Shown here one piece after another: positions 1 through 64,000 of a stretch of 64,000 bases of DNA. How positions within the stretch are numbered: position 1 is the stretch's first letter; every line of letters starts with the position of its first letter. The notes below the pieces were generated by a model, which was given only the letters and a program-made list of their open reading frames with translations, was not told the DNA's origin and ran no database searches. Both the position numbers and the translations under genes were made by a program. The DNA is from Pirellulales bacterium (lineage in GTDB: Bacteria; Planctomycetota; Planctomycetia; Pirellulales; UBA1268), in NCBI GenBank assembly GCA_044376405.1, contig JBILKZ010000002.1, positions 1,466 to 65,465 on the forward strand. The letters are read 5' to 3'.

Positions 1-192
1 CTTGATCACGTCCATCGGCCGCAGGTCTGCCTGCGTGTAGGCGTATTCCGTGGGGAAAATAACGTTTTCCGCCGCCATCACCGTCCGCTGCTCAAGCTGC
101 TCCAAATCGAACTGCCTCTGGACCCGTTTGGCCCCACGGTTGGCATGCTTGCGGACGGGAAAAGCCGATCGAAACCCGGTGTGGCGACTCAT
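1..192 (-). CDS. hypothetical secreted protein, N-terminal fragment (gene runs off window start)
   Basis: Minus-strand ATG at 192-190 opens a frame that is still open at position 1. My translation is MSRHTGFRSAFPVRKHANRGAKRVQRQFDLEQLEQRTVMAAENVIFPTEYAYTQADLRPMDVIK. It has a basic leader plus an LEQLEQR-type motif as seen at N-termini of large planctomycete exported proteins. It is absent from the ORF track because it is truncated. Confidence 0.4.
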   Translation of the reverse strand, partial: MSRHTGFRSAFPVRKHANRGAKRVQRQFDLEQLEQRTVMAAENVIFPTEYAYTQADLRPMDVIK

Positions 193-596
193 TGCAACAA
201 CCTTTTCAGTAAGAACAGTGAGAGCGATTACTCCTCTGCAGAATAGAATCTACGCGCTGTTTCTGGTACGGCAAGTTTTTGGCGCATTATTTTTTCGCGG
301 GGGATCGCGAGGGTCCTTTCTCGCACAAAAAGGCCGTTTCCCTGTGGGATCGCCCGCCCCCGCCGCCGGTCATTCGGCCGCCAAAAATGGCTCAATCCAT
401 CGTTTTCGGCTCTTCAGCCCGCAGATGGGGCCGCCGTCAAACCATGTGCAGCAGGCCATCCTCGTGGGGGGAGTTAGCGAGGAACAGATGGCCGGGTTCT
501 ACGCCGCCAGCACGCTGCTCCATACCCAAGACTGGCTATCAGAAAACGGCTAGTCCATTTGTGACGACGGGGACATTCGCGTTTCGGTCCGCACGC

Positions 597-1307
597 TTAT
601 GCCGGGAAAGAGGCCCGCGTTGCCGGTCTCGCCGCTTTCAGCCGACGACGCTCAAGCAACCCCAGCGACCCCAAGACAAGAGCCAGAACACTTCCAACGC
701 TATTCGGGTCGATCTCGGGGACGGATGAGGCCGAGCCACCAGAGACGGTGAAGGTGGCACCCTGATCTGTGGCATCACTCTTAAGGAAGAGCCCAACATT
801 CGTGTAGAGACCACGGACGACTTGAGCGCCGGAACCCAAGAAAGGCGACTGTAGATCGGTGTAGAGTCCGGCACCCGCCACGCTAAGATGAGTAGAGCCA
901 GATGAGCCGTCGCCGGCGAGGTACCCGAAAGAATCAACGCCGTAACCGGGTGTGTCAAAACTGCGATCGATACTGAAAACGCCCACTTGCTGGCCGATGG
1001 AACCATCCGTCACCATGGTTGCCTGGAGCGTGGAACTCCCCGTCGTAATGGTCAAAAGGGGCGTCATAGCAAGGAACTTGAAGGGTATTACGCCAGAAAG
1101 TGTTCCAGTAACGACGTTCGTCGGATCAGCCGTCCCAGTGATTGACCACGTTGCGTCGGTGAACGGAGTGCCACCGAGGGTGCCCGTGATGATCCCGCCC
1201 GTGGCGGTGTACGTTAGCGTTGACGCATCCGCCGCCGATGGAGCGGCCAGCATGGATGCCAATGCGATCAGCCCAACGGAAAGCGTCTGGAACGAGATGC
1301 GAATCAT
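597..1307 (-). CDS. PEP-CTERM sorting-domain protein
   Basis: N-terminal signal peptide (MIRISFQTLSVGLIALASMLAAPSAADA). C-terminal VPEIDPNSVGSVLALVLGSLGLLERRRLK gives the PEP-like motif, a TM helix and an Arg cluster. The body is Gly/Thr/Ser-rich. Confidence 0.85.
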   Translation of the reverse strand: MIRISFQTLSVGLIALASMLAAPSAADASTLTYTATGGIITGTLGGTPFTDATWSITGTADPTNVVTGTLSGVIPFKFLAMTPLLTITTGSSTLQATMVTDGSIGQQVGVFSIDRSFDTPGYGVDSFGYLAGDGSSGSTHLSVAGAGLYTDLQSPFLGSGAQVVRGLYTNVGLFLKSDATDQGATFTVSGGSASSVPEIDPNSVGSVLALVLGSLGLLERRRLKAARPATRASFPA

Positions 1308-1625
1308 GATCGTGGCTCTTGGGATCGGACGGAGGGCGTTGCCGGAATAAAAGCTCTGTTTTTACTTCCGGCCCCAACCGTGTCAAACAAATGGCCAAAA
1401 ACCGCTAAAACGCCCGTACATCACGGCTTGCAAGGGCATGCGAAGGTCGATCACTGGCACTCGTTGGCCGGCAAACCAGCAACAATCCCCTATTTCCTGT
1501 CCAATAATGATCACGTAACGTTCACGATCAGGTCTTGGGGTTGATTGCCCGTCCTGCTACCGTTTCCGCTTCCATTCCCACCAAGGGCTTGGGGGCAGGA
1601 CCCTTACCTAGATAACGCATTGTGG

Positions 1626-2261
1626 ATGACCATGGGCCGTAAACCGCAGCAAGCTCGTAGCATTCTTTCGATGGCCAGAATGCTCGACGCCGCAGAGGCC
1701 ATTTTCGCAGAGGGCGGGGACAGCTCCCTCACTGTGGAAGCGGTCATCAGGCGTGCGAAAACTTCGGTGGGAAACTTCTACGGCCGCTTCGGCGACCGCG
1801 ACGGCCTCCTGAAAGCAATGCATGAGCGGTTTCTCTTGCGGCTTGGAGGCGCGGCGCACGTGGCGGTCGCAGCAGCCGGCAACGAAAAAACCCTGGTCGG
1901 CGCAATCGAGGTGTTCCTCTCGCACGTCTTCACTGCCACGCAGGAGTACCGCAACTCGGCCCGCTTCTTCGTTCTTCACCGTTCGGCCGACACGACCCTG
2001 CGGGCGCAGGGCATCCGGGCGAACGCCGTGTTTGCCGGCATCTTCACCACGCTCGTGCTGAGCCACCGCGAGGAGATCACCCATGCCCACCCGGAGACCG
2101 CGACCGATGTGGCCTGGCGGTTGATGTTTGCGGCTTTAGCCCAGCAGATGATGTTCGACGACCACGAAGTCAGCGGCAAGCCGATAACCATCCCGGAGTT
2201 GGTGCACGAAATCGCCTGCTGCCTCGGGGCCTACCTCAAGGCACCCCCGGCGAAACACTGA
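1626..2261 (+). CDS. TetR/AcrR family transcriptional regulator
   Basis: N-terminal HTH region ARSILSMARMLDAAEAIFAEGGDSSLTVEAVIRRAKTSVGNFYGRFGDRDGLL. The ATG at 1626 is preferred over the ORF-track start at 1545, which adds a Pro-rich leader. Confidence 0.85.
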   Translation: MTMGRKPQQARSILSMARMLDAAEAIFAEGGDSSLTVEAVIRRAKTSVGNFYGRFGDRDGLLKAMHERFLLRLGGAAHVAVAAAGNEKTLVGAIEVFLSHVFTATQEYRNSARFFVLHRSADTTLRAQGIRANAVFAGIFTTLVLSHREEITHAHPETATDVAWRLMFAALAQQMMFDDHEVSGKPITIPELVHEIACCLGAYLKAPPAKH

Positions 2262-2397
2262 TCGCACGTTCCGGCAGATCGGGTGCCCGGTCTCGCACGG
2301 CACGCTGGCGGATTCTTCCTTCAGCTGGATCCTCGGCGGCGGAACCAGATCCGCGAGCCGGAACCCAGATTTCGTGGAGGGCACCTTTTTCTTTCGA

Positions 2398-3678
2398 TCA
2401 GTCTCGCTGGCGAGGCAGCATGAGCCCCAGGGGCGTGCACCTGATGCGGTCTTCGCCGCGGCGGAAAGTCTCCCAGGCCTCGGAGTAACTGAGATCCTCG
2501 CGCTTGGCGAGCCTCAAGCAGGAGTAGCCCAGGAACGAGGCCATCAGGATCCGGAACGGCGTCATGGGTTGTGAGAGGTCGACCGTCATCGCAATCCTCC
2601 GCAGCGCATCGGTTTCCCGGCCCCACGTGGCCGCGTAGGCCGCCAACGCAGCATCCAGCGAATCGCGATGCTCGTGCAGGCACTGAGCGAGCACCGTCGC
2701 GCCTTCCATGGCCGCATTCACTCCCTGCCCCACGGGAGGCACCGGAGCGCCAGCATCGCCCAGCAGCGCCACCCGCCCGGCCACGAGAGACGAGCATCGC
2801 TTGGTCTTGCCGGTCGGCAGACATTGCCGCTGGCTGAACTCCTCCACTTTTGTATCGGAGGCGAAATGCCGCAGCAGGGGATGGGCCCTGTCGAGAAAAC
2901 GACCGGCATCGGCGGCGGAGTCGAATCGCCTCGTGCCGCTGAACCCGATCTGGCAGAACCAGCGCGGATCCGCCGGGCCTCCGGGGCCGTTGATCGCCCC
3001 GGCCACTGCCGTCACAGGATGGACCGCAAGGACATAGAGATACTGCGGATCGAGTTCGTCGAGGTGCTTGTCCAGATGCAGCATCAGGGAATGGTTGCCC
3101 AGATCGGCTCCCTCGACTGCAAACCCGCTGGCCTGCTCGGCGATCGACCGCCGCACGCCGCTGCCGCCGCCGTCGCAGCCCACGACCAGATCGAACCGTC
3201 GCACTTCACCGGCCGCGTCACCCCGCGACGCGATGAGGAGCTGTGGCTGCCCGGCATCGACGAGGGTCGCCTCCGCTCCGAAGTGGAGGGCCGCGGAATC
3301 TGCATGCCGCTCAAGCAGATGGGCCTGGAGACAGCGGCAGATGTCCCCGCGGCTCCCCGTCCAGCCCCTGCCGTGATAGGCCTCCTCTGCGAAGCCAGCC
3401 CCGAGCCGACGAAGCCAAGGGTGGGCGGCGATTCTCAGCCCCTTGAAGTGAATGAGCCCGGCATCGAAACGGTCGGTGATGCCGATGAAGCGAGCCGCTC
3501 GCAGACCGTGGCCCGTGATGTCGATCGTGTAGCTGCGGTCGGGGTTGTAGGTTTCGGCGCTGAAGTGGTCTTCGGCACGCTCGAATACCGCGATCTCAAA
3601 CCCGCCCTGCTGGGCCAACGCCGCAGCGAGCGTCAGACCCGCGGGCCCACCACCGACGATCGCCACGCTGAATGTCAC
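2398..3678 (-). CDS. FAD-dependent monooxygenase (kynurenine 3-monooxygenase-like)
   Basis: GxGxxG dinucleotide fold VAIVGGGPAGLTLA...VFER, a DG motif VVGCDGGGSGVRR, and the late FAD motif LLGDAGAPVPPVGQGVNAAMEGATVL. Confidence 0.8.
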   Translation of the reverse strand: MTFSVAIVGGGPAGLTLAAALAQQGGFEIAVFERAEDHFSAETYNPDRSYTIDITGHGLRAARFIGITDRFDAGLIHFKGLRIAAHPWLRRLGAGFAEEAYHGRGWTGSRGDICRCLQAHLLERHADSAALHFGAEATLVDAGQPQLLIASRGDAAGEVRRFDLVVGCDGGGSGVRRSIAEQASGFAVEGADLGNHSLMLHLDKHLDELDPQYLYVLAVHPVTAVAGAINGPGGPADPRWFCQIGFSGTRRFDSAADAGRFLDRAHPLLRHFASDTKVEEFSQRQCLPTGKTKRCSSLVAGRVALLGDAGAPVPPVGQGVNAAMEGATVLAQCLHEHRDSLDAALAAYAATWGRETDALRRIAMTVDLSQPMTPFRILMASFLGYSCLRLAKREDLSYSEAWETFRRGEDRIRCTPLGLMLPRQRD

Positions 3679-3754
3679 GTCTTGTCCTCGAGGATTCCGT
3701 CAAAACCAGAGAGTATCCTCGAGATTCATCCGGCGCCAACGCAAGCCATGAGAT

Positions 3755-4576
3755 TCAAGGGGCCGGCCGGGGCCCCGACAGCCCCTTGCCGAGATGCATG
3801 CCCGAATCGAGCAGCAGCAGTTCGCCCGTCATCGTGGCGGCACCATCGATCAACCAGATCACCGCATCGGCAACCTCCCCCGGAGTGCTGGCCCGCTCCA
3901 GCGGAACGGCCCGTTCGTATTGGCTCTTCAGCAGCTCCATGCCGCCCTCGCCGGCTCCGCTCGCAAACCAACGGCTGAGAATCAGACCCGGGCAGACGGC
4001 ATTCACCCGCACATGCGGTGCAAGCATCCTCGCCATGTTCAGGGTCAGGGCGTTGAGCGCTCCTTTGGAGGCGATGTAGGGGGCCGAGGTGCCGATCCCG
4101 AGCGCCCCTGCCATCGACGAGACGTTCACGATCGCCCCCTTGGCTTTCGTCAGCTCCGGCGCACAGGCGCGGATCATCTGGAAGGGTCCGATCAGATTCA
4201 CAGCGTAGATGTCATGGAAGACCTGCGCATCGACCCCTTCCCAGCCCGCCATGCTGGCAACCGACGTGCGGCCCGCATTGTTCACGAGCGCGTCGATGCG
4301 TCCCCAGCGATCGACTGCGGCGCCGACCATACTGCGGCAGGCAGCGTCGTCGGCGACGTCGGCCCGCACCAGCAGCGTGTCGGCACCAGCCGCGGCGCAG
4401 GCTGCGGCAGATGCCGCGGCTTCGGCCTCGCTCTTCGTGTAGTTGATGACGACGTCGTACCCGCGGCGCGCCAAGCCCAGCACCGTGGCGGCGCCCACGC
4501 CTGTGGCAGACCCTGTCACGACGGCGACCTTTCGCTCTGGCATCTCAACCTCCCTGCGCATTGGTCTCGCTACCAT
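3755..4576 (-). CDS. SDR family oxidoreductase
   Basis: VAVVTGSATGVGAA (TGxxxGxG), NNAG, and catalytic YIASKGAL (YxxxK). An alternative ATG lies at 4543. Confidence 0.85.
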   Translation of the reverse strand: MVARPMRREVEMPERKVAVVTGSATGVGAATVLGLARRGYDVVINYTKSEAEAAASAAACAAAGADTLLVRADVADDAACRSMVGAAVDRWGRIDALVNNAGRTSVASMAGWEGVDAQVFHDIYAVNLIGPFQMIRACAPELTKAKGAIVNVSSMAGALGIGTSAPYIASKGALNALTLNMARMLAPHVRVNAVCPGLILSRWFASGAGEGGMELLKSQYERAVPLERASTPGEVADAVIWLIDGAATMTGELLLLDSGMHLGKGLSGPRPAP

Positions 4577-4669
4577 CCACGACCCACACCGTATCGCAAA
4601 CGGCGCCGGTGGTGAATTGAGCAGCGTGTTTTGCGGGCACCAAATGAAAATGGGCTGCGCACCTTGCGA

Positions 4670-4785
4670 TGCCCAGCGGCCAGAACGCTGCCGAGACTAT
4701 TCGGGTCGATCTCGGGAACGGCGGAAGTTGATGCCCCACTCCGTGCGAGACGAAAACCGTAGTTGTTGTCCTCTCTGAAAAGCAA
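4670..4785 (-). pseudogene. relic of a PEP-CTERM anchor (C-terminal fragment only)
   Basis: The frame directly after the toxin stop reads ...STSAVPEIDPNSLGSVLAAGHRKV. The DNA at 4690-4720 closely matches the anchor-coding DNA of the 597-1307 gene (ctattcgggtcgatctcgggga/ac). There is no signal peptide or body, and the TM/Arg tail is degraded. Confidence 0.45.
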
Positions 4786-5106
4786 TCACGAAAGGCCGAG
4801 CCACTTACGAACAACTGCGGCAACTGCGTCCATCTGATCGGACGTCAGAACGCCAAGGCGGCGCACCAACCTCACATGAGGGATCGAGATGATGTTCTGC
4901 GCATCAAAGACGCCCAGCTTCAGAAATCGGGCCGGGACAGCAACCTCGAAATCGGATCCCCTCGCGCTCGTAGTGTGGGCGACGACTGTCACGAGCACAC
5001 GATCGTTGGGCCCAGCCGCCGGAACGCTGAAAACCAAGCATGGCCGGATCTTCGCGACCATGCCGAGGTCGACCAGCCAAACTTCACCGCGGAGAGGATT
5101 GGCCAT
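4786..5106 (-). CDS. type II toxin, PemK/MazF-like mRNA interferase
   Basis: MANPLRGEVWLVDLGMVAKIRPCLVFSVP... is the typical PemK N-terminus. Size is about 106 aa. It overlaps the upstream small ORF by 23 nt. The ORF-track start at 5166 is considered too long. Confidence 0.8.
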   Translation of the reverse strand: MANPLRGEVWLVDLGMVAKIRPCLVFSVPAAGPNDRVLVTVVAHTTSARGSDFEVAVPARFLKLGVFDAQNIISIPHVRLVRRLGVLTSDQMDAVAAVVRKWLGLS

Positions 5107-5290
5107 CGCCAGCCTCTCGCGAGTCCAGGTCGAGGAACAACTCCTCAGCGACAGCGACGAGAGCATCGTCGCCTATATCGCCCGCTTCGCCCTGAACAAC
5201 CTGCCTTAGCAGCAGGCTGGCAGCCTCGTGTTTTTCCGCATCGCTGAGCGACTGGAATGACCGGAGAAGGTCACGGACGGCACTGGTCAT
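5084..5290 (-). CDS. putative antitoxin (unclassified fold)
   Basis: 68-aa acidic helical protein (…SLSDAEKHEAASLLLRQVV…AEELFLDLDSRE) immediately upstream of the MazF-like gene and overlapping it. Assigned by position only. Confidence 0.5.
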   Translation of the reverse strand: MTSAVRDLLRSFQSLSDAEKHEAASLLLRQVVQGEAGDIGDDALVAVAEELFLDLDSREAGDGQSSPR

Positions 5291-5309
5291 GAACGGAGTC
5301 TCACGGAAG

Positions 5310-5327
5310 GCGTACTTAAGTGTACGC
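5310..5327. promoter_or_regulatory. candidate TA operator palindrome GCGTAC-N6-GTACGC
   Basis: Perfect 6-bp inverted arms about 20-37 nt upstream of the antitoxin start codon (5290). Confidence 0.3.
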
Positions 5328-5504
5328 GAGAACAGGCGTCACGCCAAGGGGAACCCAGTATCCAGAACGGTAGCGATCAATGGCTCGCGACCCTACGCGA
5401 ACCACTCCGACCGATTTTACCGCGAGTCAGCTACATTGCTTGGTTCCGTATGCTTCCCTGACGCTGCCCCCAACTTGGTGCCAGCCTGGTTGTTAGCCAT
5501 GCAG

Positions 5505-5536
5505 GGCCGGTAGCTGGGCATGCCCAACTACCGGCC
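5505..5536 (-). terminator. hairpin downstream of tRNA-Val
   Basis: 16-bp inverted arms ggccggtagctgggca/tgcccaactaccggcc. The single mismatch becomes a G-U pair on the minus-strand transcript. There is no clear U-run. Confidence 0.4.
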
Positions 5537-5570
5537 GTGATCTGTCGCGATCTGTCGCGAGAAAAGAAAG

Positions 5571-5644
5571 TGGGCGACGAGGGACTCGAACCCCCAACCC
5601 CCTCGGTGTAAACGAGGTGCTCTGACCAATTGAGCTAGTCGCCC
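5571..5644 (-). tRNA. tRNA-Val (anticodon TAC)
   Basis: Hand-folded cloverleaf: acceptor GGGCGAC/GTCGCCC, D stem GCTC/GAGC, anticodon stem CCTCG/CGAGG with loop TTTACAC, and T arm GGGGG-TTCGAGT-CCCTC. Discriminator is A and CCA is not encoded. Confidence 0.93.
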
Positions 5645-5696
5645 GAATGGATCGCGAGCCGCCACAACACGCGGCAGCCAGCGACACCGACCTTGT

Positions 5697-7502
5697 TTAT
5701 TTCGTGTCTCCAGCGGGAGCAGATTCAGGTTTTGGCGGCGGCACGATCACGCGGATGCCAAGCTCCACCAACTGCTTCGTGTCGACGCCGCCGGGGGCGC
5801 CCGTCATCAGGTCGCTCGCCTTCTGCGTCTTCGGGAAGGCGATCACGTCGCGGATCGAGTCGAGCTTCGCAAACAGCATCACCCAGCGGTCGATGCCGAG
5901 CGCAATGCCGCCATGCGGCGGGGCCCCGCTCCGCAGCGCGTCGAGCAGGAAGCCAAACCGCTCGCGGGCCAGCTCCGGCGAGATGCCGAGCAGGTTGAAC
6001 ACCTTCTCCTGCGTGCCGCCGTCGTGGATGCGGATCGTGCCGCCCCCCGCCTCGGAGCCGTTGATCACGAGATCGTAGGCCACCGCCCGGCAAGCTGCCG
6101 GATCGCTCTCGAGCAGCTCGAGATCGGCAGGCCGGGGCGCCGTAAATGGATGATGCATCGATGCCCAGCCACCGCTCTCCGTGTCGCGGGCAAACATCGG
6201 GAAATCGACCACCCACGAGAAGTGCATCGTGTCGGCGTCATACAGCTTGAGCTCCGCCCCCAGCCGCTTTCGCAGCATGTGCAACGCCTTGCAGGTGACG
6301 TCGAACGAGTCGGCCACGATCAGCACGAGATCGCCCGGCTCCACCGCCAGCTTCTCGCGCAGATTGTCGCCCACCGGCCCGACGAGGTTCTTCGCCACCG
6401 GCCCGGCCCATCCGCCCTCAGCCTCCACCTTCAGCCAGACGAGCCCCTTGGCCCCGCCCTCCATCGCCACGGCCGTGAGGGTATCGAGATCCTTGCGGGA
6501 GAACCGCTCCGCCACGCCCGGCACGCGGATGCCACGCACGCGGCCACCCGCCTCCACCGCCGCCCGGAAGACACGGAAGTCGCTCTCACCCGCGATACTC
6601 GTCAGGTCGACGATCTCCAGACCGTAGCGAAGATCGGGCGCGTCGTGCCCAAACCGCTCCATCGCCTCGTCCCACGAGAGCCGCGGCAGCGGCAGCGTCA
6701 CGTCGAGGCCGAGGATCTCGCGGGCCGTCCGCTGCACGAGCCCCTCGATCACGCCCATCACGTCGTCCGCCTCGACGAACGACATCTCCACGTCGAGCTG
6801 CGTAAACTCCGGCTGCCGGTCGGCCCGCAGATCCTCGTCGCGGAAGCACCGCGCCACCTGCACGTAGCGATCGAAGCCCGCCATCATCAAGAGCTGCTTG
6901 TAGAGCTGCGGCGACTGCGGCAGCGCGAAGAACGAGCCGTGGTCGAGCCGACTGGGCACGAGGTAATCCCTCGCCCCCTCCGGCGTGCTCCGGCCGAGCA
7001 TCGGCGTCTCCACGTCGATGAAGCCGAGACCATCGAAGTGATCCCGCATGATCTTCACCATCCGGCTCCGCAGGAAGAGGTTTTCCTGCATCGCACTCCG
7101 GCGGAGATCGAGCCAGCGGTTCGTGAGCCGCACCTCCTCGCCCGGCAGGTCGGTCGCCCCCGGCTGAAAGACCGGCGTCTCGGCCTCGTTGAGCACGGAG
7201 AGTTCGTGGCAGGCCACTTCGATCCCGCCCGTGGCGAGCTTCGGATTCGTGGTGCCATCGGGCCGCATGCCAACCCTGCCCTGCACGCGGATCACCCACT
7301 CAGGCCGCACCGCGCGGGCCGCGGCAAGCACGCCCGCCGGGCTGTCGGGCCCCGCCACCACCTGCGTGCGGCCCCAGCGGTCGCGGAGGTCGATGAAGAT
7401 CACTCCCTTGTGGTCGCGGACACGATCAACCCAGCCGCAGAGCGAGACGGTCTCGCCGAGGTTGTCCGGTCGCAACTGGCCGCAGGTGTGACTTCTCAGC
7501 AC
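5697..7502 (-). CDS. aspS: aspartate--tRNA ligase
   Basis: MLRSHTCGQLR...VSLCGWVDRVRDHKGVIFIDLRDRWG OB-fold N-terminus. Class II motifs are FRDEDLRADRQPEFTQLD and GGGTIRIH...PPHGGIALGIDR. Length 601 aa. Confidence 0.97.
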   Translation of the reverse strand: MLRSHTCGQLRPDNLGETVSLCGWVDRVRDHKGVIFIDLRDRWGRTQVVAGPDSPAGVLAAARAVRPEWVIRVQGRVGMRPDGTTNPKLATGGIEVACHELSVLNEAETPVFQPGATDLPGEEVRLTNRWLDLRRSAMQENLFLRSRMVKIMRDHFDGLGFIDVETPMLGRSTPEGARDYLVPSRLDHGSFFALPQSPQLYKQLLMMAGFDRYVQVARCFRDEDLRADRQPEFTQLDVEMSFVEADDVMGVIEGLVQRTAREILGLDVTLPLPRLSWDEAMERFGHDAPDLRYGLEIVDLTSIAGESDFRVFRAAVEAGGRVRGIRVPGVAERFSRKDLDTLTAVAMEGGAKGLVWLKVEAEGGWAGPVAKNLVGPVGDNLREKLAVEPGDLVLIVADSFDVTCKALHMLRKRLGAELKLYDADTMHFSWVVDFPMFARDTESGGWASMHHPFTAPRPADLELLESDPAACRAVAYDLVINGSEAGGGTIRIHDGGTQEKVFNLLGISPELARERFGFLLDALRSGAPPHGGIALGIDRWVMLFAKLDSIRDVIAFPKTQKASDLMTGAPGGVDTKQLVELGIRVIVPPPKPESAPAGDTK

Positions 7503-7565
7503 GGGTCGATCCTCTTTCTGATGGAACGTGAGCGGGAGCGGGCGATCAGTGTCGCACAGCCGCGG

Positions 7566-7760
7566 TCATTGGACCAGCGACATCACGAGCATGGCCACGG
7601 CCAGCAGAATCGAAACGGCCAGCGCCCCGATGGCGATCGGCGCCACGAGCGTCAGCGCCGATGCCCCAAGCGACTCGGCCGCGAACATGACCGTGAACGA
7701 GAGCACCACGAAGAGCAGGGCCAAGGCGAGTGCCGACCAGGCAAGAACTTTCTGCAGCAT
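7566..7760 (-). CDS. small hydrophobic membrane protein, hypothetical
   Basis: 64 aa with two predicted TM helices, filling the aspS-dcd gap on the same strand. No recognisable family. Confidence 0.4.
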   Translation of the reverse strand: MLQKVLAWSALALALLFVVLSFTVMFAAESLGASALTLVAPIAIGALAVSILLAVAMLVMSLVQ

Positions 7761-7767
7761 CGCTGGA

Positions 7768-8406
7768 TTACCTCACCGCGCCCGTGGGTGCCGCGGCCCG
7801 GACCGTGCGGCCCGACACCGGCGCTGCCGCACCACCGTGCCGGTCGTTCGCGAATTCCAGATGCAGCTGCTGGCTGCCGTCGGGCGTGGTGCCCAGCTCG
7901 CGAAACAGCTGGCTCGGCTGGATGTCGCGGTTGTGCTGGTATTTTTCACTGGAGTATTCGGTGATGTCGCCGGCGATCTCATGGAAGAAGATCTGGCAGA
8001 TCGGCACGCCCGGATAGATCTTCACCGGCTGCACGGCAAACATCTCCAGCGTCCAGTAGCCGCAGAACCCGACGTCGCCGAAGCCGGCGGTCACGTGCAC
8101 GAACAGGCCGAGCCGTCCGATCGAACTGCGGCCCTCGATCATCGGCACGTAGTTGTGGGTTTCGGTCCGCTCCACCGTGCGGCCCAGATAGAGCTGGTTG
8201 GGCGTGAGCACCAGGCCGTCCTCTGGAATCCGGATCCGCTCCACGCGGTTGCTCTTCCGCATGTCGAGCACGACCTCTTCGTAGACGAGCAGTTCGTCGT
8301 GGAGGGAGAGGTTGTAGCTGTTGGGGTTGAGCCGGTTTTCGTCGAACGGCTCGATGATGATGTTGGTGCCGAGCTGCTGCCTGATCTCGTTGCCGGAGAG
8401 GATCAT
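7768..8406 (-). CDS. dcd: dCTP deaminase
   Basis: MILSGNEIRQQLGTNIIIEPFDENRLNPNSYNLSLHDEL...IEGRSSIGRLGLFVHVTAGFGDVGFCGYWTLEM. The ATG at 8406 is preferred over the track start at 8607. It has a C-terminal extension of about 40 aa. Confidence 0.9.
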   Translation of the reverse strand: MILSGNEIRQQLGTNIIIEPFDENRLNPNSYNLSLHDELLVYEEVVLDMRKSNRVERIRIPEDGLVLTPNQLYLGRTVERTETHNYVPMIEGRSSIGRLGLFVHVTAGFGDVGFCGYWTLEMFAVQPVKIYPGVPICQIFFHEIAGDITEYSSEKYQHNRDIQPSQLFRELGTTPDGSQQLHLEFANDRHGGAAAPVSGRTVRAAAPTGAVR

Positions 8407-8575
8407 GGATGGTTCCCTGGGAAGGAGCGCACCGGACCGGGAGCAATCAGAAACGCGAAGCAGGCCATATACGCTATCGATGAGGAACGTGATTGTAAGC
8501 TTTGTGGGCCTGAGTGCCCATGACCCGACGTCTGAGATTTTTCTCGCCGCATGATCGGGCAGCCACCGACGATTT

Positions 8576-9298
8576 TCAGCGTTTCTTTGTGGCGGGCTTG
8601 ACGCCAACGCACGAGCAGAGGTCGGCCAGCGGACAGTTCTCGCAACGCGGCCGCCGGGCGGTGCAGACCGTGCGGCCGTGTTCGATCAGACGGTGGCTGA
8701 ACGCGATCCAGTGCGATTTCGGGATCGCGGCGATCAGGTCGCGTTCGGCCTTCACAGCGTCGGCATGGCGGGTGAGCCCTAACCGCCGCGAGATGCGGCC
8801 GACATGCGTGTCGACCACCACACCCGACGGCACGCCGAAGCCGCTACCGAGGACGACATTGGCGGTTTTGCGGCCCACGCCCGGCAGCCGGACAAGCTCC
8901 TCGAGCGTGCGGGGCACCTCCCCCCCGTGCCGCTCCATGAGCGCCTCGCAACAGCCGCGGATGTTCTTGGCCTTGGCCCTAAAGAACCCGGTGGAACGGA
9001 TCACGGCCTCCACCTCCGCCTGGCTCGCTGCTGCCAGCGCCGCGGCCGTGGGCCAGCGGCCAAAGAGGTCGCCGGTCGTGGCGTTCACCCGCTTGTCGGT
9101 GCACTGGGCCGAGAGGATCGTGGCGATCAGCAGCTGAAAGGGGCTGGCAAAATCGAGCGAACAATGCGCCTGCGGATAGCCCTTGGCCAGCCGCCGCGCC
9201 ACGGCTGCCCCCTGCTCCCGGCCCCCCGGCCCCGCCTGTTTTCCGCCCCGCTTGCTACTATTGTCTGGCTTCACACGCACCTCCCGCGAGCTCCCCAT
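8576..9298 (-). CDS. nth: endonuclease III
   Basis: FQLLIATILSAQCTDKRVN, HhH-GPD LPGVGRKTANVVL, and the 4Fe-4S cluster CTARRPRCENCPLADLC. The start is uncertain because an in-frame GTG at 9202 would remove the head-on overlap with the next gene. Confidence 0.9.
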   Translation of the reverse strand: MGSSREVRVKPDNSSKRGGKQAGPGGREQGAAVARRLAKGYPQAHCSLDFASPFQLLIATILSAQCTDKRVNATTGDLFGRWPTAAALAAASQAEVEAVIRSTGFFRAKAKNIRGCCEALMERHGGEVPRTLEELVRLPGVGRKTANVVLGSGFGVPSGVVVDTHVGRISRRLGLTRHADAVKAERDLIAAIPKSHWIAFSHRLIEHGRTVCTARRPRCENCPLADLCSCVGVKPATKKR

Positions 9299-9692
9299 GG
9301 ACGCCCCCGACTACGAGCCCCTGTACCTGCAGGGGATCGAGAAATTCAACGAATGCGACTACTACGAGAGCCATGAGGTCTGGGAGGAACTCTGGACGGA
9401 GTACCGGGGGGAGTCACGAAAGTTTTATCAGGGACTCATCCAGGCTGCCGTGGCCCTCTATCATTTTGGCAATGGCAACATCCGCGGGGCCCGCAAACTC
9501 CACTCGAGCGTGCACGGCTACCTCGAACCCTACGGTCCGCATCACCTGGGGCTCGACGTCACGGCCTTCCTTGCAGCCTTTGACACCTGCCTCGTCGAGG
9601 TGGCCGCCAGCACTGAAGAATTCCCAACCATCGAACTCAACCCCGACCTCCTGCCCGAAATTCACCTCGACCCGCCACCCCAGGCCGCCTGA
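9297..9692 (+). CDS. DUF309 domain protein
   Basis: LYLQGIEKFNECDYYESHEVWEELW...FYQGLIQAAVALYHFGNGNIRGARKL matches the DUF309 pattern. The ATG at 9297 is preferred over 9183. Confidence 0.7.
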   Translation: MDAPDYEPLYLQGIEKFNECDYYESHEVWEELWTEYRGESRKFYQGLIQAAVALYHFGNGNIRGARKLHSSVHGYLEPYGPHHLGLDVTAFLAAFDTCLVEVAASTEEFPTIELNPDLLPEIHLDPPPQAA

Positions 9693-9700
9693 TACGCACC

Positions 9701-10387
9701 ATGTCTGACGAACCTCTGGCCTTCTCCCCCGATCAGTTTTCCGGCCAGGCACGCGTCTTTCCGTTGCCCAACCTGGTGATGTTTCCCCATGTGATGCAGG
9801 CGCTCCACATCTTCGAGCCGCGGTATCTGGCGATGTTCGAGGAGGCCATTCAAGACGACCGTCTGATCGCGCTGGGACTGCTCGAGCCCGGCTGGGAACA
9901 GCACTACGAAGAACGCCCCAAGCTGCATCCCACCGCCTGCCTCTGCCGGATCGCCACCCAGCAGCGGACGCCGCAGGGCACCTACAACGTGTTGCTCCTG
10001 GGGGTGCGTCGCCTACGACTCATCCGCGAGCTGCCCGCCACGAATCCGTTCCGCGTGGTCGAGTCGGAGATCCTCGAAGACCACGAGCCGGAAGATGCCG
10101 AGGCCGGCGCCCGCCTCCAACAGCAGCTTCTGGCCGCCTTCAAGCGATCCATGCCGAAGATTCCTCAGGCATACGAGCAACTCGACCAGTTGCTGGGCAG
10201 CCAGATCACGCTCGGCATGCTCTGCGACATCGTCTCCTACACGCTCGACCTCGACTTCGACACGAAGCTGCGACTGCTGGCGGAATGCGACGTCTTCCGC
10301 CGCGTCCGCCTCCTCATGGAGGCGATCGAGGCCCGCGGCACGTCCAGCGGTGGCCGGGTATTTCCGCCTGACTTCAGCGTGAACTAA
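9701..10387 (+). CDS. LON peptidase N-terminal (substrate-binding) domain protein
   Basis: VFPLPNLVMFPHVMQALHIFEPRYLAMFEEAI is the stand-alone Lon-N domain signature. Confidence 0.8.
   Translation: MSDEPLAFSPDQFSGQARVFPLPNLVMFPHVMQALHIFEPRYLAMFEEAIQDDRLIALGLLEPGWEQHYEERPKLHPTACLCRIATQQRTPQGTYNVLLLGVRRLRLIRELPATNPFRVVESEILEDHEPEDAEAGARLQQQLLAAFKRSMPKIPQAYEQLDQLLGSQITLGMLCDIVSYTLDLDFDTKLRLLAECDVFRRVRLLMEAIEARGTSSGGRVFPPDFSVN
10335..10383. repeat. 49-nt direct repeat, copy 1 (inside the 3' end of the Lon-N gene)
   Basis: gcggcacgtccagcggtggccgggtatttccgcctgacttcagcgtgaa recurs at 10424-10472 with one mismatch. Confidence 0.9.
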
Positions 10388-10388
10388 G

Positions 10389-10419
10389 TCCCTCGCTTGC
10401 GGGTCGGGCTTGCATGGGA
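10389..10419. repeat. REP-like unit tccctcgcttgcgggtcgggcttgcatggga
   Basis: Nearly identical to 35387-35417 and, inverted, to about 35446-35476. Confidence 0.7.
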
Positions 10420-10423
10420 ACCA

Positions 10424-10472
10424 GCGGCACGTCCATCGGTGGCCGGGTATTTCCGCCTGACTTCAGCGTGAA
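10424..10472. repeat. 49-nt direct repeat, copy 2 (intergenic, upstream of folE)
   Basis: Second copy of 10335-10383, offset 89 nt. Confidence 0.9.
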
Positions 10473-10487
10473 TGAGGGTGTGATAGG

Positions 10488-11120
10488 ATGGGCCTCATGA
10501 AGAACGGTTCACCATCCTGTGACGCCGATGTCCCCGACCGCGGCGACCACGCCGTCGATCATGCCCGCATTGAACGGGCCGTTCGCGAGATCCTGCTCGC
10601 TGTGGGTGAAAACCCCGATCGCGAGGGCCTGCTGGAAACACCGGCCCGCGTGGCCCGCATGTATGCCGAGATGTTCAGCGGGCTGCACGCCGACCCGAAG
10701 GTGCATCTCCGCAAGGCCTTCACCGAAAAATACGACGAGATCGTGCTCGTCCGTGACATCGCCTTCAACAGCGTCTGCGAACACCACCTCCTCCCCTTCA
10801 TGGGCCACGCCCACATCGGCTACCTGCCGAATGGCCGCGTGCTGGGCCTGAGCAAACTGGCCCGCGTGGTGGAGGATCTGTCGCACCGCCCGCAGGTGCA
10901 GGAACGGATGACCGAACAGATCGCCGACCTGCTCGTGCACGATCTCGGGGCCAAGGGCGTGGCCGTGGTGGTCGAGGCCTCGCACACCTGCATGACCATC
11001 CGCGGCGTGCGAAAGCCTGGCAGTGTCTGTGTGACGTCGGCGATGAAGGGTCTCTTCCGGTCAAACATCTCCAGCCGTGCCGAGGTGATGTCGCTTATAT
11101 ACGGGGGCCGATCGCAATGA
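10488..11120 (+). CDS. folE: GTP cyclohydrolase I
   Basis: [36 protein letters not shown], and [11 protein letters not shown]...[17 protein letters not shown]. An in-frame ATG also lies at 10497. Confidence 0.93.
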
Positions 11121-11151
11121 CCTTCGCTGTGCCGGCCGCGGAGTCGCGCGG

Positions 11152-11922
11152 ATGAGGCTGCTCGTCGATTTTCTCTGCCGCTTTGGCTGGGGACTGTCGG
11201 TGGCGCTCGTGCTCACACCTTCGGCACTCGTGCCCGCCGGCTTCTTCCGCGTGAACGTGCTCGTGGTGCTCGGGCTGGCGACCTTCGCAGCGCTGCTCTG
11301 CGGGCAGGCGTTCCCGGGCCCGATGTGGCTGCTGCCGGCGGCGGCGGCAATCACCGCCTGGATGGCGAGCATCGCGTGGTTCGCCGAACGGACACGACCG
11401 GGCATCGTGCTCTGCGTGATCACGGCACTGCTCCTCGCAGCCGCGACGGCGATCGTGCAGGTCGCGCCGGAGGCGAGCGGCGTGGCAGGCTCGACAGCCA
11501 ACGCCGCCAGCGGCTGGGCAGGCGTCGGCACCGCACTGCTCTCCGGGCTCGTGACGGGGCTCACCGTGCACGCGATGCTGCTTGGGCACTGGTATTTGAA
11601 CGCCCCCGGCATGCGGGTTGACGTGCTGCGGCGAATGATCGACATCGCCCTTGTCGCCTGGGCGGTGCAACTGGTGGTGGCGACGGCCACAGCGTTGCCG
11701 GCAGGGACGCTGACTGCCGGCGTTACCGGGAGCCCCACGACCATGGCACTGATCTGGCTGCGATGGCTCGCCGGTCTCGCCGGACTGCCCATGCTGCTCT
11801 GGCTGAGCCGAAAAACCCTCGAAATTCCCAACACTCAGAGCGCTACGGGTATCCTGTATGTGGCCTGCCTCGCCGCCATCCTCGGCGAACTGACGGCCCA
11901 GCTGCTCTCCGTGGCGGCATAA
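11152..11922 (+). CDS. polytopic membrane protein, hypothetical
   Basis: About 7 hydrophobic segments with coding-like composition. The long opposite-strand ORFs here are Arg/Gly/Pro junk. Confidence 0.55.
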   Translation: MRLLVDFLCRFGWGLSVALVLTPSALVPAGFFRVNVLVVLGLATFAALLCGQAFPGPMWLLPAAAAITAWMASIAWFAERTRPGIVLCVITALLLAAATAIVQVAPEASGVAGSTANAASGWAGVGTALLSGLVTGLTVHAMLLGHWYLNAPGMRVDVLRRMIDIALVAWAVQLVVATATALPAGTLTAGVTGSPTTMALIWLRWLAGLAGLPMLLWLSRKTLEIPNTQSATGILYVACLAAILGELTAQLLSVAA

Positions 11923-11949
11923 CTCGGCCGCTCCTCGCGAAAGCCTTCG

Positions 11950-12480
11950 ATGCGCATCACCTACGCCTGCCCCGCCTGCCACGCGACCACGTCGATCGAT
12001 CGTATCGAGTCCTGCGACTCGCTTGAATGCGCTGCGTGCCATGCGGTCCTTCCCATCCCGCCCGATGCCTTCGCCGGCCGTGGCGACGACGCGGGGCTTC
12101 CACGGCTGCAGCGGTGCCTGGCCTGCCCGAGCATGGAACTCTTCGTCCGCAAGAATTTCCCGCAGCGGCTCGGCGTGGCGATCGTAGTGGCGGGGCTCGC
12201 GGCCAGCTGCGTGGCCTGGGCCAATCGCGAAATGATGATCACTTTCGGCATCCTCTTCGGCACGGCCCTGCTCGATGTGGTGCTCTTTCTCTTCATGCCC
12301 AACTGCCTCAGCTGCTATCGCTGCGGCGCCCGCTACAGCGGCGACGGCGTCGCCAACCAGCATGGCGATCCCGCTGCCGGCAGCAACCAGTTCGGAGCGT
12401 TCGATCTCGAGACGCACGAGAAACACCGGCAGCTCGTCGCCCGCACGAAGCAGCTCCACTCCGATCCGACGCACCCGTGA
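11950..12480 (+). CDS. zinc-ribbon membrane protein, hypothetical
   Basis: CPACH...CAACH and CLACP...CYRCG Cys pairs flank two TM helices. Confidence 0.5.
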   Translation: MRITYACPACHATTSIDRIESCDSLECAACHAVLPIPPDAFAGRGDDAGLPRLQRCLACPSMELFVRKNFPQRLGVAIVVAGLAASCVAWANREMMITFGILFGTALLDVVLFLFMPNCLSCYRCGARYSGDGVANQHGDPAAGSNQFGAFDLETHEKHRQLVARTKQLHSDPTHP

Positions 12481-12488
12481 GGTGAGCG

Positions 12489-15400
12489 ATGGATCACGAG
12501 CAGCAGCGGATCGAGGAAGACCTTCGCGGCATCGTGTCGGGCGAGGTGCTCTGCGGTGCCGCCAGCCGCAGCCTCTACGCCAGCGACGCCAGCGTGAGCG
12601 AGGTCTGGCCGCTGGCTGTGGTGCGGCCGCGGACGACCGACGACGTGGCCGCCACGGTGCGCTGGGCGGCTGAACGCCAGATCCCGGTGCATCCTCGCGG
12701 CGCGGGCACAAGCGTTGCAGGCGGCTCGCTCGGTCCGGGTGTCGTCATCGACTGCGGCCGCTTCCTCCGGCGCATCCTGCAGACCGACGGCGACGAGGTG
12801 CGGGTGCAGCCGGGCGTGGTCGCCGCGCAATTGGAAGAGCATCTCGGACGGCGCACGCGTTCACTCGGCGTCGACCCGGCGAACAGCGGCGTGACCACGG
12901 TCGGTGGCATGATCGGGAGAAATTCATCCGGCAGCCGCTTCCCGCGGTATGGCGCGATGAGCGGCCGCATGATCTCGGCGCGGGTGGTGCTTGCCGACGG
13001 CACGATCCTGGAACTGGTCCCCACGGCCCCCGCTTCAGCGGGCCCGGCGCCGCCTGGCGATGATTCCGGCCCACCCGCCATGGAGGCAGACAGGCTTCGC
13101 CAGCTCGCCTCCGGCGTGGCCACCATCCTCACCTCGTCACGCGATCTGATCGCAGCGGCCCAGCCCGTCACCCGCGGCACACACGGTGGCTATCAGCTCC
13201 ACGACCTGCTCCGCACCCTCGACCGCGACGGGCTCGTCGATCTGCCTCGGCTCCTCTGCGGCGCCGACGGCACACTGGGGATCGTCAGCGAAGCCACGCT
13301 TCGCACCGTGCCGACCGCCGACGCGACGGCCGTGGGACTGTTCCTGTTCGATTCGCTCGACCGGGCGGCAGAGGCGGCACTCAGGCTGCGGCCGCTCTCC
13401 CCCGATGCCTGCGACCTGTTCGACAAGCGACACCTCACCCTGGCCCGCAGCGCCAAGCCGACGTTCGATCAGCTGATCCCATCAGTCGCCGACGCAGGGC
13501 TGCTCGTTGAATTCTCCGGCGACGACGAGCAGGCCGCGACCGCACGCTTCGACGAGGCCGCGCGGCGGCTGCAGGGCTCGCGACCGCTGTGCATCGACGT
13601 CCGCAGGGCCGAGGATGCCGCCGAGAAGGCCATGCTCTGGGAACTGTCCCGGAGCGTGGTGGCCACCCTGCATGGAGTCCGCGGCACCATCCGCCCTGTG
13701 CCGTTCCTGGAAGATGTGGTGGTGCCGCCCGAGGCGTTGCCCGATTTCCTGAGACGGCTGCAGACGGTGCTCAAGCAGTGCGATGCCACGGCGATGCTCT
13801 TCGCCCATGCCGGGCATGGCCAGTTGCACGTGCGGCCTTACGCCGACCCGCGCGATCCCGAAGCTCGCACGAGGCTCGAGCGATTGGCGGACGCCATCTA
13901 TGGCGACGTCGTCGCCGTGGGCGGCACCATCGGCGCGGAGCAGGGCCTCGCCCTCTCGCGGACCCCCTTCTTCGCGACGCACTTTCCGGAACTGGCGGGT
14001 GTGTTCGCGGCCGTCAAGCGGGTGTTCGATCCGCTCGGCACCCTGAATCCCGGCATGATCGTCGGCGCCCCTTCCGTTCCCGCGGACTGGCGGCCACCAC
14101 TGGTGTCGCAGCCACCTCCACCACCGCTGCCCATGCTCACGTGGACGGTCGAGCGGCTGGCCAACGAGGTGGATGCCTGCAATGGCTGCGGAGCCTGTCG
14201 CAGCCAGTCGCCCAGCATGCGGATGTGTCCGATGTATCGGGAGAATCCGGCGGAAGAGGCATCACCCCGCGCGAAGGCCAATCTCATGGCGTCGCTGCTC
14301 TCCGGGCGGCTCGACCCCAGGTCGCTCGGCCAGGATGCCGTTCGTGACATCGCCGACACCTGTTTCAACTGCCACCAGTGCCGGACCGATTGCTCTGCCG
14401 GGGTCGACATCCCCGCGATCGTCAGCGAACTCAAGGCAGCGCATGCCGACATCAACAGCCTCGATCTGCACGCCTGGCTGCTCTCGCGGGTCGACACCCT
14501 GAGCAGACTGGGCGGTGCGGTCAGGCCGTTGGCCAATTGGGCGATTGCCAACCCACAGGCCCGCTGGCTGATGGAGAAAATGCTGGGCGTGGCCCGCGGC
14601 CGGAAGCTCCCCCCCTTCACCGGCCAACAGGTGATCCGCTGGGCGGCCCGCCGGGGCCTGACGCGGCCTTCACGCCGCAGCGGCCCGCGCGTGCTCTATT
14701 TTCTCGACACCTTCGCCCGACGCCACGATCTGCAACTCGTGAAGGCCTTCGTGGCGGTGCTCGAGCACAACGGAATAGGTGTCTTCATCGATCCGCGGCA
14801 GGTCTCTGCCGGGATGCCGCTGGTCGCCGCGGGAGATGTCGACGCGGCGCGACGGCTGGCCCGCACCAATCTCCGCGTGCTCACGGAGGCGGTTCGCCTC
14901 GGCTACCGGATCGTCGCGACCGAGCCGTCTGCTGTGACCTGCATCGTGCACGACTACCCGCTGCTGCTGGAAGACGACGAGATGGATCGCGTGGTGGCGG
15001 CCACCACCGACGCGGCGACGTTTCTTTGGGAACTCCACCGCGAGGGCCGCCTGCGTCTCGACTTCCAGCCGCTGGTCACCGCTGCCGACGCAAGCCAACA
15101 GCCTACGAGCCGCATTCTCTATCATGCTCCCTGCCATGCGCGGATCGGCCGCGACAAGAGTCCCGCCGAACATCTCTTGCGGCTCGTGCCCGGCCTCGCA
15201 ATCGACACGGCCGACCGCGGCTGTTCGGGAATGGCCGGCACGTTCGGCCTCTCCCGGCGAAACTATCGCACGAGCCTGCGGGTGGGCCTGGGGCTCGTCT
15301 CCGCCATGCGGAGCAGCGGCATCGAGGCAGGTGCTACCGAGTGCAGCGGCTGCCGGATACAAATGGAGCAGGGCACCTCCAAGCCGACGGTGCATCCGAT

Positions 15401-15500
15401 GAAGCTGCTGGCCAAGTCCTACGGCCTCCTCGCCGGCCCCGGTCCAGACGACCTCGACACCCTGCTCACGGCCACGAGCGGGCCTCTCACCACAAGCTGA
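12489..15500 (+). CDS. FAD-binding (GlcD-like) plus Fe-S/CCG-domain (GlcF/GlpC-like) fused oxidoreductase
   Basis: N-terminal FAD-PCMH region (IPVHPRGAGTSVAGGS), ferredoxin-type motifs CNGCGACRSQSPSMRMCP and CFNCHQCRTDC, and C-terminal Cys-rich repeats (YHAPCHAR..., CSGMAG, CSGCRIQ). Confidence 0.88.
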   Translation: MDHEQQRIEEDLRGIVSGEVLCGAASRSLYASDASVSEVWPLAVVRPRTTDDVAATVRWAAERQIPVHPRGAGTSVAGGSLGPGVVIDCGRFLRRILQTDGDEVRVQPGVVAAQLEEHLGRRTRSLGVDPANSGVTTVGGMIGRNSSGSRFPRYGAMSGRMISARVVLADGTILELVPTAPASAGPAPPGDDSGPPAMEADRLRQLASGVATILTSSRDLIAAAQPVTRGTHGGYQLHDLLRTLDRDGLVDLPRLLCGADGTLGIVSEATLRTVPTADATAVGLFLFDSLDRAAEAALRLRPLSPDACDLFDKRHLTLARSAKPTFDQLIPSVADAGLLVEFSGDDEQAATARFDEAARRLQGSRPLCIDVRRAEDAAEKAMLWELSRSVVATLHGVRGTIRPVPFLEDVVVPPEALPDFLRRLQTVLKQCDATAMLFAHAGHGQLHVRPYADPRDPEARTRLERLADAIYGDVVAVGGTIGAEQGLALSRTPFFATHFPELAGVFAAVKRVFDPLGTLNPGMIVGAPSVPADWRPPLVSQPPPPPLPMLTWTVERLANEVDACNGCGACRSQSPSMRMCPMYRENPAEEASPRAKANLMASLLSGRLDPRSLGQDAVRDIADTCFNCHQCRTDCSAGVDIPAIVSELKAAHADINSLDLHAWLLSRVDTLSRLGGAVRPLANWAIANPQARWLMEKMLGVARGRKLPPFTGQQVIRWAARRGLTRPSRRSGPRVLYFLDTFARRHDLQLVKAFVAVLEHNGIGVFIDPRQVSAGMPLVAAGDVDAARRLARTNLRVLTEAVRLGYRIVATEPSAVTCIVHDYPLLLEDDEMDRVVAATTDAATFLWELHREGRLRLDFQPLVTAADASQQPTSRILYHAPCHARIGRDKSPAEHLLRLVPGLAIDTADRGCSGMAGTFGLSRRNYRTSLRVGLGLVSAMRSSGIEAGATECSGCRIQMEQGTSKPTVHPMKLLAKSYGLLAGPGPDDLDTLLTATSGPLTTS

Positions 15501-15503
15501 CTC

Positions 15504-15788
15504 ATGCCCGCCCCTCGCTCCACAACTCCCCCCTCCGTCGCCGCTGACACGCTCCGCATCAGTCTGTTCGCGGGCATGGCCGACACGATCGGCCGCCGTT
15601 CGGTGGAGTTGGCGTGGACCGGCGGCACAGCAGCCATGCTCCGCAGCCGGCTGGCTGCGGAGTTTCCACCGATCGCGCCGCTGCTCGCCCGCAGCGCCGT
15701 GGCGATCGGCGCTGGCTATGTCACCGACGATTCTGAGGTGCCCTGCGGCGCCGACGTGGCGATCATTCCTCCGGTGAGCGGAGGATGA
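15504..15788 (+). CDS. moaD: molybdopterin synthase sulfur-carrier subunit
   Basis: 94 aa ending ...VAIIPPVSGG (ubiquitin-like fold, C-terminal GG). It starts 3 nt after the preceding stop. Confidence 0.8.
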   Translation: MPAPRSTTPPSVAADTLRISLFAGMADTIGRRSVELAWTGGTAAMLRSRLAAEFPPIAPLLARSAVAIGAGYVTDDSEVPCGADVAIIPPVSGG

Positions 15789-15789
15789 C

Positions 15790-17322
15790 GTGGCCACTTC
15801 GGACAGGAACAGCCCACCCGCATCGACTGCGTCGCTCCTGGTCTGGGAGCCGATCGACACGGCCCGTCTGCTCGAGTCGGTGGCGAACGACGCGGCCGGC
15901 GCGAACGTGCTGTTCACCGGCACGACCCGTGGTGTGACGGCCGGCGTGCTCACCACTCAGATCACCGAGCGGCTCACCTACGAAGCCCACGAACCGCTGG
16001 CCTCCGCCGTGCTGGCCCGGCTGCGGGACGAGGCGGTGGCACAGTACGGCCTGACCGCGTGCGCGATCATCCATCGGCTCGGCGAGGTCGCCGTCGGCGA
16101 GACGAGCGTGGCCATTGCCACGAGCGCACCGCACCGCCGCGAGGCCTTTGCCGCAGCGGAGTGGCTGATGGAGCGGATCAAGCGCGAGGCGCCGATCTGG
16201 AAGTGTGAGGAGGGAGCCGGCGGCGACCGCAGCTGGGTGCATCCAGATAGTGGGTTGCATCCCGCCAGTGAGTCGCGATCCGAGCCACGCCCCGTGCTCG
16301 TCGACGGCTTCGGCCGCGTCCACACCGACCTGCGGATCAGCGTCACCGACCGCTGCAATCTCCGCTGCACCTACTGCATGCCGCTCGACGTGGCCTTCAA
16401 GCCACGGGAGGAACTGCTCAGCTACGAGGAGATCGTGCGGGTGGCCCGCGTGGCGGCCGGACTCGGCATCCGTTCGATCAGGATCACGGGGGGCGAGCCG
16501 CTCGTTCGGCGCGACGTCGCCGAGCTGGTGCGGCAGCTCGTCACCATTTCCGGCATCGCGGAGGTGTCGCTCACGACCAACGGCCTGCTGCTGGAGGAGC
16601 AGGCCGCCGACCTGCGTCGGGCGGGCCTGCATCGGCTCAACGTCAGCCTCGACGCGCTCAATGAGGATGCCTTCGAGCGTATCGCACGGAGGCAGGGCCT
16701 GGCTCGCGTGCTGGCCGGGCTGGCGGCGGCCAAGGCGGCCGGCTTTCAGTCGATCAGGATCAACGCCGTCTCCATCCGCGGCCTCACCGAAGGGGAGATC
16801 GTGCCACTGGCGGAGTTCTGTCGCCGTGAGGGGTTTCACCTGCGGTTCATCGAGTTCATGCCGCTCGATGGCGAGTCATCCTGGTCAGACGGTCAGGTGC
16901 TCTCCGGTCGCGAGGTACGCGACATGCTCACGCGGCACTTTGGACCGCTCATCCCTGCCGTCCGCGGCGACGCCGGCCAGCCGGCGATCGACTATTCCTA
17001 TGCCAATCACGACATCGCGAACGCCGCGATGGGTGCTGCCGGTCTTCCCACGCAGGCTGCCGGTGTCGGCTTCATCGATCCAGTGACACAGCCCTTTTGC
17101 GACCGATGTGACCGGCTGCGACTCACGGCCGACGGTCAGTTTCGCAACTGCCTGTTCTCGACGACGGAGTGGGACGCGCGGCACGCGCTCCGCGCGGGCG
17201 GCTCCGACGACGAGATCGCCCGCCTGCTTCGCGATTGCGTGCTGGCGAAGCGGGCCGCGCATGGCATCGGCACACCGGCATTCGAGCGGCCAGCCCGCGC
17301 GATGTATCAGATCGGAGGATGA
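15790..17322 (+). CDS. fused molybdopterin synthase catalytic subunit (MoaE) and GTP 3',8-cyclase (MoaA)
   Basis: N-terminal half has IIHRLGEVAVGETSVAIATSAPHRREAFAAAEWLMERIKREAPIWKCEE (MoaE). After a linker of about 30 aa comes LRISVTDRCNLRCTYCMP...ITGGEPLVR...CDRCDRLRLTADGQFRNCLF...IGG (radical-SAM MoaA). GTG start is 1 nt after the moaD stop. Confidence 0.85.
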   Translation: MATSDRNSPPASTASLLVWEPIDTARLLESVANDAAGANVLFTGTTRGVTAGVLTTQITERLTYEAHEPLASAVLARLRDEAVAQYGLTACAIIHRLGEVAVGETSVAIATSAPHRREAFAAAEWLMERIKREAPIWKCEEGAGGDRSWVHPDSGLHPASESRSEPRPVLVDGFGRVHTDLRISVTDRCNLRCTYCMPLDVAFKPREELLSYEEIVRVARVAAGLGIRSIRITGGEPLVRRDVAELVRQLVTISGIAEVSLTTNGLLLEEQAADLRRAGLHRLNVSLDALNEDAFERIARRQGLARVLAGLAAAKAAGFQSIRINAVSIRGLTEGEIVPLAEFCRREGFHLRFIEFMPLDGESSWSDGQVLSGREVRDMLTRHFGPLIPAVRGDAGQPAIDYSYANHDIANAAMGAAGLPTQAAGVGFIDPVTQPFCDRCDRLRLTADGQFRNCLFSTTEWDARHALRAGGSDDEIARLLRDCVLAKRAAHGIGTPAFERPARAMYQIGG

Positions 17323-18527
17323 GCGTGGCTGATCCGACCGGCGGTGAACAAAGCCTGCCAGGGCCCGTCCGCCGCTACCTCGACAACGCGGCCACATCGT
17401 GGCCCAAGCCGCCGGAGGTGTTTGCGGCATGGGAACAGGCCGGCCGGGTGATCGGCGCCGCCGCCGGCCGGGCCACCTATCGCGAGGCGGTCGAGGCCGA
17501 CGCGATCCGCACGCGGTGCCGGGCCGCCGTGGCCCGCCTGCTCGGCAACGTCGATCCACAGCGAGTGGCCTTCTCCGCGGGGGCGACGCTCGGGCTCAAC
17601 GTGGCGATCCATGGCCTGCTCCGTGCCGGCGACCACGTCATCGCCACGGCCGCCGATCACAACGCGACGCTCCGCCCCCTCGCATGGCTGGCGGATCGTG
17701 GCGTGATCGAACTCTCGATCGTGCCCTGCGATGGAGCGGGCCGTGTCGATCCCGACCTGGTCGTGCGGGCATGGCGGCCAGCGACGCGGCTAGTGGTCTG
17801 CTCCCATGCCTCCAACGTGACCGGTGCCGTGCAGGATGCACGGGCTTTTGCAAAGATCGCGCACGACCGCGGCGGTCTCTTCCTACTCGACGCCGCACAG
17901 TCGCTCGGCCAGATCTCCTGCACGGCCGACGGCTGCGACGCCGACATCATCGTCGCCCCCTCCCACAAGTGGCTGCTCGGGCCAGCCGGCACGGGCATCC
18001 TCTGGGTGCGTTCCGGAGTCGATCTCGAGCCGCTCATCCAGGGCGGCACGGGCTCCGCGAGCGACAGCCTCGCCATGCCCGACCGCTTCACCGACCGCAT
18101 GGAGGCGGGCACGCCCGACCTGCCTGCGCTCGCCGGCCTGCTGGCGGCGAGCGAATGGCTCGCGTCGCAGTCGATCGAGGCAATCGGCCTGCACGGCCGA
18201 CGGTGCGCCGCCGCCGCTGCCGCGAGACTGGGTGACATTGGTGGCGTGCGGGTGGTCGGGCCACACGCGACTTCCCATGACTCGAGCGGCGGAGAGGCGA
18301 TCGTGGGAATTGTGAGTTTTACGGTCGAGGGCTATGATCCCGCGGAAGTGGCCGCGCTGCTCGAGCAGTTGGCCGGGGTGCAGGTACGATCGGGCTTCCA
18401 CTGTGCCGCCTGCATCCATGCCCATCTCGGCACGCAGTCAGGCGGCACCGTGCGGGCGAGTTTTGGGCCGTTCAATACCGGCGACGATGTCGACGCGATC
18501 GTGGCAGCCGTTCAGAAACTCCGGTGA
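17319..18527 (+). CDS. class V aminotransferase-fold cysteine desulfurase
   Basis: YLDNAATSWPKP, PLP lysine context SHKWLLGPAGTGILW, and catalytic Cys context VRSGFHCA. ATGA overlap with the moaE-moaA stop. Confidence 0.85.
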   Translation: MSVADPTGGEQSLPGPVRRYLDNAATSWPKPPEVFAAWEQAGRVIGAAAGRATYREAVEADAIRTRCRAAVARLLGNVDPQRVAFSAGATLGLNVAIHGLLRAGDHVIATAADHNATLRPLAWLADRGVIELSIVPCDGAGRVDPDLVVRAWRPATRLVVCSHASNVTGAVQDARAFAKIAHDRGGLFLLDAAQSLGQISCTADGCDADIIVAPSHKWLLGPAGTGILWVRSGVDLEPLIQGGTGSASDSLAMPDRFTDRMEAGTPDLPALAGLLAASEWLASQSIEAIGLHGRRCAAAAAARLGDIGGVRVVGPHATSHDSSGGEAIVGIVSFTVEGYDPAEVAALLEQLAGVQVRSGFHCAACIHAHLGTQSGGTVRASFGPFNTGDDVDAIVAAVQKLR

Positions 18528-18562
18528 TCATCGCTGGAGTGCACACAAGTCAGGTGAAAATC

Positions 18563-18988
18563 ATGGCAGGAATCAAAAAAGAGGTCTGGTATTCCGGCGG
18601 CTTGCGGTTCCAGTGCACGCAGTGCGGTGACTGCTGCTCAGGCGCCGAGGGCTATGTCTGGGTCAACCAGGACGAGATCAACGCCATGGCCGCCAGGATC
18701 GGCATGGCTCCCGACGACTTCGAGGCGAAGCACGTGAAGCGGGTGGGCATCCGCCGGTCGCTCAAGGAGCGCCCGGGCGGCGACTGCGTGCTGCTTGACG
18801 AGAAAACCCGCAAGTGCACGGCCTACGAAGAGCGGCCGCGGCAGTGCAAGACGTGGCCGTTCTGGGATTCCAACATCCGCACGCCGGAGGCATGGGCGGA
18901 AGCCGCCGAGGCCTGTCCCGGCTGCGACAAGGGCAACCTCGTGCCGCTCGAAACGATCGTCGAGCAGGCATCGAAGATCCGGATATAG
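18563..18988 (+). CDS. YkgJ-family cysteine-cluster protein
   Basis: CTQCGDCCSG...C..., then KCTAYEERPRQCKTWPFW. AGGTGA lies 6 nt upstream of the ATG at 18563. Confidence 0.75.
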   Translation: MAGIKKEVWYSGGLRFQCTQCGDCCSGAEGYVWVNQDEINAMAARIGMAPDDFEAKHVKRVGIRRSLKERPGGDCVLLDEKTRKCTAYEERPRQCKTWPFWDSNIRTPEAWAEAAEACPGCDKGNLVPLETIVEQASKIRI

Positions 18989-18992
18989 CCGT

Positions 18993-19241
18993 TTACAACA
19001 CGCCGCCGTGTGTGCGGTAGAGCGTCATGTGCGACGGCTGGTCGAGGAACCAGATCCGCTCCCATTCGTCGGTGATCTGCCGCAGATCCTCAGACGTGTA
19101 GAGGAGTTGCTCGGCACGACGCACAGGATCGCCCGAATACATCGGGATGAGGCAGCCGGTGCTCGTCGCCAGCGCGACGGCGGCGAAGAGCAGCAACGCC
19201 ATCTTGGTGATCGTGCCGCCGAACCTATCGTGGGCCTTCAT
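18993..19241 (-). CDS. small lipoprotein, hypothetical
   Basis: MKAHDRFGGTITKMALLLFAAVALATSTGC has a lipobox-like signal. About 82 aa. Confidence 0.45.
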   Translation of the reverse strand: MKAHDRFGGTITKMALLLFAAVALATSTGCLIPMYSGDPVRRAEQLLYTSEDLRQITDEWERIWFLDQPSHMTLYRTHGGVL

Positions 19242-19473
19242 GACCTGCGCCTCCCGCATCCATTCCATGATCCGGCCCGGGATGCCGCTCGCGTTGCAGT
19301 CCGCGGCCGACGGTGCCGAGTCTCGGAACCTTCCTGCCAATCACCCGATATCACGAAGATGCCCGGGCTGGGCAAGGATGTAGCTGACGGCAATCCATTG
19401 CCGCGACGTTGATTTTTGTCGGAGCGTGCAGACGAACGGGCCAAAACACCCGCCAAGCCCCCCATCCTGCGCC

Positions 19474-19920
19474 CTACTCCTGCGCTGGCTGGGCTTCCCG
19501 TGCTGTCTGGGCTTCCTGTTCGGGCGCCGCTTCCTGATCTGACGCTGCCTGGGCGGATGAGTCGCCCGGCTGGGCGGCCTCGACCTGGTCGAGTTCCCGC
19601 ACGCGGGCCTCCATCTCCTTGCCCGGCTTGAACGTGACCACGCTCTTCGCCTGGACCGGCACACGCTCCCCCGTGCGAGGGTTGCGGGCCATCCGGGCCT
19701 CCCGCTTTTTGATCTGAAAAACGCCGAAATTCCTCAGTTCGATCCGCCCCTCTTTCACCAGGGCGTCGATTAGGGCGTCGAACGTCTTCTGCACCAACTC
19801 CTTGGTCCGGAGTTGTGGCAGTTCGATCTGCTCGGCGATCGTTCGGACAATATCTTTCTTGGTCACGGCCTGAACGCTCCGCACGGAGGGTGCGACTCGT
19901 CGGAAGTCTATGACTGGCAA
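19474..19920 (-). CDS. HU/IHF family DNA-binding protein with acidic Ala/Gln/Glu tail
   Basis: [10 protein letters not shown]...[46 protein letters not shown] possible GTG start lies at 19866. Confidence 0.85.
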
Positions 19921-20207
19921 GTAGTAGTGTCAACGATCCACCTTGCCGGTCAGCCCGGCTGTTCAGGAATCTTCCACATGGAGTATCGGCGTTACATTCG
20001 GCACACTTGACAGAATCGGAACATTTTCCGGGAGGATTTAGCCGCCGATTCCGTGCCGAGCGGCAAACACGGCCACGACCTTGGGGCGGCCCAAAAACCC
20101 ACTACACTCGGGTTCCCGCGCCACTTCCGCGGTGCCGGACACTGCCCCCGTTTCCCTTCCCCCCGTTTCAACCGGGCACGCCCCCTCTTCTGCCCCAGTC
20201 TTCCGAT

Positions 20208-21257
20208 ATGCCCCCACCCGAGTCCACTGGGCCCTCCGCGGCAATGCCGACACAACCGTCAGCATCGGTGTCGGCCGCGCCGCCGGCCGTTGATCTGGCC
20301 GTCACATTGGGCCGGCTCCGGCTGCCCAACCCGATCATGGTCGCCTCCGGCACGTTCGGCTACGGCCGGGAGATGACCGGCTTCCTCGACCTTGCGCGAC
20401 TGGGCGGCGTCGTGCCGAAGACCATCACGCCGCTGCCCCGCCAGGGCAACGTGCCATGGCGGACGGTGGAAACCGCGGCCGGCCTGCTCAATTCGATCGG
20501 GCTCGACAACGACGGTGTGGAATCGTTCCTGGCGCACCAACTCCCGTTCCTGGTGCGGTGCGGTGCGCCGGTGATCGTGAGCATCGCGGGGGGATCGCAG
20601 GCCGATTTCGTCGCGCTGGCCTCGCAATTGGACGGGGTGCCGGGCATCGCGGCGATCGAACTCAACATCTCCTGCCCGAACGTGAGCCATGGCATCGACA
20701 TGGGCACCGACCCGGTGGCCTGTCGCGGCGTGGTGGAGGGCGTGCGGCGGGCGACCTCACTCCCCGTGCTCGCCAAGCTCACTCCCAATGTCACCAGCAT
20801 CGTGGAGATCGCCCGGGCGGCCCGGGATGGCGGCGCCGATGCGGTCACGCTCATCAACACCTGCCAGGGCATGGCCGTCGACTGGCGCCGCAGGCGGCCG
20901 ATGCTTGGCAACGTCATCGGCGGCCTGAGCGGGCCGGCCATCAAGCCAATCGCGCTGCGGTGCGTTCACCAGGTGCGACAGGCGGTCGACATCCCCATCG
21001 TCGGCGTCGGCGGCATCATGACCATCGACGACTGCATGGAATTCTTCGTGACCGGGGCCTCGGCCGTGCAGATCGGCACCGCCAACTTCGCCGAGCCGGT
21101 CGCGTCGGCCAGGCTGCTCGACGCCCTCCCCGCGGCGCTGGCCGAGTTGGGTGCGACCGGCGTGGCCGGCGTGATTGGAACGCTCGCCCTGCCGCAGCGA
21201 GCCCCCTGCGTGCCCGCAGCCGCCTCTTCCTCTGAAAGCCAGCGCCATGCCCACTGA
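20208..21257 (+). CDS. pyrD: dihydroorotate dehydrogenase, class 1
   Basis: [37 protein letters not shown], and [14 protein letters not shown]...VGVGGI. Start is at 20208 or 20244. The track start at 20007 adds a Pro/Arg-rich leader. Confidence 0.9.
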
Positions 21258-22329
21258 CGGCAACAACTCGCCTCTCCCAAAGCCTCCGGCCCCCACCCGA
21301 GTGCTGTCTGGCATCCAGCCGACTGGCCGCTTCCACTGGGGCAACTACTTCGGCGCGATCCGGCAATACATCGACCTCCAGACGGCGGGCGAGGCCTATT
21401 ACTTCATCGCTGACCTGCACGCACTCACCACCGTCCGAGAGCCCGATCGACTGCGGGCGCTGGTGCACGACGCCGCCGTCGACCTCGTGTCGCTGGGTCT
21501 CGATCCCGACCACGCCACGCTCTTCGTGCAGTCGGACGTGCCCGAGGTGACTGAGCTCACATGGCTCCTCATGACCGTGACGCCGATGGGGCTCCTCGAG
21601 CGCTGCCACGCCTACAAGGACAAGAAGACCCGCGGCCTGCCGGCCGATGCCGGTCTCTTCACCTATCCTGTGCTGATGAGCGCCGACATTCTGGCCTACG
21701 ACGCGACGGTGGTGCCCGTCGGCGAGGATCAGGTGCAGCACATCGAGGTCTGCCGCGATCTGGCCGGCACGTTCAACCACCTCTACGGCGAGGTGTTCAC
21801 TCTCCCGAAGCCAAGGCTGGTGGAGGGCGGCGGCCGCGTGCCGGGCACCGACGGCCAGAAGATGAGCAAGAGCTACGACAACACGCTCGACGTGTTCGAG
21901 GATCTTGCCGCGCAGAAGAAGAAGATCATGCGGATCACGACCGACTCCCGCGCCATGGAGGAGCCGAAGAACCCCGACGACGACCATCTCTACGCGCTCT
22001 ATTCGCTCATGGCCCCGGAGGCCGACCGAGCGAAGATGGCCGACCTCTACCGCCGCGGCGGCTTTGGCTATGGCGAGGTGAAGAAGGCGCTCGTGGAGGC
22101 ATCGGCCCAGTTCTTCGCTGAAGCGCGGGCACGACGGGCCGCGCTCGAAGCAGACCCAGACCGGATCGATGCGATTCTCACCGCCGGAGCCGAGCGTGCC
22201 CGAGCCAAGGCCCGCGACGTGCTCGACCGAGCCCGACGGGCCTGCGGCCTGACGCGTGGCAAGGCTGGCAAACCCACCATCTCAGGCCAGCCCGCAGGAA
22301 AACCGTCTGGAAAAGGGGGCCGAGCATGA
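21247..22329 (+). CDS. trpS: tryptophan--tRNA ligase
   Basis: [20 protein letters not shown] (HIGH region), GEDQVQHIE, and KMSKS. Overlaps the pyrD stop by 11 nt. Confidence 0.93.
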
Positions 22330-22745
22330 ACGTTCTCGGAGTCGGCACCGACATCACCGAATGTCTGCGGATCGCGCAGATGATCGAACGCCACGGTGAA
22401 CTGTTCATCGACCGCGTCTACACACCACTCGAGATCGAATACTGCCGCAGCCGGCGGATGGCCACGCAGCACTTCGCAGGCCGCTGGGCCGCCAAAGAGG
22501 CGGTGCTCAAGGCGATGGGCACCGGCTGGCGGCGGGGCATCAGTTGGCGCGACATCGAGGTCAGAAACGGCCCCGGCGGCCGGCCGCAGGCGTTTCTCAA
22601 GGGGGGCACACAGGAGATCGCCGAGAAAATGGGGATCCACTGCATCCTCGTGAGCATCTCCCACTGCCGCTCGCACGCCACGGGCTTTGCCATCGCACTC
22701 GACGAGACCCCCACCACATTCACCGGCGATCCGCCGTGGCTGTGA
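22326..22745 (+). CDS. acpS: holo-[acyl-carrier-protein] synthase
   Basis: [13 protein letters not shown]...[18 protein letters not shown]...ISISH. ATGA overlap with trpS. Confidence 0.9.
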
Positions 22746-22852
22746 GGGATAGCGTGGTGCGCGGACTGGCGTTCCACCCGGAGTCCCCCGGCTTGCGCCG
22801 GGGGCTTGTATGGTGGCTTCACGCCGGGCGCGGCCTTCCGGGCCGCCCCGCC

Positions 22853-25627
22853 TCAGCCCGCGAACGCCGCGAGTTCGGCGACCCCGCCCTCCATCTGGAG
22901 CGACGCCAGCGGCGTGCCCTCCGTCACGGGCGTGGCGCCGTCGCGCCTGGTCAGTGAAAGCTTCGTCTGACTGGCCATGAGAGCTGCCAAATCCCGCTCG
23001 AGTTCCTTCTGCCGGGGCTCCGATAGCTTCGTGAAGGCCTCGCGTCCCCGGCACTTGGGGAACGCGCGGCAGCCGAGCCACGGCCCGCGCTTCCCTTCGC
23101 GCAGGTTCATGACATTGCCGCACTTGGGGCAGGCGATGTCGGTGACCAGCGGTGGCGGTGACGGAAACTTGATGTTTCCCTTCTTGTCGAGGTTGAGAAT
23201 GAACGGCGGCGGCTCGGCCGGCGTCGCCTCGGCCGCCTTTTTTCCGCGAGGCTTTACGGGCCGCGGCTTGTCCTCGACGAGAAAATCGCCAAACCGTCCG
23301 GTGCGTTTGACCATCGGAACGCCGGCCGGAGACAGCAGGTCGATCTGCTCTGGAAGGAGCGGCCGCCGCTGGCGGTCGACCGGCATCGCGAAGCTACAGG
23401 CGGGCTGTTCCTTCGGCTTGGCGGGCTTTCGCTTCTTCCCCTTCGCGGTCGTTTTCGGCGCGGCCGCCGGCACGAGGATCTTCTCGTTGTAGCCGCTGCA
23501 CGAGAGAAACTCTCCCTTGCCGCCCAAGCGATATTCGAGCCGCCTGCCGCACTCCGGACAGGCATACGGCGAAGGATCCGACTTGGCCTTCTCGTGCGGC
23601 TCATCCATCGCGCTTTCGAGCTTGGGCGCGAGTTCGTCATGGAACTCGTGGAGCATGTCGGTCCACCGCTTGGTGCCCTGCGCCACCTGGTCGAGCTCGC
23701 GTTCGATCTCCCGCGTGTATCCGATCTCGATGAACTGGTCGCGGAAGCCCCGCTTGAGGAATCCGGTGACCGCCTCGCCGATGGCCGTCGCGTGGAATCG
23801 TCGCTCCTGCTGCACGACGTAGCCGCGGTTCTCGATCACGTTGATGATGCTGGCGTAGGTCGAGGGACGGCCGATCCCCTCCTCCTCCATCTTCTTGACG
23901 AGCGTCGCTTCGGTGTAGCGGGGTGGCGGCGACTGGAACTTCTGCCGCGGCTCGATCTCGAAGGGCGCCAGCTCCGCACCCTTCTTGAAATCGGGCAGCA
24001 CCTGGTCACCGTCGTCCTTGGGCGTGCCGCTCACCGCATAAAAACCGTCGAACCGCAGCACGCGGCCGCTCGCCTTGAACACGGCGCCGGTGTCGCGGTC
24101 GCTCCGTCGCATGCGGACACTCGTCGAATCCCATTCGGCGTCGGTCGCCTGGCAGGCGAGGAAGCTCTGCCAGATCAATCGATAGACCTTCATCTGCTCA
24201 TCGGTGAGCGCCGAAGCGATGCTGTCGGGATCCCGAGCCGCGTCGGTTGGCCGGATCGCCTCGTGGGCCTCCTGGGCGCTCTCGTTGGAGCTCGAGAAGG
24301 AGCGGGGCTTCTCCGGCACATACTTCCCTCCGAACCGCTGCTCGAGGTAGCGACGCGCCATGTCCACCGCCTCTTTGGAGAGGTTGGTCGAGTCGGTACG
24401 CATGTAGGTGATCAGCCCCACCCGGCCCTCGCCCGGCAGGTCGATGCCCTCGTAGAGCTGCTGGGCGATCCGCATCGTGCGGTCGGTCGACATGCCCAGC
24501 CGGCTGCTGGCGGCCTGCTGCAGGGTGCTTGTGATGAACGGCGGGTACGGCCGCGAACGGGTCCGCGTGACGTCGATCGATTCGACGGTAAACCGGGCTG
24601 CGGGGTCTGGTCGGCCGGTGATCCGCACGACATTTTTACCGCGGCCTTTGCCGTCGGCCACGGCCTCACGATCGACGCTCACGTCGATCAGACCGGCTGC
24701 CTCGGCGGCCTGACTGGCCGTCACGGCGAGGTCGATGGCCGAGTCCTTGTCTGCCTCGATCCGCAGCGGCTTGCCGCCCACCTCGACCAGATCGCACGAC
24801 AGCGCACGTCGATCGGCCAGCCACGCCATCCGGTCCCTCACCAGAGGAGCCCGACCACGCTCATCGCGCTTCGTCATCAGCGCTGCCCACTGTGCATGCA
24901 AGGCGACGGCGGAACTTAAGTCGAAGGTCATGTTGGCGGAGATGTCCCACGACTCGGCCGGCGTAAATTCCCGAATCTCCTGTTCGCGTTCGACGACGAT
25001 CCGCGTGGCCACGCTCTGCACACGGCCGGCGCTCAAGCCGCCCGCCACCTTTTTCCAGAGGATCGGCGACACCTGATAGCCCACGATGCGGTCGACGATC
25101 CGCCGCGCCTGCTGCGCCTCGACCCGCGGCATGTTGATGACGCGGGGCTCCCGGAAGGCCCGCTGTACCTCGGTCTTGGTGATGGCATCGAAGGTCACCC
25201 GCTTGGCGTGGGCGGGATCGACGCCGAGCACCTGCGTGAGGTGCCATGCGATCGCCTCCCCCTCGCGATCCAAGTCGGTGGCGAACCAGACCTCACTGGC
25301 TCCCTTGGCGAGCCGGCGGAGTTCGGAGACGGTCTTGGTTTTGTTGTCGTCGATTTCGTAGGTCGGGGCGAAATCGTGGTCGAGATCGACGCCTGGAACA
25401 GCCTGTTTGGAGCCCCGGGGGGCCTTGCTCGGCAGGTCGCGGATGTGGCCGATCGAAGCTTTCACGACGAATCCCGGGCCGAGATACTTCTCGATGGTCT
25501 TCGCCTTGGCGGGGCTCTCGACGATCACGAGCTGGAAATCGCCCTTCGCCGCGGCCGTCGTCTTGGCCGTGGTCGATTCGGCACGGCTACGCTTCGCGGC
25601 TGGTCGTTTGGAGGTCTTTTTGGCCAT
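22853..25627 (-). CDS. topA: DNA topoisomerase I
   Basis: TOPRIM LVIVESPAKAKTIEKYLG...ATDLDREGEAIAWH, active-site region LITYMRTDS, and C-terminal Cys4 ribbons (CPECG...C, CPKCG...C). The ATG at 25627 is preferred. Confidence 0.95.
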   Translation of the reverse strand: MAKKTSKRPAAKRSRAESTTAKTTAAAKGDFQLVIVESPAKAKTIEKYLGPGFVVKASIGHIRDLPSKAPRGSKQAVPGVDLDHDFAPTYEIDDNKTKTVSELRRLAKGASEVWFATDLDREGEAIAWHLTQVLGVDPAHAKRVTFDAITKTEVQRAFREPRVINMPRVEAQQARRIVDRIVGYQVSPILWKKVAGGLSAGRVQSVATRIVVEREQEIREFTPAESWDISANMTFDLSSAVALHAQWAALMTKRDERGRAPLVRDRMAWLADRRALSCDLVEVGGKPLRIEADKDSAIDLAVTASQAAEAAGLIDVSVDREAVADGKGRGKNVVRITGRPDPAARFTVESIDVTRTRSRPYPPFITSTLQQAASSRLGMSTDRTMRIAQQLYEGIDLPGEGRVGLITYMRTDSTNLSKEAVDMARRYLEQRFGGKYVPEKPRSFSSSNESAQEAHEAIRPTDAARDPDSIASALTDEQMKVYRLIWQSFLACQATDAEWDSTSVRMRRSDRDTGAVFKASGRVLRFDGFYAVSGTPKDDGDQVLPDFKKGAELAPFEIEPRQKFQSPPPRYTEATLVKKMEEEGIGRPSTYASIINVIENRGYVVQQERRFHATAIGEAVTGFLKRGFRDQFIEIGYTREIERELDQVAQGTKRWTDMLHEFHDELAPKLESAMDEPHEKAKSDPSPYACPECGRRLEYRLGGKGEFLSCSGYNEKILVPAAAPKTTAKGKKRKPAKPKEQPACSFAMPVDRQRRPLLPEQIDLLSPAGVPMVKRTGRFGDFLVEDKPRPVKPRGKKAAEATPAEPPPFILNLDKKGNIKFPSPPPLVTDIACPKCGNVMNLREGKRGPWLGCRAFPKCRGREAFTKLSEPRQKELERDLAALMASQTKLSLTRRDGATPVTEGTPLASLQMEGGVAELAAFAG

Positions 25628-25806
25628 CGGGAGAACGTCGCCTGGGTGGATTTTTGGTGAACGATGCCAGCATCGGGATTGGCGCAAACCGGCCCAGCGC
25701 TACAATCTGCGGCCTGTCCGCAGGTCTCCAAAGCGTTACCCTGCCCTCAAGTCCCTTGTCAAGCCTCGGCGGTTCTACCGTCCGAGAACAGCTCACAGGC
25801 GGTGCC

Positions 25807-28029
25807 ATGGTCGGCTCCTTTGAAATTTTTCGCAAATACCAGCGTTCCCTGCTCGTATTTGTGGCAATCCTCGCAATGCTCGCGTTTTTCGTGCTGCCTC
25901 CGTTCCTGCAGATGGGCGGCTCAGCCGCGTCTCAGGATCCCGTGGCCGTCACCTGGAACGGAGGCGAACTGCGAGAGGGTGGACTCGAGAGAACCGTCGC
26001 CATGCGTTCGCTCGTGAACCGTTTCCTGATGGAGTCGGCGGCAGCCGGCGGCCGCGATCCATCCCGAATGCCGCTGCTGCCCGAGGGGGAAGAACAGACC
26101 GTACAAACAGCCCTGCTCGCCCAAGACGCCAAAGCCAACGGCATCGTCGTGAGTGATCAGAGCATCAACGATTTCCTCGGGCAGTGGACCGGCAACCTCG
26201 TGCGGCAGGAGCAGTTCGACGAAATCCTCTCCCGTCTCCGGCTTGGGCCGTTTCCCCTGACGCAACGCGATCTCTTCGAAGTGCTGCGGACGGAACTCGC
26301 TGCCCGCACGATGCTGATGCTCCATCAGTCGGCCCTCAGTGCCGACCCGCCGGGCTGGCAGTGGGACTACTTCCGTCGGCTCGAGCAGCAGTCCACGGTG
26401 GAAGTGGTGCCGGTCGTCGTGGAGAACTTTGCAGGCGATGTGCCTGCGCCATCGGAGTCGGCGCTCCGTGCCTTCTATGAAAAATACAAGAACGACCTGC
26501 CCCAGGCCCGCAGTGCCGATCCGGGCTTTCGAGAGCCCCACCGCGTGCAATACGAATACCTCGTTGCCAAGCGTGGGCTGTTCGAAGAGGAGGCCGCGAA
26601 GGAGGTGACCGACGAGCAGGTCGCCGAATACTATGAGAAGAACAAGACGTCGATGTTTCGCGCGAAGCCGACCGCACCGGAGGCGAAGCCCACTGCAACC
26701 GGAGAAAAGGCGACCGAGCCGGAAGCGAAGCCGGCTGAGACTGAAGCCAAGCCTGCGGCTAATGACGCCAAGCCAGCGGCCACGGAAGCCAAGCCTGCGG
26801 CCACCGACGCCAAGCCAGCTGAAACGCCGGCCAAACCTGCCGACCCCGCCGCCGCCCCCAAGCCAGCCGACGTGAAACCGGAGGCTACCCCCGCCGCCCC
26901 CAAGGGTGCTGCCATCGGCGGCAGCGCTTTCCGGACAGTGTCTTTCAAGCAGCCGGCTGAAAAGCCTGCTGAGACGGCAGCCAAGCCCGCTGCCGACGAG
27001 AAGTCTGCCGTCGAGAAGAAAGAGGAAAAGAAAGACGAGAAGGTTGCCGGCGAGAAGCCTGCCGACGAAAAGAAAGACGATACGAAAACCGAAGAAGCGG
27101 CACAGTTCGAACCGCTCGACGCGGTGAAGGACGACATCCGCAAGCGGCTGGCACGGGAACGGGCCGAAGCCCGGATCGACGCCGTCTTCACGGCCGTGGC
27201 TGGCGATGTCGGCCGCTATGCCGAGGACTACGCTCTTTGGCAGGCGAGGAAGCCCGCAGGCGTCGAGGCCCCGCGGCCTCCCGACCTGACCAAGATCGCG
27301 GAAAAACAGGGGCTGGAATCGGGCCGCTCCGACCTGGTCGCTCCCGATGCAGCCTTCGCCGCCGGTGGCATTGGCGGCAGTTTTGAATTCGTTCAGGATC
27401 CCTCCAGCCGCTTTGGCATCCGTCAGCAGCGCTGGCTCGACCAGATGTTCGGGGCCGGATCGATGTCGTTGCGGCCCATTCGCTCACGCGATGTCGAGGG
27501 CAACCGCTACCTGTCGTGGCGAACGGAGGACCAGCCCGAGTTCACGCCGTCGTTTGAGACCGCTCGTTCGGGCGTGGAACGAGCCTGGAGGATCGTCGAG
27601 GGCCGCAGCCTGGCCAAAAAACGCGCTGAGTCACTCGCCCAGCAACCCGGCTCCGGTGGCGACGAGACGAAGGCCGTTAAGGTCGGTCCATTCTCCTGGC
27701 TCACGCAGGGCATGGGTGGCGGAGCCCCGGTTCTGTCGCAGCCCGAAGGCATATCGATGCCCGGCGACGAATTCATGCGGGCCGTGTCCTCCCTGGAGCC
27801 GGGTAAGACGGCCGTCGCGTTCAACGAGCCACGGACCGTCTGCTACGTGATCCGGCTCGTCTTGCAGGAGCCGCCCTCGGCAGAACTGCAGGAGAAGTTT
27901 CTGGCCGGCCGCAATGACCGGCAGAAGATTGGCATGGTCGCACAGCGGGAGGCGTCTACGACCTTCCGCGAGCTGATCGAGGGCATGGAGAAGCGGTACC
28001 GCCTCGATTGGAAGCGGCAGCCAAGGTAG
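25807..28029 (+). CDS. membrane-anchored PpiD/SurA-N-like periplasmic chaperone with low-complexity insert
   Basis: N-terminal FRKYQRSLLVFVAILAMLAFFVLPPF anchor and SurA-N-like region. A long Ala/Lys/Pro/Glu linker. No clear parvulin motif was seen. Confidence 0.6.
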   Translation: MVGSFEIFRKYQRSLLVFVAILAMLAFFVLPPFLQMGGSAASQDPVAVTWNGGELREGGLERTVAMRSLVNRFLMESAAAGGRDPSRMPLLPEGEEQTVQTALLAQDAKANGIVVSDQSINDFLGQWTGNLVRQEQFDEILSRLRLGPFPLTQRDLFEVLRTELAARTMLMLHQSALSADPPGWQWDYFRRLEQQSTVEVVPVVVENFAGDVPAPSESALRAFYEKYKNDLPQARSADPGFREPHRVQYEYLVAKRGLFEEEAAKEVTDEQVAEYYEKNKTSMFRAKPTAPEAKPTATGEKATEPEAKPAETEAKPAANDAKPAATEAKPAATDAKPAETPAKPADPAAAPKPADVKPEATPAAPKGAAIGGSAFRTVSFKQPAEKPAETAAKPAADEKSAVEKKEEKKDEKVAGEKPADEKKDDTKTEEAAQFEPLDAVKDDIRKRLARERAEARIDAVFTAVAGDVGRYAEDYALWQARKPAGVEAPRPPDLTKIAEKQGLESGRSDLVAPDAAFAAGGIGGSFEFVQDPSSRFGIRQQRWLDQMFGAGSMSLRPIRSRDVEGNRYLSWRTEDQPEFTPSFETARSGVERAWRIVEGRSLAKKRAESLAQQPGSGGDETKAVKVGPFSWLTQGMGGGAPVLSQPEGISMPGDEFMRAVSSLEPGKTAVAFNEPRTVCYVIRLVLQEPPSAELQEKFLAGRNDRQKIGMVAQREASTTFRELIEGMEKRYRLDWKRQPR
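26661..26900 (+). repeat. in-frame 21-nt (heptad xAKPAAT) tandem repeats
   Basis: PEAKPTAT/PEAKPAET/EAKPAAN/DAKPAAT/EAKPAAT/DAKPAET/PAKPADP, visible at DNA level as gccaagcc(a/t)gcggc units. Confidence 0.8.
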
Positions 28030-28054
28030 GCCCCTTCGATCCGTACGGTTTTTG

Positions 28055-29965
28055 CTACGAGACGCGTGTCGGGACGTGCTGCGAGCGGGGCTTCAGCACG
28101 ACGACCGCCAGCGGCGGCAGCGTGAGCGTGAGCGAGTGCTCGCGGCCATGGTGCGGCACAGGCGACGACTGCAGCCCGCCGCCGTTGCCGGTGTTGCTGC
28201 CTCCATACCAGGCCGAGTCGCTGTTGTAGATCTCCTCGTAGGAGCCCGCGGCCGGCACACCGACCCGGTAGCCCTGCCGAAGCACCGGGGTGAAGTTGCA
28301 GCACACCACCAGCACATCACGGCTGCTGGAGCCACGACGCACGAAGGCCAGCACGCTGTCCTGCCAATTGTGGCAGTCGATCCATTCGAAGCCGCGGCCG
28401 TCGAAATCGAGTTCGTGGAGGGCTGGCTCCCGCCGCACGAGATTGTTCAGGTCGGCCACCGCGCGGGACAGGCCGCGATGGCTCTCCCCGGCGAGCAGGT
28501 GCCAGTGCAGGCTCTCGTCGAAGTTCCATTCCTGCCACTGCCCGAATTCGCCCCCCATGAAGAGCAGTTTCTTGCCGGGATGGCACCACATGTAGGCGTA
28601 GAGGAGCCGCAGGTTGGCGAATTTCTGCCAGGTATCCCCCGGCATCTGATCGAGCAGCGATCCCTTGCCGTGGACCACCTCGTCGTGCGAGAAGGGCAGT
28701 ACGAAGTTTTCGTGGAACGCGTAGATGAGGCTGAAGGTCAGTTCGTCGTGGTGATACTTGCGGTGCACGGGATCGTGCCGCATGTAGCGGAGCGTGTCGT
28801 TCATCCAGCCCATGTTCCATTTCAGGCTGAAGCCGAGGCCTCCCACGTAGGTCGGCCGTGAGACGCCGGCCCAGGCGGTCGACTCCTCCGCGATCGTGAG
28901 CACGCCCGGGTGGTGGGCATGGACCTGAACGTTGAAACTCTTGATGAAGTCGATCGCTTCGAGGTTCTCGCGGCCGCCGTGGCAGTTGGGCAGCCACTCG
29001 CCGTCCTTGCGGCTGTAGTCGAGATAGAGCATCGAGGCCACGGCATCGACCCGCAGGCCGTCGACGTGATACCGATCGAGCCAGAAGAGTGCGCTCGAAA
29101 CCAGATAGTTGGCGACCTCGTTGCGGCCGTAGTTGAAGATCAGGGTACCCCAGTCGGGATGTTCGCCCTGCCGCGGATCCTCATGCTCGTAGAGCGCGGT
29201 GCCGTCGAAGCGGCGCAGCCCGTGGCCGTCCCGTGGAAAATGGGCCGGCACCCAGTCGATGATCACACCGATGCCGGCCCGATGCAGGGCGTCGATCAGC
29301 GACATCAGGTCCTCAGGCGAACCGAACCGGCTGGTGGCCGCGAACAAGCCAATCGTCTGGTAGCCCCAGCTGGCCGAGAGCGGGTGCTCTGAGGGGGGCA
29401 GAAATTCGACGTGCGTGAATCCCATCTCCAGACAGTAAGGAATGAGTTCGCGCTCGAGTTCCGCATAGGTGAGCCAGCGGTGCGGGGCATTGCCTGGCCG
29501 CCTCCAGCTTCCAAGATGCACCTCGTAGATGGTGAGCGGCGACGACAGGCTGTTGTGGGCTGCCCGCTTCCCCATCCACTCCTGATCGCGCCACGAATAG
29601 CTGGCGAGGTCGATTACCTTGGAGGCCGTCCGGGGCGGCACCTCGGCCCCGAAGCCATAGGGATCGGCCCGATCGCTGAAGCTCCCGTCCGCGTGGACGC
29701 GATATTTGTAGAGCGTGCCGGCACCGATGCCCGGCACGAACAGTTCCCAGATGCCCGACGACGGCATGCGTTTTTTCATCGCATGCCGCTGGCCGTCCCA
29801 GCCGTTGAAATCCCCGACCACGCTCACGGCCTCGGCGTTGGGGGCCCAAACGGCGAAATTCACGCCCGCCACGCCCTCGGCGACATGCAGCTGCGCCCCG
29901 AGCTTCTCGTAGCTCTTCCAGTGGCGGCCCTCGCCTAGCAGATGGAGGTCATAGTCGGTGAGCAT
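28055..29965 (-). CDS. glgB: 1,4-alpha-glucan branching enzyme
   Basis: [48 protein letters not shown], and ESTAW...[10 protein letters not shown]. The ATG at 29965 ([10 protein letters not shown]) is preferred. Confidence 0.93.
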
Positions 29966-30089
29966 GGGGCCACATGGTATCGTTCCCGGCTGCGGTCCGA
30001 CTACCGGAGTCCGTTCGTACCGCCACGAAACGACATGACCGTGCCGGCATGGGCGGTCACGACACACCTCGCTGGAGAGAGGAACCTGC

Positions 30090-30737
30090 ATGGGATTCGA
30101 ACGCTTTGCACCGGTGGAACGGCGGATCGACATCGACGGCCGTCCGCTTTCCGTCTGGCGGCCCCCCGACATGGAGGCGCTCATCGACCTCGTGGCCTTC
30201 GACGAGGACGAGCGGATTCCCTACTGGGCAGACGTCTGGGAGTCGGCGATCGTGCTCGCCGAGGAACTCGCGGCCGTCGACGGGACGGGGCAGACCCTCC
30301 TGGAGCTCGGCAGTGGCCTGGGCCTGCCCTCGCTGGCGGCCGCCCGCGCCGGCTTTGCCGTGACCGCCACCGACTACGAGTCACCGGCACTGGAAGGCGT
30401 GCGGTACAACGCCGCCCGCAACGGACTCGACACGATCACCACGCGCGAGCTCGACTGGCGCAAGCTCCCCGCCGACCTGGGCCGCTACGACCGCGTGGTC
30501 GCGGCCGACGTGCTCTACGAATCGCACCATCCGGCGGCGCTCGCCGACGTGATCGCCCGCACGCTCAAGCCCGACGGCCTCGCACTCGTGGCCGATCCCT
30601 GTCGGCAGAAGGCGGCGGGCTTCGAACCGGCCGCCCGCGCGGCGGGGCTGGGGATCGTCAAGCAGCAGGCCCGCCGGCCGCGTGGTGCGACCGACGGGCC
30701 TGCCGTCGAGATCTACTGCGTGACGTTTCCGGGCTGA
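30090..30737 (+). CDS. class I SAM-dependent methyltransferase (Methyltransf_16-like)
   Basis: [18 protein letters not shown]...[19 protein letters not shown]...VAADVLYE. Confidence 0.8.
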
Positions 30738-30743
30738 GCTGAT

Positions 30744-31514
30744 TTAGGCAACAAGCCGCATCTCGGGGACTTCGCCGGTGATGCCGATCACGAATTCCTC
30801 GAAGATCTTCACGTCGAGTGCCGAGGCGCTCTCCGCCTCGGGGTGGAACTGCGTGCCGATCGCCACCCAGCCCTCGACGGCACTTTCGATCGCCTCGACC
30901 ACGCCATCCGGGGCCCGGGCGGTCACCTTGAAGCTCTCGGCGACGTCGTCGATGCCCATGTGGTGCATGCTGTTGACGCGAATCTCGCCGTCGCCATAGA
31001 CGCGCTCCATCACGGAGCCGGGCTCCACGACGAGGGCGTGCCGGTGCGACTGATCGATCGGATCCTTGTGCGGGATCGCCTTGGGGAGATCCTCGGGGAT
31101 GTGCAGGAACAGCGTGCCCCCCTCGGTAATGTTGAGCAATTGCATGCCGCTGCCGATCGCCAGCACGGGCATGTGCCGGGCGCAGATGTGCTTGGCCAGC
31201 AGGCGGTCGAAGTCTTCACGACGGGCGTCCATCGGCCGCACGGATGGGTGCGGCATGTAGCCGTCGCGACGCGGGTCGAGGTCGGCCCCTCCCACCAACA
31301 CCACGCCGTCGAGCAGATCGAGCAGGCGAATGACGTCTTCCTCATCGGCCAGGGGCGGCAGGATCACAGGAATGCCACCTGCGGCAGTGATGCCGTCGTA
31401 GTAGCCGGCCGCGACGAACGACAGGGCGGCGTGCTCCTTGCGGGTCGAGCGGTAGTCGGTGTTGATGCCAATGAGGGGTTTGACAGCCATGGGGTTCCTC
31501 TGAAAAAGCGACAA
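30744..31514 (-). CDS. class I glutamine amidotransferase / peptidase C26 (PuuD-like) family protein, nucleophile Cys absent
   Basis: LIGINTDY..., GVVLVGGADLDPRRDGY, VNSMHH, and GTQFHPE. The expected LGICRGMQLLN elbow reads LAIGSGMQLLN. Confidence 0.8.
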   Translation of the reverse strand: MSLFQRNPMAVKPLIGINTDYRSTRKEHAALSFVAAGYYDGITAAGGIPVILPPLADEEDVIRLLDLLDGVVLVGGADLDPRRDGYMPHPSVRPMDARREDFDRLLAKHICARHMPVLAIGSGMQLLNITEGGTLFLHIPEDLPKAIPHKDPIDQSHRHALVVEPGSVMERVYGDGEIRVNSMHHMGIDDVAESFKVTARAPDGVVEAIESAVEGWVAIGTQFHPEAESASALDVKIFEEFVIGITGEVPEMRLVA

Positions 31515-32008
31515 GCCGGCATCCTGCCGACCGGCCCGGCGACGTGGTGGTCATTCAGACCCCCGAGTGCCGTTGGCTGACTCCCTCCCCACGCGCCACT
31601 CCCCGGATCACGCGCCGACGCGTGAGTGACCATGCCCGCACCCGCGGCCCACCTGGGGCTCGAGCACTGGCAGCGTCATCCCTAACGCTTCGACCGTCAT
31701 CCTGTCGGAGCCGCACGCCGGGCGGGTGCCATCCTGGCACCGGGCCGGCACCCCACCGGGGTACCGGGCCAATTCCGTCGTTCGAGCCACGATCCGATCA
31801 ACTCAGCCGATCGCAACGGATCCATCCGTTGGTCGCGTCCTGCAAGCCGCCTCACGGCTGCCGCAGACGCAACGGGCGAGAACGTATCGGGCCACCGACG
31901 CAAGGCAAGGATTTTTCTGATTTTGTGGTGGCAGCCGCGCCCGCACCCCCATATCCGGTGCTAGCACGCCCGGTGCTAGCAGATCGTGGCAGGGTCGCCC
32001 CTGGCGGC

Positions 32009-33007
32009 TCAGGCCCCGATCCAAATGGCCGACGTGAAGCTGCGGAGCCATGTCAGCTGCCGCTTGGCCAGTTGCCGCGTCCGCTGTTGCGTGAGCAAAA
32101 TCGCTTGATTCGGCGTCATTTTTCCCGCCAGCACCTCGAGCGCCTCGGCATAGCCCGCTGCCTGACAGGCCGTCGCGCCGATGCCACCGGGCTGGGCGGC
32201 GGCGACGCGCGTCTCCTCGATGAGCCCCTCGGCAAACATCGCCTCCACCCGCAGGTCGATCCGGTCGCGAAGCGTTCGCCGCGGCTGGTCGAGGACGAGC
32301 ATCTGCCGGGCAAACACCGGGTGCAGCGGCTGCGGATCGGCCCACGACGAGGGCATCGGCTGCCCCGTCACCTCCACCACCTCCAGAGCACGAATGATTC
32401 GCCGGGCATCGTTCGGATGGATCCGGGCGGCCGCCACGGGATCGACCTCCGCCAGACGAGCGTGCAGACGGCCGGAGCCTTTCGCCTGTATTTCCGCCTC
32501 CAACGAATGCCGGAGTTCGGGATCGCCGGCCGGCTGCGGGTCGAGACCGTCGCGGAGGGCCCGCAGGTAGAGCGGCGTTCCACCCACGAAGAGCACGCGT
32601 TTTCCGCGACGCCGGCAGGATTCCACGGCGGCCGCCGCATCGGCCAGCCAGCGGGCCACGGTGTAGATTTCGCCCGACTCCACGACATCGACGAGGTGGT
32701 GGGGCACCTCCGCCCGCTGGGTAGGCGTGGGCTTGGCCGTGCCGATATCGAGCCCCCGGTAGACCGCCATCGAATCGACGCTCACGATTTCCGCGTCGAG
32801 CCGGCGGGCCAGAAGCAGGCTGAGGGCTGTTTTTCCAGACGCGGTGGGCCCGGAGAGAATCCAGCAATCGTCGCCCAGGGCCGGCCTGACGAGGCCGCCC
32901 AACGCCGACTGCGGTTCGACGAACGGCACCACCCGGCATGGTAGAGTTGGAGGCCCTTCCGGAGCGGCCGGCGGGGCGGCCTCATGCTGGTGACTGTCTG
33001 GAGCCAT
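32009..33007 (-). CDS. miaA: tRNA dimethylallyltransferase
   Basis: ILSGPTASGKTALSLLLA...EIVSVDSMAVYRGLDIGTAKPT...PHHLVDVV. The start is uncertain: 33082, 33007, or a GTG near 32932. Confidence 0.88.
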   Translation of the reverse strand: MAPDSHQHEAAPPAAPEGPPTLPCRVVPFVEPQSALGGLVRPALGDDCWILSGPTASGKTALSLLLARRLDAEIVSVDSMAVYRGLDIGTAKPTPTQRAEVPHHLVDVVESGEIYTVARWLADAAAAVESCRRRGKRVLFVGGTPLYLRALRDGLDPQPAGDPELRHSLEAEIQAKGSGRLHARLAEVDPVAAARIHPNDARRIIRALEVVEVTGQPMPSSWADPQPLHPVFARQMLVLDQPRRTLRDRIDLRVEAMFAEGLIEETRVAAAQPGGIGATACQAAGYAEALEVLAGKMTPNQAILLTQQRTRQLAKRQLTWLRSFTSAIWIGA

Positions 33008-33009
33008 CG

Positions 33010-33393
33010 ATGCGTCGGTTGGGCGAAACCCTGGAAAACCTGGAGCAGGTGGTGGTGGCGCGGAAGGGCGATCCTTCTGCACGATCCTACACCAGCCGGC
33101 TGCTCGCCGGCGGCGTGCCCGCCATCGGCGCCAAGGTCACCGAAGAGGCCGGCGAACTGGTCGCGGCCGCTGACCATGAAACCGACGAGCGGGTCGTCTC
33201 CGAGGCGGCCGACCTCGTCTACCACATGCTCGTCCTGCTCGCCTGCCGCGGCGTGGGCCTCTCCCAAGTGGAGGACGAACTCGCCCGCCGGTTCGGCATC
33301 TCCGGACTCGACGAGAAGGCGGCTCGTACCGCCGGCGGCGGCCACCACAACTCGCCCTCCACTTCTCAACGCACCGACGGAGCCAATTCGTGA
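33010..33393 (+). CDS. hisE: phosphoribosyl-ATP pyrophosphatase
   Basis: LENLEQVVVARKGDPSARSYTSRLLAGG...KVTEEAGELV...EAADLVYHMLVLL. Confidence 0.85.
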   Translation: MRRLGETLENLEQVVVARKGDPSARSYTSRLLAGGVPAIGAKVTEEAGELVAAADHETDERVVSEAADLVYHMLVLLACRGVGLSQVEDELARRFGISGLDEKAARTAGGGHHNSPSTSQRTDGANS

Positions 33394-34259
33394 GCGATCA
33401 CGCTAAAACACCGCTCTTGCGGATCGGCGTTCCCAGCAAGGGACGCCTCGCAGAAATCTCTGCGCAACTCCTCAACGATGCCGGCGTCTCTTTCCGCCGC
33501 AACGAACGAAGCCTGTTCGCCCTCTGCCGTGGCATGCAGGTCGAAGTGATTTTCCTGCGGACCGACGACATCCCCGTGCTGACGGCCGAGGGGGCGATCG
33601 ATCTGGGCATCACTGGTGCCGACCTCGTGGCCGAAAGCGGCGAGAAGCTCATCCATCGGCTCGATCTCGGCATCGGCTCCTGCCGGCTGGCCCTCTGTGT
33701 CGCCGACGATTCCCCCGTGACCGACGCCCGTCAGCTCGCGGGCAAGCGGGTTGCCACCAGCTTCCCACGGATCACGCGGCAGTGGCTGGCGGAGCGGGGC
33801 GTGGAGGCCCACTTCGTGGAGCTGTCCGGGAGCGTCGAGATCATGATCAACCTCGGCGTGGCAGACGCCATCGTTGACTTGGTCGAGACAGGCAGCACGC
33901 TCGCCGCCAACCGGCTCCGCGTGCTCGACGAGATCGGCCGATATGAAACGGTGCTCGTGCAGAACGAAAAGGTTCGCGACGCGGCGACCGCCGACCGGAT
34001 CGTACGGCGGCTGGAGGGGATCGTGATCGCTCGCAACTGGTCGCTGCTCGAATACAACGTGCCGAGAACTCGGCTGGCCGAGGCCGAGAAAATCACCCCC
34101 GGCTTCAACTCACCGACGGTCAGTGGACTTGAAGACCCCGACTGGTGCGCCGTGCGGGCGATGGTGAAGCGCGGCGAGGCCCACGCGATCATGGAGCGGC
34201 TCGACGCCATCGGCGCTTCGGCGATCATCGAAACACAGATCGCCAACTGCCGCCTGTAA
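33390..34259 (+). CDS. hisG: ATP phosphoribosyltransferase (long form)
   Basis: LRIGVPSKGRLAE...FLRTDDIPVLTAEGAIDLGITGADLV...DLVETGSTLAANRL, plus a C-terminal regulatory domain. GTGA overlap with hisE. Confidence 0.92.
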   Translation: MSDHAKTPLLRIGVPSKGRLAEISAQLLNDAGVSFRRNERSLFALCRGMQVEVIFLRTDDIPVLTAEGAIDLGITGADLVAESGEKLIHRLDLGIGSCRLALCVADDSPVTDARQLAGKRVATSFPRITRQWLAERGVEAHFVELSGSVEIMINLGVADAIVDLVETGSTLAANRLRVLDEIGRYETVLVQNEKVRDAATADRIVRRLEGIVIARNWSLLEYNVPRTRLAEAEKITPGFNSPTVSGLEDPDWCAVRAMVKRGEAHAIMERLDAIGASAIIETQIANCRL

Positions 34260-34327
34260 AAAAGGTGCCAGCCACCAAATCTGGGCAAGATGCCAGCTTC
34301 CCCAATTTTGGTGGCTGGCACCTTTTT
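34259..34327. terminator. bidirectional hairpin between convergent hisG and DUF1559 genes (repeat family R1)
   Basis: aaaaaggtgccagccaccaaa-N27-tttggtggctggcaccttttt has perfect 21-nt arms with an A-run on one side and a T-run on the other. It fills the gap between the two stop codons exactly. Confidence 0.7.
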
Positions 34328-35283
34328 CAGTCGACGGCGGCGACCTCGCCGCCCGAGGCGCTTGCCAACGCGGCCCACGTGGTGCGGTCGATGGCTGCGG
34401 CAATGAAACGCATCGCCCCGTCTCCCATCACGACGTTCGCACCGGCAGGGTGCTGCGAATACATCTGGTCGCAATGCCCGGCCGGGTCGTTGGGCACGTG
34501 AATGATGCCCGCCTCGCCGGCCGCAGGGCCGCTGTGCGACAGCACGAGGGCCGCGGCGTGCTCGGCAGCCGTGGTACCACGAAAGGCATCGGCCGGGTGA
34601 CTGAATCCGCCCGCCACGATCCCAGCCCAGGACTTTTGCGAGAGGGCCTGCGAGTGTTCGCCCACGAACACGGTCTTTGACAGACCATCGATCACCTCGG
34701 CTGCTCGCAGCCTTGAGTTGCGATAGAGCGGTCCGTTGGCGATGCCGCGCCATTCAACACGGGGTGATCCATCCCAGGGATCCTCATGGCCGGCGTTGGC
34801 GACATAGTCACTGCGACCAAGCATCGCCCCAGATCCGTGGGCCGCGCCGCTGGCATCGAGGACGGCGAACGCATCGCGAAGGCCGGTTGACGATGGGCAC
34901 AGGAAGGTCGTCAGCCGGCGTGAAACGATCGGTCGATTGGCGACGGCAGCCACCCCAGCCGTCGCATCGTAGGCTGCCGCAGCGGCCCCCTCCTCCAGAT
35001 ACGGAGCGATCGCCAGGCCCCACCCCGTGCCAGGCGGTGCGTCGAACGTGGCGGGATCGCGGCCAGCGGCCGCAGTGTCGGCCAGATACCCGGACGGAAA
35101 GTGACGACGTGCGTCGAGGAAGGTCTGCATCGCGATGCCGATCTGGCGGAGGCTATTGCCACACTGTCCCCGACGAGCAGACTCCCGGGCCGCCTGCACC
35201 GCGGGCAGGAGCAGGCCCACGAGCCCGCCGATGATCGCGATCACGACCAGCAGTTCCACCAGCGTGAATCCGCGACGCCGCAT
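34327..35283 (-). CDS. DUF1559 protein with prepilin-type N-terminal methylation motif and H-X9-DG motif
   Basis: MRRRGFTLVELLVVIAIIGGLVGLLLPAVQAARESARR, and C-terminal HPAGANVVMGDG. The ATG at 35283 is preceded by GAGGAG. The track start is 35304. Confidence 0.9.
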   Translation of the reverse strand: MRRRGFTLVELLVVIAIIGGLVGLLLPAVQAARESARRGQCGNSLRQIGIAMQTFLDARRHFPSGYLADTAAAGRDPATFDAPPGTGWGLAIAPYLEEGAAAAAYDATAGVAAVANRPIVSRRLTTFLCPSSTGLRDAFAVLDASGAAHGSGAMLGRSDYVANAGHEDPWDGSPRVEWRGIANGPLYRNSRLRAAEVIDGLSKTVFVGEHSQALSQKSWAGIVAGGFSHPADAFRGTTAAEHAAALVLSHSGPAAGEAGIIHVPNDPAGHCDQMYSQHPAGANVVMGDGAMRFIAAAIDRTTWAALASASGGEVAAVD

Positions 35284-35321
35284 ATTTTGGCTCCTCAAAA
35301 CCATGATTTTGACTTCTCAAA

Positions 35322-35350
35322 ATATTAGTTTTGGTGGCCCAAAAAGTCAA
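35322..35350 (-). promoter_or_regulatory. sigma70-like promoter for the DUF1559 gene
   Basis: The minus strand reads TTGACT-17 nt-TAATAT, about 40 nt upstream of the ATG at 35283, in an A/T-rich patch. Confidence 0.45.
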
Positions 35351-35384
35351 TGCGGGGGGTGCGGGGCTCAAACATGCATCGCGG

Positions 35385-35478
35385 ATTCCCTCGCTCGCGC
35401 GTCGGGCTTGCATGGGAGCGGGGAGTCAATTGCTTATGAGCGGGGCTCCATCCAAGCCCGCAGCGCAAGCAAGGGAAT
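35385..35478. repeat. inverted pair of REP-like units
   Basis: Left arm attccctcgctcgcgcgtcgggcttgcatgggagc. The right arm reverse-complements to attcccttgcttgcgctgcgggcttggatggagc. The centre contains CAATTG. Same unit as 10389-10419. Confidence 0.7.
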
Positions 35479-35530
35479 GATCCTCACCATAGTGAGCCCA
35501 AAAATGGTGACTGTCACCTTTTTCAGCTCG

Positions 35531-36322
35531 TTAGGCGTGGCCGCCGAGAATCTCCCGTAGCCGCATGCCCGGGAGCCGGCCGAGGGCGAGCGGTTCCACG
35601 CCCTCGCCAAACGTCGCCACCGTCTCGTTCCGCGACGACCAATCGACCTGCTCGATCGCTGCGAGTTGGACAATGTACGACCGGCCCACCCGCGCAAAAG
35701 CGCTCGTAGGCAGAACCTTGTCCCAATAGGTCAGCCGGCGACGGAAGAGCACGACGCCTACCGGTGGCTTGAGCGCCACCCGCGTGTAGTTACGAAGCGA
35801 CTCGATCCAGCAGATGTCACTGACGGTCACCACATTCGACGTGGTCTTGCCGGCCAAGGGCACGTTCACCACGTCATCAAGCCCCAGGACCGCCACGGCT
35901 GCAGCCTCGTCCGCGTCGAGGTCGTCGGTGCCCTGCTCGCGGTCCCCTCTCGGCCGGCCCCGCGTGCCGGCAGCCTGCTTCTGGAGGCGGGCGACCGTGT
36001 CGGCGAGTCTTTCGGGATCAACAGGCTTCACGAGATAGTCGAGGGCCGCAGCAGCGAACGCCTGCACGGCATACTTCTCGCGAGCCGTGACAAACACCAC
36101 CTGTGTGGCATCGGACACATCCTTGAGCAGGTCGAAACCGCTGCCCCCCGGCATTTCCACGTCGAGAAATACGACGTCCGGCGAATGCGTTTCGAGAAAG
36201 GCCCGGGCCTCGGCGACGTTCCCGGCGACGCCGGAGACGACGATCTCCGGATAGGCTGAGAGGAGTTTCTGCATCCGTTCATTGGCACGAGGCTCGTCGT
36301 CGACGAGCAGGGCCGTGATCAT
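35531..36322 (-). CDS. LytTR-family response regulator
   Basis: Receiver MITALLVDDEP...DVVFLDVEMPGGSGFDLL. C-terminal LytTR-like ICWIESLRNYTRVAL...FARVGRSYIV. An alternative ATG at 36367 lies 1 nt after the kinase stop. Confidence 0.88.
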   Translation of the reverse strand: MITALLVDDEPRANERMQKLLSAYPEIVVSGVAGNVAEARAFLETHSPDVVFLDVEMPGGSGFDLLKDVSDATQVVFVTAREKYAVQAFAAAALDYLVKPVDPERLADTVARLQKQAAGTRGRPRGDREQGTDDLDADEAAAVAVLGLDDVVNVPLAGKTTSNVVTVSDICWIESLRNYTRVALKPPVGVVLFRRRLTYWDKVLPTSAFARVGRSYIVQLAAIEQVDWSSRNETVATFGEGVEPLALGRLPGMRLREILGGHA

Positions 36323-36368
36323 CGTGCTATCCGGAGGGATGCGGGCGGCTTGTGAGACTGAAGGCATG

Positions 36369-37580
36369 TCAGACGAGTTCCTCAGCTGGGGTCGGTTCGC
36401 GGACGGCCGGCGATGGCTGGGTGAGCGTCGCAGGCATCCGGATGACGACCCGCACCCAGCCGCCATCGAGGTCCGGGTCGATCACCGTATCGACGGTGGC
36501 CGCCTCATCGACCAGCAGGGCCATCCGCTTGCGGAGCGAACGGATCCCAGTGGAGGGCGAACGCGACGTGTCGGGCGGCACCCATCGGCCGGTGTTGGCG
36601 ACCACCACCTCGAGCCAGCCATCGGCCACCTTCGCCGTCACGCTCACCCGCAGCGGCATGCTGCTCGTCTGGGCTCCATAGTGCAGCGCGTTTTCGAGGA
36701 TCGGCTGAATCAGCATCGGCGGCACGATCACGGCATGGGCTGCCCTGTCGCATGAGAAACGGCAGACGAGGTTGTCGCCAAACCGCGCCTGCTGAACAGC
36801 AAGGTATTTCTCGAGGGCCTGCAATTCCCGTGACAGCGGCTCAAACTCGCGGGCCTCTTCGAGCGTGAACCGTAGATAGTCGGCGAGGTCGCGGGTGACG
36901 CTCTCCACGGCCTCGGGGTCGTCCTTGCTGGCCGCCACGGCGTTGAGCGCATTGAAAAGGAAATGCGGATTCATCTGCGCCTGCAGTTGCCGCAGTTCGA
37001 ACGTGCGGGCCTCCGCCTCCGCCTTGAGCATCCGGAGTTCCAGATCCATCGCGGTCGCCTCGTTCTCCGCGAGCAGGATCTTTGCCCGGTAGAGATCCTC
37101 GATCAGCTCCAGCCCGAAGACGATCAAGCACCAGAGGCCCGCCGCGATCAGCCGCGGCACGAGCGGCCCGAGCGTCGTCTCACGGGTCCAGTTCGTGGGC
37201 CCGCCGACGCCGCCGCCGATGAGCAGCAGAATCGATGCTGCGAGCGCTACCACCGCCACGCCCACCATCAGCGGCCACCGCACCTTCCGCGGCAGCTCGC
37301 GGAGCCGCGGCAAATCGAACAGCAGATAGACAAGGCTCGAAACCACGAAGCCGGTGGCCACTCGCAGTGCGACCGGCAGCCACGGCATCGGCTCGCCGGG
37401 CTTGAAAGCCATGCTCATCCCCAACACGGCCGCGCCAATTGCCAGCCAGAACACGACTTGGAATGCCCAGAAGATCCGCTTCCGCCACCGAGGAAGCGCC
37501 CGCCGAAGCGCCGCCATCCTTGGCGGCACGACCCCCGTCGCATTCGCAGCGGGCAAGCGGGCGATTGGAGTCGAATCCAT
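36369..37580 (-). CDS. LytS/YehU-type sensor histidine kinase
   Basis: 5-6 N-terminal TM helices, a coiled linker, His-kinase motif QMNPHFLFNALN, and the ATPase N-box PMLIQPILENALHYG. Confidence 0.88.
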   Translation of the reverse strand: MDSTPIARLPAANATGVVPPRMAALRRALPRWRKRIFWAFQVVFWLAIGAAVLGMSMAFKPGEPMPWLPVALRVATGFVVSSLVYLLFDLPRLRELPRKVRWPLMVGVAVVALAASILLLIGGGVGGPTNWTRETTLGPLVPRLIAAGLWCLIVFGLELIEDLYRAKILLAENEATAMDLELRMLKAEAEARTFELRQLQAQMNPHFLFNALNAVAASKDDPEAVESVTRDLADYLRFTLEEAREFEPLSRELQALEKYLAVQQARFGDNLVCRFSCDRAAHAVIVPPMLIQPILENALHYGAQTSSMPLRVSVTAKVADGWLEVVVANTGRWVPPDTSRSPSTGIRSLRKRMALLVDEAATVDTVIDPDLDGGWVRVVIRMPATLTQPSPAVREPTPAEELV

Positions 37581-37674
37581 GGGAGCTGCCGCCGAGGGGG
37601 GTACTCACTGATGCTTGTGGGGCGGGGATCGCCTGAGTCAGCATCTGCAGTATGGCGCATCCCGGTAGCCGCGT

Positions 37675-37774
37675 CAGCCGTAAGGGCGGCCCGTGTCAAT
37701 TCGTGCGCGCCGGCTGGCTGATTCGTGCGCGCCAGTGTCGATTCGTGCGCGCCAGTGTCGATTCGGCATTTTGC
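37675..37774 (+). promoter_or_regulatory. ~100-nt repeat element A with 3.5 direct ATTCGTGCGCGCC cores
   Basis: Cores start at 37699, 37721 and 37741, with a truncated one at 37761. Near-identical to 38776-38875. It ends 90 nt before the PEP-CTERM gene start and about 95 nt from the kinase start on the other strand. The regulatory role is inferred. Confidence 0.6.
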
Positions 37775-37863
37775 GGGGTAAGTCGCGTTGACAGAACCCA
37801 TGAAAACGCTTCACTGGTGGGGTTTCTAACCATAACCCTGCCGTCATTGTCGGAGTCGCGCTC

Positions 37864-38628
37864 GTGGGCAAGTTCATAGATAAGTTCGTCCGTCGGCCCT
37901 TCGTTCTCTCAGCCGTCGGTTTGGTCGTGACAACCGCGATCCGCGTGACGGCCATCGCCGCATCGCTCGCCGCAGGAGGCTCGACTTTTGCTGAACCCGT
38001 CTTCATCGGCGATTTCGACGGCAACACGATCACCGCGGTCGCAACCAACGAGTTGAGCTGGGCCCCTGCTTCCCGTTTGCTTGATGGAAGTGGGATGATC
38101 GACCTGACGGACGGGCGGGTCACGATGAACTCCAAGGCTTACAATACCTGGCCGGAAGTGTGGCTGTCAGATTATCGGGGCCCATATGGAACCAACGGGT
38201 CTGTTCTGTTTACTTTCGGAGAAAACACATCGCTTGAAGCGATGGTGATATGGAATATGAGTAATGCTGGATCCCCCACCGCATACGGGAGAGGTGTGCA
38301 GTTGGCGACGATTTCGTACTCGACGGGCGCTGACACGAGCGGCGAGGGCTCGACTCTATTTGATGGGACACTGGCGGAGGCAGTCTGGTCGGGGACGTAC
38401 ACCGGTATCGGCTATCAAAACAACATCAATGGTTTGACCGCGCAAAACGTAAAGGCTGTCAAGATGGCCTACACGTTGAACTATGGTAGCGGCGACTACA
38501 TCGGCCTGAGTGAAGTGCGTTTCGTGGGAACGCCCGTCGTCGTGCCCGAGCCCTCCACTTACGCCATGGCCCTCGCCGGTCTGGTCTGGGGTGGCTACTC
38601 GATGTGGCGGCGTCGCAAGCGGGCCTGA
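37864..38628 (+). CDS. PEP-CTERM protein with discoidin/galactose-binding-like body
   Basis: Signal/anchor-like N-terminus. The body ends ...GDYIGLSEVRFVG. C-terminal VPEPSTYAMALAGLVWGGYSMWRRRKRA. GTG start with GGAG 8 nt upstream. Confidence 0.85.
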   Translation: MGKFIDKFVRRPFVLSAVGLVVTTAIRVTAIAASLAAGGSTFAEPVFIGDFDGNTITAVATNELSWAPASRLLDGSGMIDLTDGRVTMNSKAYNTWPEVWLSDYRGPYGTNGSVLFTFGENTSLEAMVIWNMSNAGSPTAYGRGVQLATISYSTGADTSGEGSTLFDGTLAEAVWSGTYTGIGYQNNINGLTAQNVKAVKMAYTLNYGSGDYIGLSEVRFVGTPVVVPEPSTYAMALAGLVWGGYSMWRRRKRA

Positions 38629-38660
38629 CTCGAGACCTTCGCGGTGATCGTGATCTCACC

Positions 38661-38700
38661 CTGGGCTGGGCATCGCAGGATGCCCAGCCCGGTTTCGTTT
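38661..38700 (+). terminator. hairpin plus T-rich tail after PEP-CTERM gene 1
   Basis: ctgggctgggcatc-gcag-gatgcccagcccgg followed by tttcgttt. Confidence 0.6.
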
Positions 38701-38716
38701 GTGAAAGGGAAATCGA

Positions 38717-38770
38717 GGACGGGAGCGGCCTCTGCGAACCAGACGGGAAATTCGCTCCCGTCCCTTTTTT
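38717..38770 (+). terminator. second hairpin with T-run (GGACGGGAGCG family)
   Basis: ggacgggagcg-N25-cgctcccgtcc followed by ctttttt. Confidence 0.5.
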
Positions 38771-38775
38771 CTGTC

Positions 38776-38875
38776 CAGCAGTAAGGGCCGTTCGTGTCAA
38801 TTCGTGCGCGCCGGCGGGCTGATTCGTGCGCGCCAGTGTCGATTGGTGCGCGCCAGTGTCGATTCGGCATTTTAC
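38776..38875 (+). promoter_or_regulatory. ~100-nt repeat element B
   Basis: Copy of 37675-37774 at an offset of exactly 1101 nt, with about 7 mismatches by hand alignment. Cores start at 38800, 38822 and 38842 (the last is ATTGGTGCGCGCC), with a truncated one at 38862. It ends 87 nt before the start of PEP-CTERM gene 2. Confidence 0.6.
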
Positions 38876-38961
38876 TGCGTCTGGCCGCTTGCAGACGAAG
38901 GGGGCGGGGGGCTAGTTTTCGCTACGAACGCATCACCTCGCCCCCTAAAGAGCCCAACCCC

Positions 38962-39762
38962 ATGAAAGCAATTATCTTCGCCAATTGCCTGGCTGTGATG
39001 CTTGCCGCAGGACTCACTTCATTCGAAGGAACTGCACGCGGCGCGATAATCCAACTTACCGGCGGCGACCCTTCCGACGGACTCGCACTTGATCCCAATT
39101 CTGTCTTCGCGGCGATCTATACACCAGCGGACGGGAACTTCTCGCAATCCATCTTCCCGAGCGCAACTCAAACTTTTCAAGGCGTCACATTTTCCGCTAC
39201 GCCTTCCAGCATCGCGAGAGGAGGTCCCAGCGGATCGGGTGTCTATATTTTGGGAGCCCTGAACGCTGGCTCTGCGGGATTCAGTGACCCTGGATCTCCG
39301 TCCACGCAAGACGACAATCTGTTAAGTTTGATCAATGCCGGGGCGTACTTTAACTCCGAGTATCTCACGTTCACCGTTTCCGACTTAGCCCCGTACACCA
39401 GCTATCGGATCGACACGCTTTCGTCAAATCTTGGCTTCAGCACTCCTCGTTCGTTTACAGTCTCTTACAACGGCGGATCGGTTGCCGATACCCTTGCCAT
39501 CAGCGGTGCTGAAACTAACTACATCTATGCCATTCAGGATGTGGTGAGTTCAACTGGTGCAGGTGAGATCTTTATCAGATACGACAAGCTCACAGGGGAC
39601 GGACCCACGATCAATGCCTTGGTTGTTTCAGCTTTAACGTCGTCAGTCCCCGAGATCGACCCCGCTGGCTTCGGTAGCGTCGCGGCGCTCCTGACGGGGG
39701 CGTTCGGCCTGATCGAGCAGCGGCGTCGCCGTCGTAGCGAGACGATCGCTCGCTCCGCCTGA
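38962..39762 (+). CDS. PEP-CTERM sorting-domain protein
   Basis: Signal peptide MKAIIFANCLAVMLAAGLTSFEGTARG. C-terminal SVPEIDPAGFGSVAALLTGAFGLIEQRRRRR. The ATG at 38962 is preferred over the track start at 38794, which would read through the repeat element. Confidence 0.85.
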   Translation: MKAIIFANCLAVMLAAGLTSFEGTARGAIIQLTGGDPSDGLALDPNSVFAAIYTPADGNFSQSIFPSATQTFQGVTFSATPSSIARGGPSGSGVYILGALNAGSAGFSDPGSPSTQDDNLLSLINAGAYFNSEYLTFTVSDLAPYTSYRIDTLSSNLGFSTPRSFTVSYNGGSVADTLAISGAETNYIYAIQDVVSSTGAGEIFIRYDKLTGDGPTINALVVSALTSSVPEIDPAGFGSVAALLTGAFGLIEQRRRRRSETIARSA

Positions 39763-39789
39763 ACGAGCTTTCTCCATTGACCACTCACA

Positions 39790-39830
39790 ACCGGGCCGGG
39801 CATCGCAAGATGCCCGGCCCGGTGTCGTTT
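39790..39830 (+). terminator. hairpin plus T-rich tail after PEP-CTERM gene 2
   Basis: accgggccgggcatc-gcaa-gatgcccggcccggt followed by gtcgttt. Homologous to 38661-38700, with a compensatory base-pair change. Confidence 0.6.
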
Positions 39831-40039
39831 GGTGACGCCGTTGTCTTTTTGCGAAGTGCCCCCGAGGCGGAGGACGAATCGGGGACGGGAGCGACTTTTG
39901 CCACGATCGCTACACACGCTGTCGTCGCCTGTTCCCGTCAACCGCAGTCGACACTGAGAGGACGAGAGCGGCTTTTTCTGCGACCGATTCCACGGCACGT
40001 GATTGAATTCACTCCCCCCCTTTTTTGCCGTAAGTCACT

Positions 40040-40423
40040 ATGCGACAACCTTTGGAATACATTCACCTGTTTTCGGACGGTCTAGGCGAGTCGCATATTA
40101 AAACTGCGACCATACCGCTCCAGTCAGAGCAATTCGCACCGCCCGAACCACCGCTCGATGTTTCTGCCGTGAGCCGAGCTGAAGGGTGGAACCTCCTCAG
40201 ATTCGCTGCGGACTGGGTCGGTGGCTGGCATTGCACACCCTTCAGACAATGGATGTTCATTCTCACCGGGCAAGCAACTGTTCGCGCAAGCGACGGCAGC
40301 CAATGCGATCTCAAGCCGGGAAGCATCTGCCTGCTTGAGGACACCCGGGGAAAAGGGCACCTAACGACAATCATCGGGGGCAACGAGGTGCTGATCGCTG
40401 CCGTTCAAATTCCGGATCGGTGA
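40040..40423 (+). CDS. cupin-like small protein, hypothetical
   Basis: 127 aa. GWHCTPFRQWMFILTGQATVRASDGSQCDLKPGSICLLED suggests a beta-barrel cupin core. Weak call. Confidence 0.45.
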   Translation: MRQPLEYIHLFSDGLGESHIKTATIPLQSEQFAPPEPPLDVSAVSRAEGWNLLRFAADWVGGWHCTPFRQWMFILTGQATVRASDGSQCDLKPGSICLLEDTRGKGHLTTIIGGNEVLIAAVQIPDR

Positions 40424-40426
40424 ACG

Positions 40427-40547
40427 AGGTGCCAGAAAAAGGTGCCAGCCACCAAATCTGGGCAAGATGCCAGTTTCTCCAAGAAAAACGTGCCAGCCAC
40501 CAAATCTGGGCAAGATGGCAGCTTCTCCAATTTTGGTGGCTGGCGCC
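40427..40547. repeat. tandem 1.5 copies of repeat family R1 between convergent gene ends
   Basis: ggtgccagccaccaaatctgggcaagatgccag occurs at 40441 without its 3' arm. At 40490-40547 it occurs with the arm tttggtggctggcgc. Same element as 34259-34327. Confidence 0.8.
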
Positions 40548-40567
40548 ATTTCCCCCATTTTTCATTT

Positions 40568-41827
40568 TCAGGAGATGCTGCCGGCGATGACGCGGCCGCG
40601 GCGGAACGTGGCGGCAATCTGCGTGGCAGGATCGAGCACGGCTTCGCTGGGGTCGGCATGCCGCGACGACGGCCGGAGGATGGTCAGATCGGCGGACCGT
40701 CCCGGTGCGAGCATGCCGCAGCGACGTTCGAAGCCCAGAGCCCACGCCCCATGCTGCGTGGCCATCGCGAGGGCCTCACGCGGGCTGACCACGCCGCCCG
40801 CGACAAGCGCCCGGCACTCGGCCAGCACGGAGAGATCGGGGTTCGACGCACGGCTGTCGGTGCCGATCGCCACGCGGATGCCCGCTGCCCGAAAGGCCGC
40901 CACAGGCGGAAGCCTGCCGGCAAGCGCGAGCGTGGTGCGCGGGCAGACCGCCACACACAGCCGATCGCGATGCCGCGCGAGCCGCGAGAGTGCCACTTGA
41001 TCCTCCGGCAGAAACGTGCCGTGCACCACGACGCCCCGCGGTGCTCTGGCCAGGAGTGTGATCCAGTCGGCCACCGACAGGAACCGCGGCGGCGAGCCTG
41101 GCTGCCAGGCCCCTAACTGCTCGAGCAACGTGCGGAAGGCACCGCCGCCGGTGGTGAGCAGTTCTGCCTCGTCGCGGCTTTCGGCCAGGTGCATCATCAC
41201 TGGCAGCCGCCGACACACAGCCTCGCCAACCACCTCGCGTCCCAGCGATTCCGCCACGGAATAAGGGGCGTGGGGCGAGATGCCGATGCAGGTTCCTTCT
41301 GCACTCATCCGATCCAGATCGCGATGCAGCGACGAGCAAGCCGCATACATGGCGGTGCTCGACAGCCCGAGTGTCTCGCGAAAAACTCGCACAAGTGGCC
41401 CGCCTGCGGCGGCCATCGGATGTGCTGCCGTCGCGATCTCGCCGATCGCCGTCACCCCAGCCGCCGCTGACTGCTCAAGTCCAGTGACGACCGCAGCTCG
41501 CAGCCTCGCAGCTTCATCGGTGCCAGAAGCAGCCCGCGACCGACGCATCGCCACCACGCGTTCGATCCATGCGGGAAGGCCACCGCCGGGGGGGAGCGGA
41601 TGGTCGAGATCGGAAAACTCCAGATGCGTGTGCGCGTTGACGAGCCCCGGCAGAATGATCGCATCACCGAGATCAGCCACCGGTCCGCTGGGCTGGCCAC
41701 GGCCGACTCCAGAGATTCTGCCCCGCTCGATCCGCACCCAGCCATTTTCGATCGGCTCCGCGGCAACCGGGAGCACGTGCCGTGCCCGCAGCGTGATCGG
41801 CGTCGTGCAGGAGCGGATCTCGGTCAC
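40568..41827 (-). CDS. amidohydrolase-superfamily deaminase, probably aminodeoxyfutalosine deaminase by context
   Basis: ILPGLVNAHTHLEFS HxH metal motif, MHLAES, GTDS. It lies downstream of mqnA-mqnC on the same strand. Confidence 0.7.
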   Translation of the reverse strand: MTEIRSCTTPITLRARHVLPVAAEPIENGWVRIERGRISGVGRGQPSGPVADLGDAIILPGLVNAHTHLEFSDLDHPLPPGGGLPAWIERVVAMRRSRAASGTDEAARLRAAVVTGLEQSAAAGVTAIGEIATAAHPMAAAGGPLVRVFRETLGLSSTAMYAACSSLHRDLDRMSAEGTCIGISPHAPYSVAESLGREVVGEAVCRRLPVMMHLAESRDEAELLTTGGGAFRTLLEQLGAWQPGSPPRFLSVADWITLLARAPRGVVVHGTFLPEDQVALSRLARHRDRLCVAVCPRTTLALAGRLPPVAAFRAAGIRVAIGTDSRASNPDLSVLAECRALVAGGVVSPREALAMATQHGAWALGFERRCGMLAPGRSADLTILRPSSRHADPSEAVLDPATQIAATFRRGRVIAGSIS

Positions 41828-42051
41828 GAAGAGTGTCTTTCCTGAACGACTGAGAAGCCGCGAATCAGGCTTCCCCGAAAAGCACGAAAATCTCCCGATG
41901 CTGAGGAGCCGGTCGGAGGCACGCGCAGGAGCCGGTGCACTTTGCGACTCACGAGCGATTCACCATCGCCCACGAGCCTCCTGTAGCAAAGTCCGCCGGC
42001 GACGAGCATGCCGCAGCCGGCGAACCAATCCGCGTGACTCAGGCTCCTTCC

Positions 42052-43203
<1,152 letters not shown>

Positions 43204-43242
43204 GGATGTTTCGCGAGGTGTCGCCGCTTCGTCTGGCCCGAA

Positions 43243-44076
43243 TCATACCGTGGAAGGCAGCGCCGTCGCGACGTCGAAGCTAGCCGGGGCCAACGCCATG
43301 GTTTCCGCATGCCGGTAGAAACGCACGAGTGCCGCCCGCTCCCGCGGGCCGAGTTCGTAGTGAAGGTTGTCGCGGAGATAGCTCAGGCATTGAGGCACGG
43401 TGAGCCCGTGCGAAGACGCCTCAGCGGCGGCGATCGAGGCCAGATTGGCCCGCCCCGCATCGCGGGCCGCCGCCAGCAGGGGGGCGATGCTCCGAGCGTC
43501 GATGCCGGGGCGAGCGGCCCAGACAGCGAACACGAACGGCAGTCCGGTCCAGCGGCACCACTCGTCGCCGAGATCCCAGATCAGCTGAAACGACCCCGGT
43601 TGCGAACCGATCGCCCGGTCGCCGATCAGGAGCACTGCATCTGCCGAGGTATCGGCGAGGCCCGCACCGATGGGCAGCACCTCGATCTGCGGCACGACGC
43701 CGTGCCGCTCGGCGAGCAGAATGCGGGCCAGCGTCGCGCTCGTCCGCGATCCTTCGTCCACCGCCAGTCTCGCGACTCGGCCAGGCTGCGTGCGAAAGAA
43801 CAGCTTCACGCTCATCACCGGACCCCGGCAGCCGATGCACGCGTCGGAGACGACGCGGTAGGCGGCGCCGCGAAACAGTTCGATCGACGGGATCAAAGCC
43901 ACGTCGAGCAGACCGGCCGAAAGCTGGTCAGCCAGCCGACTTGGGAGATCGTAGGCCACATCGATGCCGCGGGCGGCGAGGCCATACACGAGCGGCTTGG
44001 TGTTGAGGTATTGCACCGCGCCGATGCGGGGGCTCGCAGCGTTGGAAGACGGTTTCGGGGCGATTCGGTTGACCAT
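43243..44076 (-). CDS. mqnA: chorismate dehydratase (futalosine pathway)
   Basis: RIGAVQYLNTKPLVYGL...LLDVALIPSIE...VSDACIGCRGPVMSVKLF. The ATG at 44076 is preferred over 44121. Confidence 0.85.
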   Translation of the reverse strand: MVNRIAPKPSSNAASPRIGAVQYLNTKPLVYGLAARGIDVAYDLPSRLADQLSAGLLDVALIPSIELFRGAAYRVVSDACIGCRGPVMSVKLFFRTQPGRVARLAVDEGSRTSATLARILLAERHGVVPQIEVLPIGAGLADTSADAVLLIGDRAIGSQPGSFQLIWDLGDEWCRWTGLPFVFAVWAARPGIDARSIAPLLAAARDAGRANLASIAAAEASSHGLTVPQCLSYLRDNLHYELGPRERAALVRFYRHAETMALAPASFDVATALPSTV

Positions 44077-44154
44077 GCGGCTGCCCTCCGGTGCGGTCTC
44101 TCGTTTTAACCGCAGCCGCACCCGAAACTATAACCGCCAGGTTCTCCGCCACGG

Positions 44155-45948
44155 CTACGGCTCGAGCCGCCGGAAGGCCCTCAAACCCAGTTCCAGCGGG
44201 AGAAACGTGGCGATTAGCCCCAGGAATGAGACCACCAGCAGGCTCGTGGCCGTCCCCTGCGGTCCGCTCGCCCAGCCCAGCAATCCGGTCGGCGGCGGTC
44301 CGCCACCACCGAATGCCCGAGAGGCCATGGCCAGGTGCGTGGGGATCGCCGCGATGATCACCACGCTCATGATGAACAGGGAACTCAGCACCAGGCAGAG
44401 CGTTCCGCCGAAGCCGGCCGCGATCTTCGCCGGCGAGGATTCCCGCAGGTCGGGCATCCGCGCTCCCAGCCCTACGGCGATCCCCGAGAGCCCCATGCAG
44501 AGCACCACGCAGCAAATTTCATGAACCCAGATGAGCGAACGTGAAATCCCCAGCATGGAATCACCCAGATAGAGCAAGGCGCAACAGGGCAGAAGCCCCC
44601 CGAAGAACGAGAACAGGAACTTCGACCAGACAATCTGGTCACGGTGCACCGGCAGGAGCCCGAGGATCCAGAACCGCCGGCCCTCCAGGCTGATCATCGG
44701 ATAGACGAATCGGGTCGTGAACGTCGAGAGGATGAGCCCGGCCACGGCCAGATTCAGAAAGCTGATCATCGACGCGTAGGCGATGTTGTAGTTGAACGCC
44801 CGCAGGTTGAAAAAATAGAGCCCCAGCAGCCCGAAGAAGATCACAAACTGTGACCACTGGGAGATGTCACGTCGGAAAAGTCGCAGGTCTTTCACGAGCA
44901 GCAAACGGAGTGGCCGACCGCGGGCCGTGCCGGCCGCGGAGAGAGCCTCGTCGACCCAGGCGATCCGCCGTTGCCGACGGGCGGGCACCTCGCCCACCAA
45001 CTGGCTGTACCCCTGCCGGTAGCACGACCGCGCCAGCCAGCGGGCCAACAAGTGCAGCAGCATCCCGTTCGACACCAGCACCGCCAGGAATTTGACCGCC
45101 TCGGAGAGCGAGGCAAGCCGGGCTTCCGGCTGCTCGCTGGCTCGGGCCGCCTCGATCAACCCGCTGGAGAGCCACCAACTGGGGAGAAACTTCTGTTCGG
45201 CAATGGACAGCCGCGCCAGCACCGTATCAAACCATTGAGAGGTCCCACCGGCTACGGTCACCGAACCGAGCAGCGACCATCCCAGCCATGCCGCTCCCGC
45301 ACAGATGACCGCGACGAGGATCGCGAGCGCATGCACCCTCAGCCGCCCCAGCCACGCGACCGCCGACATGCAGCAGATGCCGCCGAGCGTGGCAGGAATC
45401 ACCACAAACGACACCATGAACGGCAGCAGCAGCAGGTAATACGTCCACGGCGACCCCCGCACGACTCCGTAGGCGACGAGCATCGGGCTGCCCAGCAGGA
45501 TGAAGCCCCAACTGGAAAACCACATCGCCTCGTGGAACTTGTGGGAAAAGATCGCCTCGGCCCGAATAGGCAGCGTCAGCAGCAGCCTCGCCTCGGGCGA
45601 GCAATACATGTTTCCATACAGCAGGATTGCCGTGGAGAACACCAGCATGATCATCAGCGACGAGAAAAACGCATTGAATAACAGCGAGATCACCTCGGCA
45701 TGGATCGATTCGAGAAATGCGAAGCCTTCGATGAATAGGCCGTACAACGACCCCCAGAAGACCGCGCTCAGCAGAACCACCAAAGCCAGCCGTAGCCGCG
45801 CCCCAGATAGCATCGACCGCAGCGTCTCCCACGCGATCGTGGACCGCAGCCTCGACAACACCCGGGATTCCGCCTCCGCAGGGATCAAGCGGCTGGGACC
45901 GCAGTGCGTGCCGCGACCGGTCATGCTCCACCATGCCGTGCCGCTCAT
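44155..45948 (-). CDS. large polytopic ABC-type exporter permease, hypothetical
   Basis: 597 aa with 12 or more hydrophobic segments. ATGA overlap with the upstream ABC ATPase gene. Confidence 0.65.
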   Translation of the reverse strand: MSGTAWWSMTGRGTHCGPSRLIPAEAESRVLSRLRSTIAWETLRSMLSGARLRLALVVLLSAVFWGSLYGLFIEGFAFLESIHAEVISLLFNAFFSSLMIMLVFSTAILLYGNMYCSPEARLLLTLPIRAEAIFSHKFHEAMWFSSWGFILLGSPMLVAYGVVRGSPWTYYLLLLPFMVSFVVIPATLGGICCMSAVAWLGRLRVHALAILVAVICAGAAWLGWSLLGSVTVAGGTSQWFDTVLARLSIAEQKFLPSWWLSSGLIEAARASEQPEARLASLSEAVKFLAVLVSNGMLLHLLARWLARSCYRQGYSQLVGEVPARRQRRIAWVDEALSAAGTARGRPLRLLLVKDLRLFRRDISQWSQFVIFFGLLGLYFFNLRAFNYNIAYASMISFLNLAVAGLILSTFTTRFVYPMISLEGRRFWILGLLPVHRDQIVWSKFLFSFFGGLLPCCALLYLGDSMLGISRSLIWVHEICCVVLCMGLSGIAVGLGARMPDLRESSPAKIAAGFGGTLCLVLSSLFIMSVVIIAAIPTHLAMASRAFGGGGPPPTGLLGWASGPQGTATSLLVVSFLGLIATFLPLELGLRAFRRLEP

Positions 45949-46682
45949 GGCGATTCCGGCTTGGCGGTCGTGAGCTCGAGGTACAGATTCTCGAGGTTCG
46001 TTGTTTCCACGGCCATGTGGTCTCGGAGTTCGGCGATGGTGCCCAGAAACCGTAACTGCCCTCGCACCATGATGCCCACCCGGTCGGCCATCTCCTCGGC
46101 CATGGCAAGCGTGTGCGTCGACATGAAGACCGTCATGCCCTCCTGGGTGCGTGTCTTGAGAAGGTCTTTGACGATCCGGACGCTCCGCGGATCGAGCCCC
46201 ACCATCGGCTCGTCGAGCACGAGGACATCGGGATCGTGGAGCAGTGCGGCGGCGAAGACCAGCCGTTGCTTCATGCCGAGCGAGTAGCTCTCGGCGAGGT
46301 CGTCGGCAAACTCGGCCAGTTCGAAATGGTCGATCTCCCGATCGATCTTCTGCGTGGCGACATGCCGCGGCATGCCGAACATGTCGGCGATGAACCAGAG
46401 GAACTCCCGGCCGGTGAGCTTGTCGTAGAGCGTGGGCTCGTCGGGTACGTAGCCGGTGTGCAGGTGGGCGCTGCGTGCCTCCTTCGCCAGATCATGCCCG
46501 CAGATACGCACGGCACCGCGGGATGGCCGCAGCAGCCCCACCAACATCTTGATCGTCGTGGTCTTGCCCGCCCCGTTGGGCCCCAAGAGCGCGAAGAGTT
46601 CGCCCCTGGGGATCGACAGACTCAGATCTGTGACGGCGGGCTTGGGCCCGTAGGTGCGGGTGACGTGGTCGAACTCGATCAT
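45945..46682 (-). CDS. ABC transporter ATP-binding protein (ABC-2 type)
   Basis: Walker A GPNGAGKTT, signature YSLGMKQRL, and Walker B VLVLDEP. Confidence 0.92.
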   Translation of the reverse strand: MIEFDHVTRTYGPKPAVTDLSLSIPRGELFALLGPNGAGKTTTIKMLVGLLRPSRGAVRICGHDLAKEARSAHLHTGYVPDEPTLYDKLTGREFLWFIADMFGMPRHVATQKIDREIDHFELAEFADDLAESYSLGMKQRLVFAAALLHDPDVLVLDEPMVGLDPRSVRIVKDLLKTRTQEGMTVFMSTHTLAMAEEMADRVGIMVRGQLRFLGTIAELRDHMAVETTNLENLYLELTTAKPESP

Positions 46683-47611
46683 GGGTTCTCCTGACCGGCA
46701 GTCTCGGCCGCGGCCTCGCCATCATCCGACGGCATCGTAACGCTGCTGACTAAGTCTACGGCGGCCTCGTCAGACCGCCGTAGAAAGACCAGCTTCGCGC
46801 CGAGTATCAGCGACTCCTGCTTCAGAACGCGGCCACTGCGATCGACCCACAGTCGGCAGCGCGGCTCGCGGTGCATCGCAGGATCGTCCCGGTAGTGCAC
46901 CACATCGACCCGCACCAGTTTGTCATCCCAAAACATCGACTCTTCGCCGGCGACCCTGGCGTGAAGAATCTGGATCGGGGCCTGGCCGGGCCGCAGCGGG
47001 CTGTAGACCGGAACCGTCCATTGACGGTTATGATAGAGCCCGGGCAACGTGGCCTGTGGCGAGAGTTCGTCGCCGATCGTGATTTGCCTCGGCAGGTGCC
47101 GGGAGACGGTGTAGTTCATGCCGTGGGCCCGCACGTCGACGGTGACCTCACCCTTGTCGATCCTGCCGTTGAGAAACACCCGGTCGGCGGTGGCCGGCAG
47201 GTTCACCACCGACTGAAACGACCGGAGATCCCCCTGCGGGTCGATCGTCAGATGGCCCCGCGCGTCGAGGGCGTATGACACGCCGGGGGTGAACGACTGC
47301 CGCAGCAGCAACTTGGTCCACACCGGCAGCACCTCGTCGATCGGAAGCCGGTCGAAATGGAGCAGGCTCTCCACCTCCATGCCCCCTGGCTCGGTACGTT
47401 CCGACTGGCTCATCGCCCATCCCAGCGGCTGGTCATTCCAAAGCACGGTCCATGCCACGGGAACAGGCCGGTTCTCCGCCATGTAGAGCGCCTGATACCC
47501 TGGCGGCGACCCGGGCGAGAGCGAAGGCAGGATCTTCGCCAACAGCAGCCAACCGCTGCTGGCGCACCAGAAGAGAACCACCAGCGGAATCAGCCAGGGA
47601 CGGTACAGCAT
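46679..47611 (-). CDS. N-terminally anchored hypothetical protein, first gene of the ABC operon
   Basis: MLYRPWLIPLVVLFWCASSGWLLLAKILP anchor followed by a beta-rich body with no recognised motif. ATGA overlap with the ATPase gene. Confidence 0.55.
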   Translation of the reverse strand: MLYRPWLIPLVVLFWCASSGWLLLAKILPSLSPGSPPGYQALYMAENRPVPVAWTVLWNDQPLGWAMSQSERTEPGGMEVESLLHFDRLPIDEVLPVWTKLLLRQSFTPGVSYALDARGHLTIDPQGDLRSFQSVVNLPATADRVFLNGRIDKGEVTVDVRAHGMNYTVSRHLPRQITIGDELSPQATLPGLYHNRQWTVPVYSPLRPGQAPIQILHARVAGEESMFWDDKLVRVDVVHYRDDPAMHREPRCRLWVDRSGRVLKQESLILGAKLVFLRRSDEAAVDLVSSVTMPSDDGEAAAETAGQENP

Positions 47612-47915
47612 GGCGAGAACCGGCGGCGTGGCAAACGTGCTCAAATCGCGGGGTTGGCGACAAAGCCAGACACCCTCCCGCATTCAACGACAACGGCCGG
47701 GGAAAGTTGTATGCACCCTCACTTCCCGCGATTATAGCGGCGCAACGGCAAGTTCCAAAGAAACACACACGTATCTTGCAGAATTCTCATCTTTCCCGGA
47801 ATTGCCGGAAGGGAACTGTGGACTTAGAATTCCTACCCGTCGGGCCACAGATCGCTTCACGTTTTCGCCATCCGTCATCACTCCGCCGCCATCAGTCCGC
47901 CGTGGGGGAAATCAG

Positions 47916-48164
47916 ATGAGTCACGAACTCGACAATCCTGTCTGCTACCACCAATCCTGCCCAGTCTGCGGTCGCAGCCTCCGCATTCGTGTGATGCTGC
48001 TGGGACAGCGGGTCTACTGCCAGCACTGTGGCGGCGGGTTCATCGCCACCGACGCCTGCGACAACGCCATGGCACCTCCTGTCACGGGTGGCCGGCCTCA
48101 GGCTTCAATAGTGGACGAACTGATCGAACGCGCGGCGGCCATGCTGGGAGTCACGCCCGAGTGA
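47916..48164 (+). CDS. small zinc-ribbon protein, hypothetical
   Basis: 82 aa with CPVCG...CQHCG. GGGGGAA lies 5 nt upstream of the ATG. The track ORF 47610-48164 is considered over-extended. Confidence 0.45.
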   Translation: MSHELDNPVCYHQSCPVCGRSLRIRVMLLGQRVYCQHCGGGFIATDACDNAMAPPVTGGRPQASIVDELIERAAAMLGVTPE

Positions 48165-49476
48165 TGGCATCCAGACGGTCCCAGTAGTCAGGGAACGTCT
48201 TGCCAACGCAGGCCGGATCGGCAACGAGAACCCCTGGCACCCGCAGCCCCACCAGGGCCAGACTCATCGCCATGCGGTGATCGTCGTAGGTCTTCACGGT
48301 CGCGCCATGGAGCCCGGCACTGCCCGGCCCAGGTGAGTCCGCCCCCGCGTGCCCGACCGGTGCGATCGTGAGTCCGTCGGCATGTTCCACGACCGTGGCG
48401 CCCAGGCGGCGGAGTTCGCAGGTAAGGTCGCCGATGCGGTCGGTCTCCTTGTCGCGGATGTGGGCGACGTTTCGGATCGTGGTCGGACCGTCTGCGAAAA
48501 GCGCCACGACAGCGAGCGTCGGCACCGTGTCGCTGATCGCGTTCATGTCGATGTCGATACCGCGGACCGCGCGGCCGGTCACCGTGATCGACTCATCAGT
48601 CCCGTCGTCCCATGCGACCGTGCAGCCCATGCGGCCGAGCGCATCGGCAAAGCCGACGTCGCCCTGCATGCTTCGGCGTGAGAGTCCCTCCACTCTCACG
48701 CTGCCGCCGGTGATCGCAGCGGCCGCGAGGAAATAGCTGGCCGCCGAGGCGTCGGGTTCGATCGCGTAGCCACGGCCCTGGTAGCCTGATGACGCGATCC
48801 GCCAGCCACGGTCTCCCTCGGGCGAGCAGTTCGCACCGAAGGCCTCCATCACACGCCGCGTCATGTCGAGATAGGGAAGCGAGACGAGCGTGCCGGCGAA
48901 TTGGATCTGCATGCCCTGCGGCGTGCATGGTGCCACCATGGCCAGCCCGCTGGCGAACTGGCTCGACGTGCTGCCCCGCACACTGGCCGCACCGCCACGC
49001 AAGCCCCGCGAGCGAATCACCACCGGAGGACATCCCCCAGGGCTCTCGGCGGTGGCGTCGACACCGAGCGACTGGAGCGCCTCCAGCAGATCACCGATGG
49101 GTCGTTTGCGCATTCGCGGCGTGCCGTCCAGTCGATAGGTGCCGTGACCGATCGCGCAGACCGCCGAGAGGAAGCGAATCGTCGTGCCGCTGGCGGCGCA
49201 ATCGATTGTCGCCTCGGCGGCCGGCACGGTGCCCCCCGCCCCCGCCACGCGGACCTCGCCCCGCGACCAGTCAGCGATCACCCCGATGCCGAGCGCCGCC
49301 AGGCCCGCGGCCATCACCCGCGTATCCTGACTATCGAGCACCCCGGTGAGTAGGCTCTCGCCGCGGGCCAACGCCGCGCAGACCAGGGCCCGATTGGTGA
49401 TGCTCTTCGATCCCGGCGGCCGGATCGAGCCCACGATCGGATGCGGGCAGACGGGTATGGCAAGGGGATCGGTCAT
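48151..49476 (-). CDS. aroA: 3-phosphoshikimate 1-carboxyvinyltransferase
   Basis: PPGSKSITNRALVCAAL, DSQDTRVM, RMRKRPIGDL, IRDKETDR, and DDHRMAMS. Confidence 0.93.
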   Translation of the reverse strand: MTDPLAIPVCPHPIVGSIRPPGSKSITNRALVCAALARGESLLTGVLDSQDTRVMAAGLAALGIGVIADWSRGEVRVAGAGGTVPAAEATIDCAASGTTIRFLSAVCAIGHGTYRLDGTPRMRKRPIGDLLEALQSLGVDATAESPGGCPPVVIRSRGLRGGAASVRGSTSSQFASGLAMVAPCTPQGMQIQFAGTLVSLPYLDMTRRVMEAFGANCSPEGDRGWRIASSGYQGRGYAIEPDASAASYFLAAAAITGGSVRVEGLSRRSMQGDVGFADALGRMGCTVAWDDGTDESITVTGRAVRGIDIDMNAISDTVPTLAVVALFADGPTTIRNVAHIRDKETDRIGDLTCELRRLGATVVEHADGLTIAPVGHAGADSPGPGSAGLHGATVKTYDDHRMAMSLALVGLRVPGVLVADPACVGKTFPDYWDRLDAITRA

Positions 49477-49503
49477 GGTGGATAGGCAGGCTATGATAAC
49501 CAC

Positions 49504-50757
49504 ATGTCACGGTCCATGGACGACTCCCTCGCTGCCTACGATTTTTTTGCACCGCCGCTGATCCGGTTCGGCGCCGGCAGGATCGACGAGATTGGCACAA
49601 CGGTTGAACTTCTCGGCAGGCGGGCCTGGATCGTCGGAGGGACCGCGAGCCTCGAACGTTCTGGGGCGCGGCAGCGGATCGAGGCCAGCCTCTCCGCCGC
49701 CGGGATCGAGTCCCGGGTCGTTGCCCGAAGCACCGGCGAGCCAACGGTCGACCAACTGGCCGCCGCCCTCGACGGCCTCCAGCACGAGAATCTCGACGGC
49801 GTGGTGATGGTGGCAGTGGGCGGCGGGTCGACCATCGATCTGGCCAAAGCATTGGCGGCATTGGCGACCAACATGCCCATCGACCAGCGAACGAGCATCG
49901 ATCTCGACACCTTCATCGTCGATCACCTCGAGGGGGTCGGCCGCGGGATCGCCATCCGACACTGGCCGCTGCCCATGGTCGCAGTGCCCACCACGGCCGG
50001 CACCGGCGCAGAAGCGACGCGAAACGCGGTCATCTCCTGCCCACGGCGGCGGTTCAAGAAGAGCATGCGGAGCCCGATGATGGTGCCGCGGGCAGCGCTC
50101 GTCGACCCCGACCTGACGGCGTCGTGCGACTCGTCCACCATCGCCGCGTCGGGGCTCGACTGCATCACGCAGTTGATTGAATCGTTTGTGTGTCGGTTCG
50201 CGAAGCCACTGCCCAGGTGCCTGGTGCTCGAATCGCTGCCGCGGGCGCTGCACGCGCTGCCCAGGCTGTTGACGCCGATGCCCACGGGCGATGATCCGCA
50301 ACGCTGGGCCGATAGCCGGGCGGCTGATCGGGCGGCACTGAGTCATGCGGCGTTGCTCTCTGGACTCGCGCTGACCAACTCGGGCCTCGGTCTCGCACAC
50401 GGCGTGGCGGCGGCGCTTGGCGTCGCATGCGGCACGCCGCACGGGGTGGCCTGTGCCGTCATGCTGCCTGCTGCGCTGCGGGTCAACCGTGAGGTGGTTC
50501 GAGACGATTTCGCCCTGCTCGAGCGGGCGGTCGACCCTTCCGCGTCGCGGGATCTGGCAACCGCTGCGGACGCCTTCGTGCAGAGGATCGAACGGCTGTG
50601 TCTGGAGTCGGGCGCGCCACGCAGGCTTTCGGAACTAGGCGTCACGGCCGATCAGATCGACTGGCTGGCCGACAATTCTGGTGGAGCGAGCATGCGGGGC
50701 AATCCGGTGCAACTCGCCACGGAAGACCTCCGCAGTCTGCTTGCGGCCATGCTCTGA
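49504..50757 (+). CDS. iron-containing alcohol dehydrogenase family protein
   Basis: VAVGGGSTIDLAKA, PTTAGTGAE, and LAHGVAAALG...HGVACA. Confidence 0.88.
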   Translation: MSRSMDDSLAAYDFFAPPLIRFGAGRIDEIGTTVELLGRRAWIVGGTASLERSGARQRIEASLSAAGIESRVVARSTGEPTVDQLAAALDGLQHENLDGVVMVAVGGGSTIDLAKALAALATNMPIDQRTSIDLDTFIVDHLEGVGRGIAIRHWPLPMVAVPTTAGTGAEATRNAVISCPRRRFKKSMRSPMMVPRAALVDPDLTASCDSSTIAASGLDCITQLIESFVCRFAKPLPRCLVLESLPRALHALPRLLTPMPTGDDPQRWADSRAADRAALSHAALLSGLALTNSGLGLAHGVAAALGVACGTPHGVACAVMLPAALRVNREVVRDDFALLERAVDPSASRDLATAADAFVQRIERLCLESGAPRRLSELGVTADQIDWLADNSGGASMRGNPVQLATEDLRSLLAAML

Positions 50758-50767
50758 GCGGCTGGCC

Positions 50768-52312
50768 CTACTCAGACCGGGTAAATACCGGGTCGTCGAG
50801 CAGGGGCAGCAGACCGGAAGCATCCGCCCCTGCCGCGAGCGCCTGCTCCCAATGCTCGCGGGCGCGATTTGGGTCGGGCTCCGGCTTCGCGAGATGATAG
50901 GCACCGACATAAAGATCGTTGGCGGGATTGGCGTCGAACCACTGCATCACGATGGCCAGCACGATGCCGGCCGGGATCTTATCGCGGGGAACCGTTTTGT
51001 TGCCGCCCGCGACACGATAGATGAACTTCTCGTCATCCACTTCCACCACTCCGACCTTCTGATTTTTGACGTCATATTCGTCCCCCGGTTTCACCGCGGC
51101 CAAGGCCTTCTCGCGATAGTCGAGGAACCCCTTGTAATACGTGGCCAGCAGCTTCCAACTGGCCACCCGCTCCTTGGCGTCGTTGCCCCCCGCCTGCTTG
51201 GATGCCACCGCCAACAGTTGCATGACGGTGTCGTCTTCCTGGCGTCGCAGCGATTCGAGCGCCTCTGCGAGCGTGGCGTCGAGTCGGCTATCTTCTTTTG
51301 CCATCGCTTCGGCAGGCGGGTCATCGGCAGGCTTGTCTTCCTCTGGCTTCTCAAGCACGCCCTTCATCTCGGCTGGCTTCTGCTCAGCTGGCATTTCGCT
51401 CGCGGGCTTGCGCATTGGCTTTGGCGGAGGCACGGCAGCCTCCATCTTTCCCGCCCCCGCTGACTCCTCCGCAGGCCTTGGCTCGTCTTCGGACTCTGGT
51501 TTGGGCCGCGACGGCCGAGTGCGTTCCGTTCGTTGCGATGGTGCCTTGCTCGTCGACACGGCGCGATCGGATGCGGGATCGGTCGAACCGTCGTCGTCTT
51601 TGTCGGCACGCCGCGAGTTCTTCTGCGGAATTCTGACCGGGTCAGCCGTCGGCTCGACCAGGGCTGACTGACGCTCGCCCGACTTCCCTTGCTTGGGCTT
51701 CCCGTCCTTGAGCTTCCCATAGACGGTGTAGTAGACGAGCCCGCCAGCCAGGCCGGAGAGCGCCAGTACCGTCAGGGCGATGCCTGCCACCGGGGTCTTC
51801 TTCCGATACACGGTCGTGCGGATGGCGATCGCCTCGACACCACCACCCTCGCTGCGAAACGCTCCACCAGGCACCACCGGCGGCACAGGGGGCACCACCG
51901 GCGGCACAGGGGGCACCGCAGCCGGAACGACGGGTGGCACGCCAGGAACCACTCCCGGTCCCTGCGGCATTATCGGCCCGGCAGTCGGAGGAGCGGCCCT
52001 CTGCGATGGCGGCGCGGGCATGGCAAACCCGACAGCCGCGCCGGTCTGGGGCCGCGGCGGGATGGCGGCGATCTCCGCGAGCAGCTTCTCTCGCGCTTCT
52101 TCAACCCGCTTGATGAGACCTGCCCGTGCCATCGCGAACGGGCCCGGTGAAATAGCACGCAGCAGATTCAGGCGGGCTTCGGCTGCCCGCCGGACAATCA
52201 ACGGATCGGCCTCCTGCGGCGACACGCCCAGCACGAGGCGGGCATTCCCCAGATCAACCGCATCGATGCCGAGCCACTGTCTACAGGGATCGAAAGGAGC
52301 GTCTGTCGGCAT
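50768..52312 (-). CDS. hypothetical membrane protein with J-domain-like N-terminus and Pro/Val-rich repeat
   Basis: PCRQWLGIDAVDL...LVLGVSPQEADPLIVRRAAEARLNLL, then VPPVVPAAVPPVPPVVPPVPPVV, one TM helix, a charged linker and a C-terminal globular part. The ATG at 52312 is preferred. Confidence 0.6.
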   Translation of the reverse strand: MPTDAPFDPCRQWLGIDAVDLGNARLVLGVSPQEADPLIVRRAAEARLNLLRAISPGPFAMARAGLIKRVEEAREKLLAEIAAIPPRPQTGAAVGFAMPAPPSQRAAPPTAGPIMPQGPGVVPGVPPVVPAAVPPVPPVVPPVPPVVPGGAFRSEGGGVEAIAIRTTVYRKKTPVAGIALTVLALSGLAGGLVYYTVYGKLKDGKPKQGKSGERQSALVEPTADPVRIPQKNSRRADKDDDGSTDPASDRAVSTSKAPSQRTERTRPSRPKPESEDEPRPAEESAGAGKMEAAVPPPKPMRKPASEMPAEQKPAEMKGVLEKPEEDKPADDPPAEAMAKEDSRLDATLAEALESLRRQEDDTVMQLLAVASKQAGGNDAKERVASWKLLATYYKGFLDYREKALAAVKPGDEYDVKNQKVGVVEVDDEKFIYRVAGGNKTVPRDKIPAGIVLAIVMQWFDANPANDLYVGAYHLAKPEPDPNRAREHWEQALAAGADASGLLPLLDDPVFTRSE

Positions 52313-52416
52313 GATCCATCCGCCGCAAGGAAGGGCTGCGTGACTGGAGGCGGCCCGAGAGCATTTCCTGGGCACCGCCCGCCGGGATCGATGCTAACAC
52401 ACCCGGCGTGCCCCGC

Positions 52417-54651
52417 TCAATTGCGGCGCCAGACCGTCATCTCCGCCACCGAATGCTGGTGTTTCCGCGCCGTCTCCCTGATCACGAACGGGACGTCCTC
52501 GCGGTGCACCAGGGAAAACCTCGGCTCGAGCGACCGCGTCAGTCCCATCAGCGTCGACAGCGGCTCGCCATGTTCACGCCGGCCACCGATCCATTTGGCC
52601 TTCGGCGTGTACTCCTCGAGCCATGTGTAGGGGGAGGTGATCACGAGCAGCCCCCCGGGGAGGATCCGCGAGGTGATGCCGTCGAGAAACAGCGAGGGGT
52701 CGTAGAGACGGTCGATGAGATTGCCGGCGAAGACAAGGTCATAGCCGGCATAGAGGGGCTTCAGATTGCAGGCGTCGCCCTGCATGAAGAGCACCCGGGA
52801 GCCGACCTGCTCGAGCCCAAGCCGATCGAGCGAAATCGTCCGGGAGATCGTGAGTTCGCCCTCCGTCGGGACCTCGTAGATCACGTCATTTCCCTGCTGC
52901 AGTCGCACGCCCGACTGGATGAACCGGGCCGAGAAGTCAACTGCATCGACATGGCCGAAAAAGCGCGCGAATTCAAATGCCGACCGCCCGACCGAACACC
53001 CGATGTCGAGACACTTCCCGCGACGCCCCTGGGGCACGTGCCGAATCACAGCCTCCACGCAGGCCCGCGGGAAGTTGGGCACTCCCAACGCCTCGGGACC
53101 GAAGTGAAATTCCACATACTGGGTCACGAGTTGGTCGGTTTCATAGAGCCGCGAACCATCGGTGACAGCTTCACTGCCCGGCGTTTCGATGATCGTGCGA
53201 AACCCCGCGTGCTGGAAGAAGTGCCGGCGGAAGGCATACCTGGCGCTGGCGAGAGTCTCGTTTCCCGTCGAGATCCAGGAACCACCCTTGATCAGGTTGT
53301 GGCGGCCATCGAAGGTCGGCGCCGAAAAATCGTCATAGAGCGGATGCACCTCGAAGCCCTTGAGGGGCATGATCGGGGTGCGGGTCCACTGCCAGACGTT
53401 GCCGATCACGTCGTAGAAGTCGCCCTGCGGATAGGCATCGACCGGCATGCTCGAGGCCCCGTGTTCCAGATTGATGTTGCCAGGCGCCCGCCTCCAATCA
53501 GGCTGATCGGCGGAGATTGCCGAAGGCATCGTGTGCCGCAAGGCATACCAGTGAGCCTCGGTCGGCAACTGGACGTTCTCGCCGGTACGGGAGGCGAGCC
53601 ACGCACAGTAAGCCTGAGCTTCCAGGCAGTTCACCTCGACCGGCCAGTCGAGCGGCAGAGGCATCTCGTTGAGCAGGTTCCGCTGCCAGAAGGCTGCTGC
53701 CGTTTCCGTGCCCCGCCGCAGCCAGAACCTGGGGTGTTCCGCCCGGGTGTAGTGCAGCCAGCCGCGGCCCTCCTCCGTCCACCACTCCTCACGGTCATAG
53801 CCACCGTCCTCGACAAAGGCGAGAAATTCGCCGTTGGAGACCAGCTGCCGGGCAGCCCGAAAATCGGCCAGGACGACCTCTTCCACCCCGTATTCATTGT
53901 CCCAGCCGAATGTCTGATCGTCGGCCGACTTGCCCAGCCGCACCGTCTGCGATGCGACGGGCAACCAATCGTTGGCGGGCACTGGGCCGGAGCGTTTGCA
54001 GATCGACCAGAGCTGGCGTTCCTCGGCCGAGAGTTCGCCTCCCTGCCGCAGATCGTCAAGCGGCATCAGCCGCATGATCACGCTCGACGTCTCCAGGTGG
54101 ATCCGCTCGTGCTCGATCCCCATCAGGATGATCCAGGCGGGTGAATCCTGCCGGATCGGCAGTTCCAGCGGCATCGATTGGATGAACGCGTCAACATTTT
54201 CTCGCACGACAGCCCGGTAGTCACGCACCGCCGCGACGCTCGGCCAATCGTAGTGGGCCGTGTTGAGATCGTCCCACGACATCTCGTCCACGCCGACTGC
54301 CATCATCGCCTCCAGCCTGGCATCGAGCCGGTTGGGAATGAACCGTCCGGAGATCAGCTTGTTGACGAAAAACACCGCCGGGTGGGCGAAGTAGAAGATG
54401 AGTGGATGCCGGAGCGGCTCATGCCGTTCGTAATAAGAGGCATCGTTGCGGATCAGCGCAAAGAGCCGTTCGTAGAGTTCGCTGGTCTGGTGGTAATACC
54501 GGAGTATCTCTGCCCGCTTGGCGGCCACCGGATCGGCAGCGGCCGGATCGGCAGTCAGCAGCACCGTTTTCGTCGGCACGAGCGGCGTGGCGAGGGATGC
54601 GAAGCGGACACGGGGGGCGGCGGTAACGGCGGCAGACGCAGTCGGATTCAT
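52417..54651 (-). CDS. ovoA: 5-histidylcysteine sulfoxide synthase / methyltransferase (OvoA architecture)
   Basis: DinB-like N-terminal part with H-x3-H-x-E (GIEHERIHLETS). FGE-sulfatase-like middle (GNVWQWT, KGGSWIS). C-terminal SAM methyltransferase (CLDIGCSVGRSAFEFA). Length 744 aa. Confidence 0.85.
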   Translation of the reverse strand: MNPTASAAVTAAPRVRFASLATPLVPTKTVLLTADPAAADPVAAKRAEILRYYHQTSELYERLFALIRNDASYYERHEPLRHPLIFYFAHPAVFFVNKLISGRFIPNRLDARLEAMMAVGVDEMSWDDLNTAHYDWPSVAAVRDYRAVVRENVDAFIQSMPLELPIRQDSPAWIILMGIEHERIHLETSSVIMRLMPLDDLRQGGELSAEERQLWSICKRSGPVPANDWLPVASQTVRLGKSADDQTFGWDNEYGVEEVVLADFRAARQLVSNGEFLAFVEDGGYDREEWWTEEGRGWLHYTRAEHPRFWLRRGTETAAAFWQRNLLNEMPLPLDWPVEVNCLEAQAYCAWLASRTGENVQLPTEAHWYALRHTMPSAISADQPDWRRAPGNINLEHGASSMPVDAYPQGDFYDVIGNVWQWTRTPIMPLKGFEVHPLYDDFSAPTFDGRHNLIKGGSWISTGNETLASARYAFRRHFFQHAGFRTIIETPGSEAVTDGSRLYETDQLVTQYVEFHFGPEALGVPNFPRACVEAVIRHVPQGRRGKCLDIGCSVGRSAFEFARFFGHVDAVDFSARFIQSGVRLQQGNDVIYEVPTEGELTISRTISLDRLGLEQVGSRVLFMQGDACNLKPLYAGYDLVFAGNLIDRLYDPSLFLDGITSRILPGGLLVITSPYTWLEEYTPKAKWIGGRREHGEPLSTLMGLTRSLEPRFSLVHREDVPFVIRETARKHQHSVAEMTVWRRN

Positions 54652-54677
54652 ACGCGATCGTGTTGAGGTCTGGAAAA

Positions 54678-55697
54678 CTACCCCGACCCTCTAGCACCCA
54701 GCCGCAAGCCTTCCAGAAACGGGTCGGGAATCGGGGCACTGGCGCCGAGGAGCGATCCCACGACCGTTCCCCGATGGCAGTTGTCGCCACCCACCTGGGC
54801 ATTGGCGCAGACGCCCGCCGCGAAATCGCCGGCATACCGCCAGGCCAGGAAGAGGGCCGCCGGGAAGGCGTCGGGAATGTAGCAGGCCGGGCTCAGGACC
54901 CTTCCCACGACGACGTCGTCGGGATGGCGGTCCCAATCCCGGACCTTGGCCGCCGAGATCCACCCATTGGCATGGTCGAGGATCGCGGTACGGAGGTCTT
55001 CCCCCTGGCAGACGTGGATCAGCATCTTCGTCAGCGTGTCGGCCGCGTCGAGCACCTCGTCGTCTTTGTGCGTCAGGCGGACATGGAGCCGCACGATCCG
55101 TCGCAAATCCGGATGGCGGGGTCCGAATGCCGCGACGAGTGCGGGCACGGGCACGAGCCCTCCGATATGCACGTCCCGCACGCCGCAGTTGATCGGCTTG
55201 CGACCGGCGGCCAAGTTCGTGAAGAAGTCGCGGTGGTATTCCTCGACGTAGGTGTCGCGATGCTTGCCGGCCGCGAGCATGAAGGCGGTGTAGTGGTCGA
55301 GCCAGCGCTCGGGATCGTAGTCGCGATCCCGGCGAACCATTTCGAAGAGTTCGACGGCCAGCTGTTGGTTGAGCGTGTTTTCCCCCGCTGCGAGGAACTG
55401 GTGGTAGTGAATGCCACGCTGGCCCCAGTAGGCAGCCTGTTCGCGGAGGATGTCGGTCTTCGGACTGGCGGCGGTGTAGCTCGACCGCCAGAGGATGCTG
55501 TCTGGATGGGGATTCTTCGGGGCGAGATAGTCGGTGATCGTGCCGTAATCGCGGGCCAGCGCCTGACGGTCGTAGTACCAGTGCACCGGCATCGCCACGG
55601 CATCGGCGATCAGCGAACCGAGAAATGCCTGCCGCGACGTATCGACCGGCTCGTGTGTGTGGGTCATGGGTTGGTCTCGCTCTGGCTGCGTACTCAT
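54678..55697 (-). CDS. ADP-ribosylglycohydrolase family protein (atypical metal motif)
   Basis: N-terminal FLGSLIADAVAMPVHWYY and C-terminal VGGDNCHRGTVVGSLLGA. The start is at 55697 or 55667, 13 nt downstream of the ABC ATPase stop. Confidence 0.8.
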   Translation of the reverse strand: MSTQPERDQPMTHTHEPVDTSRQAFLGSLIADAVAMPVHWYYDRQALARDYGTITDYLAPKNPHPDSILWRSSYTAASPKTDILREQAAYWGQRGIHYHQFLAAGENTLNQQLAVELFEMVRRDRDYDPERWLDHYTAFMLAAGKHRDTYVEEYHRDFFTNLAAGRKPINCGVRDVHIGGLVPVPALVAAFGPRHPDLRRIVRLHVRLTHKDDEVLDAADTLTKMLIHVCQGEDLRTAILDHANGWISAAKVRDWDRHPDDVVVGRVLSPACYIPDAFPAALFLAWRYAGDFAAGVCANAQVGGDNCHRGTVVGSLLGASAPIPDPFLEGLRLGARGSG

Positions 55698-55710
55698 CCT
55701 TTTGGAAGAA

Positions 55711-56439
55711 CTATGGAAGAATCCTCGCGAAGAAGCTGTGCACCCGCGGCACGTCGCAGCGGTCGATGATCTCGCCCGGGGGACCGTGGGCGAGCACCCG
55801 CCCGTCGCCGACGAATGCCACGAAGTCGGCCACGCGACGGGCAAATCCCATCTCGTGGGTCACCAGCACGAACTGCGTACCCAGATCCTTCAACTCGCCG
55901 ATCATCTCCAGCACTTCGGCCGTCATCTCCGGGTCGAGTGCGGAGGTGGGTTCGTCGAGGAACAATCGCTTCGGTTGCACGACGAGCGCCCGGAGGATGG
56001 CGATCCGCTGTTTCTGGCCGCCGGAGAGTTCGGCCGGACGCTTGGAAGCGTGTTCGGCAAGATGAAACCGCTCCAGCGGTTCCCGGACACGGGCCCGCGC
56101 CTCCGACTCCGACAGGCCGTGCACGTGCACGAGCGGCAGGAGCAGATTGTCCATCGCGGACAGATGGGGGAACAGATTGTAGGCCTGGAAGACCGTGCCC
56201 ACCGTCCGGCGGTAGGCACGCAGCGACGGCTCATCCCGCGGGGGGGTTACGCCGTCGAAGGCCACGCTGCCGGCCACCGGCACGTCGAGCCCTGCCAGGA
56301 TCCGCAGCAGGGTCGACTTGCCACCCCCCGAAGGCCCCACGAGCACGAGCGAACGCACATCGCCTGTGCGCAGGTCCAATCTGTCGAGCACGGTGGTCGT
56401 ACCGAAACGCTGCACGAGGCCGCTGATCTCAAGATTCAT
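55711..56439 (-). CDS. polar amino-acid ABC transporter ATP-binding protein
   Basis: GPSGGGKSTLLRIL, LSGGQKQRIAILRAL, LFLDEPTSALDPE. GlnQ/HisP-like, 242 aa. Confidence 0.92.
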   Translation of the reverse strand: MNLEISGLVQRFGTTTVLDRLDLRTGDVRSLVLVGPSGGGKSTLLRILAGLDVPVAGSVAFDGVTPPRDEPSLRAYRRTVGTVFQAYNLFPHLSAMDNLLLPLVHVHGLSESEARARVREPLERFHLAEHASKRPAELSGGQKQRIAILRALVVQPKRLFLDEPTSALDPEMTAEVLEMIGELKDLGTQFVLVTHEMGFARRVADFVAFVGDGRVLAHGPPGEIIDRCDVPRVHSFFARILP

Positions 56440-56483
56440 GATGCCCAGTCTTCATGATGTTGAGTCTTCATGATTTCTCGTCT

Positions 56484-57224
56484 TCACGCCTCATACCGAT
56501 AGCGGCGCTCGAGCAGCCGCGATACGGCCGAGAGGGGAAGCGTAAGCAGCAGGTAGCCGGCGGCCAGTGGCAGATAGCTTTCGAGCGTGGAGTACGTGAA
56601 CGAATTCACCTCCTGAGCGGCGAGCGTGAATTCCGAGACCGCGATCACCGAGAGCAGCGACGAATCCTTGATGAGCGACACGAACTGGCCCGCCACGGCA
56701 GGCAGCACGAGGCGGATCGCCTGCGGCAGGATCACGAGCCGGAAAGACTGCCAGGGCGTGAGACCGATGGCTCGGGCGGAATCACGCTGCGTCTGCGGGA
56801 TGGCGGCGAGGCCACCGCGGAAGATCTCCGCCATGTAGGCGCCACTGAAAAGCGAGAGCAGGAGCACGCCGACGACATACCGGTTTTCCAGGCCGACGGC
56901 ACTCGCCACCACGTAGAAACCGATCAGCAGTTGCACGAGCAGCGGCGTGCCCCGGATCAGCTCGACATACACGCGGCCCACCGCTTCCAGCAGCGGGTTC
57001 TTCGATCCCAAGAGCAGCGCCGCCAGCATGCCGATCAGGGTGCTGACGATAAGCGAGGTCAGACTGAGGGCGACGGTGACACCGAAGCCCTGCAGCAGCT
57101 TTTGGCGGTATTCCCAGACGCCCGCCCAGTTCCAGGCATAGTTCACCCGCGAGAACGCCAGCGCGATCAGCGCCGCGAAGAGGATCACAACGATCGTATG
57201 GGCGAGCCAGCGGGGCATGGGCAA
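56484..57224 (-). CDS. polar amino-acid ABC transporter permease (His/Glu/Gln/Arg/opine family)
   Basis: VYVELIRGTPLLVQLL and the EAA-like region SARAIGLTPWQSFRLVILPQA. Confidence 0.9.
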   Translation of the reverse strand: MPMPRWLAHTIVVILFAALIALAFSRVNYAWNWAGVWEYRQKLLQGFGVTVALSLTSLIVSTLIGMLAALLLGSKNPLLEAVGRVYVELIRGTPLLVQLLIGFYVVASAVGLENRYVVGVLLLSLFSGAYMAEIFRGGLAAIPQTQRDSARAIGLTPWQSFRLVILPQAIRLVLPAVAGQFVSLIKDSSLLSVIAVSEFTLAAQEVNSFTYSTLESYLPLAAGYLLLTLPLSAVSRLLERRYRYEA

Positions 57225-57233
57225 TAGTTTACG

Positions 57234-57286
57234 AAAAAAAGGGGACGCAGCTCTTTTTCCTTGGAAAACGAGCTGCGTCCCCTTTT
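57234..57286 (-). terminator. intrinsic terminator/attenuator between the binding-protein and permease genes
   Basis: ggggacgcagctc-N16-gagctgcgtcccc has perfect 13-bp arms. On the minus strand it is followed by TTTTTTT. An A-run on the other side gives it a bidirectional layout. Confidence 0.7.
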
Positions 57287-57289
57287 CGC

Positions 57290-58066
57290 TTAAAAGTAGA
57301 ATGGTATGCCCTGGGCCTTGAAGGAGGCCTTCTCTTCGGGCAGGAATTCGTCACCGAGTTTCTCGAAGCCGCCGGCGGCCCGGAACTCCTTGAGGAATCC
57401 GTTGATCTGCTCGCGGAGTTGCGTGTCGCCGGTTCGCAGGCCGACCGCCCAGGTCTCTTCGCGAAAAGGCCGGAGCAGGGCCCGCGTCGTGTCGGGATGC
57501 CGCTTGTGGTTCTGATAGACCGAGAGCGAATCGTAGATGAAGGCGTCGGCCTTCCCCTGCGTCACTTCCAGCACCGCCGCCGACTCCTTGTCGAGCACGA
57601 GCACGCGGGCCCGCTTGAGCGCAGTCGAGGCATACTGATGCCCGGTCGTGCCTTTCTTGACGGCGATCGTGCGACCGGCCACGTCGAGATCGGCGGGCGA
57701 CTGTACGGGGGATTTGGCACCGACGAGTAACGCCAGCCCGGTTTTGAGATAGGGCTCGGAGAAGGCGATCGATCGGCTCCGCTCCGGCGTGGCGGTCATC
57801 GAGGAGATGATGCAGTCGATCTTGCCTGTCTTGAGCGCGGGGATGAGGCCATCGAAGGCGATGTTTTCGATCACCACCTGACGGCCGAGGTGCTGCCCGA
57901 GCGACTCGGCGAGTTTCACGCTCACCCCCGTCGGCCGTCCCTGTGGATCGGTCATCTCGAAGGGCGGATAGGCGAGCTCCATGCCCACGCGAAGCGGCGG
58001 CGCGGCGGCCGCCGACGCCGCCACGAAGAACAACCAACCAAACAGAATGGAACTGAGCGATCGCAT
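57290..58066 (-). CDS. family 3 extracellular solute-binding protein (polar amino acids)
   Basis: Signal MRSLSSILFGWLFFVAASAAAA, then LRVGMELAYPPFEM...FDGLIPALKTGKIDCIISSMTATPERS. The ATG at 58066 is preferred. Confidence 0.9.
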   Translation of the reverse strand: MRSLSSILFGWLFFVAASAAAAPPLRVGMELAYPPFEMTDPQGRPTGVSVKLAESLGQHLGRQVVIENIAFDGLIPALKTGKIDCIISSMTATPERSRSIAFSEPYLKTGLALLVGAKSPVQSPADLDVAGRTIAVKKGTTGHQYASTALKRARVLVLDKESAAVLEVTQGKADAFIYDSLSVYQNHKRHPDTTRALLRPFREETWAVGLRTGDTQLREQINGFLKEFRAAGGFEKLGDEFLPEEKASFKAQGIPFYF

Positions 58067-58155
58067 GGTGGTGTTTATACCCTGCTGCCGTCTTCGCCGC
58101 GCTGGATGGCCCATGGAGGCCATGGAGCGACGCACGTCGGCGTGCGGCCCCCTGC

Positions 58156-60375
58156 TCACTCGCGGCCCAGCAGCCAGTCGGCGGCGGCCGTTGCCGGGGC
58201 CGTGCCCCGGTGCTGAACGAGCCTTCCGGAGGGGGCGGCCGGGTATCCTCCGGCCACGATGCCGGCTTCCTGGGCATCGCCGCGAGGCCCGTCGTCTGCA
58301 AGCCAGAGCGGATGCGGCGCTCCGAGCGCCACCATGCCCGGGATGTCGAGATACCGACCGCCGCCCGGCAGGAACAGCGGATCGCGGTAGTCGGCGACGT
58401 CTGCGAATCGAAATCCTTCCGTCGCCGTAGCCGCCCGGTCGATGGCCGCGCCGCAGACGGCGCGGGCCGCCAGCACGATCGGGCCCGCATCGCCAAAGCC
58501 AGCGACCGCCACCTCGCTAGGATGCGGATGCGACCCTACCTTGGTGGTCCGCAGAAAGCGGACGACACTGAGCACATCGTGCACGCTCTGGCAGAACAGG
58601 GGCGCGTTGTAGCCGAATGTGTAGCCGGCGAATTCGCGAGGGTTTTTCACAAGCCGCTGCCGCCGCCGCTCGTTCGGTGAGTCGCCCAGCGTGGTCGCCC
58701 CATCCCGCCACAGCAGCAGATCGGCCGTCACGACAGCAGCCCCTGCCTTCACGAGACGGTCGAGTGGCGGCCGCAGTCCGCCGTCGGCGGCCAACGCGGC
58801 CCCGCTTCCGGGCTCGTCGAGCCAGACGACGACCCGGCCCGACCACGTGCGCGGGTAGAGCCACGACACCGGCACCTCCTCGCCATGCGTCGTGTTCCGC
58901 AGCACTCCCGTCATGCGGATGTGGTCGGGTCGCTTATCCTTCCGGTCGAGCAGCCATTCCACTTCGCCGGCCTGTTCGTATGAACGGCCTATGAGCGTCA
59001 CGATGGCCGGTCGAACGACGTCGCGCAGTCCCTCCGGCGTGGCGGCCGAACCGCGAATCTGCCGTGCGGCGTCGTCGGCAAGCCAGGCCAGCAGGCTCCG
59101 TTCGAACTCGGGATCATCGGCGGGCGGTGCCGGATGCTCCTCGTCCCACACGGAAAGCTGGTCGCGAGAGAGTGGTTCATAGTCCCGCTCGATCACTGGC
59201 TCGGGAAATCCCAGGCCAAACCGCCTGTTGAGGAATGTGGAGAACGCCGACCGTGTGACGGCGTTGTAATTGTGTGGGAAGTGTTCGCCGCGATGCAGCA
59301 TCACGTCGTCCTTGGCACCAAACAGCCCATAGGCCCGCTGCAGCTCCGGAAATCCCTTCGTGGCCAGCTCCTTCGTCCAGTCGTTCGCCGTGTTCATGCC
59401 CTGTGGTTTCGGGGCGAAGAGGGCGGCGAACTCCACGTTGCCGGTGCCGATCCGCAGGAGCGACGCGTTTTCACAGGTGCAGCCCCCTTGCATCGACGTG
59501 CTCACCATGACGACGGGGAAGGAGAGCTGCACGCGGTCGTCGACCGCCGCGAGGATCATGGTCTGCGTGCCGCCGCCGCTCGACCCGGTCGCCGCGATGC
59601 GGGTGGGATCGACCTCGGGCAGGCTGAGCAGGAAGTCCAGCGACCGGATGGCGTTGAGCGTCTGCAGGCCCATCACGCTCTGCAGGTGTGATTCGGCACG
59701 GGCGCTGTAGAGCCCCCATCGTGTCGGCGTGTTCATCTCAGGACGCTGCTGCTTGAACCCGTGCGTAAGCGCCATCGAGAGCTGCTGCGCGTCGGAATTG
59801 CCGAGCATGTCCCACTGCCAGACGACACAGCCCATGCGGGCCAGCTGCACGCACAGCGATTGGAATCGGCTCCGGCCGCCATTTTCAAACCGCTCCTCTC
59901 CAGCCGCGATCTCCGCGCGGAGCTTGTCGGCGGTCTGCTCCGAGAACCGGGCATCCTTCCAGTGACCGTGCGCGAAGAGCACGCCCGGGACCTTCCCCTG
60001 GGGGTTCACGGGGCGGTAGAGGTTGCCGGTGACGAAGAACCCCGGCGCGCTCTCGAAGAACACCTTTGAGACGGTGTAGCCGTCTCGCTCGATCGTGCCG
60101 TGGATGACTGGATTGAGCGGCGTCTTCGTGGGCATCGGCCAGAGTCCCTGCGACACGAGCACCCGGCGGCGGACATCCTCGGCGCGGGCCAGCCAGGCCT
60201 CGCGGTTGGCGGGCGGCTCAAACGGAAAGAATCCGTCGAGGTCCTTGAGATCGCCGAGGCGGATGTCTTCGGCGAGAGACGTCGTCGCCGGCGGGAACAT
60301 CGCGATCACCACCGGCAGACCTGTCAGCAGCAGCGTCGCCCAGAGAGTCCGTCGTGGGCAGGGCTGATGCGGCAT
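58156..60375 (-). CDS. large exported alpha/beta-hydrolase-fold protein (acetyl-xylan-esterase-like N-terminal half)
   Basis: Signal-like MPHQPCPRRTLWATLLLTGLPVVIAM, GVLFAHGHW, and nucleophile elbow IAATGSSGGG. The C-terminal half is unassigned. Confidence 0.6.
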   Translation of the reverse strand: MPHQPCPRRTLWATLLLTGLPVVIAMFPPATTSLAEDIRLGDLKDLDGFFPFEPPANREAWLARAEDVRRRVLVSQGLWPMPTKTPLNPVIHGTIERDGYTVSKVFFESAPGFFVTGNLYRPVNPQGKVPGVLFAHGHWKDARFSEQTADKLRAEIAAGEERFENGGRSRFQSLCVQLARMGCVVWQWDMLGNSDAQQLSMALTHGFKQQRPEMNTPTRWGLYSARAESHLQSVMGLQTLNAIRSLDFLLSLPEVDPTRIAATGSSGGGTQTMILAAVDDRVQLSFPVVMVSTSMQGGCTCENASLLRIGTGNVEFAALFAPKPQGMNTANDWTKELATKGFPELQRAYGLFGAKDDVMLHRGEHFPHNYNAVTRSAFSTFLNRRFGLGFPEPVIERDYEPLSRDQLSVWDEEHPAPPADDPEFERSLLAWLADDAARQIRGSAATPEGLRDVVRPAIVTLIGRSYEQAGEVEWLLDRKDKRPDHIRMTGVLRNTTHGEEVPVSWLYPRTWSGRVVVWLDEPGSGAALAADGGLRPPLDRLVKAGAAVVTADLLLWRDGATTLGDSPNERRRQRLVKNPREFAGYTFGYNAPLFCQSVHDVLSVVRFLRTTKVGSHPHPSEVAVAGFGDAGPIVLAARAVCGAAIDRAATATEGFRFADVADYRDPLFLPGGGRYLDIPGMVALGAPHPLWLADDGPRGDAQEAGIVAGGYPAAPSGRLVQHRGTAPATAAADWLLGRE

Positions 60376-60589
60376 GGCGATCGTCTCCGAGAAAATTGGT
60401 GGAGCGAGCAGGCCCCGCTGCCCCGGCAAGGAAGGCAGTGTCGGCGTTGCACCGACGGGCGTCAACAACCGGCGACGACTCGTGGGGCCTCTCGCCCGAT
60501 TGCAGCAGGTCTGAAGCACGCCCCATAATCGCAGCAATCCGATGAGGATGACTCATCGTCTGGGCCCTTCGACAACAGGACACACGATC

Positions 60590-61678
60590 ATGGTGGCCGG
60601 TCTTTCACGCCGACGGTTCCTCGAAACAGCGGCGGTGGTAGCAGCGGCCGCCGAGGCTTCCGCCGCTGATCCCGCTGCTCGTCTCGCTGCTCGTCCCGCG
60701 CCGATCCGGATCGGGCAGATTGGCGTGAAGCATGGCCATGCGACGAAGCTCGGCGTCTACCGCCGCTCGCCAGACTACGAGGTCATCGGCGTGGTCGAAT
60801 CCGACGCCGAGGCGCGACGGAAGGTCGAGGCGGAGCCCGCGTACACGGGCCTTCCGTGGATGACGCGCGAGCAGTTGCTGGCAGTGCCCGGGCTGCAGGC
60901 CGTGCTCGTCGAGACCGCCGTGCCCGATCTGCTCGACCATGCAGAGGCCAGCATCGCGGCCGGCATGCACGTGCACCTCGACAAGCCGGCCGGCACGTCG
61001 CTGCCGCAGTACCGGCGGATCCTCGATGCCGCCGCGGAACGAAAACTCGTCGTCCAGATGGGCTACATGTACCGCTACAACCCGGCCATCGTCATGCTTC
61101 GGCAGGCGGTCGCAGAGGGCTGGCTGGGCGAAATCTTCGAGATCCACGCGGTGATGGGCAAGGTGCTCGATCAGGCGAGTCGTCGCGCACTGATCCGCTA
61201 TCCGGGCGGGATGATGCTCGAACTCGGCTGTCATCTGATCGACCTCGCGGTCGGCGTGCTTGGCAAGCCGGATCGGGTCGAAGGATTTTCACGGCATTCC
61301 TCGCCGCAGTCCGACGGACTCGCCGACAACATGCTCGCCGTGCTCGAGTATCCGCGGGCGACGGCGACGATCCGCACCGCTGGGGTCGACGTCGACGGCT
61401 TTGCCCGCCGGCAGTTCACGGTCTGCGGCACCGAGGGGACAATCCACATTCAGCCGCTCGACAATCCGGTGGTCCGTCTCACCCTCGCGCAGCCGCGGGG
61501 CGGGCATGCGGCGGGTGTGCAGGACGTGACGCTGCCCAAGTACACCCGCTACGTCGACGATGCCGCCGACATGGCCGCGGCCATCCGCGGTGAGAAGCCT
61601 TTTGCATTTTCCCACGCCCACGACCTCGCCGTGCAGACCGCGGTGCTCGATGCCTGCGGCCTGCCGATAGACCGCTGA
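60590..61678 (+). CDS. Gfo/Idh/MocA family oxidoreductase with twin-arginine signal
   Basis: SRRRFLETAAVVAAAAEASA, then IRIGQIGVKHGHA Rossmann start and a C-terminal alpha/beta domain. Confidence 0.85.
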   Translation: MVAGLSRRRFLETAAVVAAAAEASAADPAARLAARPAPIRIGQIGVKHGHATKLGVYRRSPDYEVIGVVESDAEARRKVEAEPAYTGLPWMTREQLLAVPGLQAVLVETAVPDLLDHAEASIAAGMHVHLDKPAGTSLPQYRRILDAAAERKLVVQMGYMYRYNPAIVMLRQAVAEGWLGEIFEIHAVMGKVLDQASRRALIRYPGGMMLELGCHLIDLAVGVLGKPDRVEGFSRHSSPQSDGLADNMLAVLEYPRATATIRTAGVDVDGFARRQFTVCGTEGTIHIQPLDNPVVRLTLAQPRGGHAAGVQDVTLPKYTRYVDDAADMAAAIRGEKPFAFSHAHDLAVQTAVLDACGLPIDR

Positions 61679-61700
61679 CGTCGATTTCCGACCTTCGACT

Positions 61701-62648
61701 TTACGCCGCGGCCCGACTCCCGCGACGCGAGGCGGCTGCCTGCTGGAGCAGCGCGGCTTCCACGCTCTCCGCGAAGTGGCAGCCAAGACCGGCCAGCCAC
61801 GTCTCGTGCATCGACCGGTTCTTGTGGTAGTTGTTCGGCAGGAGCGTGACCTCGCGGCCGGCGTGCAGCCCTGCGATCGCAAAGTGCAGTCGGTCGGTAA
61901 TAATCCGCCGATACCGCGCCGCCAGGGCGAGCGTCTCGGCGGGCGTATTGCAGAGGGCTGCGGGATCACGCGCCATCTGCAGCAGCCGCCCCCTCCGCTC
62001 GTGGTCGCGTCGCATCAGGATGCCGAGATCCTGCACCGGTGGGCCGGCGGCGGGCCAGGCCAGACCCAGCGCGAGATCGGGGGCAAGGATGCCGTCCGTT
62101 CGCAGGCCGAGGCTCGCCTGCTCACGAACGAACACTTTGGCAAACGGGCGGTCTTCGCGGTCGGTGAACGACTGCGGCAGGATGATGACCGGCACACTGA
62201 GCCCAAGGGCCCGGGTGCGCATCGCGTGGTTCTCCGCGGATCGCCGGCCCATGCTGCCGCCGCCACCGAACACGATCACGTCCACCTCGGCAGGATCATC
62301 GAGGTCGAGCGGCAGCCACCGGATGCCACCCTCTGCGAAGAGCTGTGTCATGGCCAGTTCGATCAGGGCATCCCCGACATGTCCGACCGGCTGCACGTAG
62401 CCGACGCGTCGGCCGACCAAAGGTGCGATCACATGCTTGAAGGCGTCGGGCCCCAGGAGTGCCCGACGGGCCGTGTCGTCACCGCCAGTGCCGGGGACGA
62501 TGCGTAAGGACGGTTTCGCGCCAGCAGCAGTCCGATCGCGGAGGCTGCGCCTCGTCTCATGACTGCCTGCCGCACGCGGTATCCGCTCGTTGCGATTCCC
62601 CATGAGGGGGTGTATCGACCCGCAAACGCTGCAAGGCCTGCGAAACAA
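61701..62648 (-). CDS. polysaccharide pyruvyl transferase-like protein
   Basis: GHVGDALIELA...VIVFGGGGSMG...ITDRLHFAIAGLHAGREV pattern. Start is uncertain. Confidence 0.5.
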   Translation of the reverse strand: MFRRPCSVCGSIHPLMGNRNERIPRAAGSHETRRSLRDRTAAGAKPSLRIVPGTGGDDTARRALLGPDAFKHVIAPLVGRRVGYVQPVGHVGDALIELAMTQLFAEGGIRWLPLDLDDPAEVDVIVFGGGGSMGRRSAENHAMRTRALGLSVPVIILPQSFTDREDRPFAKVFVREQASLGLRTDGILAPDLALGLAWPAAGPPVQDLGILMRRDHERRGRLLQMARDPAALCNTPAETLALAARYRRIITDRLHFAIAGLHAGREVTLLPNNYHKNRSMHETWLAGLGCHFAESVEAALLQQAAASRRGSRAAA

Positions 62649-62672
62649 CCACGGGTCTACTCGGGAAGACTG

Positions 62673-62762
62673 GGGAAAATGGGGACGGGAGCGTTTTTTC
62701 GACGGCCGAAGGCCACGTGGATGGTGCCCTTTTCAAAAAATCGCTCCCGTCCCCATTTTCCC
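62673..62762. repeat. long perfect inverted repeat / bidirectional terminator (GGGGACGGGAGCG family)
   Basis: gggaaaatggggacgggagcg (62673-62693) and its exact reverse complement (62742-62762). TTTTTT/AAAAAA extend the stem. It lies between a stop codon (62764) and the next gene's start. Confidence 0.8.
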
Positions 62763-62763
62763 A

Positions 62764-63867
62764 TCACTGCGCCGGGGCCTCATCGAATGGCCCCTTCAGC
62801 ACTGCATCGGGCCGTTCGTGCCGCCCCGCCCCGTCGATCAGATACCGTGCCTGTGGCTTGAGATCCTCCGGCACCTGCCAGCGGTCGGGGGCCGCTGCCG
62901 TCGTGGCGAGATTGAGCACGAGGTAGGGCGGAATCTCTTGAGCCGTCTCGCGGATCGGCACGGTCTTGGGATCGGTGCCCGAGAGCAGATCCGCCGCCAG
63001 CCGGCCGGCCACGAGCCCCACCTCGCGGAAGTTGAAGCCGAGGTCAAACAGCGTGCCCCGATCGGGCTCGCCCGGATTCACGCTGAACACCGGCACGTCC
63101 GATTTCGCCGCGGTGGCGATGACCGAATCGACCGCGCTGATCACCGTCGTGTCTCCCGGCACGAAGATCGCCTCGGCCCCCCGCGAGATCGTCGACTGCA
63201 CCGCCTCGATGACGCCCGAGGAGTTTTCCACCGGCGCCTCGAGCAGTTCGATGCCGAGTGCTTTGCAGCTGGCCCGTGCCAGTTCCATGAAACGGCGGGA
63301 ATTGCTCTCGGAAGGGTTGTGCGCCACCCCCACGCGGGCGAGGCGGGGATTGAGTCGCCGGGCGATCAGAAACGTCGTGTTCACCGGCGCCAGGCTGCCA
63401 TACCCGACCAGATGCGGCGGATGCACGAGCGGGTCGGCGCGATCGAAGCCGACGCCTGCCGAGAAGGGATCCGCCACCGCCGCGAACACGTGCTTGAGCC
63501 GGCCGCGGCTGTTGGCCGTCGCCACCGCCTGCAACGACGGCGTACTGGAGGTCAGCACCAGATCGAACGGCCCACCGACGATCTCGCGGGCGATCGCGTT
63601 GCCCTGGGCCATGTCTCCTTCGGCATTGTAGCGTCGGATTGTCACCGTCTTGCCATCGACAAAGCCTCGCTCGGCGAGCCCCGCGATCATGCCCTTGACC
63701 GCATCCTCGAGCACCATCGAGCTCGTCTGCTGGAGCACGGCGATCGCCGGCAGCGCGCGTTTGGCCGACTGTCTGTCGGTGAGCAGCAGGAGCGCCGACG
63801 CGCCGAAGAGCAGGGCCACGGTCGGCACGCAACGGCGGAGAAAGGCAAGGATGTGCGACGAGTCCAT
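62764..63867 (-). CDS. ABC transporter substrate-binding protein (PF04392-like)
   Basis: N-terminal anchor, IAVLQQTSSMVLEDAVKGMIAGLAERGFVDGKTVTIRRYNAEGD, and periplasmic-binding fold repeats. Confidence 0.7.
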   Translation of the reverse strand: MDSSHILAFLRRCVPTVALLFGASALLLLTDRQSAKRALPAIAVLQQTSSMVLEDAVKGMIAGLAERGFVDGKTVTIRRYNAEGDMAQGNAIAREIVGGPFDLVLTSSTPSLQAVATANSRGRLKHVFAAVADPFSAGVGFDRADPLVHPPHLVGYGSLAPVNTTFLIARRLNPRLARVGVAHNPSESNSRRFMELARASCKALGIELLEAPVENSSGVIEAVQSTISRGAEAIFVPGDTTVISAVDSVIATAAKSDVPVFSVNPGEPDRGTLFDLGFNFREVGLVAGRLAADLLSGTDPKTVPIRETAQEIPPYLVLNLATTAAAPDRWQVPEDLKPQARYLIDGAGRHERPDAVLKGPFDEAPAQ

Positions 63868-63888
63868 GGTTGTCTTTCGATTGCCCCC

Positions 63889-64000
63889 TACACGTAGAGT
63901 TCGGAGAGGGACCGTGCGGCGGCTTCGTCGAGCTGATCGGACGAACGCAGACGGGCGAAGCGAAACGCGAGGTCGTCGGGCGACAGCCGCCGCTTGGCCG
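63889..64000 (-). CDS. C-terminal fragment of an unidentified gene (continues beyond window end)
   Basis: My translation of the minus strand is ...AKRRLSPDDLAFRFARLRSSDQLDEAAARSLSELYV, ending at TAG (63891-63889). No family assignment is possible. Confidence 0.3.

Follow-up and report, generated by a model that had tools for sequence, protein, structure and literature searches.

Genes and repeat elements at the locus

The window analyzed here, i.e., the whole 64-kb stretch of DNA, carries a kinase/regulator gene pair that is divergent from two genes for secreted proteins, with one repeat element upstream of each of the latter (Table 1). This agrees with the layout given in the preliminary description, which had placed element A between the kinase gene and gene 1 and element B ahead of gene 2.

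Table 1. Coordinates and main properties of the features at the locus (window positions)
Feature	Position	Strand	Properties
Response regulator (REC + LytTR), 263 aa	35531–36322	−	Start MITALLVDDEP; PF00072 76.2 bits, PF04397 42.3 bits
Membrane histidine kinase, PF06580 (LytS/YehU/AlgZ type), 403 aa	36369–37580	−	PF06580 81.6 bits (cut-off 25.2)
Candidate kinase-regulator operon promoter	37649–37677	−	CATACT 37654–37649; cTGACg 37677–37672, 17 nt upstream
Element A	37675–37779	+	Cores 37699–37711, 37721–37733, 37741–37753; terminal degenerate unit 37761–37772
−35-like hexamer of element A	37788–37793	+	TTGACA, 15 nt past the terminal unit; read from sequence
Cargo gene 1, secreted	37864–38628	+	PEP-CTERM tail VPEPSTYAMALAGLVWGGYSMWRRRKRA; PF07589 28.6 bits (cut-off 20.7), TIGR02595 20.8 bits (cut-off 16)
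Two terminator-like hairpins after gene 1	38661–38770	+	38661–38692 and 38742–38762, then T run
Element B	38776–38880	+	Cores 38800–38812, 38822–38834, 38842–38854 (ATTGGTG variant); terminal unit 38862–38873
Promoter-like motifs of gene 2	38889–38918	+	−35-like TTGCAG 38889–38894; −10-like TAGTTT 38913–38918; 18-nt spacer; read from sequence
Cargo gene 2, secreted	38962–39762	+	VPEID-CTERM-like tail SSVPEIDPAGFGSVAALLTGAFGLIEQRRRRR, read by eye and from homologs' VPEIDP tails
Terminator-like hairpins after gene 2	39793–39840	+	Hairpin and repeat searches

The regulator scored above the Pfam cut-offs for REC (30.2), a receiver with the phospho-acceptor Asp, and LytTR (22.6), confirming its earlier assignment as a LytTR regulator, and these were its only Pfam domains; it lacks a sigma-54-interaction (AAA+) domain and therefore cannot itself activate sigma-54-type promoters. 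Its orthologs were also called at 263 aa, and the LytTR core (DICWIESLRNYTRVAL..FRRRL..FARV.RS) is near-invariant even in a clade with ~52% overall identity. A sequence search of the LytTR domain against solved LytTR structures returned no match, and the domain is too divergent from them for its specificity to be read from known contacts. The kinase contains the His motif NPHFLFN, and its residues 200–332 match the PDB histidine kinase 6swj (E = 3.6e-15); HATPase_c (PF02518) is weak (17.4 bits, under the cut-off of 26.4). The N-terminal ~190 aa comprise several transmembrane helices (four hydrophobic segments). Since PF06580 and HATPase_c were the sole Pfam matches at E ≤ 0.01, with no 5TMR-LYT sensor domain found, the previous label "LytS-like" holds for the PF06580 core of the kinase and not for a LytS sensor. 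We retrieved 785 kinase homologs at E ≤ 1e-10, the best 120 of which all share at least 71% identity with the kinase.

Both downstream genes had been described as PEP-CTERM genes, which stands for gene 1 (PF07589, 28.6 bits) and fails for gene 2, whose tail is VPEID-CTERM-like. Specifically, gene 2 matched no Pfam or NCBIfam model at threshold, neither PEP-CTERM model (PF07589 or TIGR02595) even at E ≤ 10, and not TIGR04161 at E ≤ 10, with VPEIDP, a helix and RRRR visible by eye. The cargo tails resemble those of the VPEID-CTERM/exosortase E system (XrtE; TIGR04161/TIGR04162) in running from VPEIDP through a hydrophobic helix to an Arg-rich end, and the ortholog of gene 2 in one relative (L261), itself array-linked, lies 6 kb from an XrtE exosortase/CAAX-protease fusion (TIGR04162, 212 bits; cut-off 150). 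They differ from that system in that related tails scored 27.7, 18.7 and 10.8 bits, all under the TIGR04161 cut-off of 33, and in that orthologous cargo proteins switch between PEP-CTERM and VPEID tails; gene 1, for example, is 75% identical to L261 8768–9577, whose tail is VPEID instead. A non-exhaustive search among the multi-TM open reading frames of the window found no exosortase. The GC content of the cargo block is atypically low, and the window holds a third VPEID-like gene (597–1307), which lacks an array.

Elements A and B (105 nt each) are 91% identical, with sharp edges and unrelated flanks. The exact 13-mer ATTCGTGCGCGCC occurs at 37699, 37721, 37741, 38800 and 38822, with a one-mismatch copy at 38842, and nowhere else in the window, where the five other two-mismatch matches equal chance expectation. 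Tandem Repeats Finder reported period-20 arrays at 37689–37765 (score 108) and 38794–38866 (score 93). In both elements, the cores are spaced 22 and then 20 nt apart, and a degenerate fourth unit, ATTCGGCATTTT, follows another 20 nt beyond the third core. The spacing of ~21 nt claimed previously is thus upheld as a mean that includes the terminal unit (22, 20 and 20 nt), while the conserved core proved to be 11–13 nt long instead of 9–10 bp. A relaxed 7-mer occurs 57 times in the window, with pairs at 19–23 nt solely within A and B, and a profile built from modules of other loci only found exactly two window sites, A and B (E = 5e-19 and 2e-20).

The strict consensus promoter scan called neither the gene 1 nor the gene 2 promoter, and gene 1 has a poor predicted −10; the promoter architecture of gene 2 is the same in relatives. 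Upstream of the kinase, AGTATG is invariant in 11 aligned regions, including that of the array-less locus L246, and we infer that the kinase-regulator operon is transcribed from CATACT/cTGACg, a site without a call in the consensus scan. The first hairpin after gene 1 (38661–38692) recurs after gene 2 (repeat family D6).

Arrays and their neighbors in relatives

Among 70 nonidentical arrays, each with two to seven full cores, 166 of 173 intervals were 20 nt (n = 91), 22 nt (n = 54) or 21 nt (n = 21). A terminal unit lay 20 nt past the last core in 62 of the 70, and the TTG of a −35-like hexamer lay 15 nt past the terminal unit in 42. A further 14 arrays have their first TTG at +11 (TTGCTT in gaTTGCTTGCAA), which we read as arrays with the TTGCAA hexamer at +15. 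The arrays end 41 nt ahead of the −35-like hexamer. Published LytTR operators consist of 9- to 11-nt repeats with 11- to 13-nt spacers (PMC4847170), and the proximal repeat of AgrA is centered near −60 (PMC4227749); the geometry found here (cores of 11–13 nt, a period of 20–22 nt and a position upstream of a −35-like hexamer) fits both descriptions. The array is also strongly conserved: positions 37705–37804, comprising the array and the −35 segment, are 94–98% identical to the orthologous L261 module, compared with 80–92% for the coding sequences and 52% for the 5′UTR. These genomes also contain many other REP-like palindromes, often beside arrays.

Most of the comparative loci were found via the repeat itself and carry that ascertainment bias; the unbiased sets are four kinase lineages and three cargo loci. 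At all of the array-selected loci with a kinase ortholog (~28 metagenome or MAG loci, 55–96% identity), the array lies 100–280 nt upstream of the kinase start and points away from it. An array was present in three of the four lineages chosen by kinase homology only (L241, L242/243 and L247/248), so the co-occurrence of the kinase/regulator pair with the repeat element, proposed as a check in the preliminary description, was borne out in both sets. The fourth lineage (L244–246) keeps the pair and has no array or cargo adjacent and none at the tal-pgi operon, the array having been lost at a rearranged site. In a distant kinase-selected clade (kinase 47%, regulator ~52% identity), TTCGTGC(A/G)(C/T)G-like pairs 20–21 nt apart flank the two-component genes at L249, L255/256, L258 and L259/260, with strict 6-mer pairs rarer than chance in L255 (p ~0.01) and L259 (0 of 300 simulations); the distant loci L251 and L253 have no repeats nearby.

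Linkage to cargo was analyzed through the first gene downstream of 52 nonredundant arrays. At least 33 of these genes encode a sorting tail (VPEIDP, 21; PEP-CTERM, 9; related, 3), 4 arrays are cut by contig ends and 15 were scored as "none," several of them frameshifts or miscalls. All three informative loci found by cargo homology only (L261, L262 and L263) have arrays. Arrays preceding cargo occur both beside the kinase and at distant loci, as in L261, where no kinase or regulator lies within 10 kb.

Some relatives deviate from the layout of the window. In about five promoter families, two units stand 8–10 nt ahead of a TGGCACG-N4-TTGC motif of the sigma-54 type, one of which is a perfect TGGCACGGGGGTTGCT; at L161-type loci, an array of 5–9 units, inverted relative to the downstream gene, lies upstream of a sigma-54-type promoter; and at tal, units overlap the −35 position. 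No TGGCAC-N5-TTGC was found near A or B, the sole match in the window being at 16544 on the (−) strand.

Proposed operator function and competing explanations

We consider it likely that A and B are operator arrays of the adjacent LytTR-type response regulator, a reading based on sequence comparison. The operator unit would be (C)CG(A/T)TTCGTGCGCGCC, repeated directly about two helical turns apart (20–22 bp), a spacing that would align bound regulator molecules on one face of the DNA. The membrane kinase would phosphorylate the regulator, which may then oligomerize on the array and activate the promoter immediately downstream. The predicted output is a set of single-gene cassettes (array, promoter, gene and terminator) for secreted PEP-CTERM/VPEID-CTERM-type proteins, the cargo of exosortases. 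In element A, the kinase-distal units would serve gene 1, and the kinase-proximal units lie ~60–105 nt upstream of the conserved candidate kinase-regulator promoter, which makes autoregulation from one array possible. We infer regulator-array binding, activation, the transcription start sites and the signal sensed from these arrangements. The idea of a regulon put forward in the preliminary description gains support from the linkage of the arrays to both the kinase/regulator pair and the cargo, with regulator binding itself as the predicted step.

The arrays could instead be real cis-regulatory sites bound by another protein encoded elsewhere (e.g., a sigma-54 enhancer-binding protein), with the kinase-regulator operon as one more target. 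The relatives with two units directly upstream of sigma-54-type −24/−12 motifs, including the perfect TGGCACGGGGGTTGCT, speak for such a binder, as do the enhancer-like placement of the inverted multi-unit array at L161-type loci, the control of proteobacterial PEP-CTERM genes by sigma-54 and PrsR (PMC1569441) and the L261 cargo, around which neither the kinase nor the regulator occurs within 10 kb. We nevertheless regard it as unlikely, because the only conserved gene neighbor of the arrays is the kinase/regulator pair, to the exclusion of genes for enhancer-binding proteins or other regulators, and because most modules, A and B included, lack a −24/−12 motif and carry, at a constant distance, a hexamer of the TTGACR type. 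Moreover, a classical looping activator would need more room than the 8–10 nt that separate the units from the −24 element, direct repeats at 20–22 bp are the LytTR pattern, and the distant kinase clade, which was selected with no regard to DNA, has the same core beside its two-component genes.

If the regulator does bind the arrays, it might act mainly as a repressor or a DNA-bending architectural factor, with transcription from the promoters depending on something else, either sigma-70 by itself or sigma-54 and a separate activator. This appears quite improbable. Arrays of the canonical class lie wholly upstream of the −35, the usual position of an activator, and leave the core promoter free; the −10-like elements are weak, as is expected of activator-dependent promoters, and activation is the mode of the known LytTR systems whose operons are divergent and autoregulated. 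What such a role would explain is the coexistence of three core-promoter arrangements (terminal unit plus −35-like hexamer, −35 overlap at tal, and units 8–10 nt from a sigma-54 motif), and the perfect TTGACA of element A might need no activator; AgrA is known to bend DNA strongly and is capable of repression as well (PMC4227749, PMC4847170). Very unlikely, in our estimate, is that the elements are nonregulatory repetitive DNA (REP- or MITE-like, or slippage-prone tandem repeats) that spread by duplication or recombination and lies near genes by descent only. Element B carries ~24 nt upstream of its array that in A overlap the candidate kinase promoter, which indicates that B arose by segmental duplication; the unit number differs (3 versus 4) between otherwise identical flanks, REP-like palindromes often accompany arrays, and the low GC of the cargo block would also suit this origin. 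However, the arrays keep one orientation and constant distances from the −35-like hexamer and the start codon, the association is with one gene class and one regulator pair, terminal inverted repeats are absent and only two copies occur in 64 kb. The core is, in addition, conserved while the inter-core segment of 3–5 nt varies, and conservation of the array exceeds that of the neighboring coding sequence and far exceeds that of the UTR.

Relation to known systems and implications

Operator arrays of a LytTR regulator, our preferred reading, would place this locus next to AgrC/AgrA, ComD/ComE, PlnB/PlnC and YpdA/YpdB, which likewise combine a REC + LytTR regulator with direct repeats of ~9–13 nt, 20–22 nt apart center to center, just upstream of the −35. 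As at agr P2/P3, the arrangement is divergent, and autoregulation is possible from the same intergenic region. In contrast to the single pair of repeats in those systems, the arrays here comprise two to nine units followed by a degenerate terminal unit in fixed position, and unit number differs among close relatives. The core (TTCGTGCGCGCC) is rich in GC, the host belongs to the planctomycetes, and the targets are exosortase cargo instead of bacteriocin, competence or virulence loci. No peptide-pheromone genes were seen here, and the kinase is of the PF06580 type, whereas the AgrC and ComD kinases are of the HPK10 type.

AlgZ(FimS)/AlgR of Pseudomonas aeruginosa likewise pairs a PF06580-type membrane kinase with a REC-LytTR regulator, in cell-surface and exopolysaccharide control. 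The AlgR site is CCGTTCGTC, with variants CCGTTGGTC and CCGTTCATC (PMC4787818). This site is similar to the present unit, CCG(A/T)TTCGTGC, and to the TTGGTGC variant of that unit; the similarity is a lead and not a test. AlgR sites are, however, mostly single and dispersed and not phased arrays. Compared with an AlgR sequence, the regulator is alike only in REC (38% identity, with FLDVEMPG aligned to LDIRMPG), and BLASTP left the LytTR domains unaligned.

The PrsK/PrsR/PrsT sigma-54 system of Proteobacteria (Haft et al. 2006, PMC1569441) offers a parallel on the cargo side, in that a two-component system is combined with a conserved motif that precedes PEP-CTERM genes in single-gene operons, which have long intergenic regions, and the same logic of phylogenetic co-occurrence applies. 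The present regulator differs in being LytTR-type without AAA+, the window promoters lack −24/−12 elements and the motif consists of direct repeats arrayed in phase; the relatives that pair two units with a sigma-54-type promoter are a partial likeness. The same study explicitly predicted more regulators outside Proteobacteria (PMC1569441). In the literature searched, no paper connects LytTR with PEP-CTERM or VPEID-CTERM, in line with the preliminary description, whose author knew of no described link between LytS/LytTR signaling and PEP-CTERM/exosortase cargo in planctomycetes.

Taken from sequence, the recurrence of the repeats, the kinase/regulator pair and exosortase-sorted cargo in many uncultured freshwater planctomycetes points to an undescribed regulon for exosortase sorting. 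A broader reading, doubtful though worth stating, is that the units are portable, copy-number-variable LytTR operator modules placed before sigma-70-type promoters, in some lineages before sigma-54-type promoters, and at the tal-pgi operon, and that they constitute a master switch, specific to planctomycetes, for the surface cargo of exosortases (PEP-CTERM, XrtE/VPEID). If so, this would be the first exosortase-cargo regulatory system beyond the proteobacterial PrsK/PrsR and possibly the first instance in which sigma-54 promoters are served by a LytTR regulator, and the gain and loss of units (2–9) would tune output between strains.

Repeat arrays and candidate promoters

The preliminary description of this locus noted phased repeats upstream of the two exosortase cargo genes (elements A and B, preceding gene 1 and gene 2, respectively), and this observation proved to be real. 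Specifically, a window search with the 13-mer ATTCGTGCGCGCC placed exact or single-mismatch copies in both elements, and the remaining matches carried two mismatches each, the level given by shuffled sequence. Tandem Repeats Finder called a period-20 array in each element, the two 105-nt elements are 91% identical with a sharp loss of identity at both edges, and a profile built only from the modules of other organisms returned exactly these two sites in the 64-kb window (E = 5e-19 and 2e-20). A relaxed 7-mer occurs 57 times in the window, but pairs spaced 19–23 nt apart lie solely within elements A and B. In each element, the cores are spaced by 22 and then 20 nt, and a degenerate fourth unit (ATTCGGCATTTT) follows another 20 nt on.

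Since the gene 1 and gene 2 proteins have no detectable homology, the elements are more than the upstream portions of duplicated genes, and that origin was rejected. Reading the region as an RNA element was dropped because an Rfam search gave zero family matches, and CRISPR-like and MITE-like readings of the arrays were rejected on account of the unit size, the constant placement close to the promoter and the fact that the termini are not inverted.

Features of the locus and related elements in the window
Feature	Position	Strand	Description
Third cargo-like gene	597-1307	-	VPEID-like; tail VPEIDPNSVGSVLALVLGSLGLLERRRLK
TetR-family regulator gene	1545-2261	+	divergent from third cargo-like gene
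Tandem repeats	26662-26840		21 and 42 nt (GAAGCCAAGCCAGCGGCCACT, 4.7 copies), Tandem Repeats Finder
Palindromic element AAAAAGGTGCCAGCCACCAAATCTGGGCAAGATGCCAGC...TTTTGGTGGCTGGCACCTTTTT	34259-34326; 40436-40551; 35497-35526		68 nt; second entry two tandem copies, third partial
Regulator gene	35531-36322	-	263-aa response regulator, REC + LytTR
Kinase gene	36369-37580	-	403-aa membrane histidine kinase, PF06580 core
AGTATG block	37649-37654		CATACT on kinase strand
Element A	37675-37779		
Element B	38776-38880		
Period-20 arrays	37689-37765; 38794-38866		Tandem Repeats Finder
13-mer ATTCGTGCGCGCC, exact	37699; 37721; 37741; 38800; 38822		
13-mer ATTCGTGCGCGCC, one mismatch	38842		
Gene 1 -35-like TTGACA	37788-37793	+	position shared with array family
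Gene 1	37864-38628	+	
Gene 2 -35-like TTGCAG / -10-like TAGTTT	38889-38894 / 38913-38918	+	position shared with array family
Gene 2	38962-39762	+	tail SSVPEIDP + hydrophobic helix + RRRRR
Hairpin family GGGCYGGGCATCGCARGATGCCCRGCCCGGTKTCGTTTG	38663-38701; 39793-39831		
Cupin-like gene	40040-40423		small

Pattern scans recovered arrays like A and B from Planctomycetaceae and Planctomycetia MAGs (L038, L045, L050, L076 and L094, among the matches listed; L-numbers denote comparative loci) and from more than 100 metagenome contigs. The genome-contig scan used TTCGTGCGCGN{8,14}TTCGTGCGCG; the majority of the matches listed were either Burkholderiales conserved coding sequence (NFVRGEDSFVRA, also given as NFVRGEDSFVRAQW) or unrelated actinobacterial tandem repeats (Nocardia, Pseudonocardia and Solirubrobacteraceae) whose unit, GATTCGTGCGCG, is similar, and both groups were discarded. 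All comparative loci are of metagenome or MAG origin, the majority having been found via the repeat itself.

Among 70 non-identical arrays, the period was 20 nt (91 intervals), 22 nt (54) or 21 nt (21), the number of full cores per array ranged from 2 to 7, and the unit consensus was (C)CG(A/T)TTCGTGCGCGCC followed by 3–5 variable bases. In 62 of the 70 arrays, the last core is followed at 20 nt by a terminal unit, TTCG(G/T)C(A/C)TTTT; in at least 42 of the 70, a TTG(A/C)NN hexamer starts 15 nt past this unit, with a TAnnnT-like element ~17 nt beyond. Unit number is polymorphic, at 3 vs 4 between otherwise identical flanks and 2 to 9 overall. Three or four units occur within the same flanks in L163/L208/L247 vs L188/L223/L239, three or five at orthologous promoters in L129/L204 vs L152, and in L050 three arrays on a single contig, at 3067, 4026 and 5913, have 3, 5 and 3 units, respectively.

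The candidate promoters of genes 1 and 2 were assigned by conserved position only; a strict sigma-70 consensus scan called neither. Should their hexamers be −35 and −10 elements, the centre of the terminal unit would fall at about −55 and those of the full cores at about −75, −95 and −117. Between the window and L261, positions 37705-37804 (cores, terminal unit and −35-like hexamer) are 94–98% identical, whereas identity elsewhere is 80–92% in coding sequence, 52% in the 5′ UTR and 46% upstream of the array. On the kinase side, AGTATG is the only invariant block outside the array among 11 aligned kinase upstream regions, and CATACT, as read on the kinase strand, is preceded at a distance of 17 nt by cTGACg. 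If these two motifs form the kinase promoter, the kinase-proximal cores would fall at about −63, −85 and −105, so that a single array could act in both directions, in line with the proposal in the preliminary description.

Cargo cassettes downstream of the arrays

Both cargo genes had been described as PEP-CTERM genes; this holds for gene 1, which passes the PEP-CTERM models, and not for gene 2, which passes none and whose tail is VPEID-CTERM-like. A Pfam scan of VPEID-type proteins assigned no family even at E ≤ 10, including the VPEID-CTERM family PF27847, and no exosortase was found among the multi-TM ORFs of the window. Given the non-homologous cargo and the terminator-like hairpins trailing each cargo gene, the locus consists of two independent array-promoter-gene-terminator cassettes adjoining the divergent kinase-regulator operon. 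The GC content of 53–60% in 37800-40400 (the cargo block and the cupin-like gene) vs 64–69% in the flanks suggests fast turnover or exchange of cassettes.

Other repeated sequences accompany the locus. The hairpin family GGGCYGGGCATCGCARGATGCCCRGCCCGGTKTCGTTTG, present after each cargo gene, also follows the L261 cargo genes. The palindromic element, which is REP- or terminator-like, sits at gene ends; its copies flank a DUF1559 gene and the entire kinase-regulator-cargo block, and it adjoins arrays in L169 and L209. The third cargo-like gene in the window has its own TTGACA and no array upstream.

We then took a census of tails in the first substantial ORF downstream of 52 non-redundant canonical arrays (those followed by the terminal unit and a −35-like hexamer). 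VPEIDP-type tails were the most common (21 of 52), alongside PEP-CTERM tails (9) and related xEIN-type tails (3); the ORF was cut by the contig end in 4 cases, and 15 had no tail, several of them because a copy of a tail-bearing gene was frameshifted or miscalled. The cargo is diverse, with an FGE-sulfatase domain, a beta-propeller, a 1,370-aa autotransporter-like repeat protein and several unknown folds. For many of the 52 arrays, the contig has no kinase in the vicinity, which is what distal regulon members would be expected to show.

Three informative loci fetched solely via gene 2 homology all carry arrays. In L261, both window cargo genes have orthologues, an array accompanies each of the two, and there is no kinase within 10 kb; the locus also encodes an exosortase E/protease (TIGR04162, 212 bits against a cut-off of 150) and a large TPR protein 6 kb away. 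The order in L262 is kinase, array, gene, array, gene, array and two cargo genes, and in L263 an array precedes two cargo genes. Among orthologous or paralogous cargo proteins, the N-terminal domain stays the same and the sorting tail is exchanged between PEP-CTERM and VPEID type (window gene 1 vs L261 8768-9577, L129 vs L131, and L146 vs L163), and the tail of the L261 gene 1 orthologue, AVPEPSSVPEIDP, holds both motifs in tandem.

Linkage of the arrays to the kinase/regulator pair

Approximately 28 array-selected loci contain a kinase orthologue with 55–96% identity (tblastn), and in all of them an array, oriented away from the kinase, starts 100–280 nt upstream of its start codon. Kinase and regulator orthologues are identical in length to those of the window, and, besides these two genes, the arrays have no conserved neighbour. 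Because these loci were found through the repeat, the sample is biased, and further loci were therefore fetched by kinase homology alone. In L241 (74% kinase identity), an array is accompanied by a PEP-CTERM gene that diverges from the kinase, L247/248 (73%) has an array and a PEP-CTERM gene, and L242/243 (79%) has two arrays, one separating the kinase from a tal-pgi operon and the other before a PEP-CTERM gene 6.7 kb off. The exception is L244-246 (GCA_964581055.1; 76%), in which the pair is intact and the array with its adjacent cargo is absent. There, homology to other kinase upstream regions ends exactly at the expected array start, and the array's place is taken by a methyltransferase-like gene amid transposase, integrase and toxin-antitoxin genes, which we read as secondary loss by rearrangement. 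The co-occurrence of pair and repeat anticipated for relatives is thus borne out, and a pair with no adjacent element is possible but exceptional.

Representative searching and a second homology search also yielded a more distant kinase clade (47% identical to the window kinase), whose regulators are ~52% identical overall with a nearly invariant LytTR core. These loci were picked blind to DNA repeats. Intergenic TTCGTGC(A/G)(C/T)G-like pairs, 20–21 nt apart, flank the two-component genes in L249, L255/256, L258 and L259/260; a strict test for TCGTGC 6-mer pairs was significant in L255 and L259 only, the L249 and L258 pairs being found once one mismatch was allowed. L251 has no repeat pair, and the sole pair in L253 lies within the kinase coding sequence. 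This is suggestive of a deep core, TTCGTGC, that goes with the regulator family.

Proposed regulation and relation to known systems

The array architecture, gene identities, co-occurrence and conservation were observed directly; regulator binding to the arrays, whether it activates or represses, the positions of the start sites and the existence of a signal are inferences. The kinase would sense a signal, probably membrane-associated, and phosphorylate the regulator, which would oligomerise on the phased units and activate the promoter 15 nt past the terminal unit. This would switch on a series of single-gene cassettes that encode exosortase-sorted surface proteins, and probably the regulator's own operon as well.

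A second module class, seen in approximately five promoter families of relatives and absent from the window, is not easily accommodated in this scheme, and the same applies to the inverted arrays and tal-pgi targets described below, to the variable unit number and to the array-less third VPEID-like gene of the window. It comprises two units, a gap of 8–10 nt, a sigma-54-type TGGCACG-N4-(T/G)TGC(A/T) and then a PEP-CTERM gene (L121, L141, L192, L196 with two sites, L217, L126/L133/L135/L154/L161/L233, L143/L169, and L242 on the minus strand near 3000). To our knowledge, sigma-54 activation by a LytTR regulator alone is impossible; the regulator may act at these modules as a co-factor or repressor, or the units may be bound by something else. 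The cargo behind them is homologous to cargo that has the canonical module elsewhere. In L161 (6620-6770), an inverted array of 5–9 units with a period of 21 lies between a truncated two-unit kinase-proximal array and the sigma-54-type promoter and cargo gene, and such inverted arrays recur in L133, L135, L233, L126 and L143. Between these parts, L161-type loci have three copies of the REP-like palindrome CTGGAGCGATTCGCTCCAG, and L244 has a degenerate two-unit element and a sigma-54-type motif at 13198, upstream of an ECF sigma gene. In one sub-clade, the array target is the tal-pgi (transaldolase/glucose-6-phosphate isomerase) operon (L242 8592-9838, L130, L162 and L215), and there the final unit extends over the −35 position that belongs to a GCGTATAAC −10-like element.

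The proposed mode of working is that of classical LytTR two-component systems (Agr, Com, Pln and YpdAB). Published LytTR operators have 9–11-nt repeats and 11–13-nt spacers (PMC4847170), and for AgrA the repeat closest to the promoter has its centre near −60, within an intergenic region that is divergent and autoregulated (PMC4227749). AlgZ/AlgR is closest by kinase type and surface-related output, and the array unit bears some resemblance to the AlgR site CCGTTCGTC. Orthology to AlgR was nevertheless rejected because BLASTP against a sequence that we take to be AlgR aligned the REC domain alone and not the DNA-binding domains. A PDB sequence search with the regulator likewise returned REC-domain relatives only and no LytTR structure.

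The sigma-54 system PrsK/PrsR of Proteobacteria, which is distinct from the system proposed here, is the only described regulation of PEP-CTERM genes; Haft et al. (2006) left regulation in other phyla open and predicted further regulators outside Proteobacteria (PMC1569441). Our full-text literature search found no paper joining LytTR to PEP-CTERM, no mention of VPEID-CTERM and nothing relevant on LytTR in planctomycetes, in agreement with the preliminary description, which knew of no such link in this group. The signalling module is familiar; the novelty lies in the class of output, in an operator with many units and polymorphic length, and in the coupling to sigma-54-type promoters.

Among environmental bacteria, PEP-CTERM/exosortase systems are widespread and have been linked to the formation of exopolysaccharide, flocs and biofilms, and LytTR signalling has been studied chiefly in Firmicutes and a few Proteobacteria. 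The hypothesis is concrete and bench-testable, with a named regulator, an operator sequence of defined architecture and listed targets, and the arrays offer a natural system for relating operator copy number to promoter output. If true, it would extend LytTR signalling to a new phylum, that of abundant, uncultured freshwater planctomycetes, and to a new output, surface-proteome remodelling.

Follow-up and report, generated by a model that had tools for sequence, protein, structure and literature searches.

A likely LytTR operator and promoter module in front of PEP-CTERM and PEP-CTERM-like genes in a planctomycete

Regulators of the LytTR family recognize direct or inverted repeats of 8-11 nt separated by spacers of 10-13 nt (PMC4847170, PMC11347149), with 9-11 nt repeats and 11-13 nt spacers in one of the two sources, according to which their sites have no common consensus (PMC4847170), and most of them bind upstream of the -35 hexamer and activate transcription (PMC11347149). 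Three direct repeats (TTCNNGCA or TTNNNGCN) with a spacing of 12-13 nt have been described for RcoM and CoxC (PMC11347149), the promoter-proximal repeats of AgrA centre near -60 in the divergent P2/P3 region (PMC4227749), and a role in exopolysaccharide is cited for AlgR (PMC4847170). For proteins bearing a PEP-CTERM sorting signal, the PrsK/PrsR/PrsT system has been reported in the Proteobacteria only, and both the regulators and the DNA motifs of other phyla were left to be found (Haft et al. 2006, PMC1569441).

Here we analyze a stretch of 64,000 nucleotides from a Pirellulales bacterium, termed the window throughout, in which two elements of about 105 nt (A and B, Table 1) precede two genes for secreted proteins. 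Copy A sits in a divergent intergenic region and adjoins a gene pair that encodes a histidine kinase of the LytS type and a response regulator with a LytTR domain. We consider it likely that the element constitutes a portable LytTR operator and promoter module, with the neighbouring regulator as its putative binding protein, and that it defines a PEP-CTERM regulon.

Table 1. Features of the locus in window coordinates.
Feature	Position	Strand	Description
Response regulator, receiver + LytTR DNA-binding domain, candidate repeat binder	35531..36325	-	Pfam PF00072 E=2.7e-21; PF04397 E=9.1e-11, 42.3 bits (cut-off 22.6)
LytS/YehU-type membrane histidine kinase, divergent from element A	36369..37580	-	Pfam PF06580 His_kinase E=5.1e-23
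Putative kinase/regulator operon promoter	37649..37677	-	-10 CATACT (37654-37649), -35 CTGACG (37677-37672), 17-nt spacer; consensus only
Element A	37675..37779	+	Leader ending CGTGTC; cores 37699-37711, 37721-37733, 37741-37753; terminal partial repeat GATTCGGCATTTTG 37760-37773
Putative sigma-70-type promoter, gene 1	37788..37815	+	TTGACA 37788-37793, 16-nt spacer, TTCACT 37810-37815; consensus only
Gene 1, secreted PEP-CTERM protein	37864..38628	+	PF07589 E=1.4e-6, TIGR02595
Two intrinsic-terminator-like hairpins after gene 1	38661..38762	+	38661-38692, 38742-38762
Element B	38776..38880	+	Cores 38800-38812, 38822-38834, 38842-38854 (last = ATTGG); terminal partial repeat 38861-38874
Putative promoter, gene 2	38889..38918	+	TTGCAG 38889-38894, 18-nt spacer, TAGTTT 38913-38918; same +28 geometry as A
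Gene 2, secreted, PEP-CTERM-like	38962..39762	+	C-terminus VPEIDP + transmembrane helix + RRRRR
Terminator after gene 2	39791..39840	+	Hairpin 39791-39822, paralogous to gene 1's first hairpin
Small cupin-like protein, conserved neighbour of locus	40040..40423	+	Weak Pfam matches AraC_binding, Cupin_2

Aligned at an offset of exactly 1101 nt, positions 37675-37774 and 38776-38875 differ at exactly seven of 100 positions (37679, 37688, 37690, 37691, 37715, 37744 and 37773 in copy A numbering), and repeat finding in the window returns the two elements as a 105-nt pair with 91% identity. Each copy carries three ATTCGTGCGCGCC cores, the third one of copy B reading ATTGGTGCGCGCC, and a partial fourth unit, and the unit periods of 22, 20 and 20 nt are identical in both. 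The anatomy described in the original prediction is confirmed. Tandem Repeats Finder reports a period of 20 with 3.8 and 3.5 copies. The core is a GC-rich 13-mer that contains TTCGTGCG, and the repeats can also be given as GATTCGTGC. With up to one mismatch allowed, ATTCGTGCGCGCC occurs across the 64-kb window in these six cores only, and the arrangement falls within the spacing of LytTR operators, defined as at least two repeats of 8-11 nt with spacers of 10-13 nt and a period of about 20-23 nt. The 100-nt copies end 89 and 86 nt before the start codons of gene 1 (GTG) and gene 2 (ATG), respectively, and at the 1101-nt offset their flanks present 34% identity upstream and 28% downstream, which is the random level.

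Both downstream genes had been taken for PEP-CTERM genes. Gene 1 is confirmed as such, its product scoring above the cut-offs of PF07589 (28.6 bits; cut-off 20.7) and TIGR02595 (26.4 bits; cut-off 16), whereas gene 2 can only be termed PEP-CTERM-like, with no Pfam or NCBIfam domain and a score below threshold in every curated model for PEP-CTERM or VPEID-CTERM. The C-terminus type of gene 2 is also found behind arrays in loci L009, L026, L054, L075, L090 and others; the equivalent tail in L026 scores 10 bits against the VPEID-CTERM model TIGR04161 (cut-off 33), and the other VPEIDP-tailed targets are domain-free in Pfam and NCBIfam except for a ubiquitin domain in the L026 cargo. In their coding sequences genes 1 and 2 are unrelated, as originally noted (BLASTP E = 12, not significant). 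The central domain of the gene 1 product is predicted to be a galactose-binding-like beta-sandwich, on the basis of a model with a pLDDT of 62 whose top PDB matches are SUN, CBM32 and F5/8-type C domains. The scanned large ORFs of the window include no exosortase.

Promoter-like hexamers lie downstream of both arrays, although a simple sigma-70 consensus scanner does not call these putative promoters. Because two terminator-like hairpins stand between gene 1 and copy B, gene 2 appears to be a separate transcription unit. The 3' ends of the units are shared as well, a feature overlooked in the original prediction, through the sorting signal in relatives and through the terminator hairpin in both units of the window, and hence the repeated unit would be the frame of a whole expression cassette. 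Beyond it, the cupin-like gene is located directly behind the kinase-adjacent array in the more distant relatives L115 and L057.

The position of the hexamers bears on whether the element might act as RNA, be it a structured 5' leader, a riboswitch or a small RNA common to both mRNAs, since an array upstream of them is probably not transcribed with the gene. Copy B does fold better than shuffled sequences (z = -2.67), but copy A does not (z = -0.21), the predicted folds of the two copies differ, and the units are direct rather than inverted repeats. A search of positions 37300-39300 against Rfam, with E up to 1, identified no family and returned a chance match to the Pseudomonas sRNA P6 (16 bits). 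Folding of both copies and their leaders yielded no consistent structure, and an action as RNA, which we regard as highly improbable, was dropped.

The adjoining LytS/LytTR two-component system, which had also been overlooked, is the source of a candidate binding protein. At least 120 close homologues of the regulator are named LytT/LytTR-family response regulators and, as is typical for LytTR operators, a LytTR-domain regulator (PF04397) is encoded beside the promoter, in the divergent operon. Pfam is the one source that points to the DNA-binding competence of this protein: a PDB sequence search with the full regulator retrieved receiver domains only, the LytTR half on its own retrieved nothing meaningful, and the AlphaFold model, built with 26 close homologues, has a pLDDT below 50 for residues 122-264, the LytTR half thus being unusable. 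The kinase is 55-95% identical to the array-adjoining kinases of 16 non-redundant related loci, and wherever a non-redundant locus includes the 5' end of the kinase gene (16 of 16), the first core lies 99-248 nt from the kinase start. In the window, the first core is situated about 60 nt upstream of the predicted start of the kinase/regulator operon, and the sequence CAGTATG(A/G) is present in 14 of 16 aligned kinase-adjacent intergenic regions (counted by eye).

In the mechanism that we propose, the phosphorylated LytTR-family regulator, partnered by the LytS-type kinase, would bind the repeats, and their recurrence every 20-22 nt would align all sites along a single helical face. Once occupied, the array would switch on a weak sigma-70-type promoter, the -35 TTG of which lies 28 nt past the partial repeat, thereby setting the proximal site near -60; the outermost sites would fall at about -57 and -63 from the two predicted starts. 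Copy A would drive PEP-CTERM gene 1 and, through its far end, probably also the divergent kinase/regulator operon, leading to autoregulation, and copy B would bring the unrelated PEP-CTERM-like gene under the same control. It is from sequence that we infer the regulator as binder, the activation and the positions of the transcription starts.

At the operator level, the locus resembles those of RcoM-1 (Paraburkholderia xenovorans) and CoxC (Afipia carboxidovorans) in its evenly spaced direct repeats, here with TTCGTGCG in the core and a 20-22 nt period. These two proteins, however, sense CO and control cox genes as one-component systems (haem-PAS or MHYT plus LytTR), whereas the regulator here belongs to a two-component system, and CoxC represses by overlapping the -35, while the sites described here are more numerous and end about 15 nt before the putative -35. 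The proposed arrangement also matches that of the agr P2-P3 region of Staphylococcus aureus (AgrC/AgrA), where a LytTR gene lies beside its own target, direct repeats are located upstream of the -35, and divergent promoters, sub-optimal where they are activated, lead into the regulatory operon and into an effector, respectively (PMC4227749). AgrA, on the other hand, uses pairs of 9-bp repeats per promoter, compared to three to four sites (2-9 in relatives) with a 13-nt GC-rich core here; the kinase is LytS-type (PF06580) instead of AgrC-type, there are no peptide pheromone genes, and the putative targets are PEP-CTERM surface proteins, with the module copied to unlinked genes. The AlgZ(FimS)/AlgR pair of Pseudomonas aeruginosa likewise combines a PF06580-type kinase with a LytTR regulator of surface and exopolysaccharide functions. 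AlgR has several 9-bp sites, which are dispersed, some of them far upstream; that system differs from the present one in lacking a phased tandem array and in its targets. A further count against an operator is that typical LytTR operators comprise two sites (three in RcoM/CoxC) and not 3-9 near-identical ones, and the identity within arrays could stem in part from concerted evolution of the tandem repeat.

The comparative analysis relies on 127 non-redundant arrays (about 130) from planctomycete MAGs and lake metagenomes. Across these related arrays the 9-nt heart GATT(C/G)GTGC is kept while the spacers drift, a conservation that is partly by construction, since the motif served to retrieve most related loci and the regulator-first loci alone are free of this bias. 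The 34 non-redundant canonical elements likewise keep their cores, with drift in the spacers and in the DNA past the -35, and in the deepest comparisons (L054, L052) GATT(C/G)G..GC alone survives. Spacings in the 127 arrays are of 19 (12 cases), 20 (141), 21 (56) and 22 nt (52), that is, 249 of 261 fall between 20 and 22 nt. Of 48 non-redundant arrays, 31 have a TTG exactly 28 nt past the point where the terminal repeat starts, compared with a maximum of 7 of the 48 at other offsets outside the terminal-repeat motif, and 12 of those 31 arrays present TAnnnT 16-18 nt past this TTG (0.5 at control offsets). The element occurs solely in intergenic DNA close to promoters and, in the architectural class of the window, is always oriented toward the downstream gene.

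These features can be set against a neutral 20-nt minisatellite, copied by segmental duplication and with no regulatory role. Such an origin would suit units that are near-identical within an array and whose number ranges from two to nine cores across relatives, and from three to five between strains with kinases 95% identical, as well as the occurrence of the same 11-mer in unrelated tandem arrays of Nocardia, Spirochaetaceae and others. It does not fit a core that is kept while the spacer drifts, a phase held at 20-22 nt, a fixed distance of 28 nt to TTG with TAnnnT beyond, or the persistence of arrays in lineages with kinase identities as low as 55-70%; the homology between A and B, moreover, ends sharply on both sides and does not include coding sequence, and PEP-CTERM-like genes stand behind the arrays far more often than in the background (p = 1e-28). 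We therefore deem a minisatellite very unlikely. Tandem arrays of the 11-mer in Nocardia, Pseudonocardia, Spirochaetaceae, Salsuginibacillus, Halobellus and others gave no tblastn match to the regulator or the kinase, and in L022 and L023 no listed flanking ORF, judged by reading its translation, resembles a LytTR-type two-component system. As a rough estimate, chance suffices to explain some 15 independent lineages with the 11-mer within the millions of 19-23-nt tandem repeats contained in 596 Gb. These arrays were not taken as members of the system but treated as unrelated tandem repeats.

The size and phasing of the repeats also recall plasmid iterons, which are direct repeats of 17-22 bp with a phasing of about 22 bp. 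Iterons of a replication origin, or ends and sites of mobile elements (a MITE, an integron-like cassette site or a phage site), would be in line with this likeness and with the exchange of cargo between conserved ends among strains. Yet no rep, integrase or transposase gene lies nearby, housekeeping genes flank the locus, terminal inverted repeats are absent, and there are several arrays per locus, each before a gene. Viral contigs and plasmids searched for the array gave zero matches, and this, together with neighbours that comprise two-component system, surface-protein and housekeeping genes, led us to reject mobile-element and plasmid origins, which we find scarcely credible. A replication origin with iterons would be expected to come with an adjacent rep gene, an AT-rich region and DnaA boxes; here the rep gene and any plasmid match are missing, and the scattering that a generic MITE or REP would entail is not observed: the window has two copies made of direct repeats, both facing and preceding PEP-CTERM or PEP-CTERM-like genes, with no inverted termini and with folding not consistently above shuffles.

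The link between the arrays and the two-component system can be assessed without recourse to the motif. In regulator-first, motif-blind sampling (L001, L003, L004, L051/52, L054, L157 and L159), phased repeats occur upstream of the kinase in all seven distinct loci in which that region is intact. The arrays might nonetheless be genuine cis-regulatory sites bound by another, unlinked protein, such as a PrsR-like sigma-54 enhancer-binding protein, the LytTR neighbour being a co-located target or a coincidence. In a distant clade (clade 2) some arrays are inverted or stand beside a sigma-54-type promoter; in these relatives, 39 of 49 sigma-54-like motifs (TGGCACG-N4-[TG]TGCA) are found 20-22 nt past the last core (all but one case), and palindromes (GGAGCGAATCGCTCC) occur between arrays. 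Proteobacterial PEP-CTERM genes, in turn, present a sigma-54 site and PrsR (PMC1569441). That clade-2 arrays abut near-consensus sigma-54 -24/-12 motifs also weighs against the LytTR operator itself, since a LytTR regulator alone cannot activate such a promoter.

In the window, by contrast, the promoters lack GG-N10-GC, no TGGCAC-N4/5-TTGC-like motif of the kind present in the distant clade occurs near A or B, and the sole sigma-54-like match, at position 16543, is far from the elements; a sigma-54 promoter was thus ruled out for the window's own copies. The arrays abut the promoter directly and leave too little distance for a looping enhancer. A 20-22 nt period of direct repeats is the mark of LytTR sites, inverted repeats being the usual target of enhancer-binding proteins. 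In L115 and in the other loci with Pfam calls, the genes next to the arrays include no Sigma54_activat gene, and adjacency to the LytTR system is kept down to 55% kinase identity. Binding by an unlinked protein seems to us unlikely. The likeness to PrsK/PrsR/PrsT extends to a dedicated two-component system with a shared, sometimes repeated, upstream motif and to PEP-CTERM genes that form operons of one gene behind long intergenic stretches (PMC1569441), but PrsR is an NtrC-like enhancer-binding protein rather than a LytTR regulator, motif 1 of that system is a 17-nt sequence ending in TTTACA, and it has a sigma-54 site where the window copies are sigma-70-like. PrsR, PrsK and PrsT are absent among the annotated neighbours in the window and in related loci.

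The LytTR operator and promoter module thus remains the preferred reading, and the genes it precedes are consistent with a regulon. When the genes downstream of phased cores in related loci were tabulated, they turned out to be mostly PEP-CTERM-like. Of the 31 non-redundant arrays in the architectural class of the window whose downstream ORF is complete, 24 are followed by a gene for a PEP-CTERM-like protein; under a strict motif, 33 of 114 downstream ORFs are PEP-CTERM-like versus 15 of 1443 background ORFs (odds ratio 39, p = 1e-28). Several arrays (L026, L024, L011 and L054:1494) lie away from the two-component system. The suggestion of a shared cis-regulatory module with different cargo, as opposed to a gene duplication, is borne out by the promoter-proximal position, the TTG at +28 and the recurrence of the element before many PEP-CTERM-like genes.

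Between strains, the cargo that lies between promoter and signal peptide, on one side, and sorting signal and terminator, on the other, is swapped; the centre of gene 1 (37931-38541), for instance, is replaced in L001 and L013. Taken jointly, these observations lead us to put forward, tentatively and with considerable doubt, that a conserved frame is formed by the array and its promoter in 5' position and, in 3' position, by the sequence coding for the sorting signal together with the shared terminator hairpin, a frame in which unrelated cargo might be exchanged by homologous recombination, that one sensor could thereby control a strain-variable and expandable set of surface proteins, that the number of sites (2-9) may set the gain of each slot, and that in the sister clade the LytTR regulator may assist sigma-54 promoters in an accessory role, for which DNA bending is a conceivable means.

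Although bacteria from the environment encode PEP-CTERM/exosortase proteins in abundance, the regulation of these proteins is known for the Proteobacteria only, through PrsK/PrsR and sigma-54. The locus described here provides a testable regulatory candidate for the Planctomycetes, made up of a kinase/regulator pair, a putative recognition sequence of 9-13 nt and candidate target genes that sequence alone suffices to enumerate. It would also represent an unusual form of LytTR operator, in which a phased array of variable number serves as a portable promoter module whose cargo is swapped between close strains. The module is probably an on-switch for variable surface proteins in freshwater planctomycetes, and the swapping of its cargo bears on cell-surface variation in these uncultured organisms.

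Elements A and B lie at an offset of exactly 1101 nt, with 7 mismatches over 100 positions, as the original prediction had it, and each contains the three predicted cores followed by a truncated fourth unit (GATTCGGCATTTTG). A repeat search of the window recovers them as a 105-nt pair with 91% identity, Tandem Repeats Finder assigns both a period of 20 nt (3.5-3.8 copies), and the ATTCGTGCGCGCC core, allowing 0-1 mismatch, has six matches in the 64 kb, all within the two copies. The flanks at the 1101-nt offset are unrelated (34% and 28% identity), and the claim that the downstream proteins are mutually unrelated also holds (BLASTP E = 12). The description of both genes as PEP-CTERM genes stands for gene 1, downstream of element A, but is weakened for gene 2, downstream of element B, which no curated model calls. 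Gene 1 belongs to a small family, and its structural model (pLDDT 62) is similar to the galactose-binding-like beta-sandwiches of SUN, CBM32 and F5/8-type C domains.

Coordinates of the main features of the locus
Feature	Position	Strand	Description
DUF1559 / N-terminal-methylation gene	34327-35304	minus	pseudopilin-like
Response regulator	35531-36325	minus	receiver and LytTR DNA-binding domains
Membrane histidine kinase	36369-37580	minus	LytS/YehU-type PF06580 domain
Element A	37675-37774		cores at 37699, 37721, 37741
Putative promoter, element A	37788-37793 (TTGACA)		16-nt spacer, TTCACT; predicted from consensus
Gene 1	37864-38628		passes PEP-CTERM models
Terminator-like hairpins after gene 1	38661-38692, 38742-38762
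Element B	38776-38875		cores at 38800, 38822, 38842
Putative promoter, element B	38889-38894 (TTGCAG)		18-nt spacer, TAGTTT; predicted from consensus
Gene 2	38962-39762		C-terminus VPEIDP, hydrophobic helix, RRRRR
Hairpin after gene 2	39791-39822		homologous to hairpin after gene 1
REP-like 68-nt palindromic element	34259-34326, 40436-40503, 40484-40551		AAAAAGGTGCCAGCCACCAAATCTGGGCAAGATGCCAGC...GGTGGCTGGCACCTTTTT

Element A sits within a divergent intergenic region, with a histidine kinase and a response regulator, the DNA-binding domain of which is assigned by Pfam only, encoded on its other side. Because two terminator-like hairpins follow gene 1, element B begins a transcription unit of its own. 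The hairpin after gene 2 is also homologous to those found behind the single target gene in relatives, and the repeated frame therefore comprises array (the run of phased cores) and promoter, cargo, sorting signal and terminator. Immediately after the response regulator gene comes the DUF1559 gene, whose position is the same in the related loci L001-L004. Copies of the REP-like element stand on either side of an island that comprises this gene, the two-component system, both target genes and a cupin gene, and the element is found in similar positions in L001, L003 and L004.

Close homologues of the regulator are numerous in freshwater metagenomes and planctomycete MAGs. Since the motif itself served to retrieve most loci, the only unbiased set is the regulator-first sample, which was blind to the motif. 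Eleven homologue contigs were fetched in this way, and phased GATTCG-type repeats are present upstream of the kinase in all seven distinct contigs that retain this region (L001, L003, L004, L051/L052, L054, L157 and L159; regulators 72-87% identical). L003 has five cores at strict 20-nt spacing, against three in the window, L054 has four units with only GTCGATT(C/G)GTGC constant and a second array 4 kb off, upstream of another gene, and L052 retains only CGATT(C/G)G. At L157:3420-3520 the array next to the kinase is interrupted by a scaffold gap (run of N). In a scan of 185,579 species genomes, six planctomycete MAGs contained the paired core, at eight loci in total, and unrelated tandem repeats in other phyla were hit too; a metagenome scan added 101 loci, mostly, to judge from the contig sets, from lake samples. 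The deduplicated set holds 127 arrays of 2-9 cores, copy numbers that may be underestimates in metagenome contigs because short-read assemblies struggle with such repeats and may collapse or break them; spacings are of 19 (12 cases), 20 (141), 21 (56) and 22 nt (52). The first core lies 99-248 nt from the kinase start codon in all 16 non-redundant loci that include the kinase 5' end (kinases 55-95% identical). Arrays are also found away from the two-component system (L026, L024, L011, L054:1494), L026 being syntenic with the window but lacking kinase and regulator, as expected of a regulon.

Intergenic arrays with the same (G/A/C)ATTCGTGCGCG(CC) core in tandem, at a period of 19-23 nt, were also observed in unrelated phyla, namely in Nocardia (L005, L016, L019-L022, L028, L030-L032, L034, L035, L038, L039, L041, L043, L044, L046, L047, L049), Pseudonocardia (L006, L010, L017), Salsuginibacillus (L018, about 30 copies), a Spirochaetaceae MAG (L023) and Halobellus (L048). 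No LytTR system was detected beside the arrays of these groups, which are probably chance occurrences among very many tandem repeats, curious as the recurring 13-14-mer is.

Alignment of 34 non-redundant arrays of the window's type, anchored on the terminal partial repeat, reveals conserved cores, G(A/T)TT(C/G)GTGCGCGCC, and a conserved terminal repeat, G(A/T)TTCG(G/T)C(A/C)TTTTG, separated by variable 7-9 nt spacers (GTGTC, TGCCC, TTCCC, GCGCT), with all sequence diverging beyond about 35 nt downstream. In 31 of 48 non-redundant arrays, a TTG occurs exactly 28 nt downstream of the first base of the terminal repeat, and no other offset outside the terminal-repeat motif has more than seven, in a test not conditioned on this feature; TAnnnT follows 16-18 nt beyond in 12 of the 31 (mean at control offsets, 0.5). 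With the putative promoters so placed, the terminal site would centre near -57 and the full cores near -77, -97 and -119. On the kinase side of element A, CAGTATG(A/G) is present in 14 of 16 aligned kinase-adjacent regions, as counted by eye; its minus-strand reading suggests, by consensus, a CATACT -10 with CTGACG 17 nt upstream, and the first core would then fall near -63 of the kinase operon. A simple sigma-70 scanner called none of the proposed promoters.

A PEP-CTERM-like tail (VPEPST...RRR, VPEIDP...E(Q/R)RRR or (S/T)EI(N/C/Y)A...FRR) is encoded after 24 of the 31 non-redundant arrays of the window's architectural class with a complete downstream ORF. Under a stricter motif, and with ORF calls that are approximate in high-GC DNA, the tail is found in 33 of the 114 ORFs that begin close to an array end and in 15 of the remaining 1443 ORFs of those loci (odds ratio 39, Fisher p = 1e-28). 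That the repeats are a neutral minisatellite is contradicted by this gene association, by the contrast between conserved cores and variable spacers and by the fixed promoter geometry. A promoter-proximal cis-regulatory module, as the wider reading of the element, is very probable. An RNA element would be expected neither from the folding results, which were inconsistent, nor from the Rfam search, which gave no match, and a reading as iterons or a mobile element is opposed by the lack of rep or recombinase genes and of inverted ends and by viral and plasmid searches without a match.

The cargo itself appears to be exchangeable. The window is homologous to L001 and L013 (kinase 95% identical) from 34000 through 37930, which covers regulator, kinase, array, promoter, leader and the first 22 codons, and homology returns at 38542-38701, in the PEP-CTERM coding sequence and terminator, while the proteins between these ends are only 33% identical. 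L109 combines a kinase-adjacent array with a copy-B type promoter region, and L009 retains a remnant of the sorting-signal coding end upstream of its third array; conserved ends thus frame an exchangeable centre. In one array cargo (L026:3164-3967, minus strand), the N-terminus resembles a signal peptide, the protein ends in a VPEIDP sorting tail, and the part between them contains a clear domain of the ubiquitin family (PF00240, E=2.4e-16); it looks like a secreted, surface-anchored ubiquitin-like planctomycete protein. The slot of element B and gene 2 is occupied in relatives by toxin-antitoxin pairs, VapB/PIN and HepT/nucleotidyltransferase (L001:3934-4496, L003:2584-4189, L004:3997-4559), and the region from target gene to cupin gene looks like a hotspot for insertions.

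LytTR operators are 9-11 nt direct or inverted repeats, 11-13 nt apart and without a shared consensus (PMC4847170); those of RcoM-1 and CoxC comprise three direct repeats, TTCNNGCA or TTNNNGCN, with 12-13 nt spacing, and LytTR regulators mostly bind upstream of -35 and activate (PMC11347149). For AgrA, the proximal repeats of the divergent P2/P3 region are centred at about -60 (PMC4227749). The elements fit such operators in period, 9-nt core (in deep comparisons), TTCGTGCG sub-motif and position, and so does the divergent arrangement relative to the operon of the regulator itself. On the strength of this fit, we propose that the phosphorylated regulator would occupy the phased sites on one helix face and act as activator of the PEP-CTERM genes, at their weak sigma-70-type promoters, and probably of its own operon as well, a reading we consider likely from the sequence and under which the window element would work like an agr-type or RcoM-type operator.

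A more distant clade points to another possible binder, for example a sigma-54 enhancer-binding protein: there, 39 of the 49 sigma-54-like motifs (TTGGCACG-N4-[TG]TGCA) in 1.49 Mb follow closely on an array core, 20-22 nt after the last core in all but one distinct case, and GGAGCGAATCGCTCC palindromes separate arrays. The window elements, however, lack GG-N10-GC, the arrays are too near the promoter for looping, and no sigma-54 activator gene was seen nearby. Near-consensus sigma-54 sites were noted at L056:237-300, L057:4121-4180, L103, L105, L115:10465-10530 and 13463-13560, and L082:6790-6825; it is unusual for a LytTR array to stand right against a sigma-54 promoter, and no gene for an enhancer-binding protein was found close by. 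Two or three GGAGCGAATCGCTCC copies, about 30 nt apart, lie between distal and proximal array (L056:130-230, L115:10380-10465, L082:6460-6560, and upstream of the kinase in L052/L051); they contain the CGATTC half of the core, inverted, and may be a second site type, for the same or another protein. At L082:6610-6770, a 7-9 copy array of 21-nt period, flanked by the kinase gene and a PEP-CTERM gene of FGE-sulfatase-like type, has the opposite orientation (also L068, L121, L059 and L072), so that outside the window's clade the orientation is not strictly kept.

For PEP-CTERM genes, the window element would have a role equivalent to that of proteobacterial motif 1 with PrsK/PrsR (PMC1569441). 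Membership of the PrsR system was itself excluded, the sigma-54 site tested for being absent from the window and the regulator family being different. The literature searched contains no link between LytTR and PEP-CTERM and no account of this system in Planctomycetes. What is new here is a candidate regulon of PEP-CTERM-like surface proteins in Planctomycetes, together with a variable-number array of near-identical sites that would serve as a portable module with exchangeable cargo and is paired, by lineage, with two promoter types.
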